Shown here piece by piece: positions 1 to 64,000 of a stretch of DNA of 64,000 nucleotides (positions are counted from its first letter, which is position 1; each line of letters opens with the position of its first letter). A program made the position numbers and the translations under genes. The notes beneath the pieces were generated by a model. It worked only from the letters and a program-made list of their open reading frames with translations, did no database searches and was not told the origin of the DNA. This DNA comes from Thermodesulfobacteriaceae bacterium (lineage in GTDB: Bacteria > Desulfobacterota > Thermodesulfobacteria > Thermodesulfobacteriales > Thermodesulfatatoraceae): NCBI GenBank assembly GCA_015494065.1, contig WGCA01000025.1, positions 4,396 to 68,395 of the forward strand, written 5' to 3'.

Positions 1-1916
1 ACCCGGTATACCCCGTTTAAGCGCCGCACCAAAAGGCGAAGCGGATCCCGACTGGCCTTATATTCCTGAAGGAGGCTCAATTCCTTTGTGATTTCGTCCA
101 ATGAAGCGTGTAACAAGTAACAGGGCGGCAAGGTCTCTACCAAGGGACCAAAATCTTTCTTCAGTTTTTCCTCACGTTGAAGTAGTTCTTTTACGGTTTC
201 CTTCTGGGAAAGCTCGCCTTCGGTAAGGAGTTTAGCCGCTTTCAGATAAAGTTCTTTTACCAGGGCCATTTTCCATTCGTTCCAGGCCGCAGGGCCGGTA
301 GCCCGGGAATCAGCCACGGTCAAATAATAAAGACGGGTCAGGTGCCCCACGTCACCCATCTGGCGGGCAAAATCAACCACCACCTTTTCTTCCGTAAGGT
401 CCCGTCTAAGCGCAGTCTCCACCAGGAAGAGGTGTTGCGCTACCAGACGTTTTACCTGTTCAGCCTGTTTAGGAGAAAGACCAAGCCTTAAAGCGATCTG
501 GTAAGCCTTTTCCGCCCCAGTGCGCGCGTGGCCCGGGCCCTGTCCCTTGGTGATATCGTGGAGCAGGGCTGCCAAGAACAAGACCTCTTCGTCTTCGATG
601 AGGTCCCAAAAATCAGGCTCTTCTTCTCTCAGCCTGTTGAGTTCCGCCACGGTAAGGAAAAGGTGTTCGTCTAAGGGATGGATATGATAGACGTCAAACT
701 GAGTAAGGCCTAATAGCCTTTCAAATTCCGGTAGCACATAGAGCAGGACCCCGGTGTCCCTGAGACTCTGGAGGGCCAGGTAGGCGTGTGGCTTGGTCAA
801 CAATTTGATAAAAATACGCCCTTCAAAGCCAGAAAATTTTTTAAGGGGTTTCTTTTCTTTGAGAAAGGAACGGGTGAGGTGGTGTAATTTAAGCCCTGTT
901 TCTGCCTGGAACAAAAAGATTTGCAGCAGGTAAGAAGGGTCCAGCAAAGCTTGTTCCCGGAAAAGGAGGTGAATCCTCCCCGAAAGGATTTCAAGGCCCG
1001 GGGCTAGGAGTTTCCGTTCTTCCGGGCGCAGCCCTAAAATGACCTCCACGTGATCAAAAAGGGCCTCCACCCCTTCTCTGATAACAGTCATGGCCCGGTA
1101 AATACCGGTCATAAATTTCTCTATGGCCGCTTCCACCTCGAGACCAAAGCCCAGTTTTACCGCAAGAGTGGGTTGGTATTCAAAATAGAGACGATCTTCC
1201 TTGCGGCCAGCCAAAAGGTGGAGCTCCTCCCTTACCAGAAGGAGAAAATTGAAAGCAGCCTTTAAAGTGGCCTTTTCCCCGGGAGTAATGAGCCCGGCCC
1301 TTTCCATGTCTTTGAGACCATACAAACCAAAGATAATTCGGGCCACCCAAAGGAGGAAATGATAGTCCCGCAGGCCCCCAAGCCCCTCTTTTAAATGAGG
1401 CTCCAGGAGATAGGCCTCCCCCTGATATTGAGCCAGGCGCCTCTTACGAGCCTCTTTCAGAGCCTGAAAAATTTCCTTCCGCCGGCCTGAAATCAGACGT
1501 TCCTCAAAAAGACTGACAAATTTGCGGTAAAGCCCACGGCTGCCCGCGATCAGCCGGGTGCTGAGCAAAGAAGTAAAAAGAGAAAGGTCTTTTAAGGCGT
1601 CGCTCAATACCTCTTCTAAAGTGCAGACCCGGTAGCCCACCTCGAAGTGTTTGTCCCAAAGGGGGTAGCTGATGGCTTGGACCGCCTGAGACAAAAGTTC
1701 CTCGTCTAAGTCCTGGTGTAGAAAGAGCAAGTCGATATCAGAATAGGGACAAAGCACCCGCTGGCCGTACCCTCCGGTGGCGATAATGCAAAAGGGCCTG
1801 CGCTTTAACTCCGCCGGGTAAAGGCCCTTCAACAGACGGTCAATCTCTTTGCTGCGGGCCACCACTTGAGGCTTGGCTGCCGGCAAGACAGCCAAGCCCG
1901 CTTTCTCCGTGGGCAT
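1..1916 (-). CDS. glnD: [Protein-PII] uridylyltransferase/uridylyl-removing enzyme GlnD, N-terminal ~638 codons (3' end lies beyond the window edge)
   Basis: Missing from the ORF track because the frame stays open to position 1. Manual translation from the ATG at 1916..1914 gives MPTEKAGLAVL...ATGGYGQRVLCPYSDIDLLFLH (nucleotidyltransferase motif). Further on it gives ALLHDITKGQGPGHARTG (HD domain) in the same frame. The start abuts the glnB stop (TAAATG). Confidence 0.8.
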   Translation of the reverse strand, partial: MPTEKAGLAVLPAAKPQVVARSKEIDRLLKGLYPAELKRRPFCIIATGGYGQRVLCPYSDIDLLFLHQDLDEELLSQAVQAISYPLWDKHFEVGYRVCTLEEVLSDALKDLSLFTSLLSTRLIAGSRGLYRKFVSLFEERLISGRRKEIFQALKEARKRRLAQYQGEAYLLEPHLKEGLGGLRDYHFLLWVARIIFGLYGLKDMERAGLITPGEKATLKAAFNFLLLVREELHLLAGRKEDRLYFEYQPTLAVKLGFGLEVEAAIEKFMTGIYRAMTVIREGVEALFDHVEVILGLRPEERKLLAPGLEILSGRIHLLFREQALLDPSYLLQIFLFQAETGLKLHHLTRSFLKEKKPLKKFSGFEGRIFIKLLTKPHAYLALQSLRDTGVLLYVLPEFERLLGLTQFDVYHIHPLDEHLFLTVAELNRLREEEPDFWDLIEDEEVLFLAALLHDITKGQGPGHARTGAEKAYQIALRLGLSPKQAEQVKRLVAQHLFLVETALRRDLTEEKVVVDFARQMGDVGHLTRLYYLTVADSRATGPAAWNEWKMALVKELYLKAAKLLTEGELSQKETVKELLQREEKLKKDFGPLVETLPPCYLLHASLDEITKELSLLQEYKASRDPLRLLVRRLNGVYR

Positions 1917-2255
<339 letters not shown>

Positions 2256-2293
2256 TTAAACCTCCTTAAATTCTGACGCTTATCAAAGCTCTA

Positions 2294-2309
2294 TACAATC
2301 TTTGTGCCA
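2294..2309 (-). promoter_or_regulatory. Sigma-54 (-24/-12) type promoter candidate for glnB-glnD
   Basis: The minus strand reads TTGGCACAAAGATTGTAT, i.e. TGGCAC-N5-TTGT versus the consensus TGGCAC-N5-TTGC. It ends about 38 nt upstream of the glnB ATG and ahead of the GGAGG RBS. Confidence 0.5.
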
Positions 2310-2313
2310 AGAC

Positions 2314-3237
2314 CTAGGCCTCTAACATCAAGGAAGCCGGCAGAGCCTTTTTACATTTATGTAACGATTTAGGGGATTTTTTTACAACTTTGTCAAAATC
2401 TTTGCGGTCCGCAGGAGCTATTTTGAGGATCATACCTTCTACGAAGACCACGGGTTTGAGGGAGGTGTGTTTGCGGTGCAGAGAAAAGAGGTAGGCGTTT
2501 TCTTCAAGTTCGGTCTTTAGTAAGGGCAGACAGGTCCTTTTAAAAACCTCGGTTTGGATAGCGTTTAAGACCTCGAAGGCTTTAAGGTCAGGCAAACCTC
2601 CCTCGGCGGCCTGCATGGTGGGCTTCTTTTCCAGCAGGGGCCAGATTTCCAGCTTCCGGCGGGGGACCGAACCGATCAGGGTGATAAAATTTACCGGCTG
2701 AAAAAGCCGCCGCCTGGGAAAACGATAGTAGAGCTGGCCTTCTTCATCAAAGAGGAGTTCCTTAAAGGCCACGTGCCGGGCATAACCGGTAAAAGAGGTA
2801 TTGAATTTGAGCCCCAGGTCCAGGAGAGTAACCTTTATCTTACGGGGTTGCTCGGGAAAAAGGGTAGAGGTGGGCCTTTGGGAGACCTCAAGGAGGTGAC
2901 GCCAGAAGTTTTCCGCCAGCAATTCCTGCTGCCGTAAAAGGACGGCCAGTTTCCGGTTAAGCTCGTCTATGGTGCGCCGCTGGGTGCGCCGGCAAAGACG
3001 CTTCAAATACGCCTTACGGTGGGCTCGAAAGGAATCAGGGTTGCGCTCAAGGTCAAGGGCCTCAAAGGCGAGATTAAGCTCCACCGCTTTTTCCTTGCCG
3101 CCGTTCCGGAGATCCGGGTGGAAGGCCCTTTGAAGAGCCCGGTAACAGGCCTTGACCAGGGCGTAAAGGGCCTCTTCTTCCAGCTCACGAACCATTTCTG
3201 GGGCGATGCCCAAAACCTCAAAAGGGTTGCGCTGCAT
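2314..3237 (-). CDS. J-domain (DnaJ-like) protein; the ~230-aa C-terminal region has unknown function
   Basis: N-terminus NPFEVLGIAPEM...LVKACYRALQRAFHPDL carries the HPD tripeptide. There is no Gly/Phe region and no Zn-finger. Confidence 0.7.
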   Translation of the reverse strand: MQRNPFEVLGIAPEMVRELEEEALYALVKACYRALQRAFHPDLRNGGKEKAVELNLAFEALDLERNPDSFRAHRKAYLKRLCRRTQRRTIDELNRKLAVLLRQQELLAENFWRHLLEVSQRPTSTLFPEQPRKIKVTLLDLGLKFNTSFTGYARHVAFKELLFDEEGQLYYRFPRRRLFQPVNFITLIGSVPRRKLEIWPLLEKKPTMQAAEGGLPDLKAFEVLNAIQTEVFKRTCLPLLKTELEENAYLFSLHRKHTSLKPVVFVEGMILKIAPADRKDFDKVVKKSPKSLHKCKKALPASLMLEA

Positions 3238-3351
3238 AGCTATATTTTACTCACCTGAAATCCATCTGGCTAATATCTCAGGGAACAGATTTTCGGATTA
3301 ACAAGAACGTTTTCTTCTGGTATGCCATTTTCAAAACACAAGGAGGACTAA

Positions 3352-4404
3352 ATGGCTTTTTCCGGGCACACCTACCCTACCCTTATCGGGAGTTTCCCCG
3401 GTTCAGAACATAAAAAGGCCCTTGATTATATCTTTCGGTACTGTCCCGAAATTCCCTGCTGGCCCCAGCTACCCGCCTATCCCCAGGAGGGCATGCTTGT
3501 CCAGTTCTCAGGAGGACTTCCAGGTTTTAATCCGCAAAGGCTTGTTCTAGACCCAGAAGATGCCGCCTTTGAAAAAGAGATGCTGGCCTTCTACGAGGAG
3601 TACCTGGCCGTCAAAGAGGGACAAAAGCCTTTTGCTGCCACCCGTTTTGCCTTAAAAGAAGACGATGCCCCCGGGCTTTTTATGTTCAAAGAACGGCTCA
3701 AAGAAGGCCACTCCATTCCCCTGGCGGTAAAGGGACAGATCACCGGGCCTTTTACTTTAGCGGTAGGGCTTAAGACCAAAGAAGGGAAGGCGGCCTTTTA
3801 CGACCCCACCTTAAGGGACCTGATAACCAAAAACATCGCCCTCAAAGCCGCTTTTCAGGTGGAATTCTTAAAGGATTTTGGGGTCCCTGTCATCATCTTT
3901 CTTGATGAACCAGCCCTTTCAGGTTTTGGCTCTTCAAGTTTCGTGGGGGTAAATCGTGAGGAGGTCCTCCAGGTAATTCAGGAAGTGGTAGAAGAGATCA
4001 GGGGGCGGGGCGGTATTCCCGGAGTCCACGTCTGTGCCAACACGGAATGGGACCTGCTCATAGAGGCCGGGCTTGATATCCTTAATTTTGACGCCTTTGA
4101 TTACCTTGACCGGTTCCTCTTATATGAAACGCCCTTGAAGGGTTTCCTAAACCAGGGGGGCAACATCGCCTGGGGCATCGTCCCCACCCTGAAACCAGAA
4201 GCCCTTAAGAAAACCCAGGCCGAAGCCTTAACTGAAAAACTGGAAGTAGCCCTGGAAAGGCTTAGCCAGCAGGGTCTTTCAAAAGGGTTTGTTCTGGAAA
4301 AATCCCTCATCACCCCCAGCTGCGGGATGGGGACGCTGTCTGAAGAATTGGTCCCGCATGCCCTTTCCCTTTTACGGGAGGTGGCTACCAAATTGAGACC
4401 CTAA
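3352..4404 (+). CDS. MetE-catalytic-domain / UROD-superfamily zinc methyltransferase-like protein (possible 'core' methionine synthase)
   Basis: 350-aa ORF behind an AGGAGG RBS. It has an H-x-C motif (GVHVCANTEWD) and a distal Cys (ITPSCGMG), spaced as in MetE/MtaA-type Zn sites. Family assigned by eye only. Confidence 0.45.
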   Translation: MAFSGHTYPTLIGSFPGSEHKKALDYIFRYCPEIPCWPQLPAYPQEGMLVQFSGGLPGFNPQRLVLDPEDAAFEKEMLAFYEEYLAVKEGQKPFAATRFALKEDDAPGLFMFKERLKEGHSIPLAVKGQITGPFTLAVGLKTKEGKAAFYDPTLRDLITKNIALKAAFQVEFLKDFGVPVIIFLDEPALSGFGSSSFVGVNREEVLQVIQEVVEEIRGRGGIPGVHVCANTEWDLLIEAGLDILNFDAFDYLDRFLLYETPLKGFLNQGGNIAWGIVPTLKPEALKKTQAEALTEKLEVALERLSQQGLSKGFVLEKSLITPSCGMGTLSEELVPHALSLLREVATKLRP

Positions 4405-4415
4405 GGGGAAGCTAG

Positions 4416-5015
4416 ATGGTCTTTGAGCTGGAAAAAGAAAGAGAAATCCTCATTCCAGACACCAGCGTTTTTACCAACCCGGACGTTTACCGGGAGTTTG
4501 GTAAAGACCCCAACGAAGCCTTTGTCAACTTTTTGGAATTAGCGGCCAAGGCCCCGCAAGTGAAAGTTTATATGCCTTCTTCGGTGTACGAAGAGTTGAA
4601 AAAGATGCTCAAAACCCCCCGGATCCCTCCCAAAGCCCGGGCGGTCTTTCGGGTCAAATCCCCCAAGAAATACGAAATCCAGATACCGGCCTTTTTGCTT
4701 TACGAACTCATTGACGATATCCGCCAAAGGATCAACAAGGGCCTGAGGGTGGCGGAGGAGGCGGTCCGGGCCTCCACCCAGAAGAAACCCGACGAAATTA
4801 TCAACGCCTTACGCCGTAAATACCGGGAGGCCCTGCGGGAAGGGATCGTGGATTCCAAAGAAGACATAGAGCTCATTTTGCTAGCCCTGGAACTGGATGG
4901 GCTTTTGCTTTCCGCCGACCGGGGCATCCTGGCCCTGGCAGACAAGTTGGGCATACGCTGGGTGCCACCTGAAGAAATCAGGGACACCCTAGAAGGACTC
5001 ATTTATAATCCCTAG
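4416..5015 (+). CDS. PIN-like UPF0278 / Aq_880-type protein (HARP, candidate protein-only RNase P)
   Basis: 199 aa. LIPDTSVFTNPDVYREF..., INKGLRVAEE, RRKYREALREGIVDSKEDIELILLALELDGLLLSADRG match my recollection of the Aquifex Aq_880/MJ0950 family, including the acidic PIN residues. Confidence 0.6.
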   Translation: MVFELEKEREILIPDTSVFTNPDVYREFGKDPNEAFVNFLELAAKAPQVKVYMPSSVYEELKKMLKTPRIPPKARAVFRVKSPKKYEIQIPAFLLYELIDDIRQRINKGLRVAEEAVRASTQKKPDEIINALRRKYREALREGIVDSKEDIELILLALELDGLLLSADRGILALADKLGIRWVPPEEIRDTLEGLIYNP

Positions 5016-5660
5016 GCTCCTTCTATAAAAACGCCTCAGATCCCGGGAAAGGACTACCGGCTTAAGAAGTCCTTCTTTGATGGCGGCGATTAACTGGGCG
5101 GCGTCTTCTATCCGTCTCGGACAAAGGTTGGCCACGGTTCCGATTTCATCGGGAAAGTGGGCGTCACTGCCAGCCGTGGCAGGAAGCCCGTACGCCTCGG
5201 CCAAAAGATAGGCCTTTTCGTTCTCCAATGGGGAAGTACGCCCGTTTAAAACCTCGATAGCATCCACCAGCCCTTTTGCGAGTATTTCTTCCCGCACCTT
5301 GCGGCCCCAACGAAAGGGATGGGCCCAGATAATGATACCGCCCAGGCGGTGGATCTCCCAGGAGATCTCTTCTGTAGAAAGCCCTTTGGGCCAATAAGGG
5401 ACTTTTTGTGGTGCCAGCAAAATAAAATCTCCGTCGCGGGTCGAGTATTCCATCCCGACCACGGCCTGAGGTAAGTCTTTTCCTTTGAGCTGAGGAAGCT
5501 CTGAGGCCGCCTCGGTACTGAAATGGTCCGTGATGCAGACCAGATGAAGACCGCAGGCCTTGGCCCGCGAGAGAGATTCTTTAAGGCTCTGGCCTCCGCA
5601 GGGAGAGACATCTGTATGGAGGTGGAGATCTATGAGGAACCCTTTTTCAGGCGCGGCCAA
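4989..5660 (-). CDS. PHP-family metal-dependent phosphoesterase
   Basis: N-terminal IDLHLHTDVSPCG, then ITDH, then SDAH motifs. The start codon is TTG. The 3' end overlaps the convergent HARP gene by 27 nt. Confidence 0.8.
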   Translation of the reverse strand: MAAPEKGFLIDLHLHTDVSPCGGQSLKESLSRAKACGLHLVCITDHFSTEAASELPQLKGKDLPQAVVGMEYSTRDGDFILLAPQKVPYWPKGLSTEEISWEIHRLGGIIIWAHPFRWGRKVREEILAKGLVDAIEVLNGRTSPLENEKAYLLAEAYGLPATAGSDAHFPDEIGTVANLCPRRIEDAAQLIAAIKEGLLKPVVLSRDLRRFYRRSLGIINESF

Positions 5661-6214
5661 AACCCCGGTACCTCCTTTTGATACTGTTCATATTCGGGAA
5701 ACATGAGTTTGAGTTTTTTCTCTTCCAGTTTAGTCCCGATAAGCAAATAACCGGTGAGTAAAAGGTCTACCCAAAACCAGGAAAGGGATTGGTCTCTTAC
5801 CCAGAGGAAGATAAAGCCCGCGGTATAAAGGGGATGGCGTAAGCGCAAGAGTATGCCTTCTCTTTTAAGCTCTCTCTTTTCCGGTTTAAGCCCAAAAAAA
5901 TTCATAAACCCATACACTTTAAAGGCGGCCAGCATAAGGTAAAGGGCCCCGAAGAACAAGGCCAAACGCAGGGGCCAGAGATAAAAAGGCCATTTAAAAA
6001 CCAGCGGACCATCCAGCTGGTAAGTCCAGCATACCAGGGCAAGGACCGTAACGGTGCTAAAGATATTGAATAGCAACCGCCCCCATCTCTTGAAAAAAGG
6101 GCTCTTCTCACAAAAACGCCGCAACCTCAAAGTCAACAAGAAACTGTGGCCAAAACACCAAAAAGCCCAGGCCAAGAGAAGGGGGCCAAGTTGTTGCAAG
6201 GGCCGCTCTACCAA
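5630..6214 (-). CDS. Integral-membrane methyltransferase, ICMT/PEMT-like family
   Basis: Multi-pass hydrophobic 194-aa ORF with an RHPLYTAGFIFLW motif typical of isoprenylcysteine/phospholipid methyltransferase-like proteins. Start (TTG) is uncertain. Confidence 0.55.
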   Translation of the reverse strand: MVERPLQQLGPLLLAWAFWCFGHSFLLTLRLRRFCEKSPFFKRWGRLLFNIFSTVTVLALVCWTYQLDGPLVFKWPFYLWPLRLALFFGALYLMLAAFKVYGFMNFFGLKPEKRELKREGILLRLRHPLYTAGFIFLWVRDQSLSWFWVDLLLTGYLLIGTKLEEKKLKLMFPEYEQYQKEVPGFWPRLKKGSS

Positions 6215-6217
6215 CTT

Positions 6218-7357
6218 CTACACAAAATAAGTCGGCCGAAAGATCTCGCTTTCCAGGTAGTGGGATGAGACCATTTCCACGTAATCGTCCAGCCAATAGG
6301 CGTCAGGGTTGCGGCGGTAAATAAGGATTTTGCCGGTGTTCTTATTGTCCGCCGCCCGGTGGAATTTAAAGATAATCTGCTCTTCGGTGAGGGCCACGAT
6401 CTCTAGTTTACCTTTTTCGTGAGACATGGTGAACCTGGCCCGTTTGGCGAGCCCCGAGACCAGCCCCCGGGCCGTCTCAAATATCTGATAGCCCTCTTCA
6501 ATGGGCACCGCGTAAGGGCGGTTACCCACCGTGGGCCGGCACTGGAAGACGTAATAAGGGGCAATCCCCGCAAAAGAAAGCTTGCGGAAGAGCTCGGCCA
6601 GGACCTGCGGGTCGTCGTTTACCCCACGGATGAGAGGGGTCTGGTTAAGCACCAGTGCGCCGGCCTCCATGAGCAGGGAACAGGCCTTTATCGCCTCCGG
6701 GGTCAATTCACGGGGATGATCAAAATGGACGATCACGTAAAGGCGGCGGGTAGGGGTAGAATACGTCTTGATCAGGTTTAAAAGGTCCGGGTCGTTTAGG
6801 ATCCGGTGCGGATAGTAAGCCGGTACTTTGGTCCCCAGGCGGATGATCCCCACGTGGGGAACGCGGCGGAGCTTGCTGATGAGTTCCCGCAAATAGCCGG
6901 TGGGGAGCATTAAAGAATCACCCCCGGAAAGAATGACGTTAGTTATCTCCGGGTGCCCCATGATGTAGCGTACGGCCCCGTCCAGGTCTTCCAGCCTTTC
7001 TGGCTGACCACCGTCTACAAAGAGACGTTTGCGAAAGCAGTAACGACATAGCCCAGCGCAATTACTACTTGCCAGCAAAAGGACGGTAGAATCGTACTTG
7101 TGCTGGAGGCCGGGCATAACCGTGTAGGCCTTTTCGTTAGAAGGATCAAGGCGCCCCCACTCCCATTCCTGGAGTTCGTCTTCATGGGGTAAGACGATGC
7201 GGGCCAGCGGATCATTAGGATCAGTAAGATCAATCAGGTTCAGGTAATATTCAGTACATTTAAAAGGATACTTGGCCACCACTTCCTGTATCCTCTCGTT
7301 TTCCGCCAGAGAGGGAATATACCGCGTGGAAGATATAAAGGTTGTCCTATGCGCCAT
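6218..7357 (-). CDS. KamA-family radical SAM aminomutase (lysine 2,3-aminomutase-like)
   Basis: CAGLCRYCFRKR (CxxxCxxC) cluster motif and a KamA-type N-terminus (KYPFKCTEYYLNLID). The ATG at 7357 sits 5 nt after GGAGG and is preferred over the GTG at 7363. Confidence 0.85.
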   Translation of the reverse strand: MAHRTTFISSTRYIPSLAENERIQEVVAKYPFKCTEYYLNLIDLTDPNDPLARIVLPHEDELQEWEWGRLDPSNEKAYTVMPGLQHKYDSTVLLLASSNCAGLCRYCFRKRLFVDGGQPERLEDLDGAVRYIMGHPEITNVILSGGDSLMLPTGYLRELISKLRRVPHVGIIRLGTKVPAYYPHRILNDPDLLNLIKTYSTPTRRLYVIVHFDHPRELTPEAIKACSLLMEAGALVLNQTPLIRGVNDDPQVLAELFRKLSFAGIAPYYVFQCRPTVGNRPYAVPIEEGYQIFETARGLVSGLAKRARFTMSHEKGKLEIVALTEEQIIFKFHRAADNKNTGKILIYRRNPDAYWLDDYVEMVSSHYLESEIFRPTYFV

Positions 7358-7463
7358 GAGCACCTCCTTTCAAAGATTCTGCCTCGTAAGGCCGCTAGGG
7401 ACGAGAAAGCGGCGGTGTAAAAAACAGCGGTTAACTCTTTTTAACCTTAAAGAACCTGGTTCG

Positions 7464-8222
7464 TCAAGTAAGATGAGAAAGAGTCTCAGTTAAAATTTGT
7501 TGGAAGCTGGTCTTTTTTAATTGTTTTCCGTCATAAAAAAAGAGGGTGAAAGAAAGGGAAGGAAGGGCTCTGAGCTTTTCTATTACCTGGGGTAGGAGGT
7601 CACCCAGAAGGTCTTTGCCCATCTGGCCGTAAGCCCAGACCCAGAAAGCTCGTACGAATGGATCCGGGGAATCTATCAGGTGAAAGGCGTAGGCCGGGGC
7701 CTTGTATTCCTTGAGAAGGTGAGGAAATTCCTGGGCCAGCCGGCCGATACCCCAGATCACTCCGCGCTGGGCCGGGGGATATTCCAGATAATTGCCCTCC
7801 GGCCAGATATAAGAAATCAGGATAGAGGTGTATTCTTTGGCCAATTTTTCGTGGTTAGCCAGGGCCTCAGCCATGGCTTCCGGGACGCCCCAGGCCATAC
7901 CCCCCGACTCTTCGTTTAACATCCACATGAAGCGTCTGATGATAACCCGGGCGTGTTCTATGTCTTCACGGGCGATCTCTGCTACCACGACCCCTATGGC
8001 GGCCACCGCTTTCCAACGAACGGCCTCGTCCCGGTGACAAAGGGCGCCGATTAGCGGGTTTATGGCCTGCCGCGGGGGAAATTCCCGGATTTTTTCTTTG
8101 ATTAAGGGGAGGTCCTCCCTCTGTAAAAGGTGGAGGACCTCCTGCTTTAACGCACGGTGGGAAAAGGCCTTATGCACCACTCTTTCCTTTGATAGCTTGA
8201 GCGATACTCCGGCCCAGCTCAA
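7464..8222 (-). CDS. HEAT/ARM-like repeat protein of unknown function, co-oriented with fprA-dfx
   Basis: 252-aa ORF with helical repeat character (AINPLIGALCHRDEAVRWKAVAAIG...). It overlaps the fprA 3' end by 53 nt in another frame, so the start is uncertain. Confidence 0.4.
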   Translation of the reverse strand: MSWAGVSLKLSKERVVHKAFSHRALKQEVLHLLQREDLPLIKEKIREFPPRQAINPLIGALCHRDEAVRWKAVAAIGVVVAEIAREDIEHARVIIRRFMWMLNEESGGMAWGVPEAMAEALANHEKLAKEYTSILISYIWPEGNYLEYPPAQRGVIWGIGRLAQEFPHLLKEYKAPAYAFHLIDSPDPFVRAFWVWAYGQMGKDLLGDLLPQVIEKLRALPSLSFTLFFYDGKQLKKTSFQQILTETLSHLT

Positions 8223-9372
8223 AACACTCTTTGAGCTGGGCGTGAGTGGGAACGAACTTGACCCTGAGCCCCGGATGCACTATTTCGGCCTTCATTTCTT
8301 CTAAATATTTGTTGATATGTTTTACCGCCTCCCCGCTCCAGCCAAAAGAGCCAAAGGCGGCCCCTAGTTTTTTCCGCGGCCTAAGTCCCTTGATGTAGGT
8401 CAAGACGTCAGCCATCTGGGGCAGCATATTGTTGTTAAGGGTTGAGGAACCAAAAACCAGGGCCTTGGCCTCAAGGACCTGGGTCATGATGTCGCTCCGG
8501 TGATCAATGGAGGCGTTCATCACCTTTACGGAAACCCCTTCGGCCATGATCCCTTCCGCGATGGCGAGAGCCATCTTTTCGGTGCTGTGCCACATGGTGG
8601 CGTAAACTACCAAGGCATACTCCCGACCCTGATAAGTACACCAGCGCTTATAGGCCTCAAGGATATCCTTTATATGGGAACGCCAGATGACACCGTGGTC
8701 CGGCAGGATCATCTCGATCTCAAGCTTCATCTCCTCGACGGTCTGAAGTAGTTTTTCTACCTGGGGTGAGAAGGGCAAAACGATGTTGGCGTAATATTTG
8801 GCCGCTTCCTGCATAAGTTCGTCGTAACGGACCTCGTCGTCAAAGCGTTCACTGGTGGCATAGTGTTGCCCGAAGGCGTCCTGAGAAATAAGGATCTTCT
8901 CTTCTGGGAGGTAAGAGATCATGCTGTCTGGCCAGTGGATCATGCGGGTTTCGATAAACTTGACCTTCCTTTTTCCCAGCGAAATCTCATCCCCGGTCTT
9001 GACCTCCACCAGGGGCCAATCTTCCCGGTGGAAATGTTCCTTAAGCCCCTTGTATCCCATGGGGGAACAGAATATTTTCTCAGGCTTTACCCGTTCGATG
9101 ATCTCCGGCAGGGCCCCGGAATGGTCCATCTCCACGTGGTTGACCACCAGGTAAGAAATTTTTGCTGGATCACCCAGGACCTTTATTAAGTTATGGATCA
9201 GATCGCTGGCAAAGGGTTTTTTAACCGTATCAAAGAGGGTTATCTTTTCGTCAAGAACGAGGTAGGCGTTATACGTTGAACCCCTCTTGGTAGAATAACC
9301 GTGAAAGTCCCGGATGTTCCAATCAACCGCACCGACCCAGTAGATATCCTCTTTTATTTTGACTGGCGCCAT
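8170..9372 (-). CDS. fprA: Flavodiiron protein (FprA / rubredoxin:oxygen oxidoreductase type)
   Basis: Metallo-beta-lactamase-like diiron motif NHVEMDHSGA plus a C-terminal flavodoxin domain. The ATG at 9372 (MAPVKIKEDIYWVG) follows GGAGGGGG. The track's start at 9441 is an upstream extension. Confidence 0.9.
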   Translation of the reverse strand: MAPVKIKEDIYWVGAVDWNIRDFHGYSTKRGSTYNAYLVLDEKITLFDTVKKPFASDLIHNLIKVLGDPAKISYLVVNHVEMDHSGALPEIIERVKPEKIFCSPMGYKGLKEHFHREDWPLVEVKTGDEISLGKRKVKFIETRMIHWPDSMISYLPEEKILISQDAFGQHYATSERFDDEVRYDELMQEAAKYYANIVLPFSPQVEKLLQTVEEMKLEIEMILPDHGVIWRSHIKDILEAYKRWCTYQGREYALVVYATMWHSTEKMALAIAEGIMAEGVSVKVMNASIDHRSDIMTQVLEAKALVFGSSTLNNNMLPQMADVLTYIKGLRPRKKLGAAFGSFGWSGEAVKHINKYLEEMKAEIVHPGLRVKFVPTHAQLKECFELGRSIAQAIKGKSGA

Positions 9373-9428
9373 AATCCCCCTCCGTAAAAAGTCTTTGGGG
9401 GAGGCAAACCTCCCCCTAAAACCAGAGT

Positions 9429-9803
9429 TTAGGCCTTCCAAAGACCATGAAGGTTACAATACTCGCGGGCCGTCACCTTTTCCGCCTCAACCGGGAAAAA
9501 GGCCTCAGGGGCGTCCCCTGGGTTCAAAAACTGGATATAAGATTTACCGTCGGCCTGGAGTTCGATCCACTCGATGTAGTGCTTTTCTTCCATGGGATGC
9601 GGTACACTACCTACCTTTACTTTAAACCCTCCCTCGACCTTTTCGATCACCGGTACGTGCTTTTCCTGGGCGGCATCGGTAGTGTTTTCTTGCAATAATT
9701 CCATGGGCTGATTGCAACACACAAGCTGACCACGGCCAGCGTGCAAAACCATTACGATATTACCACAAATGTTGCACCGATAAACTTCAAGCTTCTGGGC
9801 CAT
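9429..9803 (-). CDS. dfx: Desulfoferrodoxin (2Fe superoxide reductase)
   Basis: N-terminal desulforedoxin motif CNICGN...LVCCNQPM. C-terminal SOR domain with HVPVIE...[13 protein letters not shown]...CNLHGLW. Confidence 0.95.
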
Positions 9804-9918
9804 AACGATCCTCCTTAAATTATAATTTTGATTATATTTTAGTTTAGAATAATTTGAAAAAACTTTCTGTCAACAAAAAATTGCCCAAAGGAATTGAAAT
9901 TTTTCTTTAAATTTTTTC

Positions 9919-9947
9919 TTGACTTAAAGAATTCAGTCTTTTAGAAT
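9919..9947 (+). promoter_or_regulatory. Sigma-70-type promoter for the rubredoxin operon
   Basis: TTGACT (9919-9924), 17-nt spacer, TAGAAT (9942-9947). Lies about 30 nt upstream of the rubredoxin ATG, with a GGAGG RBS in between. Confidence 0.55.
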
Positions 9948-9956
9948 TTATCTAAA
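9940..9956. promoter_or_regulatory. 17-bp inverted repeat TTTAGAATTTATCTAAA (candidate operator, copy 1)
   Basis: Arms TTTAGA/TCTAAA. Overlaps the -10 hexamer of the rubredoxin promoter. 16 of 17 positions match the copy at 29561-29577. Confidence 0.5.
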
Positions 9957-9976
9957 TTGAAGAAGGAGGTCAAAAT

Positions 9977-10183
9977 ATGGCGGAGAATATGTACGAAGGG
10001 GCCTGGATCTGTTCCACTTCCAATTGTGGTTATATGTACATCCCTTCTAAAGGGGACCGAAAGGGCAAAATCCCTAAGGGAACCCGATTCGAAGATCTTC
10101 CCGAAGACTGGCGCTGTCCGGTATGCGGGGCGAGCAAAAAGGCCTTCCGTCCCATGCAAGAAGTAGAAAGCGGACAAGAATAA
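9977..10183 (+). CDS. Rubredoxin with a C-x4-C first knuckle (Rd-2/Rdl-like)
   Basis: 68 aa: [18 protein letters not shown]...[20 protein letters not shown]. The second knuckle CPVCG is canonical. The first is C-STSN-C-G-Y instead of CxxCGY. Confidence 0.9.
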
Positions 10184-10197
10184 GTGAGGAGGCCGTC

Positions 10198-10512
10198 ATG
10201 CGCATCGAAATAGACAAACAAATCATCAAGTTTGTTCCGGAAAACCAAAAAGAGGAAGAAGAATTAAACAAACTCTGGCAATACGTGGTCTCTTGTGAAG
10301 GGGAAAGTTTTAAACTGGTCCCCATCGGGGTTTACGTACCCGGTTCCACTCCGGAGGCCATGTTTCAGGTAGAGGGCGTAAAAGTACCTACTCCCAAACC
10401 AACCGCTACCAAGAAGATCCGCTACGTCTGTATGGAGTGTAACCGGATGGAAGAATATCCGGCAGGTGAGGCTCCCATCTGCTGCGGGCAACCTATGCAT
10501 CCGATGGATTAA
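10198..10512 (+). CDS. Small two-domain protein: unknown N-terminal domain plus a C-terminal desulforedoxin-like CxxC...CC metal site
   Basis: ATG at 10198 follows GAGGAGG (the track's 10123 start overlaps rubredoxin). The C-terminus VCMECNRMEEYPAGEAPICCGQPMHP parallels the dfx N-terminus CNICGN...LVCCNQPM. Confidence 0.6.
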   Translation: MRIEIDKQIIKFVPENQKEEEELNKLWQYVVSCEGESFKLVPIGVYVPGSTPEAMFQVEGVKVPTPKPTATKKIRYVCMECNRMEEYPAGEAPICCGQPMHPMD

Positions 10513-10524
10513 CCCCCTCCGTTA

Positions 10525-10548
10525 GGCGGCCCGGATGGGCCGCCTTTT
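10525..10548 (+). terminator. Rho-independent terminator after the rubredoxin operon
   Basis: GGCGGCCC-GGAT-GGGCCGCC followed by TTTT. Confidence 0.6.
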
Positions 10549-10556
10549 CTTGTCAT

Positions 10557-13500
10557 CTAAAGCTTTACGATACGAGCACAAGCCGCTTTATATTCCGGCG
10601 TGTGAACTTCGGTGTCGATAGCCGGGCTGGTTATGAGGTTGGTAAGGGGGTCTTCAAAGTGAAAATCCATGAAGATAATACCCGGACTTACCCGGGTGGT
10701 AATGTGGGCCCGGGCGATTACTTCGCCCCGCGGGGTTATTACCTTCACCGGGTCGCGTTCCCGCACCTTTAATTTGCGCGCGTCCCGGGGGTTAATCTCT
10801 ACGAGCTCCTCCGGGAGATATTCCATTAGCCCTTCTACCCTTCTGGTCATAGAACCGCAGTTGTAATGCGGTAGTCTACGGCCGGTAATAAGCATAAAAG
10901 GAAAATCTACATCCGTCTTGTCCTGAGGACCCCAGTATTTGGGTATGGCAAAAGAGGCCTTACCCGAGTCTCTGGAAAAACGCTCAGTGAACATGAGCTC
11001 CGTGCCAGGGTGTTCTTCATGGGGCACCGGCCAGCAGATGCCTTTTTCAGCTAGGCGGTCATAAGTGAGCCCGGCAAAACTTGGCATAATCCGCCGCATT
11101 TCCTCGAAAATATCCTCAGCATTGCTATAGGCCATTTCGTAGCCCATGCGGCTGGCAATCTCTGCGATTATCTTCCAATCTGGCAGCGCTTCTCCGGGTG
11201 GTTCGACCAGTTTCCGGATCCGCTGCACCCTCCGTTCCCCGTTGTCCGTGGTCCCGTCTTTTTCAAAAAGACAGGCCGCCGGTAAGATCACGTGGGCAAA
11301 ATCTGCCGTCTTGGGCCGGAAAATGTCCTGGACCACCAAGAAATCTAGCCTTGAGAGCGCCTCATGGACCCGCTTCAGGTTGCCGTGGGTCATGGCCACG
11401 TCGTAACCAATGACGTAAAGGGCCTTGACACGCCCCTCTATGGCCTCCCTGTACATCATGGTTTCGGTAAGGCCGGGGCGCTCCGGTAAAGGCCGCCCCC
11501 AAAAGTCCTCAAATTTCTTCCGGACCAGGGGATCAGCCATCTTTTGGTATGCAGGCAGCGTGTAAGGCAGGGCCCCCATATCACAGGCCCCCTGAACGTT
11601 ATTTTGGCCCCGCAGCGGCATCGCCCCGGTCCCAGGTCGGCCTACGTGGCCACAAAGGAGGGCCAGATTGGCAATAGCCATGGCCCCTTGGCTGCCACTG
11701 CGGTGTTCAGTGACCCCAAGCCCCCAGAAAATAAGGGCCCTTTCAGCCCGCGCGTACATCCGGGCCAGCTGGATGATATGTTCCCGCCTGATCCCGGTTA
11801 TGCGTTCCACCCGCTCAAGGGGCCACTCTGAAAGGATATAATTGGCGTAAGCCTCAAAATTTTCCGTGCGTTTTTCTATAAATTCCCGGTTATATAAACC
11901 TTCCTTGAGGATGACGTGTGCCAGACCATTGGCCAAGGGCACGTTGGTGCCCGGCTTCAAGGGGAGCCAGAAGAGGGCCTTTTCCGCCAGCTCTGTCCTG
12001 CGTGGATCGATGACCACCAGCTTAAGCCCCTTCTTTAAGGCCTTCAGTATCCGCGCCCCTATGACCGGGTGGGCTTCGGTGGTATTGGCCCCCCAGAGGA
12101 CCAGAAGTTCCGTGCGCTCCAGCTCGTCAAAAGGCCCCGTAGCTGCGCCTGAACCAAAGGTGGCCGCAAGCCCTGCGACCGAAGGGGCATGTCAGACTCG
12201 GGCCGGGTTATCCACGTTATGGGTCCCAATCACGGCCCGGGCGAATTTTTGGGCCAGATAGGTATCCTCGTTGGTGGTCCTGGCCGAACAAAGGACCCCA
12301 ATGGCATCAGGCCCGTATTTATCCTTGATACGGGTAAGCCGTTCGGCCACGAAATCGAAGGCCTCGGACCAGCTGACCTCACGAAAGGCTTCGTCCCGAG
12401 AAAACCTGATAAGGGGTCTTTTTAGTCGGTCAGGATGACGGTAAAAGGTGTAGCCAAAGCGACCTTTAACACAAAGTTCTCCGTAATTGGGTGGGGTTTG
12501 CGCCGGTACGACCTCAAGGATACTGCCGTTTTTGACCCGGGCCAGCAGGTTACAGCCGGTACCACAGTAAGGACACACCGTCCTTATCTCCCGGGCCTCT
12601 TTGAGGGTGTAAGGGACGCTTTGGTCTTTTTTGGTCAAAGCCCCGGTGGGACAGACGTCTACGCAGGCACCACAGGAGACACAGTCTTCGGTAAAAGAAA
12701 AATGTATTTCTTCATCCGGTGTCCCCTGGGCGTAAATGGTTAGTTCAATCCCGCCGTAGTTACAGACTCTTACGCACCGGTAACAACCAACGCACTTGTT
12801 TGAATCTACCTCTATGAAAAGATGATCCGTAGCCAGCTTATATTTAGAACGTTTACGCCCTTTGGTGGCGGCCACGTTTTCTGCTATTAGGAGCTCACGA
12901 AACTGGCATTTGTGAAGGCCCAAACAGCCACATTTAAGACAGCGAGCGGCCTCTTTTTGCGCCTGCTCCACCGTAAATGTAGCCACCACTTCGGAGAAAT
13001 TGCGCTGGCGCACTTCCAGGGGAAGCTCAGCCGGCCTTTCCCGGGGCTGAGTAGGAAACTCCGCGTAAAAATCAACGTCCATCTCCTCCATCCGCCGGCC
13101 GCGGTTAAAATCAAACTTGACGCTAACTGTTACCTTTTCCGCCTTCTGCCCCACGAGGTAACGGTGGATATCTTCCGCAGCCCGTCTGGCGGAAGCCACC
13201 GCCTGAATAACCGTCTTGGGTCCGGTGGCAAAATCTCCTCCGGCCCAGACCCCGGCCACGTTGGTGGCACCGGTAGCGGAAGAAACCTTGATTATCCCGC
13301 CCCGGTGGGTGGCCAACTTGGCCTCAAGTTCACCGTAAGAGGAAAAATCAGTGTCCGGCTCTTCCCCCCAGGCCTTGACTACCAGGTCAAATTCGTAGAG
13401 TTGTTCTGTACCCTCCACCGGCACTACTTTCCTACCTTTGGCCTTATCCGGTTCCGAAAGCCGTGTTCTGGCGATTACCACCCGGTAATTCCCGTTGTTA

Positions 13501-14645
13501 AGTTCTATCTTGAGGGGAAGCGCCATTAAAAAGAGTTTGACCCCTTCCTTTTCAGCTTCCGAAATCTCCCTTTGCGGGGCCGGCATCTCCATGCGGGACC
13601 TGGGATAGACCAGGGTTACCTCCGCCCCCAGACGCAGGAGAGAGCGCGCCACGTCCACCGCGGTGTAACCCCCTCCCATAACCAGCACTTTGCGCCCGAC
13701 TTCAGGCCTTTCTCCCTCCTGAAGTCTGTAGAGGAGTTCGAGCCCGGAAACCGCCTTTTCTTCCCCTGGCACCTCGTGGTCCCGGCACCGGGCAGCGCCC
13801 ACCGCAAGAAATACGGCCTCAAAGCCCTGATCAAAGAGATCTTTGAGGGTGAAGTCTTTCCCCCAGCGTTTTCCCGGCTTAAAAGTTATGCCCAAATCGA
13901 GGATCCCCTGAATTTCCCGTCGCAAGATATCTTTCGAAAGCTTGAAATCGGGAATAGCCCAGCGGGGCATACCCCCGGGTTCTGAACGAGCCTCAAAAAT
14001 GGTCACCTCATGGCCTTTAAGACGCAGATAATAAGCAGCGGTGAGCCCGGCAGGCCCCGCCCCCACGATGGCCACCTTTTTGCCGGTGGATGGCGCCACT
14101 TCCGGGCGGTAACCGTGTTCAAGCCCCCAATCCGCCACAAAACGCTTGAGATCATTGATGGCTACCGGTACGTCCACTAGGGCCCTACGGCAACGGGGCT
14201 CACAGAAACGTGGACACACCCTACCTACCAGCGCCGGCAACGGCAATTTTTCTTTAATCAAATCAAGGGCCGCCCGAAATTCGCCCCGCGCGATAAAGGC
14301 AATGTACCCCTGAATATTGAGTCCCCCCGGGCAGGGGACACTGCAGGGGGCCTTACAGTCACCGAAGTGGTTCGCCACCAGGCTCTCTAACTTGGCGCGC
14401 CTGGCCTTTTTGACCGCCTCAGTATCGGTAAAGACCTTAAGCCCTTCCTGAACCGGGGTGGCACAAGCCCTTAAGAGACCTTTGCCTTCCACCTCCACCA
14501 GGCACATCCCGCAGGGGACCGGCGGCTCAGAAACCCCCGGCATATAACAGAGGGTGGGGACTTCCACCCCGTTTTCCCGCAAAACCTCAAGGACCGTTTG
14601 GCCTTCCCTTGCGGTTACTTCTTGGCCATTGACCCAGATTTTCAT
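10557..14645 (-). CDS. fdhA: Selenocysteine-containing formate dehydrogenase catalytic subunit fused to a [2Fe-2S] and GltD/SfrB-like FAD-NAD(P)H module (1362 aa including U818)
   Basis: Track ORFs 12192..14645 and 10557..12017 are in the same frame (4089 nt = 1363 codons). The 174 nt between them has no stop. The junction reads NVDNPARV-TGA-HAPSVAGLAATFGSG, the conserved Cys/Sec-His active site. Domains seen: Fer2 (LCYMPG..CGMC), GltD (VAIVGAGPAGLTAAYYL), 2x CxxCxxCxxxC, CPYCGTGC and the molybdopterin domains. Confidence 0.85.
12162..12180 (-). promoter_or_regulatory. SECIS-like hairpin downstream of the fdhA UGA
   Basis: Minus strand: UGA, 11 nt, then GGUCGCA-GGGCU-UGCGGCC (7-bp stem, 5-nt loop). 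The 11-nt spacing matches the E. coli fdhF SECIS upper stem as I recall it. Confidence 0.55.
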
Positions 14646-14663
14646 GACCCCTCCCGGCGGAAA

Positions 14664-14693
14664 TCATAAAAATGGGGGCTTATGCCCCCATTT
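14664..14693 (-). terminator. Rho-independent terminator/attenuator between acsE and fdhA
   Basis: Minus strand AAUGGGGGC-AUAA-GCCCCCAUU followed by UUUUAU. The fdhA RBS GGGAGGGG lies downstream. Confidence 0.6.
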
Positions 14694-14715
14694 GTCCGTC
14701 CGATAGCGTTAGGCC

Positions 14716-15612
14716 CTAGAGTTCAAGCCAGGATTCAGAAAAGATGGTCTTCCCGAGCAGGACCCGGGCGGTCTTATAGATCTCGAGTTCTTTAGGGGAA
14801 AGAGTCTTGGGATCCGGCTCGTCTCCGTCCATGATATCGTGGACCAGCTTCACCCAGTCAGGGTGCTTGCCTTTGGCGATCTCGACCAGTTCTTGGTCAT
14901 AGACGTTTAAAATGGCGGAATAAATCCCGTATTTCATAAGCATCATGAGGTAGACCCGGTCTAAATAGGGACGCAGGTGCTTGGGAACGCCGTTAGAAAC
15001 GTTAGAAAGACCAATGGTGCTTTTGGCCCCGGGGGCGATATCCTGGAGCATGGCCAGAAATTCCAACCCGGCCAAAATCTGTTCCGCCCCCAGGGTAATA
15101 GGGGTAGCGATCGGGTCGATCCAGATCTTTTCGTTGGGGATACCGGCCTCGTTCAAGGCCATCACCAGATCCACCGCCATGGCCGCCCGCTCGTTGGCGT
15201 CCCGCGGCATCCCCTCAGGCCCCCACAAAAGGGCCACCACGTCACAGCCGGTCTCCGCAGCCACCGGGATCAATTTTTCCATCCTTTCGGGCTGGGCCGA
15301 AATGGAGTTCATCAAAACGGCACTGGGGTCTTTGGCGGCTTTGATCCCGGCGATCATAGCTTCAGGGTTGGTGGTATCCAAAGATATAGGGGTATCCACC
15401 ACTTCCTGGACCGTCTTTACGATCCAGGCCGCCAGCTCCGGTCCGTCCTTCTTGGCGGGACCGATATTGAGATCCAAATAATCAGCCCCGAGCTCCGTTT
15501 CTTCTTTGGCCATCTTCTGAATAGGCTCGGGGTTCCTTTCTTTCATAGCCGGCCCGATGGTCTTAGACATAATATTGATGGACTCTGCTATACAAACCAC
15601 CTTGTCACTCAT
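14716..15612 (-). CDS. acsE: Methyl-THF:corrinoid/iron-sulfur protein methyltransferase
   Basis: Pterin-binding-domain protein: ESINIMSKTIGPAMKERN...GADYLDLNIGP...ISLDTTN. Located in the acs cluster. Confidence 0.9.
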   Translation of the reverse strand: MSDKVVCIAESINIMSKTIGPAMKERNPEPIQKMAKEETELGADYLDLNIGPAKKDGPELAAWIVKTVQEVVDTPISLDTTNPEAMIAGIKAAKDPSAVLMNSISAQPERMEKLIPVAAETGCDVVALLWGPEGMPRDANERAAMAVDLVMALNEAGIPNEKIWIDPIATPITLGAEQILAGLEFLAMLQDIAPGAKSTIGLSNVSNGVPKHLRPYLDRVYLMMLMKYGIYSAILNVYDQELVEIAKGKHPDWVKLVHDIMDGDEPDPKTLSPKELEIYKTARVLLGKTIFSESWLEL

Positions 15613-15643
15613 TTAACCCCCTCCTAGACTTTATTTCTTGCCT

Positions 15644-16996
15644 CTAGGCCGCCTTCCATTCCTTTAAAAAGGAGGGCAACCCACTGGCTTCACGCGGACC
15701 GATGATGATCTCCCAGTCCGGCAACTCTTCTTCAAGCTCCCCTTTGATGGAAGCCAGGTATCCCGGAATAATGAGTTTGCGGTGCTTGACCTTTTCCGCG
15801 ATACCGCTCTTTTTGACAAACTCAGCGATGGTGTCTGCGCCAAACTTACCTGCCGCCCAGGCCGTGAGCACGGAAAGGCCTTCGGTGTCTTTGATCAAAA
15901 GCCAGGTAGGGACCCGGCTCCCTTCAATTTCACCGGACACGATAAAATAAGTGAGGGCAAAATTGCAAGTAATACAAACAGGGGAGTTTTCATCCGGCCC
16001 GTTGATGGGATAAATGCCCTCTTCCACCACCAAAGGCCGCTGCGGGTCGGTAAATATATTCATCCGCTCCACCATGAGCGGATAAAGGAGGTCCCCGCGG
16101 AAATCTGAGAGGATGATCATCCCGGCGTATTTGGCCACCAAGACCGAGGCGATCATGTACTCCACCACGATGTTTTCAGTATACCGGTAGGGAAAAGTAA
16201 TACTCGGGAACCCAAAGGGCTTAAACCGCTTTTTGATGGCCGCCCGGCGCATAATCACCTGGTCTTCATAAAGCTCCCGTACCCCGCGTGGGCTCGTGTC
16301 CAAGACGAGATCTTTTAAACCCTCCTTCATCAGCTCCTCGGAGATGCGGGCCGTCTCCGCCAGGGAATCCCCTTTAACCGCCAGGGGAAAACCCGTCTCT
16401 TTCGCCAGGGCCGCCATCTCCTTGTAATTGTCCATGGTGGCTGCGTAAAGCAGGGCCTTGTGCTCCCCACACTCCTTAGCCCCGGCTGCCAGGACGTCTT
16501 TCTTATCACTCATAAGTACCAGGACCGCCTCCGGGGCCTTCTCCCGCACGGTTTTCACCAAAGAGGCAAAGGTTTCCGGTTCCCCTTTGGTGTCTTCTAT
16601 CGCGATCACCTCTGGTTCAAGTTTGACCCCTACCCTCTCCCAGCGAAATTTCTTAAATTTGGCCAGGCGATCCTCCACTTCAGCCCCGTCCATCTCGGTG
16701 GAAAGGCGCAGGCCTATGCCCGGGGGGTGCTCAAAGCGTTTTTCGTGGCGAAAAAGGACCGTCTCCCCGCCTATTTCAAGGATGTGGTCTCCGCTGCCCA
16801 GTTTCACCGTCCGGATGGGCGGAGCCGAGGCCTCCGCGATCTTTTCCTTGGCTTCCTCAGAGACGTAAGGACAGGCCCCGATATCCGCCTGCCCTGCCGC
16901 CACCTTCATAGCAAAGGCTAGACACGTGGGAAACCCGCATTCTTTACAGTTCTTCTTAGGGAGCATCCCTAGGATTTGAATTCCCGTAAGACCCAT
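15644..16996 (-). CDS. acsC: Corrinoid iron-sulfur protein large subunit
   Basis: N-terminal [4Fe-4S] motif CKECGFPTCLAFAMKV...GACP followed by TIM-barrel and B12-binding regions. 450 aa. Confidence 0.9.
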   Translation of the reverse strand: MGLTGIQILGMLPKKNCKECGFPTCLAFAMKVAAGQADIGACPYVSEEAKEKIAEASAPPIRTVKLGSGDHILEIGGETVLFRHEKRFEHPPGIGLRLSTEMDGAEVEDRLAKFKKFRWERVGVKLEPEVIAIEDTKGEPETFASLVKTVREKAPEAVLVLMSDKKDVLAAGAKECGEHKALLYAATMDNYKEMAALAKETGFPLAVKGDSLAETARISEELMKEGLKDLVLDTSPRGVRELYEDQVIMRRAAIKKRFKPFGFPSITFPYRYTENIVVEYMIASVLVAKYAGMIILSDFRGDLLYPLMVERMNIFTDPQRPLVVEEGIYPINGPDENSPVCITCNFALTYFIVSGEIEGSRVPTWLLIKDTEGLSVLTAWAAGKFGADTIAEFVKKSGIAEKVKHRKLIIPGYLASIKGELEEELPDWEIIIGPREASGLPSFLKEWKAA

Positions 16997-17029
16997 CGCT
17001 TTACCCCTTTTCCGACTTTGTTCTTACCG

Positions 17030-19252
17030 CTACATGAGCGGCGGAAGTTCTTTCACCGGGTGATTCACCTTCTCAATCCACTCCCGCACTTCATCTTCCG
17101 TATTGGCCACGGTTTCGTCAGCAATTTTGTCTATCAGGTCCGGGACCCCCAGTTCTTCCGCCCGAGCCTTGAGCTTATCCTTCAACTCTTCCTTCAACAT
17201 CTTGGGCATCCACACCACCCGCTTGAGGCCCCCCTCGGCCAGGAGGAACTTCCGCGAGGTGATGTAATGCTTGGAGACCCCCATAAACCCCGGGGTCACC
17301 TGCCCACCACCTACCATACCCGCCATAGTGGTGAACTTCATTCCCGTAGGCGTAAGGCCCAGGTAGTCACGGTTGACGATCATGATCCCGTTACAGGTGG
17401 GAAGTACCGCCGCGATACACTCAAAGCAACCGCAGGCGGTCATGGGGTCTACCAGGATACTGTAAAGACTTACCCGCTCCACCTTACCCCGGGAGGCCTG
17501 TTTTACAAACTCATTAATCCCCGTAAACTGGCCGAGGGTCTCGTCTATCACTTCCCCTTTTTCGATGGGCTGGTTAGGCCCGGTGGGGTTGATCTCATAA
17601 CAGGCCTTACCGTCAAGCCAGTTGTACGCTCCGCACATCCCTATCCGCTCAGGGGTGATGACGCAGACGTGGCTTGGGGCAAAGCTCTGACAGAGGGTGC
17701 AGGAATAATAAACGTCTACCTGTTCGTCGGTAAGCCCCGCAATCCGGGCGTCTCGGCGGGCGTATACTTCTTTGGCCAGCTCCAGGATCTCCTTGACCTT
17801 ATCTTCTTCGGTGTAAATGGTCACCTGACACTTATCCACGATGGCGCCAAATTCCTGCCGCAGTTTGGCGTAGAGGATCTCCCCGATATGGCGGAAGAGG
17901 AAGCCCTTTTCCACCGCCGCCTTACTGATCCGAAGCCACATGATGTTGCGCTGACCCACGTGCATGATCCCCTGGGCGTAGTTGATCAGATGGTGGAACT
18001 GCCGCTCAAGGATGGCCTCGAAGTCTTCCTGCATATTGGCCCCCGCCACTTCTACCACCACGGCGAAAGGGAGCCGGTAAGGAGGCCCTTCAAGCCCCAG
18101 TTTTTCCACTTCGTTAATCTCCGGCCCGATAACCTGGATCTTACCGTCTTCTACCTCGTCCAAGGGTTTAGAAAGCAGGAGCTCCACCGCCGGGGTCCGG
18201 CCACCTCCACACTCAAGGTAGAGATCATCCTTGCGCACCCGCTCTCCCTCAAAAGCCGGGGCGTAAGCCACCGGGATGTTGAGTTTGACCGCGGTGACTT
18301 TAAGCCCTCGCACCTCAAGGGCCCGGTCTACCATCTCGTCGTAAGGAACTTTGGAAACTACGTGCTCGTAGGTACACACCCCAAAGGGCTTGATTTCCGG
18401 AATATCCCAGTCAGAAATGGTGGGAAAGCCCCAGTTAATGGCCCCCGCCGCGTTGGCGTACCACTCGTCGGAAACCGGCCCGAAGGCCAAAACGAAGGCA
18501 AAAGTCCGGTCCTTATTGTAGAGGAGATTGCCCATATAATCGCCAGGCTTTATGCCACCAAAGGCCATGGCCACCCGGCAAGCAAAACCGATGGCAAAAA
18601 CCACCGAGGAGGTATCCGGCCCAAAGGGGATCAGACGGGTAGGCCAGCCTAGCTGGACCCCAAGTTCTTTGAGTTGCTCCGCCATCCGCACCCCGTTGGT
18701 GTCCGAGTGCATGAAGACGTAGAGGTTTTTCTCAAGGAGCTCCTGGGCAATCTTTTGCGCGATCTCTTTTTCCGGCGGGGCCCCTAAACAGGCGGCAAAA
18801 CCAGGGGCCGTGCCGTCCACGAACTCCACCCCTCTTTTCCGGAAGATCACGTCGTCAGCCGCCCCGAGCCAGATGTTGCCGTTTACCGGCTCCTCAGTCT
18901 TGGTGTAAAAATCAGGGTCTTCTAGGTAGCGGATGGCCTCGATAATCTCTTCGGCAAAGAAGGTAGCCATCCCCGCGTCCAGGGCCGGCCCCAGGTAGGG
19001 CAGCCACAGGTGTTCTGAAGGCTCAGGGGGTAGTAATTTCTTGGCCTCCTGCAAGACTTCTTCACAATCCCCCAGCTTTTTCACCGGGTAGCCGAGCATG
19101 GCGTAGATAATGGGGAGATAATAGGCGGTGTTCGGGAACCCTATCTCCTGGTCCTTACCGAACTTCTTAACAGCCTCTTCGTATTTTTCTAACGCCTGCT
19201 CGACGATTTTGTGCGCTCCCCTGATAGCGGCACTGGCAATAATCTTTGACAT
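17030..19252 (-). CDS. acsB: Acetyl-CoA synthase (A-cluster subunit)
   Basis: 740 aa from the ATG at 19252 (GGAGGAAACCGG precedes it). Begins MSKIIASAAIRGAHK.... Shows the A-cluster Cys region SCTLCQSFAPSHVCVITPERIGMCGA and CGCFE. Confidence 0.93.
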   Translation of the reverse strand: MSKIIASAAIRGAHKIVEQALEKYEEAVKKFGKDQEIGFPNTAYYLPIIYAMLGYPVKKLGDCEEVLQEAKKLLPPEPSEHLWLPYLGPALDAGMATFFAEEIIEAIRYLEDPDFYTKTEEPVNGNIWLGAADDVIFRKRGVEFVDGTAPGFAACLGAPPEKEIAQKIAQELLEKNLYVFMHSDTNGVRMAEQLKELGVQLGWPTRLIPFGPDTSSVVFAIGFACRVAMAFGGIKPGDYMGNLLYNKDRTFAFVLAFGPVSDEWYANAAGAINWGFPTISDWDIPEIKPFGVCTYEHVVSKVPYDEMVDRALEVRGLKVTAVKLNIPVAYAPAFEGERVRKDDLYLECGGGRTPAVELLLSKPLDEVEDGKIQVIGPEINEVEKLGLEGPPYRLPFAVVVEVAGANMQEDFEAILERQFHHLINYAQGIMHVGQRNIMWLRISKAAVEKGFLFRHIGEILYAKLRQEFGAIVDKCQVTIYTEEDKVKEILELAKEVYARRDARIAGLTDEQVDVYYSCTLCQSFAPSHVCVITPERIGMCGAYNWLDGKACYEINPTGPNQPIEKGEVIDETLGQFTGINEFVKQASRGKVERVSLYSILVDPMTACGCFECIAAVLPTCNGIMIVNRDYLGLTPTGMKFTTMAGMVGGGQVTPGFMGVSKHYITSRKFLLAEGGLKRVVWMPKMLKEELKDKLKARAEELGVPDLIDKIADETVANTEDEVREWIEKVNHPVKELPPLM

Positions 19253-19277
19253 CCGGTTTCCTCCTTTAATTACAAAC

Positions 19278-21914
19278 TTATTGGGCCATAAGGCCATCGA
19301 TGACCCTTTTGGTCACCTCGATGGCCTTGGGGTGTCTCATGATCAAGAAGTCTCCCCCGGCCAAGAGCAGAGCCAGGGCGGTAATCGCTTCCAGGGCTAT
19401 TCCCCGAACTTCCTGGTCCCCCAGCATGTCATCGCTCGGAAGCCCTGCCTCTTTGGTCTTCCACACCTCACGCCCCACGTTTATTACGAAGGGCACCTGA
19501 AGCTTTTCGTCCTGAGCGTAAAGAGCCGCAAGTCTTATCCGTTCCATCACGGAATAAGTATATTCTAAACCGTAACCCAGCGCTCCCACCGAAGGGTCCA
19601 TGGCGATCTTATCTAGCGGGACCCCTACGTTTTCAAGCAGGATATTGAGCTGTTTGGCCAGGTTAACGTCAATGGGGCTTGAGGCAATGAGGGAATAGCC
19701 GTAACCCATGGCCGTGGCCCCCAGGGCCCGGTGGTTGGTATCCACTACCGGCCCGATCATGACGTTTTTGGCCCCAAGCACGTTGGCCACCTCACGCAAA
19801 ACCTCTACGTCCTTTTCCGCCGAACCAGAACCCCAGATCACCAAGGGCACATCCACCGCCTTGGCCACCTTTTCCACTACTTTGGCCGCATGCTCCGGGC
19901 CGAGATCGAGAAAATTCGGGTCCGTACCAACCAGGTAGACGTTTATGGCCTCCGCCCCGTAAACCTCAACACACTTCTTGGCCCAGGCCCCCGGATCATC
20001 AAACACATCGGCAAAATATTTGGCCAGCGCCTCCGGCCAATCCTCAGGCTTGACGTCCAAGACCTCCATGGCCACGTGGGGCGGATTCTTCATCTCGCCC
20101 TCAAAGAGGTGGAAGGGGAGTACGTTAGTGCCACCGATGGTGATGGCCTTTTCCCCCTCTCCGATGGTGACTTCTCGGATATAGGCCGTCCCAGGTTCTT
20201 TATAAACGTCTTCGGGTATGCCAGCGGCCCTTTCAGAGACCGGACGGTATTCCTTGGAAAGTTCGGCAAAGACCAAAATATCGGCCACTTCCGGGGCCTT
20301 AACCTCCGCCGCTGGCCTTTCCTCAACCGCAGGCTTTTCTTCTTCCGGTTTCTTTTCCGCCCGGGCCGCCTTTAATTCTTTGACCTTTTCAAGCCCCTTT
20401 ACCGCCTCCGTCTTCTGCGGATAGAGCTCCAAGACCTTCTGGTAAGCCGCTTCGGCCCCGTCCAGGTCTTCTTCTTTAAGTTTTTTCTCAGCTTCTTTCA
20501 GTAACTCCTCAACCAAACGTTCTTTTTCGATCTCAGCTAAGGCACTTTTAGCGATTTCGTTTTCTGCCTCGAGCTCAAGGACTTGACGGTAAAGGGCCTC
20601 GGCTTTGGCAAGCTCTCCCGCCTCCCGGGCCGCCTTGGCGGCAGAGAGGAGATCGGCCACCTTCTGAGCCCGCTCTTCCTCCTCTTTGGAGACCGCCGGG
20701 GCTTCGGGTTTGACCACCGGCCTTTCCTCTGGCTTTATCTCAGGCGGTACCGGCCTCTCAGCGGGCCCTCCCAGCAAGGCCCGTTCAAGGCTCGCCAGAC
20801 CTTCATGGAGGAGGTTGATGCCGTCCCTTAAGGCCTCCATACTGCTGCGTAGGGACCCGAAGATCTCCTTCAGGGCCTCAGCCGGCACCTCCACCTTAGG
20901 CGGGGCCTCAGGGACCTCTTCTTCCACCTCCGGTCTTTCGGGAATAATCTCTGGTGCCGGCCGCGGTACCTCGACCTTTACCTCCTCTGCTAGAGGCCGC
21001 GGGTGGAGGCCCGCCCGTTTTACGATCTCAGGCACCGCCTCTTCCCACTCGATGGCCATAATGTGTACCCCGGCAATACCAGGGATCTCCCGCACCTGCT
21101 CGATGATCTCCACGGCGATCTGGATTCCCTCTTCCCTTTTGTCCTTGGCGTCCTTGAGTCGTTTTAAAATCTCATCAGGCACATCCAGTCCGGGGACAAA
21201 ATATTTCATGTAGCGGGCCATCCCGAAGGACTTGGGCGGGGTGATCCCTGCCAGGATATAGACCTTCTCGGTAAGGCCGAGGTCTCTTGCCATCTCCATA
21301 AATTTGCGGAACCGCTCAAGGTTATAAACGATCTGGGTCTGGATAAATTGGGCCCCTGCCGCCACTTTCTTGGCCAGCCGGTGTACCCGAAACTCAAAGG
21401 GATCCGCAAAGGGGTTGGCCGCCGCCCCCAAGAAAAATTCCACGGTCTTTCCCTTTATCTCTTCCCCGCACTGGAACCTCTTCTCATCCCGCATCCGCCG
21501 GACCATGTCCAGCAGCTGGATGGAATCCAGGTCAAAAACCCCTTTGGCCTCGGGATGATTACCAAACTTTTGGTGGTCCCCCGTAAGGCAAAGGAGGTTT
21601 TTGATCCCCAACGCCGCCGCGCCTAAGAGATCAGCCTGAATAGCAATCCGGTTCCGGTCCCGACAGGTCATCTGGATGACCGGCTCCACCCCTTCCTGCA
21701 TCACCAAAACCCCAGAAGCAATGGAAGACATCCTTACGATGGCCGTCTGACAATCGGTGATATTGGCGGCGTCCACAAAGCCCCGGATCAAGCGGGCCTT
21801 CTGACGGACTACGTCGCCGTCGGCACTCTTGGGTGGACCAATCTCACAGGTAACGGCAAAGTGCCCCTCACGAAGCACCCTTTCCAGATGGCTGCGATAT
21901 TTTTCGTTACTCAC
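19278..21914 (-). CDS. metF/acsD: Fusion protein: methylene-THF reductase (MetF, aa 1-~305) + ~264-aa Pro/Glu/Lys-rich and helical linker + corrinoid Fe-S protein small subunit (AcsD, aa ~570-878)
   Basis: One uninterrupted 878-aa ORF with a GTG start after GGAGG. The MetF part has TCEIGPPK, QMTCRDRN, LCLTGDH, FIQTQIVYN. The AcsD part has IREVTIGEGEKAITIGGTNVLPFHLFEG, VPLVIWGSGSAEKD, MDPSVGALGYGLEYTYS. Confidence 0.85.
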   Translation of the reverse strand: MSNEKYRSHLERVLREGHFAVTCEIGPPKSADGDVVRQKARLIRGFVDAANITDCQTAIVRMSSIASGVLVMQEGVEPVIQMTCRDRNRIAIQADLLGAAALGIKNLLCLTGDHQKFGNHPEAKGVFDLDSIQLLDMVRRMRDEKRFQCGEEIKGKTVEFFLGAAANPFADPFEFRVHRLAKKVAAGAQFIQTQIVYNLERFRKFMEMARDLGLTEKVYILAGITPPKSFGMARYMKYFVPGLDVPDEILKRLKDAKDKREEGIQIAVEIIEQVREIPGIAGVHIMAIEWEEAVPEIVKRAGLHPRPLAEEVKVEVPRPAPEIIPERPEVEEEVPEAPPKVEVPAEALKEIFGSLRSSMEALRDGINLLHEGLASLERALLGGPAERPVPPEIKPEERPVVKPEAPAVSKEEEERAQKVADLLSAAKAAREAGELAKAEALYRQVLELEAENEIAKSALAEIEKERLVEELLKEAEKKLKEEDLDGAEAAYQKVLELYPQKTEAVKGLEKVKELKAARAEKKPEEEKPAVEERPAAEVKAPEVADILVFAELSKEYRPVSERAAGIPEDVYKEPGTAYIREVTIGEGEKAITIGGTNVLPFHLFEGEMKNPPHVAMEVLDVKPEDWPEALAKYFADVFDDPGAWAKKCVEVYGAEAINVYLVGTDPNFLDLGPEHAAKVVEKVAKAVDVPLVIWGSGSAEKDVEVLREVANVLGAKNVMIGPVVDTNHRALGATAMGYGYSLIASSPIDVNLAKQLNILLENVGVPLDKIAMDPSVGALGYGLEYTYSVMERIRLAALYAQDEKLQVPFVINVGREVWKTKEAGLPSDDMLGDQEVRGIALEAITALALLLAGGDFLIMRHPKAIEVTKRVIDGLMAQ

Positions 21915-21941
21915 CTCTTCCTCCTCAAGCCGCCGTTTTAT

Positions 21942-22622
21942 CTATTTTTGCGAATTCATCTGTAGATCAGGCCTCTTACGCTCCCGCGGGCCACCATGGC
22001 CAGCCGGGATCCAGTTTTTGGCCGGAAAAATCTGGGAAAGCTTTTCCAGCTCCCCGCGGGCCTTAAGCCGCTCGTAAATCTGGTGCCATACACAGGGCAC
22101 CTCCGGCCTGATCTCACACTTTCCGTTCTGGGAACCCCCGCAAGGCCCATTCAAAAGATTCTTGGCACAGCGGGCGATGGGACAGAGTCCTCCGGTGAAA
22201 TCGATGATGCAATCCCCACAGCCCCGACACTTCTCTTCCCATTCCCCTAAAGCAGGGTTGGCCCCGTAAAAACTGGTATCCACCCCGGGATAGATCTTTA
22301 AATCCGGAAAAAGATCAGCCGCCAGATTAACCCCCACTCCGCAGGCCAGGGACACCACCGCTTCTACCTTTTCCTTGAGTTCCCCAAGCGGGGTCAGATA
22401 TTCCGGATCACACTGCCGCACAAAGGTGTCCTCAACGGTTTTAAGTGGGCGTCCTTGCCTTTTACGCGCCAGCCGCAAGGCCGCCGCCAAAATCTCCACC
22501 TCGCGGTCCCCACCCGCGGAACAAATGGCCACGCAGCCCCGGCAACCAATGACGGCGATGCGTTCAAAGGGCTCTATCATCTGAAGGATTCTCTTAATGG
22601 GTTTTCTTTCTGCAATGATCAT
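21942..22622 (-). CDS. metV: Methylene-THF reductase small Fe-S/Zn subunit MetV
   Basis: 226 aa, Cys-rich: VIGCRGCVAICSAGG, CRGCGDCIIDFTGGLCPIARC, NGPCGG. Immediately upstream of metF. Confidence 0.8.
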   Translation of the reverse strand: MIIAERKPIKRILQMIEPFERIAVIGCRGCVAICSAGGDREVEILAAALRLARKRQGRPLKTVEDTFVRQCDPEYLTPLGELKEKVEAVVSLACGVGVNLAADLFPDLKIYPGVDTSFYGANPALGEWEEKCRGCGDCIIDFTGGLCPIARCAKNLLNGPCGGSQNGKCEIRPEVPCVWHQIYERLKARGELEKLSQIFPAKNWIPAGHGGPRERKRPDLQMNSQK

Positions 22623-23014
22623 GAGGAAGTCTCCCCTTTTGCCGAAATCTCAAGCAAGGTTTCAAAGGTCCTCTTGGCCGCCTCCACCAAGGCCCCTGTA
22701 TCAAGACGGGGGACAAAGGCCATCTGTACCCGCTCAGGCGAAAGCCCAATCTCCTCAAGGATTTTCCGGGCCGCCTCTACCCTCTTTTCTGCCCGCAGAC
22801 TGCCGGTGTTGTTATGACAGCTTCCCTTCTCGCAACCCGCCACCAGCACCGCCCCGGCGTCTTCCTCCAAGGCCCGTAAAATGTCTACCACCTCGATCCG
22901 CCCGGAGCAGGGAAACCGCTTAATCACCACCTCTGCGGGGATGTCCGCTACGTCCTGAGCGGTGGCCTCGTTGGTATAATGGCAACAGAGAATAGCTAAC
23001 TTTAGCTGAGACAT
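22619..23014 (-). CDS. mvhD: MvhD/FlpD-family protein (Cys form)
   Basis: 131 aa: ILCCHYT...FPCSGRIEVVDILRALEEDAGAVLVAGCEKGSCHNNTG. Confidence 0.8.
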   Translation of the reverse strand: MSQLKLAILCCHYTNEATAQDVADIPAEVVIKRFPCSGRIEVVDILRALEEDAGAVLVAGCEKGSCHNNTGSLRAEKRVEAARKILEEIGLSPERVQMAFVPRLDTGALVEAAKRTFETLLEISAKGETSS

Positions 23015-23019
23015 CTACC

Positions 23020-23577
23020 CTACCCCCCTACCACCATGACCGCCATTTCAGGCGCGGTTTTCAGTTCGATAGCCCGGGCGGGACATTCCACCACGCAAAT
23101 CCCACAGGCCTGACACTTTTCAGGATCGATTACGGCGTAACCCTCTGAAACAATGCGCGGTGCCCCGAAGGGGCAGGTGCGCACACAGGTAAGACAAGCG
23201 ATACACTTACCCGCCTCCACCCGGGCCAAACGCCCGGTTTCAAAGCGCAGTTCAAGGGCCCGGGCCGGATCTTCCTGCGCAACCAGGCCTTTGAGCGCCT
23301 TAATCACTTCCATGGGTTTTACGTCCATGGGACAGACCGGCACACAGGAGCCACAGCCGGAACATTTCCAGATGGTGTCTCCGGCAAGCAACCGCTCCTT
23401 AAGCCCCAATAAAACCCCGTGCACTATGACCCGGGGGTCAAAATCTTCGGCCACTTTTTCTACCGGGCACACCCCGGAGCAGGCCCCACAACGGAAACAC
23501 TGGGCCAGCGTCTCAGGGGCCCCGGTGTTTATCAATTCCCCCGCCAGATGGGGATCGCGACCCTTAAGCTCTATCAT
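23020..23577 (-). CDS. Iron-sulfur protein: HdrC-like N-terminal half fused to a 2x[4Fe-4S] ferredoxin half
   Basis: CFRCGACSGVCP...CSGCGSCVPVCP (HdrC-like spacing), then CIACLTCVRTCP...CQACGICVVECP. Confidence 0.7.
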   Translation of the reverse strand: MIELKGRDPHLAGELINTGAPETLAQCFRCGACSGVCPVEKVAEDFDPRVIVHGVLLGLKERLLAGDTIWKCSGCGSCVPVCPMDVKPMEVIKALKGLVAQEDPARALELRFETGRLARVEAGKCIACLTCVRTCPFGAPRIVSEGYAVIDPEKCQACGICVVECPARAIELKTAPEMAVMVVGG

Positions 23578-23580
23578 CTC

Positions 23581-24339
23581 CTACTCCTTTGCCTTGGGTT
23601 GCCAAAGCTTTCCCTGTTTTTCCACCTGCCCTCTTTTGGAAAGAGCCTCCAAAATAGGCACGATATCTTCCTGGGTTGCCCCTGTTTTTTGAAGCAACGT
23701 CTCAATAGAGACGGGCCCCTTGCCCAAGAGGGCCTTGACCTCGGCCTCAAGAAGTTCTTTTTTGATAAGGGGCACGAGCTTTTCCTCCACCCGCCGGGAT
23801 ATACCTTCGGGACTGTAATCACCGGCCCTTTTTAATTCCCGGGCTAAGTTCCCGTAAGCCGCCCGGAAACGACTTTTAGCGGTAAGCTGGCGTGCTGCCG
23901 CAAGCCGCAGCTTGATCGTCTCCCAATCAAGCCCTTCCGGCTCGCCGAGGGGGCCGAGCTTTTTGATGGTCTCCGTAAAGTCCGTGACGATCTTTACAAA
24001 AAGCGGGGCCTCCGCCGCAGAGGCCCAGTCAATCCGGAAACGCTCCACCTTCAAACCTACTAACTCCAGGATCCTCCTGGTTACCTCCGCCATCAAAAGG
24101 GCTTCGTAATTACCAGACTGGTAATGACACTCGCCCAGATGTCACCCCCCAACCAGCACTCCGTCCGCACCGACGTAAAAGGCCTCCAGGATAAAACGTG
24201 GATCAATACGGCCCGTACACATCACCCGAATGACCCGGTTGTTGGGGGGATACTGGTAACGGGCCACCCCCGCCGAATCCGCCGCTGCGTAACAGCACCA
24301 GTGACAAAAAAAGCTCAAAATCTTGGGCTCAAAACTCAT
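23581..24339 (-). CDS. mvhD: Selenocysteine-containing MvhD/FlpD-family protein with a C-terminal winged-helix-like extension (252 aa including U66)
   Basis: Track ORFs 24142..24339 and 23581..24096 are in frame (759 nt). The junction is [31 protein letters not shown], where the paralog has AGCEKGSCHN. The tail [36 protein letters not shown] looks like a wHTH. Confidence 0.8.
24109..24125 (-). promoter_or_regulatory. SECIS-like hairpin downstream of the mvhD UGA
   Basis: Minus strand: UGA, 16 nt, then AUUACC-AGUCU-GGUAAU (perfect inverted repeat ATTACCAGTCTGGTAAT). Confidence 0.45.
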
Positions 24340-24351
24340 AAACCCACCCCT

Positions 24352-27300
24352 TTAAGCCGCTTCTTCACCGGCTTTTTCTTTTTCAAGTTCTTTTTCCACA
24401 AAGGCCCCGAAGGCTTCTATCTGCGCCAAAATGGCCTCATCTGTGAAACCACCCATGCTGATGGCCAACACCGGACAGTGGGAGGCACAGATACCACAAC
24501 CTTTACACGATGCAGTAATCGTCTGGGCCTTTTTGCGTTTACCTACCTTGACCATCTCTATCGCCCCAAAGGGGCAAAGCTCGGCGCAGATGCCGCAGCC
24601 GATGCACTTCTTCTGATCCACCCGGGAGACAATGGGCGCCACTTCCACAAACCCTTTGGCCAAGGGGATCGCGGCCTTGGCCGCCGCCGCCCGGGCCTGA
24701 GCCAAGGTCTCGTCCAAGGGCTTTGGACCGTGGGCCAGCCCGCAGACGTAAACCCCTTCCACCGGGAGCTCAACCGGCATGAGTTTCACGTGCGCCTCAA
24801 GGAAAAAGCCGTCTCCCGTAAGTGGAGCCTTGATAACCTTTGAAAGCTCTTCGTTTTCTCCAGGCGCAATCCCCACCGAAAGGACTAGAAGATCGGCGGG
24901 AATCAGGAGTTCCTCTCCGAGCAGGGCGTCGTAAACCTTAACAAACTGGGCCTTGCCCTTTTGTACTAACTCCGGCTTGGCTTCCGGTTTATAGCGCAGA
25001 AAAATGACCCCGGAGTTGCGCGCCTCCCGGTAGGCGTCTTCGGAAAAACCGTAGGTGCGCATATCACGAAAGAGGATATAGACGTCCTTTTTGGGATATC
25101 TCTTCTTAATACGCAGGGCGTTTTTTACCGCCTGCTGACAGCAGAGCTTGCTGCAATAGTTTAAGTCGTCTCCCCGGGAACCCACACACTGGATCATCAC
25201 CACGCTACGGGCCCGGGCAAGCTTTCCGGCCTTGCCCTTAAGCTCCGCCTCAAGATCAAGCTGGGTGATAACCCGCTCGTTGGCCCCGAGGCCATAACGG
25301 TCCGGCCGGTGCTCTCTTCCACCGGTAGCCAGAATCACCACCCCGTGGTTAATCACCTCCGAGCCCTCTTCCTTCCTCAAAGTGGAGGTGAAATTTCCTA
25401 CGTAACCCGAAACGTTTTCCACCGTGGTGCCAGTAAAGACCTTTATCCTGGGGTGCTCTTCCACCTTGGTGATCAGGTCCTTTAAGATTTTTTGTGGGTC
25501 TTCCCCGGAGAGAAGACCGGTGACCCGACGCAGGTTCCCCCCAAGCTCGGCCTCTTTTTCCACCAGATAGACCTCAAAGCCTTGCTCCGCCACCGAAAGG
25601 GCCGCCTGAAGCCCTGCCGCCCCTCCGCCAATTACCAGGGCCGAAGGGGTCACTGAAACCTTTTGGAGCTCAAGCGGGGTGAGCCGTTTGGCCTTGGCCA
25701 CCGCCATCCGTACTTGATCTTTGGCCTTCTGGGTGGCGGCTTCGGGATCCTCGGCGTGTACCCAGGCACACTGGTCCCGGATATTGGCCATCTCAATGAG
25801 GGCCGGGTTAAGCCCCGCCTCCCTCAAAGTCTCCTGAAAGAGGGGCTCATGGGTCCTGGGACTGCAGGCCGCGATCACCACGCGGTTAAGCCGATTTTCT
25901 TTTATCTTTTTGACCAGTTCGTTTAAGGTGTCCTGAGAACAGGAATATAAGACGTCTTCGGTATAGACCACTCCAGGCAGGGTCGCCGCGTAGCGGGCTA
26001 CCTCTTTGACATCCACCACGCCGGCAATATTCACCCCACAGTGACAGACAAAGACCCCGATCCTCGCTTCTTCCCTTTCAAGCTCTTCGTCTTCGGGCGG
26101 AAATTCCTTGTGGACCGCGTCTTGCCCCCTGACCTCGGCCAAAAGTTCCGAACATTTGGCCGCCACTCCTTGGGCTTGGACCACGCTTTCTGGAATATCC
26201 TTGGGCCCCTGGAAGGCTCCGGCCACAAAAATCCCGGGCACGTTGGTCTCAAGCGGGGTGGCCACTTTGGTCTGGGCAAAACCGTAGTGGTTAAGCTCAA
26301 CCCCCAGGCGTTTGGCGAGTTCTTCGGCCCCCGCCGGGGCGTCAAGCCCCACCGAAAGGACCACCATATCGTAAAAATCCCGGTGCGTTCTTCCGTCTTC
26401 GGTTACGTAAGTCAGGGCCAGCTTGCGCCCTACCTGATCCACCCTAGGCACCCGGGCGTAGATCGTCCGGAAACCATACTTTTCCACTGCCCGGTTAAAG
26501 GCCTCGTCAAAACCCTTGCCCTGAGTCCTGATATCCATGAAGAAAAGGTCTATCTCAGCCTCTGGTAGGTGCTCTTTCACCACCGAGGCCTCTTTCATGG
26601 CGTACATGCAGCAGACCGAAGAACAATAACCGTTGCCGCAAGTGACATCCCGGGAACCTACGCATTGGAGAAAGGCGATGCGTTGGGGATGAGTAAAATC
26701 AGAGGGCCTTAGCACTTCCCCTTCCGTAGGCCCAGAGGCACAGGTCATCCTTTCCAGCTCAAGGCTGGTAAGGACGTCCGGGTACTTGCCGTAGCCGTAT
26801 TTCTCCAAGACTTCCTCCGGCACCCGGCCAAAGCCCAAGGCCAAAACCACCGCCCCCACGTGAAGCTCCCTCTCTTCCGGCTGCTGATCAAAAAAGATGG
26901 CGTTTGGCCCGCACACGTTGGCGCAGAGCTGGCAGCTCTCATGCTGAAGCCTCAAGCACTCTTTTTCGTCAAGGTAGTAAACCGTAGGGACAGCCTGGGC
27001 GTAATCTATCCGGGCCGCCTTGGTGAAGGTGAGACGCTCGTTATACTCGTCCACCACCTCTTTAGGACAATAGGTCATGCACATCCCACAGGAAGTACAC
27101 TTGTTTGGGTCTACGTAACGGGGTTTGACGTGAATTTTGGCCTTGAAATTACCCGGCTTGCCGGATAACTCCTTGAGCTCGGCCAAGGTTATAATCTCAA
27201 TATTGGGAGACCGACCGGCCTCCACCAGCTTGGGGGCCAGGATTCAGATACTACAATCGTTAGTGGGAAAAGTCTTATCGAGCTGGGCCATCACGCCCCC

Positions 27301-27423
27301 GATGGAGGCCTTCTTCTCCACCAGGTAGACGTAATATCCCAGCGCCGCAAGATCTAGGGCCGCCTGAACCCCCGTAATGCCTCCTCCTAGGACGAGAACC
27401 TTACCACTCTTTTTGTTTGCCAT
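24352..27423 (-). CDS. hdrA: Selenocysteine-containing, tandem-duplicated heterodisulfide reductase subunit A-like flavoprotein (1023 aa including U60)
   Basis: Manual translation from the ATG at 27423 gives [26 protein letters not shown]...[29 protein letters not shown], which continues into track ORF 24352..27225 (3072 nt, in frame). A second FAD module starts at [18 protein letters not shown]. Inserted and C-terminal ferredoxin domains are present. Confidence 0.85.
27206..27223 (-). promoter_or_regulatory. SECIS-like hairpin downstream of the hdrA UGA
   Basis: Minus strand: UGA, 20 nt, then GGAGGCC-GGUC-GGUCUCC (7-bp stem including one G-U pair, GGUC tetraloop as in the E. coli fdhF SECIS apical loop). 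Confidence 0.5.
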
Positions 27424-27457
27424 TTAACACCTCTTCCCGAGATTTTGCGCCATTTTA

Positions 27458-27469
27458 TTGGAATTCCAA
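27458..27469. promoter_or_regulatory. Perfect 12-bp palindrome TTGGAATTCCAA between cooS and hdrA
   Basis: Read directly. It sits 35 nt upstream of the hdrA ATG and downstream of a GGGGCC-N4-GGCCCC hairpin (27480-27495). Confidence 0.3.
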
Positions 27470-27500
27470 CCGGAGTAAAGGGGCCCGAAGGCCCCTTCCC

Positions 27501-29546
27501 TTAAGCCGCTTCTTCCTCCTCTTCCACCCGCACGTGGGTGGGGCCAAAACAGCCAAGCCCGTGGAAGGGCGAAGTGACCTTGGGACTTTCAAGAGCCCGG
27601 CGCATGGCCATGTCAAAGAGGATTCGCGGCTTGGGCTTATCAATCCCCAGGTTTTTGCGCTTCTCATTGATGATATCAATCATCACTGAGGCAAAATCCT
27701 TGGCCGAACGGGCCACCAGCCAATGGGCCCCAAATATGTTCTTGAACTCGTGAAAGAGATAATCCGTGGCCACCTGGCTTTTTTCCGTGGGAAAATCAGG
27801 CCCAAAAACCACGCAAGCCCCACTGCCTACAAAGTAATTACCGATAGCTACCGCCTTCTCACTCATCCACTGCGGAGCACAACCGATAGCCGGAAGCTCG
27901 TCAATGTCCTCCCCCAATCCTCCGGTGTTGACCATTTCGGTAAGCGCGATCAGGATGCGGCTGTTGTCCACGCAGGAGCCCATATGTAGCACCGGCGGGC
28001 ACCCTACCGCCTCAAGGACTTCTCTCAGGCTATCACCGGCAAGACTTGCCGCCTCAGGGGAGAGGAGCCCGGCCCGGCCAAGGCCCGTGGCCGCACACCC
28101 CGTAGCCACTACCAGTACGTTGTTTGCAATGAGTTCTTTGGCCAGTTCTACGTGTACTTCGTCAAAGACCCGGAAGTTGTCACAACCCACGATGGCCGCC
28201 ACCCCTAGGATGCGCCCGTTGATAATATTTTCGTTCAAGGGCTTGTAAGAGGCCCGGAAACGTCCTCCAAGGATATAAAGGATGGTTTCGTGGCTGAAAC
28301 CCGCCACCACGTCCATCTTGCTCTTGGGGATATAAACCCGGCTTTTATCCCGCTTGGGGAAACGGGAAATGGCTTCCCGCAGGATCTTCTTGGCACTTTC
28401 CACCGGGTGGTGATGGTCGAAGGGGATGTGCATGGCCCCTTCGATTTCGGCCTTGTCACTCACGGTGATCACCGCGGTGTGGAAGGCCTTAGCCACCGTG
28501 GCCACGTTTTGCATAATACACTGCACGTCCACGATCATAGCCTCAACGGCCCCGGTAGCCAGGGCCATTTCCTGCTGGACAAAGCTTCCGGCGATAGGAA
28601 TCCCCCGGCGCATAAGGACTTCGTTTCCCGTGCAGCAGATGCCAGCGAGATTAACCCCCTTGGCCCCGACCTTCTGCGCCTCCTTGATGATCTCCGGATC
28701 CTGGGCCGCCATGGCCAGTGCCTCAGCCACCTCGGGCTCGTGGCCGTGCACGGTGACGTTTACCATATCTTCTTTAAGGACCCCCAGGTTCACCGTGGCC
28801 CTGATGGGCACCGGGGTCCCGAAGAGGATGTCCTGAAGCTCCGTGGCCAGCATGGAACCACCCCAGCCATCGGCAAGGGCCGTACGCACCGAAGCCTTCA
28901 GGAGACTGCGGTAGTCCTGATCCACCCCCACGGAGGTCCGGTGCAAAAGCTCAACCACTTCTCGATCCACCCCGCGGGGCACGACACCAAGCTCCCGCCA
29001 CTTCGCCTGCCGCTTCTCCGGCGCCCGCTTGATAAAGGCAAGCTCCCCGTGCTGCTGGCCGAACTGTTCAAGGGCCTTGACCGCCACTTCTTTGGCCAGT
29101 TCCTTGGTCTCCTTCTTGGGGTCGAGCCCGAAATAATAGGCTACTACCCGTAGCTTGTTTTCGTCTTTGATCTCGAAGTCCTCGGCGTTACCGTGGACCG
29201 TCTCGTAAAAGACCTCTGCGATACCCCGGCCGTGGTCTGAGTGGGCCGAAGAGCCAGCGGCTACCATCCGGCAGAAGTTTCGGGAAGCCACCGTAGCCGC
29301 TGTGGCCCCACAGACCCCGCGCATCTCCTCCACCCCTTCGATGATCTGACAGGGGCCCATGTTACAGACGTGACAGCAGGTACCCCCTTTACCAAATAGG
29401 CAGGGCTTCGTGCCGCGTTTAAAAACCCGTTCCGGCGCCGTGAGCACCTTGCCCTGGATCTGCTCAAGCATTTCCTGGTTGACGGCGCACTGCACCGTAC
29501 ACGAAGGTTTACGCCCCTTAAACCTGGCCCTGGGATCCATCGCCAT
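27501..29546 (-). CDS. cooS: Anaerobic Ni-Fe carbon monoxide dehydrogenase catalytic subunit
   Basis: 681 aa: CLFGKGGTCCHVCNMGPCQI, GVCGATAATVASRNF, SAHSDHGR, GSCVDNSR. In the acs context it is equivalent to AcsA. Confidence 0.93.
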   Translation of the reverse strand: MAMDPRARFKGRKPSCTVQCAVNQEMLEQIQGKVLTAPERVFKRGTKPCLFGKGGTCCHVCNMGPCQIIEGVEEMRGVCGATAATVASRNFCRMVAAGSSAHSDHGRGIAEVFYETVHGNAEDFEIKDENKLRVVAYYFGLDPKKETKELAKEVAVKALEQFGQQHGELAFIKRAPEKRQAKWRELGVVPRGVDREVVELLHRTSVGVDQDYRSLLKASVRTALADGWGGSMLATELQDILFGTPVPIRATVNLGVLKEDMVNVTVHGHEPEVAEALAMAAQDPEIIKEAQKVGAKGVNLAGICCTGNEVLMRRGIPIAGSFVQQEMALATGAVEAMIVDVQCIMQNVATVAKAFHTAVITVSDKAEIEGAMHIPFDHHHPVESAKKILREAISRFPKRDKSRVYIPKSKMDVVAGFSHETILYILGGRFRASYKPLNENIINGRILGVAAIVGCDNFRVFDEVHVELAKELIANNVLVVATGCAATGLGRAGLLSPEAASLAGDSLREVLEAVGCPPVLHMGSCVDNSRILIALTEMVNTGGLGEDIDELPAIGCAPQWMSEKAVAIGNYFVGSGACVVFGPDFPTEKSQVATDYLFHEFKNIFGAHWLVARSAKDFASVMIDIINEKRKNLGIDKPKPRILFDMAMRRALESPKVTSPFHGLGCFGPTHVRVEEEEEAA

Positions 29547-29560
29547 GAAAGAGCCTCCTA

Positions 29561-29577
29561 TTTAGAATTTTTCTAAA
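29561..29577. promoter_or_regulatory. 17-bp inverted repeat TTTAGAATTTTTCTAAA (candidate operator, copy 2)
   Basis: Arms TTTAGAA/TTCTAAA. Lies 2 nt from the cooS RBS (AGGAGG at 29554-29559, minus strand). 16 of 17 positions match 9940-9956. Confidence 0.5.
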
Positions 29578-29607
29578 CAAAACACGAAAACGGCCTCCTA
29601 GCAAGAG

Positions 29608-30510
29608 CTAACCCACTTCAGAAGGAAGCCCCGCCCACAACTTGGCCGCTTCCACGGTATTTTTCATCAACATGGTGATGGTCATTGGCCCCACTCCTCC
29701 AGGAACAGGGGTTATGGCCGCTGCCTTTTCCTTTACCGAATCGAAATCTACGTCACCACAAAGGATGGCCTTCCCTTCAGGGGTGGTCCCGATGCGGTTG
29801 ACCCCAACGTCAATCACCACCACCCCTTCCTTGACCATATCCCCGGTGACCACCTTGGGTTTACCTGCGGCCACGATCAAAATATCTGCCCGTTTGGTGT
29901 GGAAGGTCATGTCTTTGGTCCCCGTGTGGCAAACCGTTACGGTAGCGTTGCCCACCGGCTTGCGCTTCTGCATAAGGAGGATGGCTACGGGCTTCCCTAC
30001 GATGTTACTCCGGCCTATCACCACCACCTCTGCGCCCGAGACTTCCACCCCGGCCCGGGCCAGCATCACAAGGATGCCGTGGGGGGTACAGGGGAGGAAA
30101 CAGGGCTCCCCGATCACCATCTTGCCTACGTTTACCGGATGAAACCCGTCTACGTCCTTGCGCGGGTCAATGGCGTGGATGACCTTTCTTTCGTCGATGT
30201 GTTTGGGAAGGGGAAGCTGCACCAGAATGCCGTGGATACTGGGGTCCTGGTTATATTTATCAATCATCTTGAGGAGCTCTTCTTCGGACACATCTTCGGG
30301 TAAATTCTCCTGGACGGAATGGAAACCTAGATCGTGGGCGGTACGCTGCTTAGCCGTAACGTAAGAGACCGAAGCCGGATTCTCCCCCACCAGGATGGTT
30401 ACCAAACCCGGGGTAACACCGTGTTTTTCCTTCAACTCTTTAACTTCCTTTTTGAGTTCTTCCCTTATCTCAGCTGAAATCTCTTTCCCACTTATAATTT
30501 TGGCCGACAT
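29608..30510 (-). CDS. folD: Bifunctional methylene-THF dehydrogenase / methenyl-THF cyclohydrolase
   Basis: 300 aa: ILVGENPASVSYV, GILVQLPLP, DVDGFHP, VVIGRSNIVGKP, PVPGGVGPMT. Confidence 0.96.
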   Translation of the reverse strand: MSAKIISGKEISAEIREELKKEVKELKEKHGVTPGLVTILVGENPASVSYVTAKQRTAHDLGFHSVQENLPEDVSEEELLKMIDKYNQDPSIHGILVQLPLPKHIDERKVIHAIDPRKDVDGFHPVNVGKMVIGEPCFLPCTPHGILVMLARAGVEVSGAEVVVIGRSNIVGKPVAILLMQKRKPVGNATVTVCHTGTKDMTFHTKRADILIVAAGKPKVVTGDMVKEGVVVIDVGVNRIGTTPEGKAILCGDVDFDSVKEKAAAITPVPGGVGPMTITMLMKNTVEAAKLWAGLPSEVG

Positions 30511-30682
30511 CTTTGCCCTCCCTTAAAATTTCCTGGCGCCTTCTTAGCAAAAAATGTACCTTTAAAGAGTTCGGGGCTCGGTCCCCCTCCCCCCTTGTCT
30601 TTCCTGGTCTTCAGGCCGTTTAGGGCCTTTCTTTTAGCTTAGCCATGGGGCGCATCTCCCCACCCTTCGGGGAAAATTTCCC

Positions 30683-30708
30683 AAATAAAAAGGGGGCCAA
30701 GGCCCCCT
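30683..30708 (-). terminator. Rho-independent terminator after fhs
   Basis: Minus strand GGGGGC-CUUG-GCCCCC followed by UUUUUAUUU, starting about 7 nt after the fhs stop. Confidence 0.7.
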
Positions 30709-30714
30709 GTCTTT

Positions 30715-32478
30715 TTAGAAAAGACCTTTTACCTTGCCGGTCTCTGTATCCACGTCAATCCGGCGGTAGGCCGGATCAGAACCCGTACCGGGCATAAGGC
30801 TTATATCACCGGCCACAGGAACGATGAACCCGGAGCCCCGGTAGATAAGGACGTCACGCACCCTGAGCTGCCACCCTTTGGGCACCCCTTTAAGGGCCGG
30901 GTTGTCAGAGAGCGATAGATGGGTCTTTACCATACAGATGGGCATGCGTCGCAATTCTTCATCGGCTTCGATAAGTTTTATCTTGGCCTCAGCGTCGGGA
31001 AGATAAATGACCCCGTCGGCCCCGTAAACTTCCTTGGCGATCTTTTCGATCCGGCTCTTTACCGGTTCGTCCAAATCGTAGAGGAACCGGAACTGGCTGG
31101 GCTCGTTACAAGCGTCCATCACCGCGTCGGCAAGCTCAAGGGCCCCTTCGCCCCCTTTCAACCAGTGTTCAGAGACCGCGGCCCGCACGCCGTGTTCCTC
31201 ACAGATCTTCTTCACGAGCTCAATCTCGGCCTTGGTATCGGTGTAGAAGGCGTTGATGCAGACCACCGGGGTAACCCCGCTCTTTTTGACGATATTTACA
31301 CAGTGCATCAAATTCTCACAGCCCTTCTCCACCCATTCCAGGTTTTCTTCAAAGTACTCTTTCGGGATGGGCCGCCCGGGAAGAGGAATGGGAGCACCAC
31401 CGTGACACTTAAGGGCCCGGATGGTTGCCACCACCACCACACAATCCGGGGTGAGCCCGGAGAGACGGCATTTGATGTTCCAGAATTTTTCGTAGCCGAT
31501 GTCTGCGGCAAAGCCGGATTCAGTAACGTTGTAATCGGCCAGTTTTAGCCCCACGTAATCGGCGATGATGGAGGACTGGCCGATGGCGATGTTGGCAAAC
31601 GGACCGGCGTGGATGAGGACCGGTTGCCCTTCTATGGTCTGGATCATGTTCGGGTTGATGGCATCCACCATCCACGCGCACATGGCCCCGGCCACCTCAA
31701 GATCCTCGGTGGTGATGGGGTTACCGTACTTATCAAAGGCCACCACAATCTTGCCTATCCGTTCGCGAAAATCTTTGAGATCCCGGGCCACCGCCAAAAT
31801 GGCCATCACCTCTGAGGCCACCGCGATCCAGAACTTGCTCTCCATGGGATAACCGTCCTTTTTGCCCCCGAGCCCGATCACGATGTGCCGCAGGGCCTGG
31901 GCGCAAAAGTCTAGCACCCAGCCCATCTCAACCCGCTTGGGGTCGATATTAAGACGCTTTAAGCCCCTTTTAGCCAGTGTTTCATCGTCATAGTTGGCCT
32001 CGTGCTGCATCCGCGCCGTAAGGGCCACCATGGCCAGGTTGTGGGCGTTCATAATGGCGTTGATGTCTCCGGTAAGACCCAAGGAAAATTTATCAAGCGG
32101 AATGATCTGAGCCAGGCCACCTCCGGCGGCACTCCCTTTGATATTCATGGTTGGTCCACCGGAGGGCTGCCTCAACGCCCCGATAACCTTTTGCCCCCTC
32201 TTGCCCAGCCCTTCTATCAAACCTATGGCCGTGGTGGATTTCCCTTCTCCTAAAGGAGTGGGGGTAATGGCGGTCACGTCGATGTACTTACCGTTGGGAC
32301 GGTCTTTCAGCCTTTCGAGGACCTTTTTGTAATCGATTTTGGCTACGTAATGGCCGTAGGGCAGAAGTTCTTCTTTTTCTAAACCCAGTTCCTCTGCCAG
32401 TTGATAAACGGTCTTCATGTGCTTTTCGGCTTCCGCGGCGATCTCCCAATCTTTCATTTTGGTAGGATCAAGCTTCAT
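30715..32478 (-). CDS. fhs: Formate--tetrahydrofolate ligase
   Basis: 587 aa: [21 protein letters not shown] and overall FTHFS character. Confidence 0.96.
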
Positions 32479-32629
32479 AAGAACCCTCCTTTCCCCTGTT
32501 TAAGCTAACTTTTATAGCTTTTTAGACCCCGGCCAGGCAAGAGATTTATTCTCTTATTTGGGGGTATTTCGGTTTTTTAAGAGAAAATATTTCCCTTTCT
32601 GGCCCATACTTACAAAAGGTTCCACTCGA

Positions 32630-33781
32630 TCATGAGTTTTCAGCCAGGAAACGTCTGATTTCGGCCACCAAAGGGGCCAGCATTTCCTCTTCCATGGCCG
32701 CCGTAAGGGAGATCCTCAGACGAGCGGTCCCCGGGGGTACGGTAGGCGGCCGTATGGCCGGCGCAAAATAGCCTAACCCTTCCAAACGCCTGGCCAGCGA
32801 AAGGGCCTGCTCATCAGAGCCCACCACCACGGGAACAATAGGGGTATCGTCTGGAGAAAGGCCAAGTTTGGCACGCAGGGAACGAGAAAGACGTCTAAGT
32901 TTTTCTCTTTCCCATTTAAGCTCAGGCAAAAGGGTAAGGGCCCTTTTGGTTACGGCCAGCACAAAGGGCGGGAGGGCGGTGGTAAAGATGAACGATCGGG
33001 CCTTATTTATGAGGTAGTCTTTGAGGGTCTGGCTGGTAACCACGAAGGCCCCATAGCTTCCAAGCGCCTTTCCGCAGGTGCCAAGCAAAAGATCCACCTC
33101 ACTGAGTCTTTCCTCTTCCTCGCTGAGGCCAAGGCCCCTTTCCCCGAAGACCCCCAGGGCGTGGGCCTCATCCAGCAGGAGAAAGGCCTCATAGCGCTCT
33201 TTAAGTTCGCAGAGGGGGGCAAGCTGGGCCTTGTCGCCGTCCATACTGAAGACGGACTCAGAAATGATGAGGGCCCTCCGGTAGCGGAACCGGTGCTTTT
33301 TGAGCAGTTCTTCCAAGGCCTCGTAATTTAAGTGGGGGTAGCGAAAAAAGGCGGCCCCGGAAAGCCTTGCCCCGTCGATAATGCTGGCGTGGACCAGCTT
33401 GTCCGCAAAAATGACGTCTTTGCGGCCACAAAGGGCCGAAATTATCCCCAAATTGGCGGTATAACCGGAAGGAAAAATAAGAGCTGGGCGCTTGAAAAGG
33501 GCTGCCAGCAATTCTTCCACCTGCTCGTACCAGAAATGGTTTCCGGAAAGGAGTCTCGCCGCCCCGGCCCCGGTGGGCGCTGAGGCCAGTTCTGCCAGAA
33601 TTTCCTCAAGCCTGAGCCTGGTTGTTAGCCCCAGATAGTCGTTTGAAGAGAGGTTGAGCAGCCTGCGACCCCCGACGTAAACATAGGGGCCTTCTTTTTT
33701 TTCAATATTTTTTAGTTGCCTAAATCGCCCCTGCCTTTTTAGTTGGGCAAGCTCCTGGGTTAGCTCCGGCCAGTCTTTCAC
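32630..33781 (-). CDS. bioF: 8-amino-7-oxononanoate synthase
   Basis: PLP-dependent acyltransferase: NLSSNDYLGL, DEAHALG, GTCGKALG. The GTG at 33781 overlaps the bioA stop (GTGA). The track's longer start lies inside bioA. Confidence 0.85.
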   Translation of the reverse strand: MKDWPELTQELAQLKRQGRFRQLKNIEKKEGPYVYVGGRRLLNLSSNDYLGLTTRLRLEEILAELASAPTGAGAARLLSGNHFWYEQVEELLAALFKRPALIFPSGYTANLGIISALCGRKDVIFADKLVHASIIDGARLSGAAFFRYPHLNYEALEELLKKHRFRYRRALIISESVFSMDGDKAQLAPLCELKERYEAFLLLDEAHALGVFGERGLGLSEEEERLSEVDLLLGTCGKALGSYGAFVVTSQTLKDYLINKARSFIFTTALPPFVLAVTKRALTLLPELKWEREKLRRLSRSLRAKLGLSPDDTPIVPVVVGSDEQALSLARRLEGLGYFAPAIRPPTVPPGTARLRISLTAAMEEEMLAPLVAEIRRFLAENS

Positions 33782-35187
33782 CCGATTTTGAAACCCCCTT
33801 CTTTGAGGGTTTTTCTGATCACTTCCCGACTCAAGGTCAAAATTTCTTCCACTTCCGCTTCGGTGACGCAAAGCGGCAGGAACCAGTAGATCACGTCTCC
33901 CAACGGGCGCAAGACCAGCCCTTCCTCCAGGGAATTCATATAGATCTTAAAACCAAGCCTTTTCTCCACGGGAAAGGGCTCTTTTCGGTCTTTGTCCGCT
34001 ACCAGCTCCACCGCCCCCACGTAGCCCACAAAACGCACGTCCCCTACGTATGGTTCCTCGGCGAACAAGTCGGTTAGCAGGCGGTGAAAACGGGCCCTGA
34101 CTTCTTTTCCCCGGGCGAGGGGGTCTTCTTCTTTAAAGACCTTTAGGTTTTCGATGGCCACCGCGCAACAAAGGGGGTTAGCGGTATAAGAATGGCCGTG
34201 GTAAAAGGTCTTCCCTTCCAGATAATCCGCGTAAAAGGCCCGGTAAACTTCTTCCGTGGTCACCGTTAGGGCAAGCGGTAGGTAGCCTCCTGTAAGACCT
34301 TTGGCCAGACAAATTAGGTCCGGCACCACCCCGGCCTGTTCAAAGGCAAACATGGTCCCTGTTCGCCCAAAACCAGTCGCCACTTCGTCAAAGATCAAAA
34401 GGACCTGGTATTTCTCCGTAAGTTCCTTTAAGGCCTTAAGGTAGGCGGCAGGGTAGACCAGCATCCCCCCGGCGGCCTGAAGTCGGGGCTCAAGGATGAC
34501 CGCACAAATTTCCTGGTGATGACGGGTAAGGATCTCCTCAAGCCCTTGAAGGCAGCGGAGGCTACATTTATGCTCCGCTGAAAGGGTAAGCGGGGGGCCT
34601 TCTTCACACCGGTAACAATAGGGACTTGGGGCCCGGAAGGTTTCAAAGGTTAGGGGTTTGTAAAGTTTAAAAAAGAGGTCTACCCCGCCCACACTTACCG
34701 CCCCCAGGGTGTCTCCGTGATAGGCGTTTTCCAAACAAACAAAACGGGTCTTTGCGGTGAAACCCTGGTTTTGCCAGTATTGGAAGGCCATTTTTAAGGC
34801 CACCTCTACCGCGGTTGAGCCGTTGTCTGAAAAGAAAAAGCGGCTAAGGTGAGGCGGGAGAAAATCAAGGAGGTGCTTTACCACTTCGGTGGCGTAAGGG
34901 TGGGTAAAACCGGAAAAATTTACGTGGTCAAGGAGTTCAAGCTGGCGCTTAAGGGCCTGGTTCAGACGGGGGTGTAGGTGCCCGTGAACGTTGGTCCACC
35001 AGGAAGAGATGGTATCGTAAAGGAGTTGGCCCTCGATGGTTTCTAAGCGTGTCCCCCTGGCTTTGACGATGACCGGGGGGTCCCGGTCTTCGTAATCCTT
35101 CATCTGGGTAAAGGGGTGCCAGACGTGCTTGCGGTCAAGGGTCAGGATTTCTTTCTTATCCCACTTCACCAAAAGCCCCTTCTTCAA
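33778..35187 (-). CDS. bioA: Adenosylmethionine-8-amino-7-oxononanoate aminotransferase
   Basis: 469 aa class-III aminotransferase: HVWHPFTQM, FFSDNGSTAVE, IFDEVATGFGRTG, LAKGLTGG. Confidence 0.92.
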   Translation of the reverse strand: MKKGLLVKWDKKEILTLDRKHVWHPFTQMKDYEDRDPPVIVKARGTRLETIEGQLLYDTISSWWTNVHGHLHPRLNQALKRQLELLDHVNFSGFTHPYATEVVKHLLDFLPPHLSRFFFSDNGSTAVEVALKMAFQYWQNQGFTAKTRFVCLENAYHGDTLGAVSVGGVDLFFKLYKPLTFETFRAPSPYCYRCEEGPPLTLSAEHKCSLRCLQGLEEILTRHHQEICAVILEPRLQAAGGMLVYPAAYLKALKELTEKYQVLLIFDEVATGFGRTGTMFAFEQAGVVPDLICLAKGLTGGYLPLALTVTTEEVYRAFYADYLEGKTFYHGHSYTANPLCCAVAIENLKVFKEEDPLARGKEVRARFHRLLTDLFAEEPYVGDVRFVGYVGAVELVADKDRKEPFPVEKRLGFKIYMNSLEEGLVLRPLGDVIYWFLPLCVTEAEVEEILTLSREVIRKTLKEGGFKIG

Positions 35188-35239
35188 AATTGTGTTTAAA
35201 AGTGTTAACCCAAAAAAAGACTCACTAAAAGGGGAGCGA

Positions 35240-36952
35240 ATGAAAAAGCTTGAAAAATTAATCGCCTGTGCCTGCGGCCGGGAGCCGGCGGACTATCGCC
35301 TGACCGGGGCCAGAATCTTTGACGTATTCACAGGCCAATTTTACGAAGAGGACCTATATCTGGCTGGGGGAGTCATCCTTGGCCGAGCCCCCAGGCCAGC
35401 CCGTAAGACCCTTGATCTCTCAGGACTCTACCTCTTGCCAGGCTTTATCGAGGCCCACGTACACCTAGAAAGTTCTTACTTAAACCCCCAAGAATTTGCC
35501 CGCCTGCTGATAAGCCGGGGTACCACTACGGCGGTGTGCGACCCCCATGAAATCGCCAATGTCCTTGGTCTGGAAGGCCTGGAATACCTGCTTTGTGAAG
35601 GACAAAAAACTCCCTTATCCCTTTATTTTATGGTGCCTTCCTGCGTTCCCGCCGCCCCCTTCGGGACCCCGGGGGCCGTCCTTTCCGCGGAAGAGGTAGG
35701 GGCCTTTCTCAAAAGGAGGGCTTTTCTGGGCCTTGGGGAGGTGATGAATTTCCCCGGGGTAATAAAGGCGGAAAAAGAAGTCCTGGAAAAGCTTAAAGCG
35801 GTGAGGCTTTTTGAAAAAATAATTGACGGACACGCCCCCTTGCTCTCGGGCCGGGAGCTTGAGGCCTACCGCTTGGCGGGACCGGCCTCAGAGCACGAGG
35901 CAGTAAGCCTTGAAGAGGCTGAAGAAAAACTCCGCGCCGGTTTTCATATCCTGATACGCCGGGGCACCGTGGCCAACAACCTCAAGGCGCTGGCCCCGCT
36001 TATCCGTCCTGAAAACTTTCCCTTCATTTCCTTGGTGAGTGACGACGTCTCCGCCGAAGAGCTCCTAAAAAAAGGCCACCTGAACCGTATCTTAAGGGAG
36101 GCGGTGGCCCTGGGCGTGCCCCCAGAAACCGCTATCCGGTTGGTAACCATCACACCCGCCCTCTATTTTGGGCTCAGGGACCGCGGGGGTATCTTTCCCG
36201 GGGCCCGGGCTGACCTGGTGGCGGTGACGGACCTCAAAACCTTCACGGTCAAACTGGTCCTGGCCGGAGGGGAAGTGGTGGCCCGGGATGGGGAGGCGGT
36301 CTTCCCTAAAAGGTCCCCTTCAAGCCCTCCTCCCCACCCCGTCCTCATTCCGGAAGAGCTTGACTTTAGCGTGTCAAAGGCTCCGGGAAAGATCCGGGTC
36401 ATTGGGATCCGGCCCGGGGAGATAATCACCGAACACCTCCTCCTGGAACCCAAAATAGAAAAAGACGGCGTGGTGGCAGACCCTGAAAGAGACCTCCTCA
36501 AAATCGTCTGTCTGGAAAGACACCACGGTACCGGACGCTTGGCCGTCGGTTTTGTAAAGGGCTTCGGGCTTAAGGAAGGGGCCCTGGGAAGCACCGTGGC
36601 CCACGATAGCCACCAGATGCTGCTAGTTGGGGTAAACGACGAAGACCTGAAACAGGCCGCCCGTAGGTTAAAAGAGTTAGGAGGCGGCCTAGTGGTGGTT
36701 AATAGGGGAGAGGTCCTGGCAGAGCTCCCCCTTCCCATCGGTGGGCTCCTGGCAGAGCTTCCGGCGGAAGAGGTGGCCCAACGCCTGGCCAAATTAAAAG
36801 AGGCCGCCTGCCGTCTCGGCGGGGTATTGCCTAACCCCTTTATGAGCCTTTCCTTTCTGGCTTTACCCGTTATTCCGGCCCTCAAGATCACCGACCAGGG
36901 GCTGGTAGACGTGAACCGTTTCGAATTGGTACCCCTCTTTAGCGAGGTTTAA
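35240..36952 (+). CDS. ade: Adenine deaminase (amidohydrolase superfamily)
   Basis: 570 aa from the ATG at 35240. LPGFIEAHVHLESSYLNPQEFAR and CDPHEIANV are typical of Ade. The track's 35129 start is antisense overlap with bioA. Confidence 0.8.
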   Translation: MKKLEKLIACACGREPADYRLTGARIFDVFTGQFYEEDLYLAGGVILGRAPRPARKTLDLSGLYLLPGFIEAHVHLESSYLNPQEFARLLISRGTTTAVCDPHEIANVLGLEGLEYLLCEGQKTPLSLYFMVPSCVPAAPFGTPGAVLSAEEVGAFLKRRAFLGLGEVMNFPGVIKAEKEVLEKLKAVRLFEKIIDGHAPLLSGRELEAYRLAGPASEHEAVSLEEAEEKLRAGFHILIRRGTVANNLKALAPLIRPENFPFISLVSDDVSAEELLKKGHLNRILREAVALGVPPETAIRLVTITPALYFGLRDRGGIFPGARADLVAVTDLKTFTVKLVLAGGEVVARDGEAVFPKRSPSSPPPHPVLIPEELDFSVSKAPGKIRVIGIRPGEIITEHLLLEPKIEKDGVVADPERDLLKIVCLERHHGTGRLAVGFVKGFGLKEGALGSTVAHDSHQMLLVGVNDEDLKQAARRLKELGGGLVVVNRGEVLAELPLPIGGLLAELPAEEVAQRLAKLKEAACRLGGVLPNPFMSLSFLALPVIPALKITDQGLVDVNRFELVPLFSEV

Positions 36953-36953
36953 G

Positions 36954-37892
36954 GTGGCTTGGGCGCTTCAATATCTAACGGGCTTATTAAGGGGTGAACA
37001 GGATCTCTTTGAGGCCCTCCTTGAGGCCAAAAGGATAAAAGAGGCCCGTTTTGGCCGCTTCGTCGAGACCTGCGCCATCTTAAACGCCAAAAGCGGCCGC
37101 TGCGCTTCTGATTGCAAGTTTTGCGCGCAATCCCGTTATTACCGTACCAAGGCCCCGGTTTACCCCCTCCTTTCCGAAGAGGAAATACTTGAGAAGGCGG
37201 CCTGGGCGGAAAGTGAAGGTATAAACCGGTTCAGCCTGGTCACCAGCGGGATTAGGCTTGACCGCAAAGAATTTAAAAAACTCCTTAAGATTATCGAAAA
37301 GATCAGCTCTTACCACCCTAAACTCAAACTCTGCGCCTCCCTGGGGACCTTGGACCAGGAAGAACTTTTGGCCCTAAAAGAGGCGGGACTTTCCCGATAC
37401 CACCATAACCTGGAGTGTGCTGAAAGCTTTTACCACCAGATCTGCACCCGTCAAAAGTGGCGAAGGCGTTATGAGACCGCCAAGCGCGTCAAAGAAACGG
37501 GCCTTTCCCTTTGTTGTGGGGGAATCTTTGGGCTTGGTGAGAGTGAAGAACAGATAATCGAATTCGCCTATACCTTGAAAGAACTCGGGCCGGACTCCGT
37601 GCCGGTAAATTTCTTGCACCCCATCGCCGGCACCCCGCTGGAAAAGACCGCTTATCTCACGCCACAAAAGGCCTTGGCCATCCTCTGTGTCCTGCGCTTT
37701 GTATTACCAGAGACTTCGCTTAGGGTATGCGGGGGACGGGAATTTAACCTGAGAGACCTTCAGGCCCTCCTGCTGTTTCCCGCTGACGCCTTGATGGTCG
37801 GCCACTACCTTACTACTAGCGGCAGGAAGCTGGCCTCAGACCGCCAGATGATATTGGACCTGGGCTACCAAACTACCCTGTTGAATTCTTGA
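36954..37892 (+). CDS. bioB: Biotin synthase
   Basis: Radical-SAM CASDCKFCAQS plus downstream BioB features. The GTG start is 1 nt after the ade stop. Confidence 0.9.
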   Translation: MAWALQYLTGLLRGEQDLFEALLEAKRIKEARFGRFVETCAILNAKSGRCASDCKFCAQSRYYRTKAPVYPLLSEEEILEKAAWAESEGINRFSLVTSGIRLDRKEFKKLLKIIEKISSYHPKLKLCASLGTLDQEELLALKEAGLSRYHHNLECAESFYHQICTRQKWRRRYETAKRVKETGLSLCCGGIFGLGESEEQIIEFAYTLKELGPDSVPVNFLHPIAGTPLEKTAYLTPQKALAILCVLRFVLPETSLRVCGGREFNLRDLQALLLFPADALMVGHYLTTSGRKLASDRQMILDLGYQTTLLNS

Positions 37893-37917
37893 GCGTTCCT
37901 AATTATCCTGGCCCATC

Positions 37918-38685
37918 ATGGCGGAGACCATCCTGCGCACCGAGGGGCTTAATAAAACCTTTGGAGGCCTGGTCGCCGTAAAGGACCTGTCCTTTGAAAT
38001 CAAGCAAGGCCTTATCACCGCCCTCATTGGCCCTAACGGCTCCGGCAAAACCACCACTTTTAATATGATCTCTGGCCACTTAAAACCAGACGCCGGCGTC
38101 ATCTATTTTGACGGTCACCGGATAGACAAACTGCCCCCTTATAAAATCGCCCGGCTGGGTATCTCCCGCACCTTTCAAAACCTTGAGATCTTTGGCCACC
38201 TCTCAGTGGTAGAAAACGTATTGCTGGCCATCAATAGTCGTTACCGGGTGTCTTGGTGGGAGAGTGTGCTGCGCTGGCCCTCTTTCTTCCGTAAAGAAAA
38301 GGAGGCCTTGCAAAAGGCGCTTTCTTTTCTAAGGCTCCTTGGGCTTGAAGAACAGGCCTTCGTGCCCGCCGCCACCCTGCCCTTTGGGCTCCAGCGTTAC
38401 CTGGAGATCGTGCGCGCGCTGGCCACTGAACCCAAACTACTTTTGCTTGACGAGGCGGCCTCGGGGCTTGACGCCTCAGAAAAGGCGCTTTTGGCCAGGT
38501 TAATTAAGGAACTCAAGGCCCAGGGGCTAAGTATCCTTTTGGTGGAACACGACATAAACCTTACCATGGAATTGGCAGACGAAGTGATTGTGCTCGACCA
38601 GGGAGAGAAGATCGCCCAGGGCCCACCGGAAAAGATCCAGCGCGACCCCAAGGTCATAGCGGTCTACCTGGGTGGGGAAGAATAA
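37918..38685 (+). CDS. livG: Branched-chain amino-acid-type ABC transporter ATP-binding protein (LivG-like)
   Basis: Walker A GPNGSGKTT, signature region and LLLDEAASGLD. 255 aa. Confidence 0.85.
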   Translation: MAETILRTEGLNKTFGGLVAVKDLSFEIKQGLITALIGPNGSGKTTTFNMISGHLKPDAGVIYFDGHRIDKLPPYKIARLGISRTFQNLEIFGHLSVVENVLLAINSRYRVSWWESVLRWPSFFRKEKEALQKALSFLRLLGLEEQAFVPAATLPFGLQRYLEIVRALATEPKLLLLDEAASGLDASEKALLARLIKELKAQGLSILLVEHDINLTMELADEVIVLDQGEKIAQGPPEKIQRDPKVIAVYLGGEE

Positions 38686-39419
38686 TGCTTACGGTAAGGA
38701 ACCTGAACACCTATTACGGACCGGTCTGGGCCTTAAAAAACGTCTCTTTACACGTAGGCCCGGGGGAGATCGTCTGTCTTATAGGGGCCAACGGAGCGGG
38801 GAAATCAACCCTCATGTTTTCCGTGATGGGGGTGGTAAAACCCCACAGCGGAGAAATCCTCTTTGAAGGGGAGCCCATCCACCACCTTGAGACCCCGGAC
38901 GTAGTGGGCAAAGGGCTCAGTCTGGTCCCTGAGGGGCGCCAGATCTTTTATCCCTTAACGGTGGAAGAAAACCTCGAGCTTGGGGCCTACCAGCGTTTCA
39001 AAAAAGAACCCAAAGAAAGGATCCTGGCGGATCTCGAAAGGGTCTACGAACTCTTTCCCAGGCTTAAGGAAAGGCGGCGTCAATTAGCGGGCACCTTATC
39101 CGGTGGGGAACAACAGATGCTTGCCATCGGCCGCGCCTTTATGGCCCGGCCCAAACTCCTTATGCTTGACGAACCGTCCTTGGGCTTAGCCCCCAAACTG
39201 GTAGACGTTATTATGGAGGCCATAGCCACCCTGAACCAAAAGGGCCTGACCATCCTTTTGGTGGAACAGAACGCCCGAAAGGCCTTATCACTGGCCCACC
39301 GGGGCTACGTGCTGGAGACAGGCCGTATCATTCTCCAGGGTAGGACCGAAGAACTCTTGGCCGACGAAGACGTCCGTCGGGCCTATCTGGGCAAGGAATA
39401 CCGCCAATTTACGGATTAG
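38685..39419 (+). CDS. livF: Branched-chain amino-acid-type ABC transporter ATP-binding protein (LivF-like)
   Basis: GANGAGKST, LSGGEQQMLAIGRA, LLMLDEPSLGLAP. Overlaps the livG stop (ATGA-type junction). Confidence 0.85.
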   Translation: MLTVRNLNTYYGPVWALKNVSLHVGPGEIVCLIGANGAGKSTLMFSVMGVVKPHSGEILFEGEPIHHLETPDVVGKGLSLVPEGRQIFYPLTVEENLELGAYQRFKKEPKERILADLERVYELFPRLKERRRQLAGTLSGGEQQMLAIGRAFMARPKLLMLDEPSLGLAPKLVDVIMEAIATLNQKGLTILLVEQNARKALSLAHRGYVLETGRIILQGRTEELLADEDVRRAYLGKEYRQFTD

Positions 39420-39427
39420 AGGTGCTT

Positions 39428-40708
39428 ATGGAACTGGAACAAAAGGTAGAATACCTCTCAGAAGAAGGCTGGCGCCAATGGCACTTAGAACTCCTCCAAA
39501 GTACCATCAACCGGGTTTACCACCGGGTCCCCTTTTATCGTAAGTTAATGGATGAGCGGGGGATCAGCCCGGAAGACATCACGGATCTTTCCGCCCTTAA
39601 AAAGCTTCCTTTCACTACCCGGGAGCACCTTGAGGAAAACTACCCCTACGATCTTTTTGCCGTCCCTTTGAAAGATATCGTCCGTCTCCATACCTTTCCC
39701 GGCCCGCGCACCCCCATCGTCAAGGGCTTTACCAGGCGGGATCTTACCAGTATAAGGCGGCTTACCGCCCGTTTTATGCTTACTTCCGGGGTGAGTTCCG
39801 AAGACATCGTCCAAATCTGTCTGGACCCGGGGATGTCCGTCTGGATCGAGGAACTAAAAGAAGGGGCCGAAGAGGTAGGGGCCTCGGTGATCCCCCCTGA
39901 CCCTCAGAGCGTGACAAACCGGATCCGTATCATGAAAGACTTTCGCACTTCAGTCCTGGTAACCACCCCCTCTTATGCTTTATATCTGCTGCATTTTATG
40001 CAAACGCAAGGGATCAGGCCGCCGGAGAGCCTCCGGATCCTTTTGCTGGTAGGAGAAGGTATCGCCAGTGCCGAAAGGCTCAAATTGGAACAGGCCTTCG
40101 GGGTGACCACCAGGTTGGGCTACGGGGTTACCGAAGCCGTGGGGCCTGGCATGGGTTACGAATGTGAAGAGAGGGAAGGCTATCACCTGGCGGCAGACTA
40201 TTTCCTGGCTGAAATCGTCGACCCTGAGACCGGCCAGGAAGTAGCTCCCGGAGCCGTGGGTGAACTGGTCATAACGACCCTGGCGGTAAAAGCCAACCCC
40301 CTTATCCGTTTTCGTACCGGAGACCTGTGCCGGTTTTTAGAAGGTCCCTGCCCTTGTGGGCGCACCACTCCGCGCATCTCCCAGATTCTGGGGCAGGCCG
40401 ACGGGCGAGTATCCATCCGCGGGATCAAAGTCTCCCTCTCCTACGTTGAGACCCTGTTCAAAGAGACCTACGGCCACGTGCCAGAATATCTCCTTTACGT
40501 ACGCCGGCGCAATTTCCTTGAAGAGCTGGAACTCTGGGTGGCCATCAACGAAAAACTTTTTGAGCCAAGTATCCTGGGACTTCACCAGGTGGCGGAAAAG
40601 TTTGAAAGGGCCTTTGAAGAGACCTTTGGCCTACCCTGTCGCCTAAAACTAGTGGAAAAGGACCATTTAGACCAGGTGGCCCAGGGCCGGAAAATCATCA
40701 AGGAGTAG
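39428..40708 (+). CDS. Phenylacetate-CoA ligase (PaaK)/F390-synthetase-family protein with degenerate nucleotide-binding motifs
   Basis: PaaK-like N-terminus (VPFYRKLMDERGISPEDI..LKKLPFTTREHL) and core (YGVTEAVGPGMGYEC, IRFRTGDLC, CPCGRT). The P-loop position reads HTFPGPRTPI. ATG at 39428 follows GAGG. Confidence 0.65.
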   Translation: MELEQKVEYLSEEGWRQWHLELLQSTINRVYHRVPFYRKLMDERGISPEDITDLSALKKLPFTTREHLEENYPYDLFAVPLKDIVRLHTFPGPRTPIVKGFTRRDLTSIRRLTARFMLTSGVSSEDIVQICLDPGMSVWIEELKEGAEEVGASVIPPDPQSVTNRIRIMKDFRTSVLVTTPSYALYLLHFMQTQGIRPPESLRILLLVGEGIASAERLKLEQAFGVTTRLGYGVTEAVGPGMGYECEEREGYHLAADYFLAEIVDPETGQEVAPGAVGELVITTLAVKANPLIRFRTGDLCRFLEGPCPCGRTTPRISQILGQADGRVSIRGIKVSLSYVETLFKETYGHVPEYLLYVRRRNFLEELELWVAINEKLFEPSILGLHQVAEKFERAFEETFGLPCRLKLVEKDHLDQVAQGRKIIKE

Positions 40709-42053
40709 GAGCTTTAAACTTGTCCAGAACCCGGGTCTTCACCCAATGGGGGTCCAGCCATTCAATGGGTTCCACAAAAACCCCCTGGACCAGGGCGGCA
40801 AAGTGGAGATGGTCTCCCCCGGCCAGACCGGTGGTGTCGGTATAGGCGATAAGCTGACCCCTCTTGACCAGATCCCCCGGGGCGACTGAAAAGCCGGCGA
40901 GGTGAGCGTAGAGGGTAAAAAGCCCCAGGCCGTGATCAATAATAATGGTGTTGCCGTAAATCCCCAGATAATCGGCAAAGATTACCTTCCCCGTGGCTGC
41001 CGCCGGTACCGGGGCCCGGGCGACGGAGGCCAAATCTAAACCCAGGTGAACGGCGGTACCGATTTTGCGCCCGTGGTAATAATAGGTGCGGTGGTCCCCG
41101 AAAAGGGCCCGAGTAGCGGCTTTGGGAAGACGCAAGAAGGGCTTATCCACGTAAAATTCCGCTATTTTTGAATGGCGAGCTATTTGGGCAATTTCCTGGT
41201 TATTTTTTTGCCTGAGGACGGTATTTACGTAAATAAAGGCCTTAAGAAGGTCATCACGGGGAATATCCGGGTACCTTTCCAGAAATTCTGGCATTTTACG
41301 TTTCAGAAAGGCGTCAGAGATGTTTATCACGTCGTGGCGGTAGCGTTTTTTACGCACGTAATAGGCGACAGGCAGGCGGGAAACGTTACCCGCCAAATCT
41401 TCGGCTTCCACGTACATGTGGGAAATCTCTTTCTGGTCTATAGGAAGGGCTACGAGGCAGAAAAACTTATGCGGGTACCCCTTCAACTGGTAGCCCTTAA
41501 AGGGCCGTCCGTTAATTACTACTCCCTGACGCCTGACCGGTTCTGAGATCTTATATACTACCAAATTACTGCCGCCGGGAACCAAATAATGGATAGGGGA
41601 AAGGACCACTATCCTTGGTGATTCAAGGTCTAAGAGGACTTCTTTTTCCCAAATAAGGGTGTTGCCCTTAAGACCGTTACGCCAGGAAGCGTCTCTGGCG
41701 GCAAGTATCAAGCGGGCCTTACCGCTGCGAAAGCCCAGTTTCAGAGGCTCAAAGGAGACCTTTAGTTCCTGGGCCTTGGTCTTGGAGCCCCAGACGATAT
41801 CCACGGGATAGGTGCGTTCAAAGAGCAACTTTTCCTGCTTGCCCTGTTTGAGGTAAATTTTTACCTCCCGCAGGCCAGAGCGTTTATCAAATAAGACCAG
41901 CGTGGCCTGGGCCTTTTTGCCCAGGGGTTCTCTCAAAACCACCTTTTCAAGGACCGGAGGTTGGCCTTCCAACTTAAAAAAGAAGAGAAAAGAAAGACCA
42001 ACCACCAAGGCCAAAACCACCAGCACCAACAAGAGCGAAAATAACTTTTTCAC
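40698..42053 (-). CDS. M23/LytM-family metallopeptidase with an N-terminal membrane anchor
   Basis: C-terminal HLGLDLAS...GNTIIIDHG...GGDHLHF motifs. N-terminal hydrophobic helix. Confidence 0.85.
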   Translation of the reverse strand: MKKLFSLLLVLVVLALVVGLSFLFFFKLEGQPPVLEKVVLREPLGKKAQATLVLFDKRSGLREVKIYLKQGKQEKLLFERTYPVDIVWGSKTKAQELKVSFEPLKLGFRSGKARLILAARDASWRNGLKGNTLIWEKEVLLDLESPRIVVLSPIHYLVPGGSNLVVYKISEPVRRQGVVINGRPFKGYQLKGYPHKFFCLVALPIDQKEISHMYVEAEDLAGNVSRLPVAYYVRKKRYRHDVINISDAFLKRKMPEFLERYPDIPRDDLLKAFIYVNTVLRQKNNQEIAQIARHSKIAEFYVDKPFLRLPKAATRALFGDHRTYYYHGRKIGTAVHLGLDLASVARAPVPAAATGKVIFADYLGIYGNTIIIDHGLGLFTLYAHLAGFSVAPGDLVKRGQLIAYTDTTGLAGGDHLHFAALVQGVFVEPIEWLDPHWVKTRVLDKFKAPTP

Positions 42054-42102
42054 CGGTACACCCCGTAGGCTTATAGTTTAATTTCACTTATAATCTGTCC
42101 CC

Positions 42103-42726
42103 ATGAAACAATTTACCTTTATAGTAAAGGCGCGGCACTTTTTAAAGGTCTTTGTCCTCATTTATCTTTTGGTTTTTACCACCGCCTTGACTCTCCCCGC
42201 TGGATGGCAGGAGCGGCTGGCGCGCCTGCCTTACGTGGGAAAGTTCTTTAAACCAGCCACCCCGCCTCTTGCACTCAAAGACAAAGCCTATAAAGCGCTT
42301 GAGCAGGCCTACTGGGAAGGAGCCCCCTTTTACGTCCCCGAGCTCTGGGAGGAGGCCCAACAATATTTTGAAAAGGGACAAAAGGCCTTGGAAGAAGGGA
42401 AAAACGCGCACGCCCGTTACTATTTTGAGAAGGCCCTCAAGCTGGCTAAACAGGCCCAAGAAAAGACTAAAGCCAAGCAAAAACAATTAAAGGCAGCCGG
42501 AGCCCGTAAATTCGAACAAGTACTGGCCCGCTGGCGCAAGGCTTCTATTCCCCCAGAACAAAGGTTGAAATGGGAAATACGACTCCTTTACCTCAAGGAA
42601 CTCCTGGACCAAGGAAGGTATGAAAAGTTTTTTAAAGAGGCAGAAATCTTGGAGAAGGAACTGGCCAGCTTAAAACAAAAAGAGGGAGCCCCGGCTGAGG
42701 CCCCCTCCCCGCGTGAGCCAAACTAA
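42103..42726 (+). CDS. Secreted/anchored coiled-coil protein of unknown function
   Basis: 207-aa ORF with an N-terminal hydrophobic segment and Lys/Glu-rich helical repeats. No recognisable catalytic motif. Confidence 0.5.
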   Translation: MKQFTFIVKARHFLKVFVLIYLLVFTTALTLPAGWQERLARLPYVGKFFKPATPPLALKDKAYKALEQAYWEGAPFYVPELWEEAQQYFEKGQKALEEGKNAHARYYFEKALKLAKQAQEKTKAKQKQLKAAGARKFEQVLARWRKASIPPEQRLKWEIRLLYLKELLDQGRYEKFFKEAEILEKELASLKQKEGAPAEAPSPREPN

Positions 42727-42729
42727 GTT

Positions 42730-42918
42730 TTAAACTTCCGTGACCGTGATAGCACCGGTGGGGCAGACTTCGACGCAGGTTTCACACCCAAGGCAATCTT
42801 CTGGACGGGCGATTACGGGTTTGCCGTCTTCACCCTCGTCGTAAACCTGAGCCGGGCAAGCCTCAATGCACTCCTGATCCGCCTGACACTTGTCGTAATC
42901 AACGGTGATCTCAAACAT
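42730..42918 (-). CDS. Small [Fe-S] ferredoxin
   Basis: 62 aa. One complete CLGCETCVEVCP motif and one incomplete CQADQECIEACP motif. AAGGAGGAG RBS. Confidence 0.85.
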   Translation of the reverse strand: MFEITVDYDKCQADQECIEACPAQVYDEGEDGKPVIARPEDCLGCETCVEVCPTGAITVTEV

Positions 42919-42932
42919 ACGCTCCTCCTTTG

Positions 42933-44414
42933 TTAAATTTTAGTTTGACAATAACCAAGCATTAAACTTTCTGGCCGAAAAACTACCTCTCTCAAGTCTT
43001 CTTTAAGCCCTTCTTTTCTTTTAAACGCCGCCTCTACCAACGCCTTGGCCCAGAGGGGCTGTCCCAAGACGTGTACGTGAGTATAGGCTCCAAATATATT
43101 TCTGTAAACCACGCCGTCTAACTTTTGCGCAAAACCATGGCCCTTTTCCAACTTTAAGACCAGGGAAATGGCGTTTTCTTTTACGTTTACAGGGCAAGAA
43201 TAATGAAATTCGTGCCCTTTGAGTTTCGTGCCTACCGGATAGAAGGGATTGGGTTTGATAACGGTGGCCTGCACGTATCCGTGCCCCTGGGGCCTTTCAT
43301 GCACGGCAAAATCGATGGGCAAAACCCCTACCATATCGAAGCTTTTCCCACGCCAAAAAATACACCGCCCCAAATACATGAGCCCGCCGCATTCCGCATA
43401 AGTTGGCAGGCCTTCTTCTAGGGCCTCCCGCAGTTCTCGGCGTAAGGAAAGGTTATCCGCCAGCGCTTCCCCTTGGGTCTCCGGGAACCCGCCCCCGACG
43501 TAAAGGGCGTGTAACCCAGAAGGCAGCGTCCTTTCCCGCAGGGCGTCTATATAGACCAGCTCGGCCCCCAGACTTTCAAGGGCCATCAAATTTTCGGGAT
43601 AATAAAACTGGAAAGCTTCGTCCCGCAAGACCCCTATTTTCACCACGGGTTGCACGGTAGGCCACTTTAGGGGCGCGCCGGCAAGGGGCACGGCCTTATG
43701 AGCCAGTCTTTCCACCGCGTCCAGGTCTACGTTTTCCTGTACCAGTTGGGCCAATTTTTCGACCACTTTCTCCCCTTCTCCGTGTTCCTGCCAGGGAAGA
43801 AGCCCCAAATGGCGCATCGGGAAGGAAAAGTTCTTGAGCCGTGGCAATATCCCCAGGACTTTGAGATCAGTATATTTTTCAATACTCTCGGTGATGATCT
43901 TTTCGTGCCTCAGCCGGACGATCTGGTTAAGGATAACCCCGCCGAAAAAGAGGTCTTTTTCGATGACCTGGCACCCCTTAACAAAAGCGGCCAGAGTCCT
44001 AGTAACTTTGGTACTGTCCAGAACAAGAATAACCGGGGCTTTAAGTACCCGGGCCAGTTGGGCGGTAGAACAGGACCCCTGGCTATCTACCCCGTCCAAA
44101 AGTCCCCGGTTACCCTCGATAACTGAAATACCTTCCGGGGAAGCATGGCCCAGAAAAGAAGAAAGAATGGTCTCCTGAGACATGAAAAAAGGGTCCAGGT
44201 TATAGCAGGGATGCCCGGCCGCCAAGGAAAGCCAGCCCGCGTCGATGTAATCTGGCCCCTTTTTAAAGGGGATTACTCGATGACCCTTCTTTTTTAAGGC
44301 CGCCACCAAGCCGAGGGCGAAAAGGGTCTTGCCGGCTCCACCCTTTTGCGCGCTGATAACCAATCGGGGAAGTGTAAATTTGTGCATGAGAGGAAATTTA
44401 ACCGAAATTTCCAC
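42933..44414 (-). CDS. Cobyrinic acid a,c-diamide synthase-family amidotransferase (CbiA/CobB-like; position suggests DsrN-type siroheme amidase)
   Basis: AQKGGAGKT P-loop, GPDYIDAGW, C-terminal GATase (YAECGGLMYLG, HEFHYS). Start is ambiguous (GTG 44414 or ATG 44387). Lies directly downstream of dsrP. Confidence 0.75.
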   Translation of the reverse strand: MEISVKFPLMHKFTLPRLVISAQKGGAGKTLFALGLVAALKKKGHRVIPFKKGPDYIDAGWLSLAAGHPCYNLDPFFMSQETILSSFLGHASPEGISVIEGNRGLLDGVDSQGSCSTAQLARVLKAPVILVLDSTKVTRTLAAFVKGCQVIEKDLFFGGVILNQIVRLRHEKIITESIEKYTDLKVLGILPRLKNFSFPMRHLGLLPWQEHGEGEKVVEKLAQLVQENVDLDAVERLAHKAVPLAGAPLKWPTVQPVVKIGVLRDEAFQFYYPENLMALESLGAELVYIDALRERTLPSGLHALYVGGGFPETQGEALADNLSLRRELREALEEGLPTYAECGGLMYLGRCIFWRGKSFDMVGVLPIDFAVHERPQGHGYVQATVIKPNPFYPVGTKLKGHEFHYSCPVNVKENAISLVLKLEKGHGFAQKLDGVVYRNIFGAYTHVHVLGQPLWAKALVEAAFKRKEGLKEDLREVVFRPESLMLGYCQTKI

Positions 44415-44416
44415 TA

Positions 44417-44451
44417 AATAAAAACAAAAAAGCCGGGGTTTGACCCCGGCT
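44417..44451 (-). terminator. Strong rho-independent terminator after dsrP
   Basis: Minus strand AGCCGGGG-UCAAA-CCCCGGCU followed by UUUUUUGUUUUUAUUU. Confidence 0.8.
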
Positions 44452-44457
44452 TTTTCA

Positions 44458-45618
44458 CTAAATAAGGCCTCTGCTTTCCATTACCGAGATGGCCATTTTA
44501 TAGAGGACCGTTATAATGAGGAAGCCTGCCGCGTAGATACCGATAGAAATCATAACCTCAGGAAAAGTGGGCATATACTCCGTAATGTGCTCCAAAGGGT
44601 TGGGGACAAAACCGCCTACGATGAGCCCCATACCCTTATCGATCCAGGTTCCGATCACCACCAGGAGACAGAGGAAAGGAAGAAGACCTAGGTTGTTACG
44701 GGTTTGAGGAATGACCAAGAGAACAGCCGCCGTAAGCATCAGGGCGTAGGAGGCCCACATCCAGGGCACCAATTTCATGTGCCCGTAAAGTCCGGCAAAT
44801 AGATATTTGAGTGAAATTTGGTGACTTGGGATACCGCTATAAAAAGCGGTGAAGAGTTCGCAGCCGAAGAGGAAAAGGTTGGCAAGCAGGGCGTAAGTTA
44901 TGGTCTTGGCCAGCGCCCGGATGGCCTTTTCTCCCGGATCAAATCGAGTAAAGGCCTTGACAATGTATATCAGGATCAAAAGCAACGCCGGTCCGGAACA
45001 AAAAGCTGAAGCCAGGAAGCGAGGGGCCATCACTGCGGTCAACCAGAAATGACGGCCAGGCAGACCGGCGTACAAGAAAGCCGTAACCGTATGGATGCTA
45101 AAGGCCCAAGGGATTGAGAGATAAATAAAAGGTTTGACCCAATCAGGATATTTGGTGCCTTTGTAAACAGCATGTAAGGCCGTCCAACCACAGATAAGAT
45201 TAAGCAAAAGATAACCGTTTAAGACGATCATATCGTAGAAGAGCATGGAGTGAGGGGTGGGGTGCAAAAGCACGTTGAAGAGCCGGTGCGTTTGACCGAT
45301 ATCCACCACGATGAAAAGGAGGCACATGGTAACAGCGCCGATGGCCAAAAACTCCCCAAAAATAGTAAGTTTTCCATATTCCTTATAATTATGAAGATAA
45401 TAGGGGAGGACCACCATCACCGCGGAGGCTGCTACTCCGACCAGATAGGTAAACTGGGCTACGTAGAAACCCCAGGAAACATCACGGCTCATCCCCGTGA
45501 TACCCAAACCATACTTTAGCTGCTTAAGGAAGAAGAAAAAGCCAACCAAAAAGACCGCCGCTAAAAAGAAAACCAGCGCCCAATACTTTTTACTCCCTAC
45601 TAAGGCCTTCTCTAACAT
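44458..45618 (-). CDS. dsrP: DsrP, NrfD/PsrC-like integral membrane quinone-interacting subunit
   Basis: 386-aa polytopic membrane protein that follows dsrO in M-K-J-O-P order. Confidence 0.8.
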   Translation of the reverse strand: MLEKALVGSKKYWALVFFLAAVFLVGFFFFLKQLKYGLGITGMSRDVSWGFYVAQFTYLVGVAASAVMVVLPYYLHNYKEYGKLTIFGEFLAIGAVTMCLLFIVVDIGQTHRLFNVLLHPTPHSMLFYDMIVLNGYLLLNLICGWTALHAVYKGTKYPDWVKPFIYLSIPWAFSIHTVTAFLYAGLPGRHFWLTAVMAPRFLASAFCSGPALLLILIYIVKAFTRFDPGEKAIRALAKTITYALLANLFLFGCELFTAFYSGIPSHQISLKYLFAGLYGHMKLVPWMWASYALMLTAAVLLVIPQTRNNLGLLPFLCLLVVIGTWIDKGMGLIVGGFVPNPLEHITEYMPTFPEVMISIGIYAAGFLIITVLYKMAISVMESRGLI

Positions 45619-45632
45619 AGGTACACCTCACC

Positions 45633-46433
45633 CTAAATTATATAGAAAACAGAAGGACCAGTTCCTAAATGTACTTTACGCCTGAGCGTAAAATGCTCCC
45701 GCAAAACTTTATTAATTTCGGAGTGGGGATCGGCCAAATCTCCCACCATAATGGCCCCATGTTTACAGGCCTCCACACAGGCCGGAAGCTTACCTTCGGC
45801 CAGGCGCTCTGTACAAAAAGTGCATTTCTCCACCACACCCTTCATCCGGGTGGGATAACGCGGATTAGGGTTTTTAATGTAAGGCCTGGGGTCTTCCCAG
45901 TTAAAGCTACGGGACCCATAGGGACAGGCCGCCATACAGAACCGGCAACCGATGCACCGGTGCATGTCCATCATCACGATCCCGTCTTCCCGTTTAAACG
46001 TGGCCTGGGTAGGACAGACCCTCACGCAAGGCGGATGCTCACAATGGTTACAAAGCACAATAAATTCGCGATCATGTAGATACTCGTCCAGGTACTCGTG
46101 CGCCGTGTCCGGAAAAGCGTGCTCAAACTCCTCTTTCCAGATCCACTTGATCTCGTGCTTTTTATTAGGGATCAAAGGTACGTTGTGCGCATGGTGACAC
46201 GCTTTAATACATTCCTCACACGGCTCATGTTTCTTACAAACCCTGGTATCAATTACCATGCCCCAGCGCCCCGCGGTAAGCGCCTTCTCTGAAGGCTTTA
46301 CCGCATAGGCCTTGACCTCCCCTTTGCTGAGGACCCCAACGGTGGCTGAGGCCCAAAGCCCGGCTAATGATGCGAAGCCGGCTGCTTTGAGGAAGCTTCT
46401 TCGGTCAAGCTTTTTACTTCTTTTGTCGCCCAT
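45633..46433 (-). CDS. dsrO: DsrO, periplasmic 4Fe-4S ferredoxin-like subunit with a Tat signal
   Basis: ATG at 46433 follows [38 protein letters not shown] twin-arginine signal. Several CxxCxxCxxxCP motifs. Confidence 0.85.
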
Positions 46434-46810
46434 CCTTTCTTCTCCTCCGGGGGAATGTGGCAATTCCAGCAATAGGGATGTGCCGCCACGTAATCGTGGC
46501 ACACATCACAAAACTTTTTCTTAGAAGTGTGACAACGCAAACATTCATTCTGGAGACTCATATTAATGAGCCGCCCTTCGGAATTAATGTAGACCCGCAT
46601 ATTGTTACGGACCACGTCATACCGCCACTTGCGCAGCAGCTTCATGTGCTCACGCCGCATAAACTCCTTAGATTCCACGCACTTTTTGTATTCCTTGGGC
46701 AGCTCAGGCTGCGGCTTGGGAGCCGCTTTACCAAAATTGGTCCAGAAAGGAACCGTAACAAAGAGAACAAAGGCTATTATTCCTGGAATGACTTTGCCGG
46801 CATCATGCAT
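46364..46810 (-). CDS. dsrJ: DsrJ, triheme cytochrome c
   Basis: N-terminal anchor plus three CxxCH motifs (CLRCH, CDVCH, CWNCH). The 3' end overlaps dsrO by 70 nt. Confidence 0.85.
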
Positions 46811-48437
46811 TTTCTTCTTCCTCCGGCTTTAAGGGTTGTTGACGCATATCCAAAGTCCGCGGACGTTCACCCGTCTTTTCATGCGGGAGTACCAAGGCGT
46901 TAGCCACCAGTTCGTGTACCCCGCACACCCCAACCTCAGGGGCCCAGTAATTCATAAGGGTGGGTAAGGCCGCCCGGTCAATGGCGCAGATACAGGCCAG
47001 CATGTTTACCCCATACTTGTCCCGTACGTATTGCACCGCGTTAGCCCGAGGAAAGCCTCCACGCATCCGCATCTCCATAAATTCGTCTGTATTCAAACCG
47101 GAGCCGCTGCCGCAACAGAAGGTCTTTTCCCGAATGGTGTTTTCTGGCATATCGTAAAAGTTATTGCACACGTGTTTCAGGATATAACGGGGCTCTTCAA
47201 AAAAGCCCATGCCGCGGGAAGGATTGCAGGAATCGTGGAAGGTGACCACGTATTTGTCGTTCCGGCTGGGATCTAGTTCGAGTTTTCCATGGGCGATGAG
47301 ATCGGCAGTAAACTCGCAGACGTGGATCATCTTAGTGGACTTGGCGTGCTCAAAGACCGTGCCAGTGATGGGGCTGCGCGGAACTTCCAGGTTTTTAGGC
47401 GCCGGCCCGGTGGCCGTGTCCATATACTGGTGTTTTACCCGCCACATGTGGCCACATTCACCACCGATGATAAAGCGCACCTTGAGACGCTCAGCCTCAT
47501 GGTAAATCTTGGCGTTGATCTTGGCCATGGCCTCGTGGGAGGTGAACAGCCCGAAATTACCACCCTCCGAGGCGTAAGTGCTCATGGTCCAGTCCAGACC
47601 AAGGTAATTAAACAAGATGATATAGCCCATCATGGTGTAGATACCGGGTTCGGCGAAATAGTCCCCAGAGGGGGTGACGAACAAGATCTCCGCCCCTTTC
47701 TTGTTAAAGGGGACCTCCATCTTGACCCCGGTCACTTCTTCAATATCCCAAAGGAGGTATTCGATAATCTCTTTGATGGTATGGGGCGGGATACCGATGT
47801 GGTTACCGATCTTGAAACAGTTCCTCACCGGCTCAAGGATCCAGTTGATATTACAACCTACCAGGTGGAGGAGCTCACGCCCCATCATGGTCACTTCGCA
47901 GGTATCAATTCCATAGGGGCAAAAGACGGAACAGCGACGGCATTCACTACACTGGTAGTAATAATAGAACCACTCTTTGATGACATCCTCATTTAGTTTG
48001 CGCGCCCCGGCCAACTTACCAAAAAGCTTGCCCTGCCAGGTAAGCTCACCTTTATAAATGGAACGCAACAACTCCGCCCGCAAAACCGGCATGTTTTTGG
48101 GGTCCCCTGAGCCGAGGAAATAATGGCACTTATCAGCACAGGCCCCGCAACGCACGCAGATATCCATGAACACCTTAAAGGAACGATACTTGGACAGCCG
48201 ATCCTTCATGCCCTCGATGATGATTTCCCGAAAATTGGAGGGCAATTTCCAGTCTTCATCCAGGGGAGACCAATCGCGGGGATTGGGAAAACCGATCTCT
48301 TCTACGATATTTTTCTTAGCTGGATAACAATATCTCCCCGGTTTAATCTCTGGTGGAATATCATCCATCCAGTCTTTCTCAGGGGGAGTCCAATCTATAC
48401 TTTTAATTAGCTCATCCGGTTTTGGAAGCTTAGCCAT
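46803..48437 (-). CDS. dsrK: DsrK, HdrD-like catalytic Fe-S subunit (CCG domains)
   Basis: CVRCGACADKCH, CSECRRCSVFCPYGID and the C-terminal CCG motif (FCCGSGSG). Confidence 0.9.
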   Translation of the reverse strand: MAKLPKPDELIKSIDWTPPEKDWMDDIPPEIKPGRYCYPAKKNIVEEIGFPNPRDWSPLDEDWKLPSNFREIIIEGMKDRLSKYRSFKVFMDICVRCGACADKCHYFLGSGDPKNMPVLRAELLRSIYKGELTWQGKLFGKLAGARKLNEDVIKEWFYYYYQCSECRRCSVFCPYGIDTCEVTMMGRELLHLVGCNINWILEPVRNCFKIGNHIGIPPHTIKEIIEYLLWDIEEVTGVKMEVPFNKKGAEILFVTPSGDYFAEPGIYTMMGYIILFNYLGLDWTMSTYASEGGNFGLFTSHEAMAKINAKIYHEAERLKVRFIIGGECGHMWRVKHQYMDTATGPAPKNLEVPRSPITGTVFEHAKSTKMIHVCEFTADLIAHGKLELDPSRNDKYVVTFHDSCNPSRGMGFFEEPRYILKHVCNNFYDMPENTIREKTFCCGSGSGLNTDEFMEMRMRGGFPRANAVQYVRDKYGVNMLACICAIDRAALPTLMNYWAPEVGVCGVHELVANALVLPHEKTGERPRTLDMRQQPLKPEEEENA

Positions 48438-48458
48438 GTCTACCCTCTCCGTTAAGGT

Positions 48459-49463
48459 TTATTTCTTTTCGTAACAATCTTCGTCTATGGGTTGGCCAGA
48501 CTCGATCAACTGCTCTTTAAACTCTTCCTGCCACTCACAATAAGTCTTAAACTTGGGCTTCTTCCACCAAGGCGCAGGCTGATGCCGTACGGCCCGGCTG
48601 TTGTTGGCCAAGTTCCTGGTAGGACTGAAGAAAACCCCGAGCATGTGGACCAGCTTGCTGAAAGGGAAATAGGCCATAAGGGCACTCAAGAAGAAGATGT
48701 GAATGTAGAAGATAACTCCTACCTGTGGGGCCTTGGGGTGAAAATGGACCAGCCCCAGGGTGAATTCTTTGACCTGGGTCACGTCTACCTTGAAGAAATG
48801 GCGCATAAGGATACCGGAAATAACCAGGCCGTAGATCATAAAGAGGGGAAGATAATCAGAAGCCAGAGAAATATAGCGTAGCTTGGGATCAGCCAACCGA
48901 CGCAGGAAAAGGAAGGTCAAAGCCGCAAGTATGACCACGTCCGTCATATAGAGATGGGGCAACCCGATGTGGAAGAAACTATCGATCTGATCCAGGATCT
49001 GGATAGGTTCAGGGACCGGATAGGAGAAAAATCGAAAGTGGCGGAGCAGAATGGTGAAAAAGGCGTAATGGAACGCAATCGCCCCCAACCAGAGCCATTT
49101 ATAAGAACCATAAATGAGGTTGGGGCCCTTGATCTCCGCCTTCAAGTTCCGGAAGAGACTCCGGAAGGCAAAGACTTCAAGGATCATGCGCAGGACCACT
49201 TCAAAATTGTTGTAGGGAGATTCTAAACGGCTGCGCTTGACCCAGCGAAAAGACTTCTGCTGGCCGCAAGTGGTCACGATGCGGAACGGTACCGGAATTT
49301 TGGCCCACTCTATCATCCGGTAAACCATCCCGATCAAAAAGACCAAAAAAGCCGCATACGGAATCACAATCCCAAAAAGACCCCTGAGGCCAGCAATCCC
49401 TACCCCAACGTAAACCACGATGACAAAGGCCAATACGGTGACTAATGCGAATACGGCGCCCAT
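48459..49463 (-). CDS. dsrM: DsrM, NarI-like membrane diheme cytochrome b
   Basis: 334-aa polytopic protein at the head of dsrMKJOP. Confidence 0.8.
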   Translation of the reverse strand: MGAVFALVTVLAFVIVVYVGVGIAGLRGLFGIVIPYAAFLVFLIGMVYRMIEWAKIPVPFRIVTTCGQQKSFRWVKRSRLESPYNNFEVVLRMILEVFAFRSLFRNLKAEIKGPNLIYGSYKWLWLGAIAFHYAFFTILLRHFRFFSYPVPEPIQILDQIDSFFHIGLPHLYMTDVVILAALTFLFLRRLADPKLRYISLASDYLPLFMIYGLVISGILMRHFFKVDVTQVKEFTLGLVHFHPKAPQVGVIFYIHIFFLSALMAYFPFSKLVHMLGVFFSPTRNLANNSRAVRHQPAPWWKKPKFKTYCEWQEEFKEQLIESGQPIDEDCYEKK

Positions 49464-49476
49464 ATAATTACCTCGC

Positions 49477-50022
49477 TTAGCCCATCATATTTGTTTGCTC
49501 TGATAAACTTCCTTCTCTTTCATCATAGAGAAGACCTGCTTTGCGTAGCAGCATATACATCCGCCTTTTCCATTCCTCAACTTTCATGTGATACAATCTT
49601 TCGCGACAGGAGTGATATAAGTCAAATGCTTTAAGGGTTAGCTCGTCTATTTCTTCTTCTAGGTCCAAAAACTCTTTAAAAAGCGCCGGATTGTCTAGCT
49701 CATCTCTGATGACTTCACGGATGGCTTTCTTAAGGAGGGGAAAGACCCGAACCGCTTCAGCCGGGGTAAAATCCTGCACCGCACGCACCCGTACGATCCG
49801 ATCAATATAAAATTTTAGTTGATCTTCTTCCGTCTCACCCAATAGCTGGGAGAGAATCCCCTCTACCCCTTCCCCAATATGGGCCCCTACCGGATTTTCA
49901 AAGCGGTCCCGGTTGCGCTTAAAAAAGGCCGCCGCTTCAGGCGGATAAGTCTCCAGAATTAACTGGTACCACTTCTTTTGGATCTTGCCCCTTTTGTCGA
50001 TAAGTAAGTCTTTTATGGCCAT
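49477..50022 (-). CDS. Helical protein of unknown function (RsbRD N-terminal-domain-like), first gene of the dsrMKJOP transcription unit
   Basis: 181-aa ORF, 13 nt upstream of dsrM. Family assignment rests on recollection only. Confidence 0.4.
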   Translation of the reverse strand: MAIKDLLIDKRGKIQKKWYQLILETYPPEAAAFFKRNRDRFENPVGAHIGEGVEGILSQLLGETEEDQLKFYIDRIVRVRAVQDFTPAEAVRVFPLLKKAIREVIRDELDNPALFKEFLDLEEEIDELTLKAFDLYHSCRERLYHMKVEEWKRRMYMLLRKAGLLYDEREGSLSEQTNMMG

Positions 50023-50058
50023 AATTTCTCTCTCAGTAGACTGGCGACCTTTTAAAAA

Positions 50059-50087
50059 ATTTTTGGGAACCGGTCAAGGCAGGATTT
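50059..50087 (-). promoter_or_regulatory. Sigma-70-type promoter candidate for the dsr unit
   Basis: Minus strand TTGACC, 17 nt, TAAAAG, about 35 nt upstream of the 50022 start within an AT-rich 162-nt gap. Confidence 0.35.
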
Positions 50088-50184
50088 TAGCTTTTTAAAG
50101 ACAACTAGACGGAAAAAAACAATTTTTTTGAAAGATAAGGACGCTAATTCTCCAAAAACTCACCAAAAAAGCTTAAAATAAATT

Positions 50185-51279
50185 TCAAAAAAGTTGATGA
50201 AGGCGACGGAAGGCCTTCATCTTCTCGCTGTATTCTATTTTGGCCTTAGAAAGCAACTCCTCAAGGTAGGCGATACTCTGGTCGTATACCTTGCGGTCAA
50301 CCGGGTAAGGGTGGCCATCTTTACCACCGTGGGCAAAGGTATAACGGGCCGGGTCCTTCCGGCTGGCGCTGGTACCGTAAAGCAGTTCAGAAATAAGGGT
50401 CAAGGCGCGCAAGCTCTTGGGGCCAAGGCCCGGGACGCCCAGTAGGGCGGCAAAATTCTGGGGGGTGGAGGTGTAAGTCTTAAGGAGCACTTTCTTAAAC
50501 CCGCGGGGGTTTAGATCTTTTTCGGTCAAATGGTGTCTAGCCGGCAAGACCAATTTTTTGACTTCGGCCAAAATTCTTTCTGGCTCCTCCTTCACTAAGG
50601 CCAGCAAGGTTTCCTGGACCGGTTTGCTCTCTTTGGCCACCAAATTTAAGACTTCCTTTTCTTTGCGTTCCGCCACGATGGCCGCGTGCGGTTCCAGGGT
50701 CATTTCCTTGACCCTTTCTCCCAACCAGTGGTAACGGCGGGCGTAAGCGGTCTTCTCGTTCATCCCCTGCTGAATAACCGCCCAATTACCACTGCGGGTA
50801 AAGAAAAAACAGTGGTGGTAGAGCTGGTAACCATCCTGTAAGGCGGTGTTGTCCACCTTGGCCGCCAGACGACTTCGGTCCACCAGGTGGCTTAAAGGCC
50901 CGGGCAAACCGGCCTTCTCCAGCCAAAAGAGGATCTCATCCGGGGTGCGTCTTGAGGCGCGGGCCTTACCCCCACAAACGAAAAGCCCAATTTCCTGGGA
51001 AAAGGGGGTAACGGCCTCTTTTAAGGCCCCACAGACCGTGGTGGTGAGCCCGGAGGAATGCCAGTCAAAACCCAGTACGCAACCAAAGGCCTGAAACCAA
51101 TAAGGATCGGCCAGGCGCCGCAGTATTTCTTCAACCCCAAATTCAAGGGCCATCAGTTCCACCAGGGCGCGGGCCAACCGGACCATACGCTGGAAGAGCC
51201 AGCGAGGCGCCCGGCCACCGTGTAAGGGAAGATCTGCGACCCCGGTCCGCCTAATCAACCTCGACCCCCTGCTCCACAA
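50185..51279 (-). CDS. DUF763-family protein
   Basis: TGVADLPLHGGRAPRWLFQRM N-terminus as I recall for DUF763. TTG start is uncertain. Overlaps the pyrF 3' end. Confidence 0.55.
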   Translation of the reverse strand: MWSRGSRLIRRTGVADLPLHGGRAPRWLFQRMVRLARALVELMALEFGVEEILRRLADPYWFQAFGCVLGFDWHSSGLTTTVCGALKEAVTPFSQEIGLFVCGGKARASRRTPDEILFWLEKAGLPGPLSHLVDRSRLAAKVDNTALQDGYQLYHHCFFFTRSGNWAVIQQGMNEKTAYARRYHWLGERVKEMTLEPHAAIVAERKEKEVLNLVAKESKPVQETLLALVKEEPERILAEVKKLVLPARHHLTEKDLNPRGFKKVLLKTYTSTPQNFAALLGVPGLGPKSLRALTLISELLYGTSASRKDPARYTFAHGGKDGHPYPVDRKVYDQSIAYLEELLSKAKIEYSEKMKAFRRLHQLF

Positions 51280-51988
51280 AGGCCTGTTTCATCTCTTCTA
51301 GTATTTTAGCCGCCGCCGCTACCGGGTCAGAAGCCTCCCTGATAGGCCTACCTACCACTAAATAATCCGCTCCCGCCAAAATGGCCTCATACGGGGTAAC
51401 GACCCGTACCTGGTCGTGGGTGGCTGAGGCCCAGCTGGGACGTACCCCGGGCACGATTACCCGTAAGTGTTTGAAGGCCTCTTTGACCGCCGCCACTTCT
51501 TTACCTGAACAAACGATCCCGTGGCACCCGGCCCGGTAGGCCAGCCGGGCCAACCAGAGGACTGCCTCCTGGGGGTCTCTGGAAAGCTCGGGAGAATAGC
51601 CGATTTCCATTAATTCCGCCCGGGTGTGGGAGGTCAAAATGGTGACGGCAAAGACCTTGGTACCCCCCTCCACCGCGGCCACCGTCTTTCTTACCGCCTC
51701 CCGACCGGCTAACATATGGACCGTAAGGAGGTCAACACCTGCCAGGCTGGCCCGGTGGGCCGCCTTTTGCATCGTGGCGGGTATGTCGTGTAACTTGAGG
51801 TCCAAAAAGATGTCCGCCTGGCTTTCTTTACGGACCATTTCAATGGCAGGGGGGCCTTCGGCCACGAAAAGCTCAAGCCCGATCTTAAAAACGCCTACGT
51901 GGTCTTTGAGTTTGCGCACCCAGCTACGGGCCTTTTTAAGGTCAGAGACATCAAGGGGAAAGATTAGCCTTTTGCGAACGTCCACCAA
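51251..51988 (-). CDS. pyrF: Orotidine 5'-phosphate decarboxylase
   Basis: LIFPLDV, FKIGLELF, LDLKLHDIPATM, VVGRPI motifs. Confidence 0.93.
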   Translation of the reverse strand: MVDVRKRLIFPLDVSDLKKARSWVRKLKDHVGVFKIGLELFVAEGPPAIEMVRKESQADIFLDLKLHDIPATMQKAAHRASLAGVDLLTVHMLAGREAVRKTVAAVEGGTKVFAVTILTSHTRAELMEIGYSPELSRDPQEAVLWLARLAYRAGCHGIVCSGKEVAAVKEAFKHLRVIVPGVRPSWASATHDQVRVVTPYEAILAGADYLVVGRPIREASDPVAAAAKILEEMKQAFVEQGVEVD

Positions 51989-52015
51989 GCCTCCTCTGTC
52001 TCAAATTTTTGAGCA

Positions 52016-52738
52016 TTGTGCCAAAAAATGAGCCACAAGCAAATTTATTCTTATCCCGGAGAAAGACCCCCATTTTATCCTGATCTGATATTAATAGGTA
52101 CCATCCACCGGGCCCCGTCTTTGAGAGGATTTTTAAAGCAACTCCTACTCGAGATCCGTCCCGCCTTGATCACCGTGGAAATAAGCCCCTTTTCGGTAAG
52201 GTTCAGGCAGAAGAGACAAACCTTTTGGCAAGAGAGGCTGCGCGCCGTGAAAAAGGCTTCTTCTCTTCCCCGGGAGGTCCGTGAGGCCCTGGAAAGGGCC
52301 TTTACCATGCCCTACGAATATCAAATTCCTAAAAGCCTGGGGCTCTGTCCGGTGGTCCCCATTGATCTGAACGCCCCGGCCCGTACTTACCTTCTGGAAC
52401 TCGAAAAACTCCTCTATGACCTACCAAGTCCGGAAGCCTGCCGCCTTCTCAGTCACACCAAAGAGCTGGCCTTCTTACGCCTCTTTTTAAAAGGCTGCTA
52501 TCGGCCCCCTTCTACTGCCGAAGACCGGCTTCGGGAAACCTTCTGGGCTCAAAAAATTAAGAAATTGCTAAGGCTTAAAAGACCCCTGGTTCACGTAGGG
52601 GGCTGGCGGCACTTACCGGGGCTCCTTTCATATTTCCCCGAAAGTGTGGCTCTGGTCCTTGAGCCGTGTTTTTCCAGTCAAAGGGATTATCTTTCGATCA
52701 AGTATAAAAAACACCAGGGGGAAAGTGATGAAGGTTAA
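52016..52738 (+). CDS. Hypothetical protein, weakly TraB/GumN-like
   Basis: LIGTIHRAP and VHVGGWRHLPGL resemble TraB-family motifs. Low certainty. Confidence 0.3.
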   Translation: MCQKMSHKQIYSYPGERPPFYPDLILIGTIHRAPSLRGFLKQLLLEIRPALITVEISPFSVRFRQKRQTFWQERLRAVKKASSLPREVREALERAFTMPYEYQIPKSLGLCPVVPIDLNAPARTYLLELEKLLYDLPSPEACRLLSHTKELAFLRLFLKGCYRPPSTAEDRLRETFWAQKIKKLLRLKRPLVHVGGWRHLPGLLSYFPESVALVLEPCFSSQRDYLSIKYKKHQGESDEG

Positions 52739-53489
52739 GTGGCTGGTCTTTTGGGTGTTACTGATCGTTTCTTCTCAGGCCCTGGCCCTTACCCCGGAAG
52801 AGATTGCCTGGAAAGTCTACCACCGCCCTCAGGGGCGTGATTCTCGGGCAGAAAGCCTGATGATCCTGATCAACAAAAAAGGCAAACAAAAGACCCGGCA
52901 GCTTAAGATTTTTACCAGGGAGGACGAAAAGGCCCGCTACACCCTCATACGTTTTTTGAGTCCCAAAGACATTGCGGGCACCGGCTTCCTCTCCATCGCC
53001 TACCATAACGGTAAAGAGGAACAGTTCCTTTATTTGCCGGCCCTAAAGAGGGTAAGGCGTATTTCCGGTTCTTTTCGCTTTCACCGCTTCGTAAACTCAG
53101 ACTTTATTTACGAAGACCTGGAGCGCCATTACCCCCCGAAATACCACCACCAGCTTTTAAGGGAGGAGAAAATAGGGACCACCCCTTGTTACGTGCTGAA
53201 ATCTTGGCCCAAAAAGAAGAAGGATTCTATCTACGGTTATTGGGTCCAGTGGATCACCAAAGACGGTTTTTTACCCGTAAGGGTGGATTACTACGACCGC
53301 AAAGGACGGCTTTGGAAGAGGTTTGAGGCCGAAGATTGGCAAAAAATCCAGGGTTACTGGACCATCCTTACCTCTTCCATGAAAGACCTCAAAAAAGGCC
53401 ACCAAACCGTTCTCAAAATCGAAAAAATTATATATGATCAAGGACTCAAAGCGAAACTTTTTACCCGCAGGAGTCTTGAACACTGGTAG
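52728..53489 (+). CDS. Outer-membrane lipoprotein-sorting (LolA-like) protein
   Basis: ATG at 52728 follows GGGGGAAAG. Signal peptide MKVKWLVFWVLLIVSSQALA. YLPALKRVRRIS motif typical of this family. Confidence 0.7.
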   Translation: MKVKWLVFWVLLIVSSQALALTPEEIAWKVYHRPQGRDSRAESLMILINKKGKQKTRQLKIFTREDEKARYTLIRFLSPKDIAGTGFLSIAYHNGKEEQFLYLPALKRVRRISGSFRFHRFVNSDFIYEDLERHYPPKYHHQLLREEKIGTTPCYVLKSWPKKKKDSIYGYWVQWITKDGFLPVRVDYYDRKGRLWKRFEAEDWQKIQGYWTILTSSMKDLKKGHQTVLKIEKIIYDQGLKAKLFTRRSLEHW

Positions 53490-53503
53490 CGCTTGTCCTG
53501 GCC

Positions 53504-54817
53504 TTGGTTAGCATCTTTTGGTTTTCTCCTCCGGTCCGGGGAGACCTTTCCTTTGCGGGCAGGCTTCTCACCCGGGGCACCCTTGATCTCACCCACGACC
53601 GCCCCTTTGAAGACCAGACCTCGGATAGGGAAAACCTGCGTTTGGAGGCCCGTCTGGAAACCGAAGGCTCTTGGGAAGTAAAAGCTGGCCTCTGGCTGGA
53701 CCGCCTTTCTTTTTACGGAAACCACAATGGGCGTGAAGAAACCCGTCTTGAGTGGTGGGAGACCTATCTCCGCTTCAGGGGAGAAAAGGTAGATATCACC
53801 CTGGGCAACCAGCTTATCCGCTGGGGCAAGGCCGACGAGATAACGGTGCTTGATAACCTCACCTGGCAGGACCTGCGCGAACTATTTACCTGGCGCCTTG
53901 AAGAACGACAAAAACCCTGGCCCTGGCTAAGGGTCCAGTATTTTGCCGAAACGTTCACCGTGGAGGGGGTCTTTACTCTCTGGCCCATGTGGCCCAAAAG
54001 GGATGATTTTGATTCTGACTGGGCGGTCTTTGACCATCTAAAAAAGACCTTAGAGGCCATAAACTTTCCCCTCTCCTTAAAGCTTGACAAACAGGACCTC
54101 TCCCCTTCCCTGCGTAACGCCGAGTTTGGGGTGCGGGTGGCAAGTTCTTTTAAGCAAGTGGACTGGGAACTTTCTTTTCTCCACGCCCACGACCGTTCGT
54201 TTTACTACTTCTTGCGCCACTTTCCCATTAAAGGCCTGGAACTTGATCACCCTGCCGAACCCTTGAAGGATCTTCTAAGAAACATTGGCCAAATTAAGAT
54301 CTTAGGCACCACGGCCCAGGTCCGGCGTCCCCAGGACAATATTTTAGGGCTGGCCTTTGAAACCGTCTGGCGGGGATGGGGCTTAAGGGGTGAGGTGGCC
54401 TACCATACCGGCCGGGTCTTTCTTAAAAAGGACCTCGAAGGGGTCCAGAAGCCCTATCTGCGCCTGGTCCTGGGAGCGGATTATCGGTTTGAAAACGGCC
54501 TTTACCTCAACTTTCAGTTTTTGACCCAGCATATCCTCGGCTGGTCTGAAGAAATCCTTTTTGACCCCGAATACGATTCCTACCTTTTTTTAAGGCTTTC
54601 CAAAAGCTTCTGGCAGGATTTTCTGGAAATCAGGCTTGACGGTACTTACGGGATAACCACCCGGGCCTATTACTTAAACCCGGAAATAGCCTACAAATTT
54701 AGAGACAACTGGGAAATCTTCGGCGGGTTTCACTTAATAGACGGCCCCAAAGGGACCTTCTTCGACGTGTACGATAACAACGACCAAGTTTATCTCGGGC
54801 TCAAAGTAAACTTTTGA
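53504..54817 (+). CDS. Putative outer-membrane beta-barrel protein partnered with the LolA-like/RND genes
   Basis: 437 aa with alternating beta-strand-like pattern and a C-terminal aromatic residue (LKVNF). The start is uncertain because the hydrophobic leader extends upstream to about 53483. Confidence 0.5.
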   Translation: MVSIFWFSPPVRGDLSFAGRLLTRGTLDLTHDRPFEDQTSDRENLRLEARLETEGSWEVKAGLWLDRLSFYGNHNGREETRLEWWETYLRFRGEKVDITLGNQLIRWGKADEITVLDNLTWQDLRELFTWRLEERQKPWPWLRVQYFAETFTVEGVFTLWPMWPKRDDFDSDWAVFDHLKKTLEAINFPLSLKLDKQDLSPSLRNAEFGVRVASSFKQVDWELSFLHAHDRSFYYFLRHFPIKGLELDHPAEPLKDLLRNIGQIKILGTTAQVRRPQDNILGLAFETVWRGWGLRGEVAYHTGRVFLKKDLEGVQKPYLRLVLGADYRFENGLYLNFQFLTQHILGWSEEILFDPEYDSYLFLRLSKSFWQDFLEIRLDGTYGITTRAYYLNPEIAYKFRDNWEIFGGFHLIDGPKGTFFDVYDNNDQVYLGLKVNF

Positions 54818-54843
54818 AGTCCCAAAGCCGATCCCAGAAATAA

Positions 54844-57066
54844 ATGTCTTACGAAAACTTGGTCCTAAAGCGAAGAAAGCTCTGGTATCTAGTCATCTTT
54901 CTGTCCGTGGTCTTTTTCTCCTGGCAGGCCTTAAGACTTCCCATAGTCACTTCCACCGACGCCATAATCCCCCGGGACCAGGAATATCGTTTTTACGAAG
55001 AGTTCCGCCAGCAATTTGGGGCTGATGACGTGGTAGCGGTGGCCTTAAAGGCCCGGGACGTCTTCCAACCACCGGTCCTAAGATACATAAGGACCCTCAC
55101 CGAGGCCTTTGAAGAAATCGCTGAGATCGAAGACGTGCTTTCCTTAACCAACGTGGAGGACGTAAAAGGGGGAGAAGAAGAATTTATCGTCGCCCCCCTT
55201 ATCGGGGAAGAGCTTCCTGAAAGCCAGGAAGAAATAGAGGCCGTAAAAAAGAGGGCCCGCCAAAACCCCCTCATATACGGTAACCTGGTCTCCAAAGACT
55301 TCAGCAGCACCATGCTCCTTTTAAGGACCGCCTACAAAGGGGAAGACCTTGATTTTGAAAACCGGCTGGTCAAAAAGGTCCAACAGGTATTGAAAAAAAA
55401 CCCTCCGCCTGAAGGGGTAGAGATCCACCTCTCTGGCTGGCCGGTCATAAACGTCAATATGGCAAGTTTTATGAACCGGGACCTCCTCGTCTTCGTCCCC
55501 ACTTCTTTTACCTGTCTTTGCTTGCTGGTGTGGCTTTTTTTGCGCTCGGTAAGGGCGATGATAGCGGTGGGCATCCTGATCAATTTCTCCCTCATCGGGG
55601 CCATGGCCACCCTCAAACTGGTAGGCGGAGCCTTAAGCCCAATGACCGCCATTTTGGCCCCTCTAACCATGGCCCTGGCCTTGGCAGACGCCATCCACCT
55701 GATTACCACCTATTTCAAACTGAAAAGTCACAGGGTAGAAGAAGCGGTACGGGAGACCTGGCACCCCTGTTTCTTGACCAGCCTCACCACGGCCATCGGC
55801 TTCGGTTCTCTGCTCATTTCCCGCATCCCTTCCATAAGACAATTTGGGGCCGCGGCCGCCGGGGCCATGTTCGTGGAATACTTTTTTACCTTTACTTTTC
55901 TGGCCTTTGTCCTGCCCTGGATCGCTCAAGGGAAAAAGAGCACTGGTCTTTCCAAGGCCCTGGTCACCCCTCTGGCAAACTCTTACCCCAGATGGACTGG
56001 CGGGGCGTTGGTCATCTTTTTGTTGGCCACCTTTGTCAGCCTCTACGGCATCCAAAAAATCCGGGTAGATAGCGACGTGCTGGAATTTTTCCACCCTGAC
56101 ACCCGGGTGTACCAGGACGCCGTCTTTATTGACCGGCACCTGGGCGGGGTCCAGACCATTGAGATCTCGCTTAAGGCCGAAAAGGGGGACTTTTTGGACC
56201 CCAAACTCCTCAAGAAGATAGACGAACTGGCCCAGTTTCTCGAAAAAAGGCCCATATTCAGCGAAGTAATTACACCGGCGGAGTTCTTTAAATTGATGAA
56301 CCGGGCCTTCCATAACGAAGATGAGGCCTATTTTCGCCTGCCCCGCTCAAGAGAGCTCCTTGCCCAATACCTGCTGCTTTATGGTGGCACGGAGCTTGAG
56401 CACTTTTTAGACCCGGACCAGACCTGGGCCCGCGTCTCCGCCCGGACCCCTGAACACAGCTCCGAGGTCATCAACCAAGAAATGGAAGTCCTGCGGCGGA
56501 AGTTAAAGACTCTTTTTGCCAATGAGCCGGTGAGCTGGCGCCTCACCGGCAAGACCTATCTGGTCAACCGGACCGCGGAAGATATCGTTAAAAGTCAGAC
56601 CGAAAGCCTGGCCCTGGCCGCCGTCCTCATTTTTGGCCTGATGTTTATGGTCTTGCGTTCTCTAAAGATTGGTTTGCTTTCCGTGCCCCCAAACGCCTTT
56701 CCCATAATGGCCAACCTGGGGTTGATGGGCCTTGTTGGCATCCCCTTAAATACCGCCACCGCTACCATTTCGGCCGTGGCCATCGGCATCGCCGTAGACG
56801 ACACCATTCATTTCCTAGTGCAATACGAGCGGGAAAGGAAGAAAAAAGACCCTATATCTGCGGTTAAGGCCACCCTGGAACGCAAAGGTCTGGCCGCCAT
56901 CACCACATCCCTGGTCCTGATAGTGGGCTTTCTGGTGCTGGTGGTCTCACGCTTCATCCCCACGGTCCAGTTCGGCGAATTGTGTGCCCTGGTAATGGTC
57001 TTGGCGCTGGCCGCAGACCTCTTCTTACTCCCTTCCCTGATCAAACTCGGCCGGCGTTTCTTTTAA
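54844..57066 (+). CDS. RND-superfamily (MMPL-type) exporter
   Basis: 740 aa. Two 6-TM bundles, each preceded by a large soluble loop. Confidence 0.8.
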
Positions 57067-58967
57067 GCCCTTAAGACCTTTAGCTTTTTCCTGTCCAACT
57101 CTTCCAGCCAGGAAAGGGTGTTTTGAGCGATCTTTTCCGGGGTTAATCCGTATTTTTCACGCAAAAGGTCAGGGGCACCGTGCTCGATAAATTTGTCTGG
57201 AAGCCCTATCATTTTGACCGGAATGTTTAGCCCTTCTTGGGCCAGGAGCTCAAGTACCGCCGCCCCGAAACCTCCCTGAAGGGCGTTTTCCTCCACGGTA
57301 ACCACCTTTTTGATCCTGCGCGCCAGGGACAGGATAAGTTCGCGGTCCAAAGGTTTTACGAAACGGGCGTTGACCACCGCCGCGGAAAAACCTTCTTTTT
57401 CCAGGAGGTGAGCGGCCTTGAGGGCGGGATAGACCATGTTGCCGATGGCCAAAAAGAGGACATCCGTGCCCTCTCGCAGGAGCTCCCCTTGGCCGATGGG
57501 AAGCTCTTTGAGTTCCCAGTCAAGGCTAACCCCTACCCCGGCCCCCCTCGGATAGCGCACCGCTATGGGGCCCTGGTGTCTCACCGCGGTGTAAAGCATG
57601 TGTTGGAGTTCGTTTTCGTCCTTGGGGGCCATGACCACCATGTTGGGGATGATGCGCAGGTAGGAAAGGTCAAACTGCCCCTGATGGGTGGGGCCGTCCT
57701 CACCTACGATCCCTCCCCGGTCAATGGCAAAGACCACGTGAAGGTCCATCAAAGCCACGTCGTGGATGATCTGATCGTAAGCTCGCTGGAGAAAGGTAGA
57801 ATAGATGGCGCACACCGGGATCATACCCCCGATGGCCAGCCCCGCCGCAAAGGTCACGGCGTGTTGTTCCGCGATCCCGACGTCAAAAAAGCGATCCGGG
57901 AAACGCTCCCCGAAGGCCTTAAGCCCGGTACCCGTGGGCATGGCGGCGGTAATCGCCACCAGACGAGGTTCTTCTTCCGCAAGTCTCAGCATCACCTTGG
58001 AGAAAACGCTGGTGTAAGAAGGGGGCTTGGGTTTGCCGGCCTTGGGTTTGCCGGTCTTGACGTCAAAAGGACCAAGGCCGTGGAAGCGTTCCGGCTCCTG
58101 CTCGGCCGGAGGATAACCCTTGCCTTTTTTGGTGAGTACGTGTACCAAAGTGGGCCCTTCAAGGGCCTTTACGTTTTTTAAAGTCTTTATCAGGATATCC
58201 ACGTTGTGCCCGGGGATGGGACCCACGTAGCGAAATCCCAGGGCCTCAAAGAGCATACCAGGGGTAAGGAGGCATTTGATGGCGTCTTCGCTCTTTTTGA
58301 TGGCGGTCACCAGGTGTTCTCCCCCAGGCAGGTGGCTCACCAGGGATTCCAGTTCCCGTTTGAAACGACGGGCCAGAGGGCCTGTAAGTTTCCGGGAAAG
58401 GAAGGAAGAAAGGGCCCCCACGTTAGGGGAGATGGACATCTCGTTATCGTTTAAGATCACGATCAGGTCTTTTTTGAGGTGGCCGGCGTTGTTTAAACCT
58501 TCAAAGGCCAGCCCCGCGGTCATGGACCCGTCCCCGATCACCACCACCACTTTGCCCTTCTCGCCCAGAAGGTCCTGGGCGGTAACCAGGCCCAAGGCCG
58601 CCGAAATAGAGGTGCTGCTGTGCCCCACGTCTACGATATCATGCGGGCTTTCGGAACGCTTGGGAAAACCGGCAATTCCTCCATACTGGCGGAGGGTGTG
58701 AAAACGATCCCGCCGTCCGGTAAGGAGCTTGTGGGCGTAAGCCTGGTGCCCTACGTCCCAGACGATCTTGTCTTTCGGCGAGTCGAATACGTAATGAAGG
58801 GCGATGGTAAGCTCGACCACCCCGAGGTTTGGGGCGAGATGCCCCCCGGTTTCCGCCACCGTCTCGACGATCACCCGCCTGAGCTCTTCGGCTAATTTTT
58901 CTAGCTGGGGAAGCCTTAACTTTTTGAGGTCTTTGGGGGAATCTATCTTTTCCAAAAGACCGGCCAT
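57063..58967 (-). CDS. dxs: 1-deoxy-D-xylulose-5-phosphate synthase
   Basis: [35 protein letters not shown] motifs. 634 aa. Confidence 0.96.
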
Positions 58968-59049
58968 TTTTCTCCACCCACCCGTTAAATTTTTACCAAT
59001 TTTACTTTATAAAAATCTCCGAGGCGAGGGCATCTATTAAGGAGAGGTT

Positions 59050-60288
59050 ATGGATCTTTACGCCTGGTTTACCTTTTTTCTCACTTTTACCGTCCTTTGC
59101 GGCTATCTGAATTATCGTTTTCTCAAGTTGCCAAGCGCCATAGGGCTTACCTTGGTGGCCTTCGTGCTAGCCCTCTTGCTGCTAGTGGAAGAAAGGCTCT
59201 GGCCGGCCAGGTCTATTCTCTCCCCGCTCCTTTCTTTCCTGGCCCGCTTTCCCTTTGAAAAGGCCCTGCTCCACTGGATGCTTGGTTTTCTACTCTTTGC
59301 CGGGGCCTTGCACGTAGAACTTGAGACCCTGATGGCCCGCCTAAAAAGCATCCTTTCCCTGGCGACTTTAGGGGTCTTTATTTCCACTGGTCTTACCGCT
59401 GGCCTGGTCTTTCTCCTCGGCAAACTGGTCGGTCTTAATATACCCCTTATCTGGGCCCTCCTTTTCGGGGCCCTGATCGCCCCCACCGATCCGGTGGCCG
59501 TGCTCTCCCTCTTCAAAAAGGCCGGCGTGGAAAAAGAAAGGGAAATCGTGATCGTGGGGGAATCGCTCTTAAACGACGGGGTAGCGGTAGTCCTTTTTCT
59601 TTCCATTTACGAAATGATGAAAGCGGAAGAACATTTTGGCCTTGGCCAATTTTTCTTGCTTCTTGGCCAAGAGGCCCTGGGCGGCCTCCTACTGGGGGCA
59701 GCCCTGGGCTACCTTTCTTTCCTCCTCTTAAAAAGCATAGACGACTACGAGCTTGAAGTCCTGATCACCCTGGCCCTGGTGATGCTCTGCTTTACCCTGG
59801 CCGAAAGGCTTCACCTTTCAGGTCCTCTGGCGGTAGTAGCGGCAGGGCTCCTCATCGGCAACCACGGCCGGCGCCTGGCCATGAGCCCCCTTACGGTGGA
59901 ACACGTGGACACCTTTTGGCGTTTGATAGACAGCCTCTTAAACGCCGTGCTTTTCCTTCTGGTAGGGCTTGAAGTCTTGCTCTTGAGCCTGAAGCCCCTC
60001 TATTTGCTATTGGCCCTGGCCAGTATCCCGGCCGTGCTTGCGGCACGTTTCCTGAGCGTGGGCTTAAGCCTTAAGATCGTACGCCCCCTAGGCCAGTTAA
60101 CGTTAAGGGAGACTTTCTTTTTTACCTGGGCCGGTCTCAGGGGCGGGATCGCGCTCGCCCTCTGTTTGAGTCTTCCCCAGGGGAGTCTTCGCGAACTCTT
60201 CCTACACTTTACCTACCTAAACGTCCTTTTTTCTGTTTTAGTCCAGGGCTTAACTATTCCGCGGGTGGCGGCTTTCCTCAAAAATTAG
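59050..60288 (+). CDS. CPA1-family Na+/H+ (cation:proton) antiporter
   Basis: 412-aa polytopic protein: APTDPVAV, ESLLNDG motifs. Confidence 0.8.
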   Translation: MDLYAWFTFFLTFTVLCGYLNYRFLKLPSAIGLTLVAFVLALLLLVEERLWPARSILSPLLSFLARFPFEKALLHWMLGFLLFAGALHVELETLMARLKSILSLATLGVFISTGLTAGLVFLLGKLVGLNIPLIWALLFGALIAPTDPVAVLSLFKKAGVEKEREIVIVGESLLNDGVAVVLFLSIYEMMKAEEHFGLGQFFLLLGQEALGGLLLGAALGYLSFLLLKSIDDYELEVLITLALVMLCFTLAERLHLSGPLAVVAAGLLIGNHGRRLAMSPLTVEHVDTFWRLIDSLLNAVLFLLVGLEVLLLSLKPLYLLLALASIPAVLAARFLSVGLSLKIVRPLGQLTLRETFFFTWAGLRGGIALALCLSLPQGSLRELFLHFTYLNVLFSVLVQGLTIPRVAAFLKN

Positions 60289-61187
60289 AGTTTCCTTTCA
60301 AGGACGTAGTAGGCGATGTCTCTTAAAGGGGTGGCCTCCTTACCAAAAGGAGATAAGGCCTCAAGGGCCTCGTTTAAAAGCTTTTTGGCCTCCTCCCGGG
60401 CCCCTTCCAGCCCGAAAAGGGCGGGATAGGTGGCCTTTTTCTTCTCAAGGTCAGAACCCACTGGTTTCCCCAGGGTCTTTTCGTCCCCGGTAAGGTCTAA
60501 GATATCGTCTACGATCTGGAAGGCGTGCCCTATCTTCCAGCCGTACTGGGAAAGTTTCTCTAAACTTTCTTCCGGCGCCCCCCAGAGTATGGCCCCGGCC
60601 AGAACCGAAGCCCTGATCAGGGCGGCGGTCTTGTGGCGGTGGATAAAGAAGAGTTCTTCAGGGTTTACTTTTTTCCCTTCTGCCAGAAGGTCGGCCATCT
60701 GTCCGGCCACCATACCGAAAAGGCCCGCGGCCTCGGAGATAAGCCGTATTACGGTAAGGATGCGGGTTGCAGGAAATCTTTTTTCCAGTTCTTCGTGGGC
60801 CAGGAGGCGAAAGGCATGGGTCAGAAGACCATCTCCAGCAAGAATAGCGGTGGCCTCGTCAAAGGCCTTGTGGCAAGTGGGTTTGCCCCGGCGGAGATCG
60901 TCATCGTCCATGGCTGGAAGATCATCATGGATGAGGGAATAAGTGTGGATACATTCGAGCGCACAGGCTACCGGCAAGAGGGGTTCCGGCTCCCCCCCTA
61001 CGGCCTCGGCCCCGGCCAGTACCAGGATGGGGCGCAGCCTCTTGCCCCCCGCAAAGAGGCTATAATGCATGGCCTCGGTAAGCCGGGCCGCTGGCCCTGA
61101 AAGCATGGGGACAAACCGGGTAAGAGCCTGGTTGATAAGGTGCTGCCGGGCTTTGAGATAATCGAAAAAGACCGGTGAAAGACTCAT
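60285..61187 (-). CDS. ispA: (2E,6E)-farnesyl diphosphate synthase / polyprenyl synthetase
   Basis: LIHDDLPAMDDDDLRRG (FARM) and FQIVDDILD (SARM). Confidence 0.92.
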   Translation of the reverse strand: MSLSPVFFDYLKARQHLINQALTRFVPMLSGPAARLTEAMHYSLFAGGKRLRPILVLAGAEAVGGEPEPLLPVACALECIHTYSLIHDDLPAMDDDDLRRGKPTCHKAFDEATAILAGDGLLTHAFRLLAHEELEKRFPATRILTVIRLISEAAGLFGMVAGQMADLLAEGKKVNPEELFFIHRHKTAALIRASVLAGAILWGAPEESLEKLSQYGWKIGHAFQIVDDILDLTGDEKTLGKPVGSDLEKKKATYPALFGLEGAREEAKKLLNEALEALSPFGKEATPLRDIAYYVLERKL

Positions 61188-61405
61188 GTATCCTCACTAA
61201 GGGAAAAGACGGTGAGGCTTCCGTCTTCCTCACTCTTCAGGACTTCGATCTTCTTTTCGGCCTCGGCGAGGAGGTGCTGGCAGTTGCGCAAAAGACGCAC
61301 CCCTTCCTCATACCGGGCCAGGGCCTCCTCAAGAGGGAGCTCCTCTCCCTCAAGCTCAAGGATGATCTCCTCAAGGCTTTTGAGGGTCTCTTCAAAACGC
61401 ATCAA
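61184..61405 (-). CDS. xseB: Exodeoxyribonuclease VII small subunit
   Basis: 73 aa: FEETLKSLEEIILELEGEELPLEEALARYEEGVRLLRNC. Confidence 0.9.
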   Translation of the reverse strand: MMRFEETLKSLEEIILELEGEELPLEEALARYEEGVRLLRNCQHLLAEAEKKIEVLKSEEDGSLTVFSLSEDT

Positions 61406-62217
61406 AAGACCTCAAGTAAGGTCTTCGGGTCTACTTTAACACCGGCGATATAAACCCCAAAGTGGAGATGTGGGCCGGTAACCCGGCCTGTCTTGCCGGA
61501 AAAGGCAATTTTCTGGCCCTTGGCCACCAATTCTCCTTCCTTCACCAAAATCTTCTCAAGGTGACAGTAGACAGTGTAAATACCAAGGCCGTGGTCGATT
61601 ATCACGGTTTTCCCGGGGAGATAAAACTCTCCTACCAGCACCACCCGGCCCCGGTTGGCGGCTTTAACCAAAGTGCCTTCCGGAAGGGCTATATCAAGCC
61701 CGGCGTGAGGACTTCTCGGCTCCCCGTTAAAAAAACGGCGCAAACCAAAGGGACTTGAGAGCCTGCCCGCCGCAGGCCAGGTAAAAGGCCCGTCTAGAAG
61801 GGGCTCAGGGGTGATCCGGGACACGGTGTTTTTGATGAGCCTGATCTCCCGCTTAATGCGGGAAAGCACCCCCGGTGGGTAACGCACCATCTTCTTGGGA
61901 ACCTTAAGGTGTTCTTCCGGATACTTTTTGGGAAAGACCTTGAGGGAAAGCTCCTTCTTTCCCCTAGTAAAAAAGATGGCTACTGAATATTTGCCCGGGG
62001 AGGTCCCCAACGGAATGGCTGCCAGGACGCAGTACTTGCCCTGAAAAGCAAAAGGGTAAAAATTGCGCCCCAGAAAGGTTAGCTTTTTGACTTTCTCCTG
62101 GAATGAAAAAAGGACCGGGGCCCCGGGGAAAGGTTTTTCAGGCCGGTAATCAAGGGCCCAGGCCGATGCTTTAGCCAAAAAGAGCAAACCAAAAAGGATA
62201 CAAAACTTTCGGGACAT
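61402..62217 (-). CDS. M23-family metallopeptidase (secreted)
   Basis: Signal peptide. HAGLDIA...VIIDHG...GPHLHF. Confidence 0.88.
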   Translation of the reverse strand: MSRKFCILFGLLFLAKASAWALDYRPEKPFPGAPVLFSFQEKVKKLTFLGRNFYPFAFQGKYCVLAAIPLGTSPGKYSVAIFFTRGKKELSLKVFPKKYPEEHLKVPKKMVRYPPGVLSRIKREIRLIKNTVSRITPEPLLDGPFTWPAAGRLSSPFGLRRFFNGEPRSPHAGLDIALPEGTLVKAANRGRVVLVGEFYLPGKTVIIDHGLGIYTVYCHLEKILVKEGELVAKGQKIAFSGKTGRVTGPHLHFGVYIAGVKVDPKTLLEVF

Positions 62218-62329
62218 TTAAGTCATCTTTCGCCTAACTATTCAAAGACGCCCCTTGCCAACTCTTTCATGGAGACTAACAAGTTTAGTTGAGCTTTAGA
62301 GATGAGACAAGACTCTAGAGGAGGCGGCA

Positions 62330-63409
62330 ATGGTCAAGAAGGACCTTTACGAAATATTGGGAGTGAGCCCGGACGCCAGCCAGGAAGAAATCAAAAAGGC
62401 CTACCGCCGGCTGGCGCGCAAATATCACCCTGATCTTCACCGGGGAGACAAGGAGGCGGAGGAAAAATTCAAAGAAATACAGGAAGCTTACGAAATCCTT
62501 TCTGATCCCAAGAAGCGGGCCGAATATGACAAATTACGTCAGGCCGCAAGCGCCTATAGTTTTACCACCCCGGGCGGTGAAAGGGCGTACGACTTTAGCG
62601 TTTTTATGGATGAGGCAGGTCCCTTCGGTGGTTTTGCCGATATTTTTGCTGACCTCTTCGGGTTCGAAAGGGAATGGGAGCCTGGGCCGAGTCCCGGCGC
62701 CGACGTCCTTTACCGGGTGGAAGTCCCTTTTAGAGAAGCCGCCCTGGGAGGCGAGGTGGAGGTAAACGTCCCTTTAGAAAAACCCTGCCCCACCTGTCAC
62801 GGGCAGGGGGTTGATCTCTCAAGCGCTACCACCTGCCCGCACTGTAACGGAGCGGGTAAGCGGGTGCATACCCGTGGAAACGTGCGCATGGTAGAAATCT
62901 GCCCCTATTGTCGGGGGCTTGGCCGTACCACCACCCGGCCTTGCCCGACTTGTCACGGCCGGGGGACAGTGCAGGAGTACGAAAGGCTTAAAGTCCGTAT
63001 CCCTCCGGGGGCGGAGACGGGAACCAGACTCAGGATACCGGGCAAGGGGCTGCCCGGGCGTGCGGGAGGACCCCCGGGAGACCTTTACCTGGAATTAGTG
63101 GTCAAGCCAGACCCGCGTTTTGAACGTAAGGGCTATGATCTCTATCTAAAACAACCCATCGGCCTTTTCACCGCCGTCTTGGGCGGCCAGGTGGAAGTAC
63201 CCACCCTGAACGGGAAGGTAAGGATGAAGGTGCCTGCCGGGACCCAGTGTGGCCAAAAATTCAGGCTCCGCGGCAAGGGTATCCCCAAACCGGACGGGAC
63301 CAGGGGGGACCTTTACGTGGAAGCCATGATCACCGTACCCAAGCATTTGAGCCCTGAGGCCCGCCGCAAATTTGAAGAGTTGCGGCGTCTGATACCCGAG
63401 GCTTCTTAA
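62330..63409 (+). CDS. dnaJ: Molecular chaperone DnaJ
   Basis: J domain (DLYEILGV...KYHPD) and four CxxCxGxG Zn-finger repeats. Confidence 0.95.
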
Positions 63410-63432
63410 AAACCCTTAAAAGGGGGGGAACC

Positions 63433-63981
63433 ATGAAGGTCAAGATCGGGGAGGCCGTTTTGGAATTGGTTGAGGGAGACATCACCCAGCAGGATACGGA
63501 GGCCATCGTAAACGCGGCCAACGAGCAACTCATTCCCGGAGGGGGCGTGGACGGAGCTATCCACCGGGCCGGTGGGCCGAGCATCGCGGAGGAAGCGCGC
63601 AAATATGGTCGTTGCCCCACCGGAAGCGCGGTAATCACCGGGGCGGGAAACTTGAAGGCCAAATACGTCATCCACGCCGTCGGCCCCCGCTACCAGGACG
63701 GCAAACACGGAGAGCCCGAGCTTCTGGCCAGCGCCTATAGATCAGCCCTTAACATCTGTCTTGAGAAGGGAATCGATTCGGTGGCCTTTCCTTCGCTTTC
63801 AACCGGGGCCTACGGCTACCCCCTGCCGGAGGCCGCCCGCATTGCTTTAAAGACCATCATCTCTTTTCTCAAAAAACACGGACGCCCCAGACTGGTGCGC
63901 ATGGTGCTTTTTGGAAAAGAGGCTTACCAGGCCTACGAAGAGGCCCTCAAAGAATTAGCCGCCCAGGAAGGGCTTAGTTAA
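63433..63981 (+). CDS. Macro-domain protein (O-acetyl-ADP-ribose deacetylase-like)
   Basis: GDITQQDTEAIVNAAN, GGGVDGAIH, HAVGP, SLSTGAYGYP. Confidence 0.9.
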   Translation: MKVKIGEAVLELVEGDITQQDTEAIVNAANEQLIPGGGVDGAIHRAGGPSIAEEARKYGRCPTGSAVITGAGNLKAKYVIHAVGPRYQDGKHGEPELLASAYRSALNICLEKGIDSVAFPSLSTGAYGYPLPEAARIALKTIISFLKKHGRPRLVRMVLFGKEAYQAYEEALKELAAQEGLS

Positions 63982-64000
63982 AGAACCTTTTGAAGCCGCG

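Follow-up and report, generated by a model that had tools for sequence, protein, structure and literature searches.

The locus considered here raises the question of whether two open reading frames of 817 and 486 codons, found in the 64,000-nucleotide stretch of Thermodesulfobacteriaceae DNA that we analysed (the window), encode two subunits or one polypeptide, and what such a polypeptide would do. The initial annotation joined them into a selenocysteine (Sec) formate dehydrogenase (FDH), and its coordinates for the fused gene proved correct, the strand being minus, as it is for all features described below. A single frame extends over 14645..10557 (ATG at 14645, TAG stop at 10557-10559), interrupted by one TGA, and full-length orthologs of its product exist. 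Translated with TGA as U, it yields 1362 residues (817 + 1 + 58 + 486), of which U818 (12192-12194) is the sole non-standard codon; the plus-strand translation of the span has stops throughout. The stop-free stretch quoted earlier (HAPSVAGLAATFGSG...VVIDP) occurs in this translation as written, and so do the two dinucleotide motifs, VAIVGAGPAGLTAAYYL and VLVMGGGYTAVDVA. A Shine-Dalgarno-like GGGAGGGG (14648..14655), read directly from the sequence, lies 2 nt 5' of the ATG. The TGA is not an assembly error, since the identical 201 bases occur in two vent-metagenome runs, 25 orthologous loci have TGA at the same codon, and 14 database clusters terminate exactly at ...NPARV.

The position of this codon had been predicted to be the catalytic one, and the alignments bear this out: it falls in ARV-U-HAPS, directly before the catalytic His819, and its counterpart is the Cys in both Rhodobacter capsulatus FdsA (ARVCHSP) and HDCR FdhF (ARLCHAP). 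Besides the 25 TGA loci, two carry a cysteine codon (TGT in L017, TGC in L034), the only Cys forms verified at the nucleotide level, and these orthologs, which occur in the same synteny, have an uninterrupted frame. Eleven nucleotides downstream of the UGA, a SECIS hairpin (GGUCGCA-GGGCU-UGCGGCC; 12162..12180) forms a 7-bp helix that covaries strongly in 23 orthologs, with 98.1% of cells paired, compensatory double changes at five of the seven pairs, and a covariation score of 0.70 compared with 0.24 for shuffles (0/500 reach 0.70) and at most 0.16 for slid controls. RNAalifold recovers the same helix, and a separate hairpin scan also picks up the hairpin. The Rfam model SECIS_3 matches 12139-12197 over its full length with 26.4 bits, below the gathering score of 63, and a 71-nt stretch folded as a single sequence is no more stable than its shuffles (z 0.16). 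The loop reads GGGCU in this gene and GGUCU in the family consensus. The decoding machinery sought in the genome is all present, with profile matches to selA (638 bits), selB (383 bits) and selD (389 bits) and a tRNA-SeC(tca) on contig C21. Taken from the sequence, UGA818 would be a selenocysteine codon dependent on SelB and the SECIS. The selD gene of this genome itself holds one TGA.

The encoded chain consists of a NuoG-type [2Fe-2S] domain, a GltD/SfrB-like FeS-FAD-NAD(P)H module, a linker Cys cluster, a 2x[4Fe-4S] domain and a complete FdhA, in this order. The [2Fe-2S] domain (aa 3-75; 14421..14639; Pfam Fer2_4), with Cys33/45/48/61, aligns with residues 27-125 of FdsA and 6-106 of Sporomusa ovata StnC. 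The adjoining GltD/NfnB/SfrB-like module (aa 74-486; 13188..14426) is recognised by Pfam, NCBIfam and alignments, and comprises Fer4_20 (aa 74-177; PF14691, 73 bits), with HxxxCxxxCxxxCP at 93-106 and CPxxCExxC at 144-152, and Pyr_redox_2 (aa 189-486; PF07992, 123 bits). Both domains are intact by Pfam and motifs, as the initial annotation held, and on alignment the FAD motif (GxGxxG, GAGPAG at 195-200) and the NAD(P)H motif (GGGxxA, GGGYTA at 324-329) match those of StnC and 9bov_A. PRK12814, a 657-aa NCBIfam model that we take to represent the SfrB type, matches aa 3-630 with 571 bits, under its cut-off of 916; the flavin module is a relative of the free-standing PRK12814 protein and not its equivalog. 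After the second Rossmann strand, where an Arg pair would indicate specificity for NADPH over NADH, this clade has VYPRSR; the corresponding sequence is YRRT in StnC and 9bov_A and YRRSR in the rest of the family. With YPRSR in place of the YRR of StnC and most other relatives, a preference for NADPH over NADH is uncertain. A probable extra [4Fe-4S] site follows in the linker (CLKCGCLGLHKC, aa 569-580; 12906..12941), aligned to 'clecgc' of StnC and 9bov_A, a Cys motif described in PMC7483475, and Pfam and Cys motifs then delimit a dicluster 2x[4Fe-4S] ferredoxin domain (aa 610-671; 12633..12818).

The catalytic part is complete. Its MopB N-terminal [4Fe-4S] domain (Molybdop_Fe4S4, aa 686-734; 12444..12590) contains CPYCGTGC...CVK with the conserved Lys, and C691xxC694xxxC698...C725-V-K727 is conserved relative to FdsA and FdhF. 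Next come the molybdopterin (Mo/W-bisPGD) catalytic domains (aa 740-1165; 11151..12428; PF00384, 273 bits), where Arg1012 in LRGQNNVQG (11610-11612) aligns with the catalytic Arg of FdsA and HDCR FdhF and is equivalent to FdhH Arg333, and the Molydop_binding domain (aa 1250-1354; 10584..10898; PF01568, 89 bits). With 838 bits, the match to the Fdh-alpha model TIGR01591 exceeds the curated equivalog cut-off of 666.25, and it pairs residues 689-1359 with positions 1-672 of the model's 672. The genome encodes the maturation factor FdhD (contig C40, 217 bits) and just one further FDH, the Tat-exported periplasmic FdnG; the fused enzyme is the only cytoplasmic FDH. The NuoF-type domain Complex1_51K (PF01512) is absent from this 99.9%-complete genome and present in 9 of 14 control genomes.

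What kind of enzyme does this architecture resemble? Among solved structures, the NAD-dependent FDH FdsABG of R. capsulatus (PDB 6TG9; 691 bits, query residues 609-1359) matches the catalytic part best, and the FdsA N-terminus carries a [2Fe-2S] domain homologous to query 3-102. FdsA, however, is a Cys enzyme receiving electrons from NuoEF-like FdsBG (FMN/NADH), whereas the fused FDH has Sec and no NuoEF in its genome, and the ~45-residue connector of FdsA is replaced by a GltD-like flavoprotein of about 500 residues. The Moorella thermoacetica NADP-FDH FdhAB (Moth_2312-2314, EC 1.17.1.10), with electron input through an FeS/NADP-binding protein (PMC5736913), is by its description likewise a cytoplasmic, Sec-containing, CO2-reducing enzyme of the Wood-Ljungdahl pathway; it is set apart, again by description, by having separate alpha and beta subunits in place of one uninterrupted frame. 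The described NADPH oxidoreductase SfrAB of Geobacter sulfurreducens shows the same order of parts, SfrB-type ([2Fe-2S] + GltD-like) and then SfrA-type (MopB-like), in two subunits instead of a single chain, its SfrA being NuoG-like and weakly FDH-like (PMC7483475). The N-terminal part finds structural counterparts in StnC (8oh5_C), aligned over query 3-866 with a whole-protein E of 5.5e-186, and in the related chain 9bov_A (1178 aa), aligned over query 3-1025. Both share with the fused FDH the N-terminal [2Fe-2S] domain, the GltD-like FAD/NADPH module inserted into a NuoG/FdhF-like scaffold, and the Cys motifs, and of the structures considered StnC (PDB 8OH5/8OH9) is the best one on which to model the electron path.

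Likeness to StnC also suggests another nature for this protein, that of a non-catalytic StnC/NfnC/SfrA-like scaffold, misannotated as an FDH, which would oxidise NADPH as the GltD::NuoG-like subunit of a transhydrogenase or some other oxidoreductase. The close resemblance of the N-terminal ~680 residues to StnC and 9bov_A speaks for it, as do the history of StnC, which carried an FDH annotation yet has no formate activity (PMC7483475), and the presence of StnC-like fusions in the same phylum. [quoted passage not shown] StnC performs bifurcating transhydrogenation and requires NuoEF-like StnAB, whereas this genome has no StnB/NuoF-type partner; the fused FDH also passes TIGR01591 and, despite the cost, maintains a Sec codon together with its covarying SECIS. 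We therefore rejected the inactive look-alike as very improbable. Still more improbable is a true stop at the TGA, in which case an 'FAD-dependent oxidoreductase' of 817 aa would assemble with a second subunit, a molybdopterin protein of 486 aa translated from its own start, as the present annotation of close relatives implies. Public gene calls in Thermosulfurimonas and Thermodesulfatator do terminate at this TGA, and a GTG start is available at 12017. Yet the 58 codons between TGA and GTG encode conserved FdhA sequence, the catalytic His included, and the 817-aa product would end one residue short of the metal ligand. Nor do the orthologs point to a separate downstream gene: they have either TGA with the covarying SECIS or a Cys codon through which the frame runs without interruption. 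The Sec machinery, moreover, is in the genome.

We consider it likely that the gene encodes one cytoplasmic Sec-containing Mo/W-bis-pyranopterin FDH acting as a CO2 reductase, in which a GltD/SfrB-type module is inserted between the [2Fe-2S] and ferredoxin domains of a NuoG/FdsA-type FdhA, and which feeds formate to Fhs. SelB would decode UGA818 as Sec with the help of the downstream hairpin. By homology to the StnC cryo-EM structure, electrons would pass from NAD(P)H to FAD, through the two GltD [4Fe-4S] clusters to the linker cluster, then into the ferredoxin domain with its 2x[4Fe-4S], and from there by way of the [4Fe-4S] cluster of MopB to the Mo/W site, where CO2 would be reduced to formate at Sec818/His819/Arg1012; Fhs of the same cluster would then use the formate. 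We infer not only this path but also the donor (NADPH or NADH), the physiological direction, the metal and the ability of the enzyme to act alone.

The predicted link to the Wood-Ljungdahl pathway is borne out by gene order. The fused fdh is the last gene of a 22-kb same-strand cluster from fhs to fdh, preceded by fhs, folD, cooS/acsA, an hdrA-like gene (24352-27225), mvhD with its own Sec codon (24142-24144), a ferredoxin gene, metV, metF::acsD, acsB, acsC and acsE (14716..32454). In 26 of 34 fused-FDH loci the FDH gene is immediately preceded by acsE/acsC; in T. indicus one inserted ORF separates them. The 70-nt acsE-fdh spacer contains a terminator-like hairpin with a T-run (14670..14693), a possible attenuator or processing site.

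Reduction of CO2 by NADPH is uphill at standard potentials, and the enzyme may therefore require a second donor; NADPH alone is a thermodynamically weak one. This favours an alternative in which the fused FDH is one arm of a larger flavin-based bifurcating or confurcating assembly whose CO2 reduction is driven by more than NAD(P)H, possible partners being the HdrA-like protein and Sec-MvhD, whose genes belong to this minus-strand cluster and lie ~9 kb upstream of fdh, or a ferredoxin docking at the [2Fe-2S] branch. An HdrA homolog directly adjoins the fused FDH in 4 of the 34 loci and in Desulfurivibrio dismutans, where coupling was proposed (PMC12142623). In StnC, the [2Fe-2S]/C3 branch leads out to the partner module, and all four [2Fe-2S] cysteines are retained here despite the absence of NuoF; together, the conserved domain and its partner-leading role in StnC hint at a second port. 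Nevertheless, hdrA-mvhD-fd adjoin metV-metF, a gene order associated with MetFV-Hdr-MvhD, the methylene-THF reductase of the Moorella type (cited in PMC7483475), and four acs genes separate them from fdh; the usual FDH neighbour is acsE and not hdrA, and the two-subunit Moorella homolog functions with NADPH alone (PMC5736913). We judge such an assembly to be unlikely, if clearly less so than the inactive scaffold or the true stop. A slightly more doubtful suggestion is that the [2Fe-2S] domain is the second port for a non-NuoEF partner (ferredoxin or HdrA-like/Sec-MvhD), the enzyme forming with its single chain the core of a CO2 reductase that bifurcates or confurcates electrons. Were this so, the second port would overcome the uphill step, and the fused FDH family would be the catalytically live form from which the C1/C2 'remnant' branch of StnC/NfnC derives.

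For the preferred single-chain CO2 reductase, the initial annotation implied rarity, which did not hold. A survey of 401 genomes of the phylum shows full-length fusions in about 40 of them (about 45 copies), mostly with Sec, and over 100 clusters of ~1360-aa single-chain proteins, 41-59% identical at 100% coverage, bear the name 'formate dehydrogenase subunit alpha'. The D. dismutans RS08735 'fused FdhAB', a single chain encoded with Wood-Ljungdahl genes and expressed in proteomes, has already been published, and the role proposed for it is likewise CO2 reduction dependent on NAD(P)H (PMC12142623); the searchable literature contains no report of a fused-family member being purified or assayed. 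Our finding is thus mainly an annotation correction within a design common in related bacteria and already described. What is new is that records of close relatives split the gene at the TGA, and that the C1/C2 cluster branch, described in StnC as a non-functional remnant (PDB 8OH5/8OH9), appears here to lead to an intact Sec active site, which places the Stn/Nfn-ABC structures in context. The fused enzyme would be the cytoplasmic FDH required by the Wood-Ljungdahl reconstruction of Thermodesulfatator and Thermosulfurimonas. Several public records for these genera divide the gene between an 'FAD-dependent oxidoreductase' and a molybdopterin fragment, so that a metabolic model relying on them would miss the first CO2-fixation step. 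The family is also predicted to supply a CO2 reductase that is compact, thermophilic, encoded by one gene and linked to NAD(P)H, and could be of interest for the biocatalytic conversion of CO2 to formate.

The D. dismutans protein, like the one described here, combines a molybdopterin FDH domain with NAD(P)H/FAD and ferredoxin domains in one polypeptide. The 'fused FdhAB' group comprises Desulfobulbales sulfur disproportionators and cable bacteria, and the homologs of Desulfurivibrio, Dissulfuribacter, Dissulfurirhabdus, Thiovibrio, Electrothrix and Electronema are 46-52% identical to our sequence over 100% of its length. Several features nevertheless distinguish them. The active-site residue is given as C in 103 of 107 full-length database homologs, whereas the present gene and most genomic copies in the phylum have Sec, and public annotation splits the Sec forms of the Thermodesulfatator/Thermosulfurimonas clade. 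In D. dismutans the gene is adjoined by hdrA/mvhD, in place of the acsE found here, and the NAD(P)H motif is YRRSR in the fused FdhAB homologs as opposed to YPRSR in this enzyme.

Read on the minus strand with TGA taken as selenocysteine, the interval 14645..10557 yields a single chain of 1362 residues in which the sole non-standard codon, U818, occupies 12192-12194 (...NPARV-U-HAPSVAGLAATFGSGAATGPFDELER). The frame comprises two minus-strand ORFs, of 817 aa (12192..14645) and 486 aa (10557..12017), with 58 sense codons separating the TGA from the GTG that opens the 486-aa ORF, and all of the peptide and motifs quoted in the initial annotation are found in its translation. A plus-strand reading of these coordinates was rejected, as it meets many stops and the gene lies on the minus strand. 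A ribosome-binding site (GGGAGGGG) stands 2 nt upstream of the start, the N-terminus (MKIWVNGQEV) is devoid of a signal peptide, and the stop is a TAG at 10557-10559, beyond which lies a convergent plus-strand gene with a palindromic hairpin in between.

The TGA is genuine and not an error, since an identical stretch of 201 bases is present in two hydrothermal-vent metagenome runs, 14 clusters of related proteins of 816-821 aa in the protein database all terminate at ...NPARV, and TGA occupies the same codon in 25 orthologous loci. The sequence was found in DNA metagenomes only, and none of the RNA runs searched contains it. Could translation simply stop at this codon, leaving the two ORFs as separate subunits? 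We reject this two-gene reading because the 58 codons that follow the TGA encode conserved FdhA sequence and the SECIS element within them covaries.

The decisive evidence for this element is comparative. The Rfam SECIS_3 model aligns over its full length to 12139-12197 (-), albeit with only 26.4 bits where the gathering score is 63, and was therefore used as a pointer only; the single-sequence MFE fold of the 71 nt after the TGA gives a different structure, about as stable as its shuffles (z 0.16), and so says nothing either way. A 7-bp hairpin, GGUCGCA-GGGCU-UGCGGCC (12180-12162), starts 11 nt past the UGA, and its arms read GGUCGCG/CGCGACC, GGUCAGC/GCUGGCC, UGUCAGC/GCUGGCA, GGUAGCC/GGCUGCC and GGUGGCC/GGCCAUC in orthologs. 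Across 23 aligned sequences 98.1% of the stem cells are paired, five of the seven pairs have changed on both sides, and the covariation score reaches 0.70 versus 0.24 in shuffles, none of 500 scoring as high. When the 3' arm is slid by 1-3 columns as a control, pairing falls to 26-58% and covariation does not exceed 0.16, and RNAalifold recovers the same helix without prior input. Several of these compensatory substitutions also change the amino acids (SVAGLA versus SVSGLL), and therefore it is the RNA pairing, not the protein, that is conserved. A search of the genome (2.03 Mb, 99.9% complete) recovered the selenocysteine machinery that the initial annotation had proposed to look for: selA (638 bits), selB (383 bits), selD (389 bits, with one in-frame TGA of its own) and a tRNA-SeC(tca) on contig C21. 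The single frame, its one TGA, the covarying hairpin and this machinery together bear out the claim that the two ORFs are one Sec-containing chain.

Comparable hairpins lie 11-16 nt after the UGA in other selenoprotein genes of the genome, namely FdnG (contig C36), SelD (contig C12) and MvhD (in the window). In SelD (C12:10071-10994, +) the in-frame TGA (…AAG-U-AAK…) is followed by CCACCAG-CGGAA-CUGGUGG, and in mvhD the UGA is followed by AUUACC-AGUCU-GGUAAU. The fdh loop (12166-12170) is GGGCU in the window, in its congener L019 and in L020, and GGUCU (mostly) or AGUCU in other orthologs, the differing base being the wobble position of a Gly codon. Two orthologs have a Cys codon instead: TGT at 8460 in L017, a locus of the same synteny, and TGC at 3960 in L034. 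A recent switch from Sec to Cys is suggested for the former, whose SECIS-like hairpin (GGUUGCA-GGUCU-UGCAACU) is still perfect; the latter has lost the hairpin, its 3' arm being gone.

Pfam and NCBIfam profiles place Fer2_4 (residues 3-75), Fer4_20 (74-177), Pyr_redox_2 (189-486), a 4Fe-4S dicluster (610-671), Molybdop_Fe4S4 (686-734), Molybdopterin (740-1165) and Molydop_binding (1250-1354) in succession, and thus detect in one chain all the [2Fe-2S], GltD-like flavoprotein, ferredoxin and molybdopterin domains that the initial annotation had assigned to it. TIGR01591 (Fdh-alpha) reaches 838 bits, above its cut-off of 666, and PRK12814, a 657-aa GltD-like model, scores 571 bits on residues 3-630, below its cut-off of 916. 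Every expected ligand motif was found on inspection: the [2Fe-2S] ligands Cys33, 45, 48 and 61, the GltD FeS domain motifs HFGDCKAPCSVPCP and CPRFCEPRC, intact FAD (GAGPAG) and NAD(P)H (GGGYTA) motifs in the GltD-like region, as had been claimed, the linker motif CLKCGCLGLHKC, two CxxCxxCxxxC motifs, the MopB [4Fe-4S] domain (CPYCGTGC...CVK) and the active-site RV-U-H and LRGQNNVQG. The NAD(P)H donor preference is uncertain, because the NAD(P)H motif reads VYPRSR in the window clade where StnC, the large subunit of Sporomusa ovata StnABC (8OH5), and many relatives have YRR. The best solved-structure match to residues 606-1359 is R. capsulatus FdsA (691 bits), residues 27-125 of which also align to residues 3-102. 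Since FdsA matches on both sides of the flavoprotein, the latter is, judging from these alignments, inserted into a NuoG/FdsA-type FdhA in place of a short connector and not simply appended.

A shared scaffold raises the possibility that the protein is of the StnC type. Both StnC and the related 1178-aa chain 9bov_A align from residue 3 onwards, and StnC, once annotated as a formate dehydrogenase, is devoid of formate activity (PMC7483475) and forms with the NuoEF-like StnAB module a bifurcating transhydrogenase (PMC7483475; PMC10482914). Opposite the ARV-U-HAPS of the query, however, the two chains show gaps or unrelated residues, and their matches stop near query residues 1184-1206, so that they are without a Molydop_binding domain. 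Members of the phylum also encode StnC-like fusions of ~1250 aa, whose ligand position reads DYPGSQSQ or GSFSNLMN and whose Arg motif reads PLYRYINAQG or ILRDFSNSQG. Two fusions of this length, L060 (G147:C68) and L061 (G001:C35), are 37-38% identical to the window protein over residues 2-1218 and 3-1196, and look like StnC/SfrA-type non-catalytic paralogs because Sec/Cys-His and the catalytic Arg are missing. The window protein keeps all catalytic features, and its whole genome has no Complex1_51K (NuoF/StnB/HydB) domain, which was found in 9 of 14 control genomes; on these grounds we reject a StnC-type reading of the protein.

As a template for the window protein, the StnC structure is still useful. 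Electrons in StnC follow the path FAD-C7-C6-C5-[2Fe-2S]-C3 to StnAB, while a side branch, C2/C1, heads to the dead FdhF-like domain and is considered by the authors a non-functional evolutionary remnant (PMC10482914). We infer the mapping of individual clusters between the two proteins, and on it the counterpart of the C2/C1 branch would end at the intact Sec/His/Arg site; the conserved [2Fe-2S] branch may be a second electron port.

The initial annotation was correct in its observation and largely right in its functional reading, but the rarity it implied for the one-chain form does not hold. Six-frame translations of 401 genomes from the phylum contain ~45 full-length copies, spread over ~40 genomes in many families (some 40 copies with exactly one TGA, five with none), and a protein database search returned >100 clusters of full-length homologs (1350-1400 aa, 41-59% identity), many named 'formate dehydrogenase subunit alpha', from sources including Dissulfuribacter, Dissulfurirhabdus, Thiovibrio, Desulfurivibrio, Electrothrix/Electronema, and Anaerolineae and Clostridiales MAGs. 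The architecture and proposed function of a 'fused FdhAB protein', expressed in proteomes and adjoining HdrA and MvhD, have been published for Desulfurivibrio dismutans (PMC12142623), and the counterpart that has been characterised is split, namely the two-subunit NADP-FDH of Moorella (PMC5736913). The design is thus common and already described, and the window fdh is one more member of it. The searched literature holds genome-based descriptions only, with no biochemical study of the fused enzyme found, and the fusion is not described in the D. autotrophicum, ANME, Nfn-review, Pelobacter, D. rimicarensis, Dissulfurirhabdus or cable-bacteria papers. To this picture our analysis adds quantitative SECIS covariation across the fused-FDH family, the exclusion of a StnC-type reading, including the absence of NuoF throughout the genome, the connection of a live active site to the 'remnant' branch of StnC, and the splitting of fdh in public annotation of the window clade.

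This splitting is evident in the nearest database relatives (69-97% identity), which are fragments of 816-821 aa; those with names are 'FAD-dependent oxidoreductase' or 'hypothetical protein' (Thermosulfurimonas, Thermodesulfatator), the closest ones bear none, and the closest named record is from a Thermodesulfatator atlanticus MAG (97-98% identity). In Thermosulfurimonas marina (CP042909.1, 6001-10101; locus L014) an 821-aa call stops at the TGA, a same-frame 865-aa call begins internally and passes through it, and the fusion is not annotated as a single protein. Because the 865-aa call crosses the TGA and overlaps the other, the pipeline presumably recognised a Sec FdhA and placed its start internally.

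The linkage to Wood-Ljungdahl genes proposed initially is confirmed by a 22-kb same-strand cluster (~10557-32454, -) that includes all steps of the pathway. Its minus-strand genes are, in transcription order, fhs (~30718-32454), folD (29608-30510), cooS/acsA (27501-29546), an hdrA-like gene (24352-27225), mvhD (~23581-24300), a ferredoxin gene (23020-23577), metV (21942-22622), a metF::acsD fusion (19278-21914), acsB (17030-19297), acsC (15644-16996), acsE (14716-15612) directly upstream of fdh, and fdh itself (10557-14645). Among 34 fused-FDH loci, acsE/acsC lie directly upstream in 26, and an HdrA homolog adjoins fdh in only four. The sole other formate dehydrogenase of the genome is a periplasmic Sec FdnG type (C36:~7180-9588, +) with a Tat signal (RRTFLK) and QARI-U-HSTTVAG; FdhD is also encoded.

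Several peculiarities accompany the cluster. The MvhD-like gene encodes a selenoprotein (…VLVGG-U-HLGECHY…, TGA at 24142-24144), of which the ORF list gives only the 171-aa C-terminal part. In the 878-aa fusion a long linker connects a MetF-like methylene-THF reductase domain (aa 10-302) to AcsD/CdhD (aa ~576-877), an arrangement (PF02219+PF03599) that is conserved in T. marina, T. indicus and MAG relatives. In a complete genome of the same genus (L062) acsE/acsC are upstream too, but a 547-aa ORF (10118-11758, -) lies between acsE and fdh. The 70-nt acsE-fdh spacer of the window has a terminator-like hairpin, AAAUGGGGGC-AUAA-GCCCCCAUUU, with a U-run (14670-14693, -), which could serve in attenuation or processing of the operon transcript.

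Follow-up and report, generated by a model that had tools for sequence, protein, structure and literature searches.

A MetF–AcsD fusion gene in the Wood–Ljungdahl cluster of Thermodesulfobacteriota

The metF::acsD locus

Within the window that we analysed (the whole stretch of 64,000 nucleotides, from a Thermodesulfatator-like bacterium), a Wood–Ljungdahl gene cluster contains one gene, metF::acsD, that joins a methylene-tetrahydrofolate (THF) reductase (MTHFR, MetF) to AcsD, the small subunit of the corrinoid iron–sulfur protein (CoFeSP) (Table 1). The first-pass annotation had placed here one ORF, 878 codons long and free of stops, without stating its strand; the ORF is present, and it belongs to the minus strand, as the plus-strand reading of the same interval gives a translation full of stops. 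The motifs cited for the two halves (TCEIGPPK, QMTCRDRN, LCLTGDH, FIQTQIVYN, VIWGSGSAEKD and MDPSVGALGYGLEYTYS) were all found in the 878-aa product. It was also correct that the cluster has no stand-alone acsD: by tblastn across the 64-kb window the fusion is the only acsD, and no second metF or acsD was detectable.

Table 1. Coordinates of the fusion gene, its modules and the neighbouring genes in the window.
Feature	Coordinates	Strand	Evidence or remark
metF::acsD CDS	19278..21914	-	878 aa, 96.7 kDa, pI 5.07; GTG start (21914-21912), TAA stop (19280-19278)
Shine-Dalgarno GAGGAGG	21920..21926	-	5 nt upstream of GTG; read from sequence
MetF / MTHFR TIM-barrel domain (aa 1-305)	21000..21914	-	Pfam, alignment, AlphaFold, structure search
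Disordered segment 1, Pro/Glu-rich (aa 306-344)	20883..20999	-	AlphaFold
Amphipathic heptad helix, conserved (aa 345-381)	20772..20882	-	AlphaFold, alignment
Disordered segment 2, Pro-rich (aa 382-409)	20688..20771	-	AlphaFold
TPR-like helical repeat module (aa 410-519)	20358..20687	-	pLDDT 81-94, TPR profiles
Disordered segment 3, Lys/Glu/Pro-rich (aa 520-558)	20241..20357	-	AlphaFold
Pre-AcsD motif core (aa 559-569, ...PVSE-R562-AAGIPED)	20208..20240	-	Alignment
AcsD / CoFeSP small-subunit TIM barrel (aa 570-878)	19281..20207	-	Pfam, NCBIfam, structure search
metV (DUF5981)	21942..22622	-	27 nt upstream of fusion
mvhD (FlpD)	22619..23014	-	Profile matches
HdrC-like poly-ferredoxin, 185 aa	23020..23577	-	Profile matches
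Second mvhD-like gene	23581..24339	-	In-frame TGA at codon 66 (probable selenocysteine)
hdrA-like flavoprotein / Fe-S protein, 957 aa	24352..27225	-	
acsA/cooS (Ni-CODH)	27501..29546	-	
acsB (ACS), 740 aa	17030..19252	-	True start ATG 19252, AGGAGG site
acsC, CoFeSP large subunit	15644..16996	-	Expected partner of AcsD domain
acsE, methyl-THF:CoFeSP methyltransferase	14716..15612	-	Profile matches

Directly downstream of the fusion lie acsB, which starts 25 nt past the fusion's stop codon, acsC and acsE, in an order shared by 60+ related loci. Thermodesulfobacteria and Dissulfuribacterales share the longer order fhs-folD-acsA-hdrA-mvhD-FeS-mvhD-metV-metF::acsD-acsB-acsC-acsE-fdh. Among the ORFs scanned between hdrA and metV, none matched HdrB (CCG domain). 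A scan for promoters and terminators gave counts not clearly above those of shuffled sequences, and the strongest minus-strand hairpins follow fhs and acsE, with none around the fusion.

An identical 878-aa product is encoded on four assembled contigs, two of which come from different projects (NCBI MAG GCA_027052035.1 and ENA metagenome assembly ERZ23495249). Of the 80 best species-representative loci, 67 have this architecture in one unbroken frame, broken cases among relatives occurring only at contig ends or at a run of N (L046), and the indels among relatives at the fusion are all in frame. Against the relative L001, the linker between the two modules has a pN of 0.18 and a pS of 0.88; among the relatives available, synonymous substitutions have reached saturation (pS 0.62–0.88), so that only the contrast between pN and pS is usable and not a proper dN/dS ratio. 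A pN so far below pS shows that translation runs through the linker in this frame. These observations revealed no hidden frameshift and effectively refute a sequencing or assembly artefact in which a frameshift or stop between two genes had been missed. The MetF–AcsD fusion is a genuine single gene.

The two modules and the linker

The N-terminal module carries a complete MTHFR/MetF TIM barrel (aa 8–302). In agreement with its earlier assignment, it matched Pfam MTHFR (PF02219) over the full length of the profile (aa 10–302 against positions 2–287 of 287, E = 1.6e-42, 146.2 bits with a cut-off of 24). It scored 235 bits against the NF006396 model for bifunctional homocysteine methyltransferase/MTHFR and fell under the equivalog cut-offs of TIGR00676 and TIGR00677; low TIGRFAM scores are typical of acetogen-type MetF. 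The catalytic Glu, Asp and Gln of MTHFR were aligned to the human and Thermus enzymes, and the residues thereby designated as catalytic (Glu24, Asp113 and Gln194) do not vary among 61 homologues; CEIGPPK, LTGD and QTQ of the module align with LEFFPPR, LRGD and ITQ of the human enzyme. In E. coli MTHFR the corresponding residues are E28, the catalytic Glu that serves as general acid, D120, which lies near flavin N1, and Q183, which binds folate. The AlphaFold model of the module gave TM-scores of 0.81 to Thermus MTHFR (7TH5_B) and 0.77–0.84 to E. coli MetF chains.

Relatives have been reported to carry additional metF genes (PMC4911364, PMC8780430, PMC7117923), which, together with the sub-threshold TIGRFAM scores, would fit a MetF-like module that serves CoFeSP as a regulatory or pterin-binding accessory while a stand-alone metF elsewhere does the catalysis. 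We regard this as very improbable, since no variation is seen at the three aligned catalytic residues or over most of the barrel, the Pfam profile is matched over its full length, and metV lies immediately upstream, as in acetogen MetFV systems. The module is instead probably an active acetogen-type methylene-THF reductase, and this forms part of the overall explanation that we favour below.

The C-terminal module likewise proved to be what had been proposed. Its match to Pfam CdhD (PF03599) begins at aa 581 (E = 1.8e-44), and it matched NCBIfam NF003376 (PRK04452.1-2 "subunit delta") at full length and above the cut-off of 280 (aa 576–876 against 11–312 of 313, 378.7 bits); for the Moorella-type family WLP_AcsD (NF040759) it scored 305 bits, below the cut-off of 430. 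Residues 569–878 aligned with the entire 310-aa protein 2H9A_B (E = 1.5e-82, 44% identity), and the AlphaFold model superposed on the same chain with a TM-score of 0.94 and an rmsd of 1.8 Å, with TM-scores of 0.89 to 4DJD_D and 0.93 to 9FZY_E. Both domains were modelled by AF2 with a pLDDT of about 85–97 and have a pN of 0.03–0.13 against a pS of 0.62–0.77, to be read again as a contrast only. Neither half is truncated, and strong purifying selection acts on both.

Between them lies a linker of 264 aa (aa 306–569). The view of this region as an empty spacer does not hold, as a conserved helix and a TPR module lie within it. The amphipathic heptad helix aligns without gaps across 61 homologues, in which positions 351, 352, 355, 359, 362, 366, 373, 376 and 380 are 100% hydrophobic. 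Residues 410–519 form paired helices in the AlphaFold model, corresponding to two TPR repeats; scanned alone, this region matched TPR_19 (27.0 bits, cut-off 25) and TPR_14 (24.8 bits, cut-off 23.5), whereas the TPR match in the whole-protein scan was sub-threshold at 21.1 bits. This part of the linker is a lineage-specific spacer: the Desulfobulbaceae members have no TPR family among their listed domains, and in a cable-bacterium homologue AlphaFold predicted, with low-to-moderate confidence, an 84-residue helix in its place. Just upstream of AcsD, the end of the third disordered segment (aa 552–558) is the start of a conserved motif in which Arg562 is invariant and Glu561 is more than 90% conserved. 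This motif falls outside canonical AcsD as in 2H9A_B and is absent at the N-termini of the unfused AcsD proteins of L058 and L076. The heptad helix and the Glu-Arg motif are newly seen elements without an assigned function. In the 67 fused species representatives the linker ranges from 201 to 465 aa and is never short. One database protein, P0148 (402 aa), opens with a Met just before the conserved helix and contains only the helix and AcsD; it is possibly a fragment left by a contig edge or a gene call.

AlphaFold gave a pTM of 0.47 for this fusion and 0.46 for the cable-bacterium homologue, with disordered segments separating the modules, and thus predicts beads on a string without fixed inter-domain geometry. 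The three long disordered segments would be accessible to proteases, which speaks against a lasting tether, and together with the organisation of P0148 they are what could be expected if separate MetF and AcsD were released by linker proteolysis or made from two starts. We consider this improbable, because a search for internal starts found no in-frame start codon near the AcsD boundary that has a Shine–Dalgarno site, nothing pointed to a processing site, and the conservation of folded or helical elements suggests that the mature protein makes use of its linker.

Distribution, origin and known relatives

The fusion is not peculiar to this genome but phylum-wide and already present in the databases: a search of relatives for the same junction recovered it in at least 67 species, with hosts in Thermodesulfobacteria, Dissulfuribacterales and Desulfobulbia, including cable bacteria. 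A protein database search gave 969 proteins at E ≤ 1e-10, and PF02219 and PF03599 occur together in all 120 among the matches listed. A search against representatives at 50% identity collapsed the fused family to two full-length clusters and is therefore not usable for counting members; other AcsD and MetF fusions surfaced in it. In three Desulfobacterales genomes (L058, L064, L076) metF and acsD are adjacent but unfused, so the fusion is not obligatory. The fused AcsD domains form one clade in a neighbour-joining (NJ) tree; as the NJ trees carry no support values, both a single compact origin within Thermodesulfobacteriota and the odd tree position of the genomes with unfused genes are tentative.

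The arrangement in the Desulfobacterales means that fusion requires only the loss of a stop codon and a spacer, and pairwise fusions of other Wood–Ljungdahl genes in other lineages suggest that genes in such operons fuse easily. Together with the lack of inter-domain contacts in the AlphaFold prediction, this would fit a near-neutral "Rosetta-stone" fusion of neighbouring operon genes, giving co-expression and 1:1 stoichiometry only, with independent modules and no kinetic or assembly gain. We consider this rather unlikely. A linker of at least 200 aa retained in all 67 species is not expected from it, and neither are the gap-free heptad helix and invariant Arg motif kept across three classes nor the low pN of the linker; moreover, the single (unbootstrapped) clade of fused AcsD indicates that the fusion has apparently been retained since a deep ancestor.

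The AcsD module resembles the CoFeSP small subunits of Carboxydothermus hydrogenoformans (2H9A_B, 2YCL_B) and Moorella thermoacetica (4DJD_D) in its whole-length alignment and in its acs cluster with acsB, acsC and acsE. Unlike them, it makes up the C-terminal part of a longer protein of 878 aa and is preceded by the fusion-specific Arg motif. For the MetF side, the closest parallel in gene content is the MetFV-HdrABC-MvhD complex of M. thermoacetica, with an acetogen-type MetF (Mock et al. 2014, summarised in PMC10553843 and PMC9012536): metV is directly upstream of metF, and hdrA-like, mvhD and HdrC-like genes follow further upstream on the same strand. Beside this likeness in gene content there are differences: MetF forms one covalent chain with AcsD, none of the cluster ORFs that were scanned was recognised as HdrB, and mvhD-like genes number two, one of which probably encodes a selenocysteine.

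Other fusions share parts of this design. In bifunctional MTHFR proteins (NF006396; MetV-MetF-MetH, P0195), MTHFR is likewise in one chain with a component that takes the methyl group of CH3-THF, but there the partner belongs to methionine synthesis, whereas here it is a non-catalytic TIM-barrel subunit of the Wood–Ljungdahl corrinoid protein, joined through 200 aa or more of structured linker. AcsB::AcsD (P0224, 1209 aa) and AcsD::CODH (P0164, 1122 aa) carry AcsD on a long linker to another Wood–Ljungdahl protein; they connect it to carbonyl-branch partners known to dock CoFeSP, in contrast to the last methyl-branch reductase here, and their AcsD domains fall outside the MetF::AcsD clade of the NJ tree. 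All three (P0195, P0224, P0164) are precedents for tethering.

A full-text literature search, with some subscription papers outside its reach, found no paper describing MetF::AcsD, which agrees with the first-pass annotation, in which no description of this architecture was known. Each database name covers one half of the protein ("ACDS subunit delta" at NCBI, "methylenetetrahydrofolate reductase" in UniProt), and the fusion is unreported in three published genome analyses, of which one lists the fused gene simply as MTHFR beside an extra metF, TDIS_0870 (PMC4911364), one lists "acsABC" and no acsD (PMC7117923), and one cites only distant metF genes, with the pathway scored as incomplete by KEGG (PMC8780430). 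Owing to this half-naming, pathway scoring with one KO per gene may miss metF or acsD in Thermodesulfobacteriota. The parts are known; their joining as MetF–linker–AcsD is a new variant.

Proposed role of the fusion

In the explanation that we find the most plausible, and hold to be probable, the 97-kDa MetF–linker–AcsD protein acts as a flexible tether that keeps MetF, with MetV and Hdr-like proteins, near AcsC/AcsD; the partners, the tethering and the kinetic benefit are what we infer. The AcsD module would form CoFeSP together with AcsC, whose gene is the second one downstream, while the MetF module would pair with MetV, encoded immediately upstream, and probably also with the HdrA-like, MvhD and ferredoxin proteins. 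The leash would set a 1:1 stoichiometry and keep the enzyme that produces CH3-THF (or, in reverse, consumes it) no further than some tens of nanometres from the corrinoid protein, to which AcsE would hand the methyl group and from which ACS would take it. As the modules still depend on CH3-THF and AcsE to connect them, this would be proximity coupling and not a sealed channel; with CH3-THF a free cofactor and AcsE a separate protein, the leash alone channels nothing.

The first-pass annotation had gone further and read the fusion as implying a supercomplex of the methyl and carbonyl branches. This can be kept only as an inference, as the low pTM, the three disordered segments and the lack of inter-module contact in AlphaFold support no defined supercomplex geometry. 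Furthermore, the clusters of Desulfobulbaceae and cable bacteria have the fusion without adjacent metV, hdrA, mvhD or acsE, so that an Hdr-MetFV-CoFeSP supercomplex is not a universal rationale, and the three Desulfobacterales genomes do without the fusion. One Desulfobulbus genome has been reported to lack any metV (PMC7117923). On the other side, CoFeSP has been solved in complex with MeTr (4DJD) and with CODH/ACS (9FZY), indicating that it works by docking to partners. The heptad helix, the TPR or long-helix spacer and the Arg motif could be docking or oligomerisation elements that nucleate a stable megacomplex of HdrA-MvhD-MetV-MetF::AcsD-AcsC with AcsE and CODH/ACS, a possibility that we rate as doubtful. 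If it were true, corrinoid methylation and acetyl-CoA synthesis would be linked, both physically and in their kinetics, to flavin-based electron bifurcation at MetF, in a Wood–Ljungdahl metabolon specific to Thermodesulfobacteriota, including cable bacteria.

The fusion offers a handle for pull-downs and cryo-EM in the cultivable thermophiles Thermodesulfatator, Thermosulfurimonas and Thermosulfuriphilus. As a natural covalent link from the last enzyme of the methyl branch to the corrinoid protein, it predicts physically organised Wood–Ljungdahl branches, and the autotrophs that carry it span a broad ecological range, among them vent sulfate reducers, sulfur disproportionators and cable bacteria.

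An intact MetF–AcsD fusion

MetF and AcsD, each half of the polypeptide encoded here, are textbook proteins. In this genome they are encoded by a single minus-strand reading frame, which starts with GTG (21914–21912), 5 bases past a GAGGAGG sequence, and ends with TAA (19280–19278). The plus-strand reading of the same region was rejected, as its translation contains many stops. The minus-strand translation contained all the motifs quoted in the first-pass annotation, and Pfam and NCBIfam scans of the product (computed mass 96.7 kDa, pI 5.07) bore out its statement that both domains are complete. The MTHFR domain is full length (PF02219, aa 10–302 against profile positions 2–287 of 287, E 1.6e-42), the CdhD domain (PF03599) begins at aa 581 (E 1.8e-44), and aa 576–876 match the delta-subunit model PRK04452.1-2 end to end with 378.7 bits, the cut-off being 280 bits. 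Using Foldseek, the C-terminal barrel superposed on the small subunit of the corrinoid iron–sulfur protein (CoFeSP; 2H9A_B) with a TM-score of 0.94 and 44% identity, and the N-terminal barrel on Thermus MTHFR with a TM-score of 0.81; no solved chain spanning both halves was found among the matches. E24, D113, and Q194 correspond to the catalytic Glu, Asp, and Gln of MTHFR, align with those of the human enzyme and are invariant in 61 homologues. In agreement with the earlier reading that the cluster has no stand-alone acsD, a tblastn search of the 64-kb window revealed no second metF or acsD.

Features of the metF::acsD locus, the encoded protein, and related loci or proteins
Feature	Location or length	Strand	Basis or remark
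metF::acsD ORF	19278–21914	-	stop-free translation, 878 aa
Amphipathic helix, 4 heptads (aa 345–381)	20772–20882	-	conserved across family
Pre-AcsD motif L..E.RP.SE-R-A...P	20208–20261	-	conserved across family
MetF TIM barrel	aa 8–300		AlphaFold2, high confidence
Disordered, Pro/Glu-rich	aa 303–344		AlphaFold2, low confidence
Single long helix	aa 345–381		AlphaFold2, pLDDT 57–72
Disordered segment	aa 382–408		AlphaFold2, low confidence
Helical-repeat (TPR-like) module	aa 410–519		AlphaFold2, pLDDT 81–94
Disordered segment	aa 521–558		AlphaFold2, low confidence
AcsD TIM barrel	aa 560–878		AlphaFold2, high confidence
Adjacent unfused metF/acsD, L058	5281–7474		Desulfobacterales
Adjacent unfused metF/acsD, L064	9887–12073		Desulfobacterales
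Adjacent unfused metF/acsD, L076	9884–12084		Desulfobacterales
AcsB::AcsD, P0224	1209 aa		database protein
AcsD::CODH (Ni-CODH), P0164	1122 aa		database protein
MetV::MetF, P0150	546 aa		database protein
MetV::MetF::MetH, P0195	1681 aa		database protein

The earlier concern about a hidden frameshift or stop between the two halves can be dismissed. The identical 878-aa product was called on four assembled contigs, two of them from the NCBI MAG GCA_027052035.1 and the ENA metagenome assembly ERZ23495249. We scanned one genome per GTDB species (at least 582 relatives) and analysed the best 80 loci: both signatures lay in one uninterrupted ORF in 67, the fusion region was broken by a contig end or N run in 10, and metF and acsD were adjacent yet separate genes in the remaining 3. 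Between the fusion and its close relatives, pN in the linker was 0.18–0.37 versus a pS of 0.67–0.88, and all length differences were in frame, which indicates that the linker is translated in the frame of the fusion. At E ≤ 1e-10, 969 homologous proteins were retrieved; PF02219 and PF03599 occur together in each of the 120 listed, whose lengths range from 783 to 1106 aa, and the closest named relative among the matches listed was Thermodesulfatator atlanticus (98% identity). The fusion is thus phylum-wide, so the idea that it is unique to one genome was wrong in scope. The analyses showed that the fusion is intact, that both enzymatic modules are conserved as if functional, and that the linker is long, selected, and partly structured. 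We consider it very probable that the fusion is real and bifunctional.

Linker architecture

We modelled the protein with AlphaFold2 using a 61-sequence alignment (mean pLDDT 81, pTM 0.47). The linker measures 201–465 aa (median 287), with a short linker in none of the 67 fused ORFs; its type, rather than its sequence, is conserved. Two short elements, the helix at aa 345–381 and the pre-AcsD motif, appear universal in the alignment. The helix is gap-free in 61 sequences and 100% hydrophobic at positions 351/352, 355, 359, 362, 366, 373, 376, and 380, following a heptad (a/d) pattern. The motif (L552...E561-R562-A...P567, with Arg562 invariant) lies directly upstream of the canonical AcsD start and was not seen in the N-termini of unfused AcsDs. 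Neither element has a family assignment. When scanned by themselves, aa 410–519 exceeded the TPR_19 and TPR_14 thresholds, and the helix-bearing segment (aa 306–409) had no Pfam match.

The rest of the linker is lineage specific, with two TPRs in Thermodesulfatator and Thermosulfuriphilus, more TPRs in the Dissulfuribacterales-type fusions (~1000–1100 aa), and Ala/Glu/Lys-rich sequence in Desulfobulbaceae and cable bacteria. In P0112, from Ca. Electrothrix, AlphaFold predicted the spacer region as one 84-residue helix, with a pLDDT of only ~50–69, and the model (pTM 0.46) was again without fixed inter-domain geometry. A separate 402-aa database protein, P0148, begins with a Met just ahead of the conserved helix and contains the helix, a YRPLSERA motif, and AcsD without MetF. 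Either the gene call is fragmentary or this form naturally lacks MetF; in the latter case, the conserved helix would be functionally tied to AcsD.

Operon context and origin

The minus strand of the window carries a complete Wood–Ljungdahl operon in the order fhs–folD–acsA–hdrA-like–mvhD(Sec)–HdrC-like ferredoxin–mvhD–metV–metF::acsD–acsB–acsC–acsE–fdh(Sec), so that genes for the expected partners lie on either side of the fusion: metV precedes it, and acsC is the second gene after it. Loci from Thermodesulfobacteria and Dissulfuribacterales share the full fhs-to-fdh order. In Desulfobulbaceae, Desulfocapsa, and cable bacteria the cluster is shorter, folD–acsA–metF::acsD–acsB–(cooC)–acsC–fdh, and none of metV, hdrA, mvhD, or acsE is adjacent to the fusion (loci within L019–L080, e.g. 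L072 6752–18409). We placed the acsB start at ATG 19252, behind AGGAGG (740 aa, in agreement with public gene calls), and rejected ATG 19297, the start of a mechanical ORF (17030–19297, minus strand) overlapping the fusion end; fusion and acsB therefore do not overlap.

Two further genes of the operon contain in-frame TGA codons. ORFs 12192–14645 and 10557–12017 form one 1362-codon minus-strand frame (10557–14645) with TGA at codon 818 (...NPARV-U-HAPSVAGL...), probably the selenocysteine motif of formate dehydrogenase; its N-terminal ~680 aa combine 2Fe-2S, a GltD/NfnB-like FAD/NAD(P) module, and 4Fe-4S, fused to FdhA. A second MvhD-like gene (23581–24339, minus strand, 252 codons), directly after hdrA, has TGA at codon 66 (...VGG-U-HLGECHY...), also a probable selenocysteine; public gene calls break it into FlpD fragments of 65 and 170 aa.

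At 50% clustering, the fused proteins collapsed into two full-length clusters and thus constitute one compact family. Unbootstrapped NJ trees placed the fused AcsD domains in one clade and the MetF domains in one clade that also held the unfused MetFs of three Desulfobacterales genomes, Ca. Desulfaltia bathyphila among them. In these three, a spacer of ~130–180 nt without the linker domain separates the genes. Since the fused AcsDs form one clade, and the unfused MetFs nest inside the fused-MetF clade while their AcsDs (L058 and L076, the two placed) fall outside the fused-AcsD clade, we tentatively favour a single ancient fusion followed by replacement or fission in one lineage.

Database sequences showed both AcsD and MetF to be fusion-prone. 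P0260 and P0211 were grouped with the four proteins in the table as other Wood–Ljungdahl fusions in public data, and the uncharacterised C-terminal extensions (~200–450 aa) of the AcsDs P0153, P0161, and P0177 had no Pfam match.

A putative tether and its significance

The AcsD module would pair with AcsC as CoFeSP, and the MetF module with MetV as MetFV, possibly joined by the Hdr-like proteins, by analogy with the MetFV–HdrABC–MvhD complex of Moorella (summarised in PMC10553843 and PMC9012536). From this pairing, the chain would act as a leash between the enzyme producing CH3-THF and the corrinoid protein, where the methyl group would arrive via AcsE. With ~105 disordered residues, the helix, and the TPR module, its reach could be tens of nanometres, as estimated from contour length, and such an arrangement would fit the CoFeSP docking cycle with the methyltransferase (4DJD) and ACS (9FZY). 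Rather than forming a closed channel, the leash would bring about coupling by proximity and assembly in fixed stoichiometry. We regard this tether function as slightly favoured. The methyl-branch/carbonyl-branch supercomplex proposed in the first-pass annotation is a reasonable inference; as a rationale for the fusion, however, a putative universal Hdr–MetFV–CoFeSP supercomplex is at odds with the Desulfobulbaceae-type clusters, which contain neither metV nor hdr, with genomes that function with unfused genes, and with the absence of predicted inter-domain contacts.

MetF::AcsD is not a new kind of system, and there is precedent for MTHFR fused to methyl-consuming enzymes (NF006396). It is present in public databases, yet named after one half only: "acetyl-CoA decarbonylase/synthase complex subunit delta" at NCBI, "Methylenetetrahydrofolate reductase" in UniProt, and either name at JGI. 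The fusion is also unmentioned in genome papers on its carriers, with TDIS_1006 of T. dismutans listed as MTHFR (PMC4911364), acsABC and two metF but no metV or acsD listed for Ca. Desulfobulbus rimicarensis (PMC7117923), and only distant metF genes cited for Dissulfurimicrobium, whose pathway KEGG scores as incomplete (PMC8780430). We found no description of the fusion in the full-text literature searched, and an earlier mention in subscription papers is possible. The fusion offers a concrete annotation fix and a clear, easily testable lead for Wood–Ljungdahl enzymology.

Follow-up and report, generated by a model that had tools for sequence, protein, structure and literature searches.

Methylenetetrahydrofolate reductase genes lie within a conserved HdrA/MvhD gene set lacking HdrB in a Thermodesulfobacteriaceae bacterium

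A carbon-fixing sulfur bacterium of the Thermodesulfobacteriaceae houses its methylenetetrahydrofolate (methylene-THF) reductase (MTHFR) genes within a conserved HdrA/MvhD electron-splitting set without HdrB. We put at about even odds (probability roughly 0.5) that the six genes of this block encode an HdrA-dependent methylene-THF reductase working without HdrB and related, in pared-down form, to the type IV MetFV-HdrABC-MvhD enzyme. The variant is widespread, and no description of it was found in the searchable literature.

Gene models were verified by translation and Pfam in the window, the 64-kb stretch of DNA analysed here. The cluster lies on the minus strand in the order tandem hdrA (24352-27423; 1023 aa, Sec60 encoded by TGA at 27246-27244), mvhD1 (23581-24339; a long form of 252 aa, PF02662, with TGA at 24144-24142 encoding Sec66), hdrCFd (23020-23577; 185 aa, an HdrC-half::ferredoxin fusion), mvhD2 (22619-23014; 131 aa, a Cys form, PF02662), metV (21942-22622; 226 aa, the Fe-S subunit of a MetVF-type methylene-THF reductase, PF12225 at 1e-37), and metF::acsD (19278-21914; 878 aa, PF02219 plus PF03599, assigned with Pfam and NCBIfam). 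Positions 21942-27423 span hdrA to metV only, with metF::acsD just beyond. The predicted gene order and tight spacing were borne out, the successive intergenic distances from hdrA to metF::acsD being 12, 3, 5, −4, and 27 nt. The cluster is embedded in a Wood-Ljungdahl gene string between acsA and acsB, all on the same strand. Upstream are cooS/acsA (27501-29546), folD (29608-30510), and fhs (30715-32478), the last followed by a terminator-like hairpin (30708-30691); downstream are acsB (19297-17030), acsC (16996-15644), and acsE (15612-14716). The acsB gene probably starts at the second Met, in which case its apparent overlap with metF::acsD disappears. A second terminator-like hairpin (14693-14670) separates acsE from a gene for a fused FdhAB (14645-10557, Sec TGA at 12194-12192), which carries an N-terminal 2Fe-2S domain and a GltD-like NAD(P)H/FAD module. 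DsrMKJOP is also encoded within the window, and no hydrogenase genes were found in it.

In Pfam searches, PF02754 matched none of the cluster proteins and no called gene within ±10 kb on the source contig. A CCG-motif scan of all six frames of the window pointed, among real genes, only to dsrK (46803-48437), 19 kb away; this assignment is motif-based, and Pfam calls no CCG domain on DsrK at E≤1e-4. The original prediction that the cluster contains no CCG-domain HdrB, DsrK being the only such protein in the window, thus held. No PF02754 or CCG gene was detected within 10 kb in 87 related loci either. The order hdrA-mvhD1-hdrCFd-mvhD2-metV-metF proved to be colinear in 50 species-level genomes of Thermodesulfobacteriota when neighbourhoods were compared, as had been proposed, with median gaps of 18 to 64 nt that leave no space for hdrB, and the HdrB-less layout is kept across orders. 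The cluster arrangement is therefore not due to chance, and the lack of HdrB is conserved architecture rather than an assembly accident. With this colinear order, no place left for hdrB, and CCG genes absent over 10 kb, the block is a conserved HdrB-less variant of the Moorella/Sporomusa type IV reductase. Its layout sets it apart from the published Hdr-type MTHFR clusters accessible for comparison, in all of which hdrB is present. The pseudo-dimeric tandem HdrA does not set it apart, being already known from the Moorella and Sporomusa enzymes.

Module 1 of HdrA (aa 1-445) consists of a TrxR-like FAD domain with Sec60, an inserted 2×[4Fe-4S] ferredoxin domain, and the residue pair E224/K277, whereas module 2 has the N-domain and a single C-terminal ferredoxin domain; the match to archaeal HdrA structures is permuted. 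Residue-level alignment to the HdrA of M. thermolithotrophicus placed Sec60 at Cys197, and both E224/K277 and E725/K767 at E356/K409, the conserved Glu/Lys pair at the flavin that serves as a criterion for bifurcating HdrA (PMC9430772). The in-frame TGA of hdrA is a selenocysteine codon: Cys occupies this position in all 37 full-length homologues, and 83 homologues are mis-called with a start placed just past it. Two other features of bifurcating HdrA enzymes were found, namely the inserted ferredoxin domain, where low-potential electrons exit, and an N-domain whose cluster the partner's Cys197 equivalent completes. Across both modules there is a single N-domain cluster, which Sec60 bridges, and the C-terminal and the inserted ferredoxin domain likewise each occur once. 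In the archaeal structure the C-terminal ferredoxin domain is the entry route for MvhD (PMC9012536), and the tandem HdrA thus offers one canonical MvhD entry, not two. The idea that two FAD modules are matched with two MvhD paralogs was consequently not supported; furthermore, the same tandem HdrA is found elsewhere with a single long MvhD, and MvhD2 travels with HdrCFd and MetV in loci with no HdrA nearby.

MvhD1 comprises an FlpD/MvhD [2Fe-2S] domain (aa 7-129), with Sec66 inside it, and a C-terminal extension of about 120 aa ending in a winged-helix-like segment. Its best NCBIfam match is the MvhD part of HdrA2, and homologues of 250 to 270 aa, some with Pfam wHTH matches in the extension, are widespread. 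HdrCFd has 16 invariant Cys residues, predicted to bind four [4Fe-4S] clusters, with the HdrC cluster core at residues 11-103 and a 2×[4Fe-4S] ferredoxin domain at 115-175. Full-length HdrC (about 185 to 200 aa) consists of the cluster core and a C-terminal half; the latter is missing from HdrCFd, whose PDB sequence match covers aa 11-108 of the 184 aa of HdrC. In Foldseek searches with the AlphaFold model (pLDDT 89.8), the best matches were HdrC chains (rmsd 1.9-2.4 Å over about 105 columns), and the C-terminal half matched 2[4Fe-4S] ferredoxins. By both sequence and fold, HdrCFd thus retains exactly the HdrC cluster core and has a ferredoxin domain in place of the rest of HdrC. MvhD2 is 30% identical to the MvhD1 domain, overlaps the start of metV by 4 nt, and is always adjacent to hdrCFd and metV; HdrCFd and MvhD2 accompany MetV in 80 of 80 loci. 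Natural single-chain HdrCFd-MvhD fusions exist, and hdrCFd, mvhD2, and metV form a stand-alone operon in Desulfobulbaceae, so MvhD2 belongs with HdrCFd and MetV. In MetF::AcsD, a linker rich in Pro, Glu, and Lys, which gives weak TPR-like matches, joins the MTHFR domain (aa 10-302) to the small subunit of the corrinoid Fe-S protein (aa 581-877); the fusion reads as a single unbroken frame in 45 of 47 related loci.

From the subunit set, the cofactor-binding motifs, the strict conservation of the block, and the modular HdrCFd-MvhD2-MetV link, we infer the following mechanism. MvhD1 would pass electrons into HdrA by way of its one C-terminal ferredoxin domain, in module 2, and from there they would reach a bifurcating FAD, the E/K signature being kept at both flavin sites. 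The high-potential electron would run through the cluster of the TrxR domain, the HdrC-like 2×[4Fe-4S] core, and the fused ferredoxin domain to MvhD2, and from there through the MetV clusters to the MetF flavin for methylene-THF reduction (−200 mV). The low-potential electron would reach ferredoxin by way of the N-domain cluster, bridged by Sec60, and the ferredoxin domain inserted in module 1. The route is supported by that summarised for archaeal HdrA (PMC9012536), and Sporomusa MetF/MetV pull down HdrA and MvhD (PMC9430772). MetVF would thus take the position of HdrB and the heterodisulfide as the high-potential acceptor. Most likely, MetVF replaces HdrB and is wired to HdrA via HdrCFd and MvhD2, with ferredoxin as the low-potential acceptor. 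The partner that HdrBC normally provides, previously regarded as unassigned, is not necessarily absent, since MetVF itself is the evident end-point at high potential and the HdrC half with its ferredoxin domain is the wire to it. CODH/ACS requires reduced ferredoxin. Rnf is reported to be absent from Thermodesulfobacteriales, Desulfobulbales, and Dissulfuribacterales (PMC10553843). The fused FdhAB could supply electrons from NAD(P)H or formate, or an Mvh hydrogenase encoded elsewhere could supply them from H2; the MetF::AcsD fusion may tether the reductase to the methyl-receiving corrinoid protein.

The HdrA-coupled reading is favoured by the tight spacing, the block of 50 genomes, the lack of CCG genes within ±10 kb, the HdrC core, the E/K residues with the inserted domain, and one related locus (L062) in which an operon from hdrA to acsE lies alone between the genes for ValRS and FBPase with no fdh, cooS, or hdrB. 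This self-contained operon ties HdrA-MvhD1 to MetVF/ACS. On the other hand, ferredoxin was not the second acceptor of the Moorella enzyme, and none of the MetFV-Hdr enzymes is known to bifurcate.

A different reading, rather unlikely in our estimation, is that one operon contains two separate systems: a non-bifurcating HdrCFd-MvhD2-MetV-MetF reductase fed by ferredoxin or another carrier, and an HdrA-MvhD1 pair serving the fused NAD(P)H-linked FdhAB in CO2 reduction, as proposed for Desulfurivibrio dismutans. The trio of HdrCFd, MvhD2, and MetV stands as a three-gene operon in 20 Desulfobulbaceae-type loci with no HdrA within 10 kb, so it can work without an HdrA next to it. The tandem HdrA with a long MvhD also occurs with other partners, directly beside fused FdhAB at one locus (L007), with HGD-D/BcrAD genes at another (L005), and beside FdhAB in D. 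dismutans, where the set lies next to the Wood-Ljungdahl genes and is co-expressed with them (PMC12142623). In addition, purified clostridial MetVF was proposed to use reduced ferredoxin without an Hdr subunit (PMC8515935, PMC8760232). In 45 related loci, cooS immediately precedes hdrA; fdhAB directly follows acsE and closes the gene string in 33. However, at least four loci with hdrA-mvhD1, the trio, and metF have no fdhAB, among them L062, and here fdhAB lies eight genes from hdrA-mvhD1 behind the hairpin. By contrast, hdrA-mvhD1 abuts the trio at every one of the 50 full loci, with a median gap of about 60 nt, and the only known role of an HdrC-type core is electron relay from HdrA-type or Qmo-type flavoproteins.

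It is conceivable, albeit decidedly improbable, that HdrA-MvhD1/HdrCFd-MvhD2-MetV-MetF::AcsD forms a ferredoxin-independent Wood-Ljungdahl supercomplex, in which one flavin would split electron pairs of the mid-potential donor NAD(P)H, entering at the GltD-like module of FdhAB, between methylene-THF (−200 mV) and low-potential reduction of CO2 to formate at FdhAB (−430 mV) or to CO at CODH. If so, the exergonic methyl-branch step would directly pay for the endergonic one. An ordinary MetFV-HdrABC-MvhD enzyme of the Moorella type, with HdrBC supplied in trans, seems very doubtful. Thermosulfurimonas dismutans shares the Wood-Ljungdahl cluster (L020) and does encode hdrCBA-mvhDGA elsewhere (TDIS_0910-0915; PMC4911364), a point that also counts against HdrA coupling; the genes for HdrABC and metFV-mvhD were taken to be often unlinked in a survey of bifurcating enzymes (PMC6085437), and the HdrB search of this MAG covered the source contig only. 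However, the distant locus of T. dismutans is grouped with a hydrogenase and comes with an hdrA, hdrC, and mvhD of its own, whereas the cluster brings its own HdrC-type core with the remainder swapped for a ferredoxin domain, in a layout maintained from order to order. It is just as hard to believe that the module runs mainly in reverse, as a confurcating methyl-THF oxidase for acetyl-CoA oxidation or redox balance in sulfur disproportionation: with NAD+ or ferredoxin as acceptor, the oxidation of methyl-THF is strongly endergonic and believed to depend on coupling (PMC9430772, PMC6295475), and the dsr genes share the window, but sequence does not reveal direction, and the cultured relatives Thermosulfurimonas, Thermodesulfatator autotrophicus, and Caldimicrobium, which have the cluster, are described as autotrophs with a reductive pathway.

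An HdrA-coupled reductase without HdrB can be compared with several known systems. With the type IV enzymes of Moorella thermoacetica and Sporomusa ovata it shares MetF and MetV together, a gene for a small MvhD immediately preceding metV (MvhD2, 14.4 kDa, resembles that of Sporomusa in size and location), a tandem HdrA with two FAD modules, one of which has lost the Cys197 equivalent and the other the N-terminal domain, and a location within or beside acs genes. HdrA is close in size to that of Sporomusa (111 versus 101 kDa) but keeps the inserted ferredoxin domain, reported as missing there, and lacks the GltD/NAD(P)H insert of Moorella HdrA. Unlike type IV, there is no HdrB, HdrC is cut to its cluster core plus a 2×[4Fe-4S] ferredoxin domain, an extra, long, Sec-containing MvhD is present, and MetF is fused to AcsD. 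Type II MetVF (Clostridium ljungdahlii and similar) has the MetF and MetV catalytic core in common but is described as consisting of MetVF only, whereas here four extra redox subunits are strictly co-conserved. Compared with methanogen MvhADG-HdrABC and FdhAB-MvhD-HdrABC (PDB 5ODC, 7BKB, 8RVU), every HdrA domain is found, with local identities of 40-60%, and the HdrC core fold, MvhD as a [2Fe-2S] adaptor, and Sec at the HdrA Cys197 position are alike; however, a single-chain pseudo-heterodimer replaces the homodimer, HdrB and the heterodisulfide site are absent, the terminal acceptor is presumably methylene-THF, and hydrogenase genes do not occur in the window. The D. dismutans tandem HdrA ('HdrL-like')-MvhD-FdhAB set (PMC12142623) has the same two-FAD HdrA, long MvhD, and fused NAD(P)H-type FdhAB, but its hdrA-mvhD abut fdhAB, whereas here the neighbours are hdrCFd-mvhD2-metV-metF. 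Finally, metFV clustered with hdrA and mvhD, hdrBC not being listed, was mentioned for the archaeon 'Ca. Syntrophoarchaeum' (Chadwick et al. 2022, PMC9012536) in a single sentence that does not analyse an HdrC-ferredoxin subunit or a second MvhD.

The genes under study lie in one same-strand gene string that runs on the minus strand from 32478 to 10557 of the window, in the order fhs, folD, cooS/acsA, hdrA, mvhD1, a gene for a 185-aa Fe-S protein (HdrCFd, an HdrC half fused to a ferredoxin domain), mvhD2, metV, metF::acsD, acsB, acsC, acsE and fused fdhAB. The spacings from hdrA to metF::acsD are 12, 3, 5, −4 and 27 nt. Only two places in the gene string have terminator-like hairpins, one following fhs and one separating acsE from fdhAB; the second is a strong hairpin at 14693-14670. 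Because 38 terminator-like sites were found overall against 28.4 ± 5.4 expected, their reading as true terminators is only suggestive. A consensus promoter scan gave chance-level results (9 found versus 8.4 expected), and no NCBIfam model matched any of the five Hdr/Mvh/MetV proteins at its cut-off. Among the matches listed, the closest named relative by HdrA was Thermodesulfatator autotrophicus (83% identity). A complete dsrMKJOP cluster (44458-49463, minus strand) and, just past the fdh gene, a flavodiiron protein and desulfoferrodoxin pair (8170-9803, minus strand) were also observed, which fits a strictly anaerobic sulfur-metabolising host.

A single in-frame TGA was found in each of hdrA (27246-27244), mvhD1 (24144-24142) and fdhAB (12194-12192). 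RNA folding detected hairpins 3' of all three UGA codons, but their z-scores were non-significant and the hairpins not statistically distinctive; selenocysteine (Sec) was therefore argued from homologues. Among the homologues listed, the hdrA TGA site is Cys in all 37 that were called full-length, and 83 others were mis-called with the start placed a few codons past the site. On this comparison, the TGA of hdrA clearly encodes selenocysteine.

HdrB, the CCG-domain subunit, is absent as far as the data reach. As the original prediction had claimed, the cluster contains no HdrB and DsrK is the only CCG protein in the window: PF02754 matched none of the cluster proteins in Pfam, and a scan for CX(n)CCGX(n)CX(1-2)C in all six frames of the 64-kb window detected, among real genes, only DsrK (46803-48437), which served as the positive control. 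Since DsrK itself gave no CCG-domain call in Pfam at E ≤ 1e-4, this motif expression was used together with precomputed PF02754 annotations of called genes. These annotations placed no PF02754 protein within 10 kb on the source contig, and CCG-motif ORFs were absent from every flank of the loci sharing the window's layout (type A). In one related locus (L052), a 953-nt gap between hdrA and mvhD1 (4037-4990) was considered as a candidate hdrB and rejected; it is a repeat-rich insertion that codes for a heptad-like tandem repeat (…EDVAVLKGDVAILK…) and is seen in no other locus.

A scan of one genome per species showed that at least 495 genomes encode a relative of HdrCFd; the 80 best loci all came from Thermodesulfobacteriota. 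HdrCFd is a specific family. Synteny mapping of the best 80 loci by tblastn gave two layouts. In type A, hdrA-mvhD1-hdrCFd-mvhD2-metV-metF are colinear (49 of the 80 loci, and additionally L006); a further ten are truncated but agree with this order, and one (L045) is rearranged, acsE having moved between mvhD2 and metV (5706-6590) in the sole block rearrangement among the 80. Median gaps in type A are 18-64 nt, the only gap over 300 nt being the repeat insertion. The cooS gene lies upstream of hdrA in 45 type A loci, and fdhAB follows acsE in 33 loci and is missing from at least four; in L062, the hdrA to acsE operon stands alone, flanked by ValRS and FBPase genes. The HdrB-less layout was found in at least 50 species-level genomes, including the cultured thermophiles Thermodesulfatator, Thermosulfurimonas and Thermodesulfobacterium hydrogeniphilum. 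This neighbourhood comparison confirmed that methylene-THF reductase genes are embedded in an HdrA/MvhD module without HdrB, and that the layout is conserved. In type B (20 of the 80 loci, in Desulfobulbaceae, Desulfocapsa and similar), hdrCFd-mvhD2-metV form a stand-alone operon with varied neighbours, and none of HdrA, MetF and HdrB is encoded within 10 kb of it. The stand-alone three-gene operon is listed at L065-L087, L088 and L089. MetF fused to a MetV-like C-terminal domain is sometimes encoded a few kb from type B operons; in L086 (4470-6101; also L058 and L064) such a fusion, 543 aa long and with DUF5981 as its MetV-like part, lies 4-5 kb upstream of the trio.

HdrCFd is the informative part of the cluster. 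Its residues 11-103 align to residues 11-108 of the 184 residues of HdrC, and its AlphaFold model (pLDDT 89.8) superposes on HdrC chains at 1.9-2.4 Å over about 105 columns, the C-terminal third matching 2[4Fe-4S] ferredoxins. Sixteen Cys residues are invariant in 28 diverse homologues, and four [4Fe-4S] clusters are therefore predicted. The C-terminal half of HdrC is missing, so that nothing beyond the HdrC cluster core is left; in the crystal structure of Wagner et al. 2017, that half reportedly wraps around HdrB. A profile search covering 1.84 billion representatives recovered at least five proteins of 319-352 aa (P0341, P0370, P0396, P0408 and P0403 in the representative library) in which an HdrC core, a 2x[4Fe-4S] ferredoxin and MvhD are joined in a single chain. 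As Rosetta-stone evidence, these natural fusions point to a joint function of HdrCFd and MvhD2. The two MvhDs share only 30% identity. MvhD2, the short form, is the counterpart of the Moorella and Sporomusa MvhD by size and synteny only. MvhD1 carries a C-terminal extension of about 120 aa (23581-23960, minus strand) with no Pfam match in the window's protein, homologues of which sometimes score as winged-helix families (HTH_5, HTH_20, TrmB and others). MvhDs of 250-270 aa with the extension are widespread among Deltaproteobacteria and Syntrophaceae and are encoded even by a MAG of Promethearchaeota (archaea).

Three permuted pieces of HdrA (1023 aa) match solved archaeal HdrA structures, and both halves of the protein were aligned to M. 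thermolithotrophicus HdrA as the reference. [quoted passage not shown] A Glu/Lys pair, taken in a Sporomusa study citing Appel et al. as a mark of bifurcating flavins (PMC9430772), is kept in both modules (E224/K277 and E725/K767). [quoted passage not shown] The single-chain HdrA is predicted to keep exactly one copy of each of these routes. Earlier work already reported tandem HdrA with complementary losses, in ANME HdrA3/4 and in the Moorella MTHFR-associated HdrA (PMC9012536), and the 101-kDa Sporomusa HdrA likewise has two flavin sites (PMC9430772); tandem HdrA is therefore not a distinguishing feature of this locus. Tandem HdrA and long MvhD were also seen with other partners: in a Desulfurivibrionaceae MAG (L005, 10001-16171), HdrA and a 200-aa MvhD lie beside HGD-D/BcrAD-type (2-hydroxyacyl-CoA dehydratase and activator-like) genes, and in another MAG (L007, 10001-17824) the pair lies beside a 1364-aa fused FdhAB.

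The metF::acsD gene (19278-21914, minus strand) joins MetF to AcsD, the corrinoid Fe-S protein small subunit, through a Pro/Glu/Lys-rich linker of about 250 aa with weak TPR-like matches. In 45 of 47 related loci the gene is one uninterrupted ORF, 809-1073 aa long, and the fusion suggests that MetF is held close to the proteins that accept the methyl group. Fused FdhAB (about 1362 aa; 10557-14645, minus strand; Sec at its TGA) contains 2Fe-2S, Fer4_20, GltD-like NAD(P)H/FAD, 2x[4Fe-4S] and Mo/W-bisPGD catalytic domains. The GltD-like NAD(P)H module resides inside HdrA in Moorella, whereas here it lies in the N-terminus of FdhAB, which makes FdhAB a candidate electron entry point.

What the sequences show is the parts list, the motifs and the co-conservation; all complex formation and electron flow we infer. 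The system resembles two coupled modules, with HdrA-MvhD1 as a bifurcation hub and HdrCFd-MvhD2-MetV as a wire specific to MetV. Electrons would reach HdrA via MvhD1; the high-potential electron would pass from the HdrC core through the fused ferredoxin domain, MvhD2 and MetV/MetF to methylene-THF, and the low-potential electron would go to ferredoxin, with MetVF in place of HdrB. We give a probability of roughly 0.5 to an HdrA-dependent methylene-THF reductase working without HdrB by the steps mapped on archaeal HdrA. The proposal that the two MvhDs serve the two FAD modules is not supported, and was rejected on the domains mapped in HdrA and on the co-occurrence data. Nor need the place of HdrBC be left unassigned, as had been supposed: in the simplest reading MetVF replaces HdrB, and nothing would then be missing from the system. 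It is rather unlikely that HdrA-MvhD1 serves FdhAB while the trio and MetF form a separate, non-bifurcating reductase; the stand-alone type B operons agree with such a division, as does Desulfurivibrio dismutans, in which tandem HdrA and long MvhD adjoin FdhAB and are co-expressed with Wood-Ljungdahl genes (PMC12142623), but hdrA-mvhD1 invariably adjoins the trio and some loci have no fdhAB. Supply of HdrBC in trans is improbable: Thermosulfurimonas dismutans has hdrCBA-mvhDGA elsewhere (PMC4911364), but that locus is self-sufficient, and the HdrC encoded in the cluster is reduced to its Fe-S cluster core. A mainly oxidative, confurcating role of the module is equally improbable.

[quoted passage not shown] A natural HdrB-less version offers a simpler test object for type IV coupling; bifurcation by this version would mean that methylene-THF serves as the high-potential acceptor and that the enzyme can do without HdrB. 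Rnf is reported to be absent from orders carrying the cluster (PMC10553843). If the mechanism holds, these orders would gain a source of reduced ferredoxin, which may explain how CODH/ACS is supplied in autotrophic sulfur disproportionators and sulfate reducers reported to be without Rnf. As a new genomic marker, the HdrC-Fd/MvhD2/MetV trio makes the enzyme type easy to recognise.

The published Hdr-type clusters, those of Moorella, Sporomusa, marine Chloroflexi, Hakuba Actinobacteria, 'Ca. Adiutrix', Seep-SRB1g and 'Ca. Syntrophonatronum', all have hdrB or a CCG domain. None of the four types in the classification used in 2026 is HdrB-less, and this classification calls the type IV mechanism still not understood. 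Genome papers on organisms with the exact cluster list only MetF and leave the Hdr/Mvh genes uncommented, and one survey of bifurcating enzymes took it for granted that the HdrABC genes lie elsewhere (PMC6085437). The nearest precedent is one sentence on MetFV-HdrA-MvhD clusters in 'Ca. Syntrophoarchaeum' (PMC9012536). The reviews by Appel et al. 2021 and Pereira et al. 2011 may mention such clusters; the present one is apparently an undescribed, conserved HdrB-less variant of the type IV reductase.
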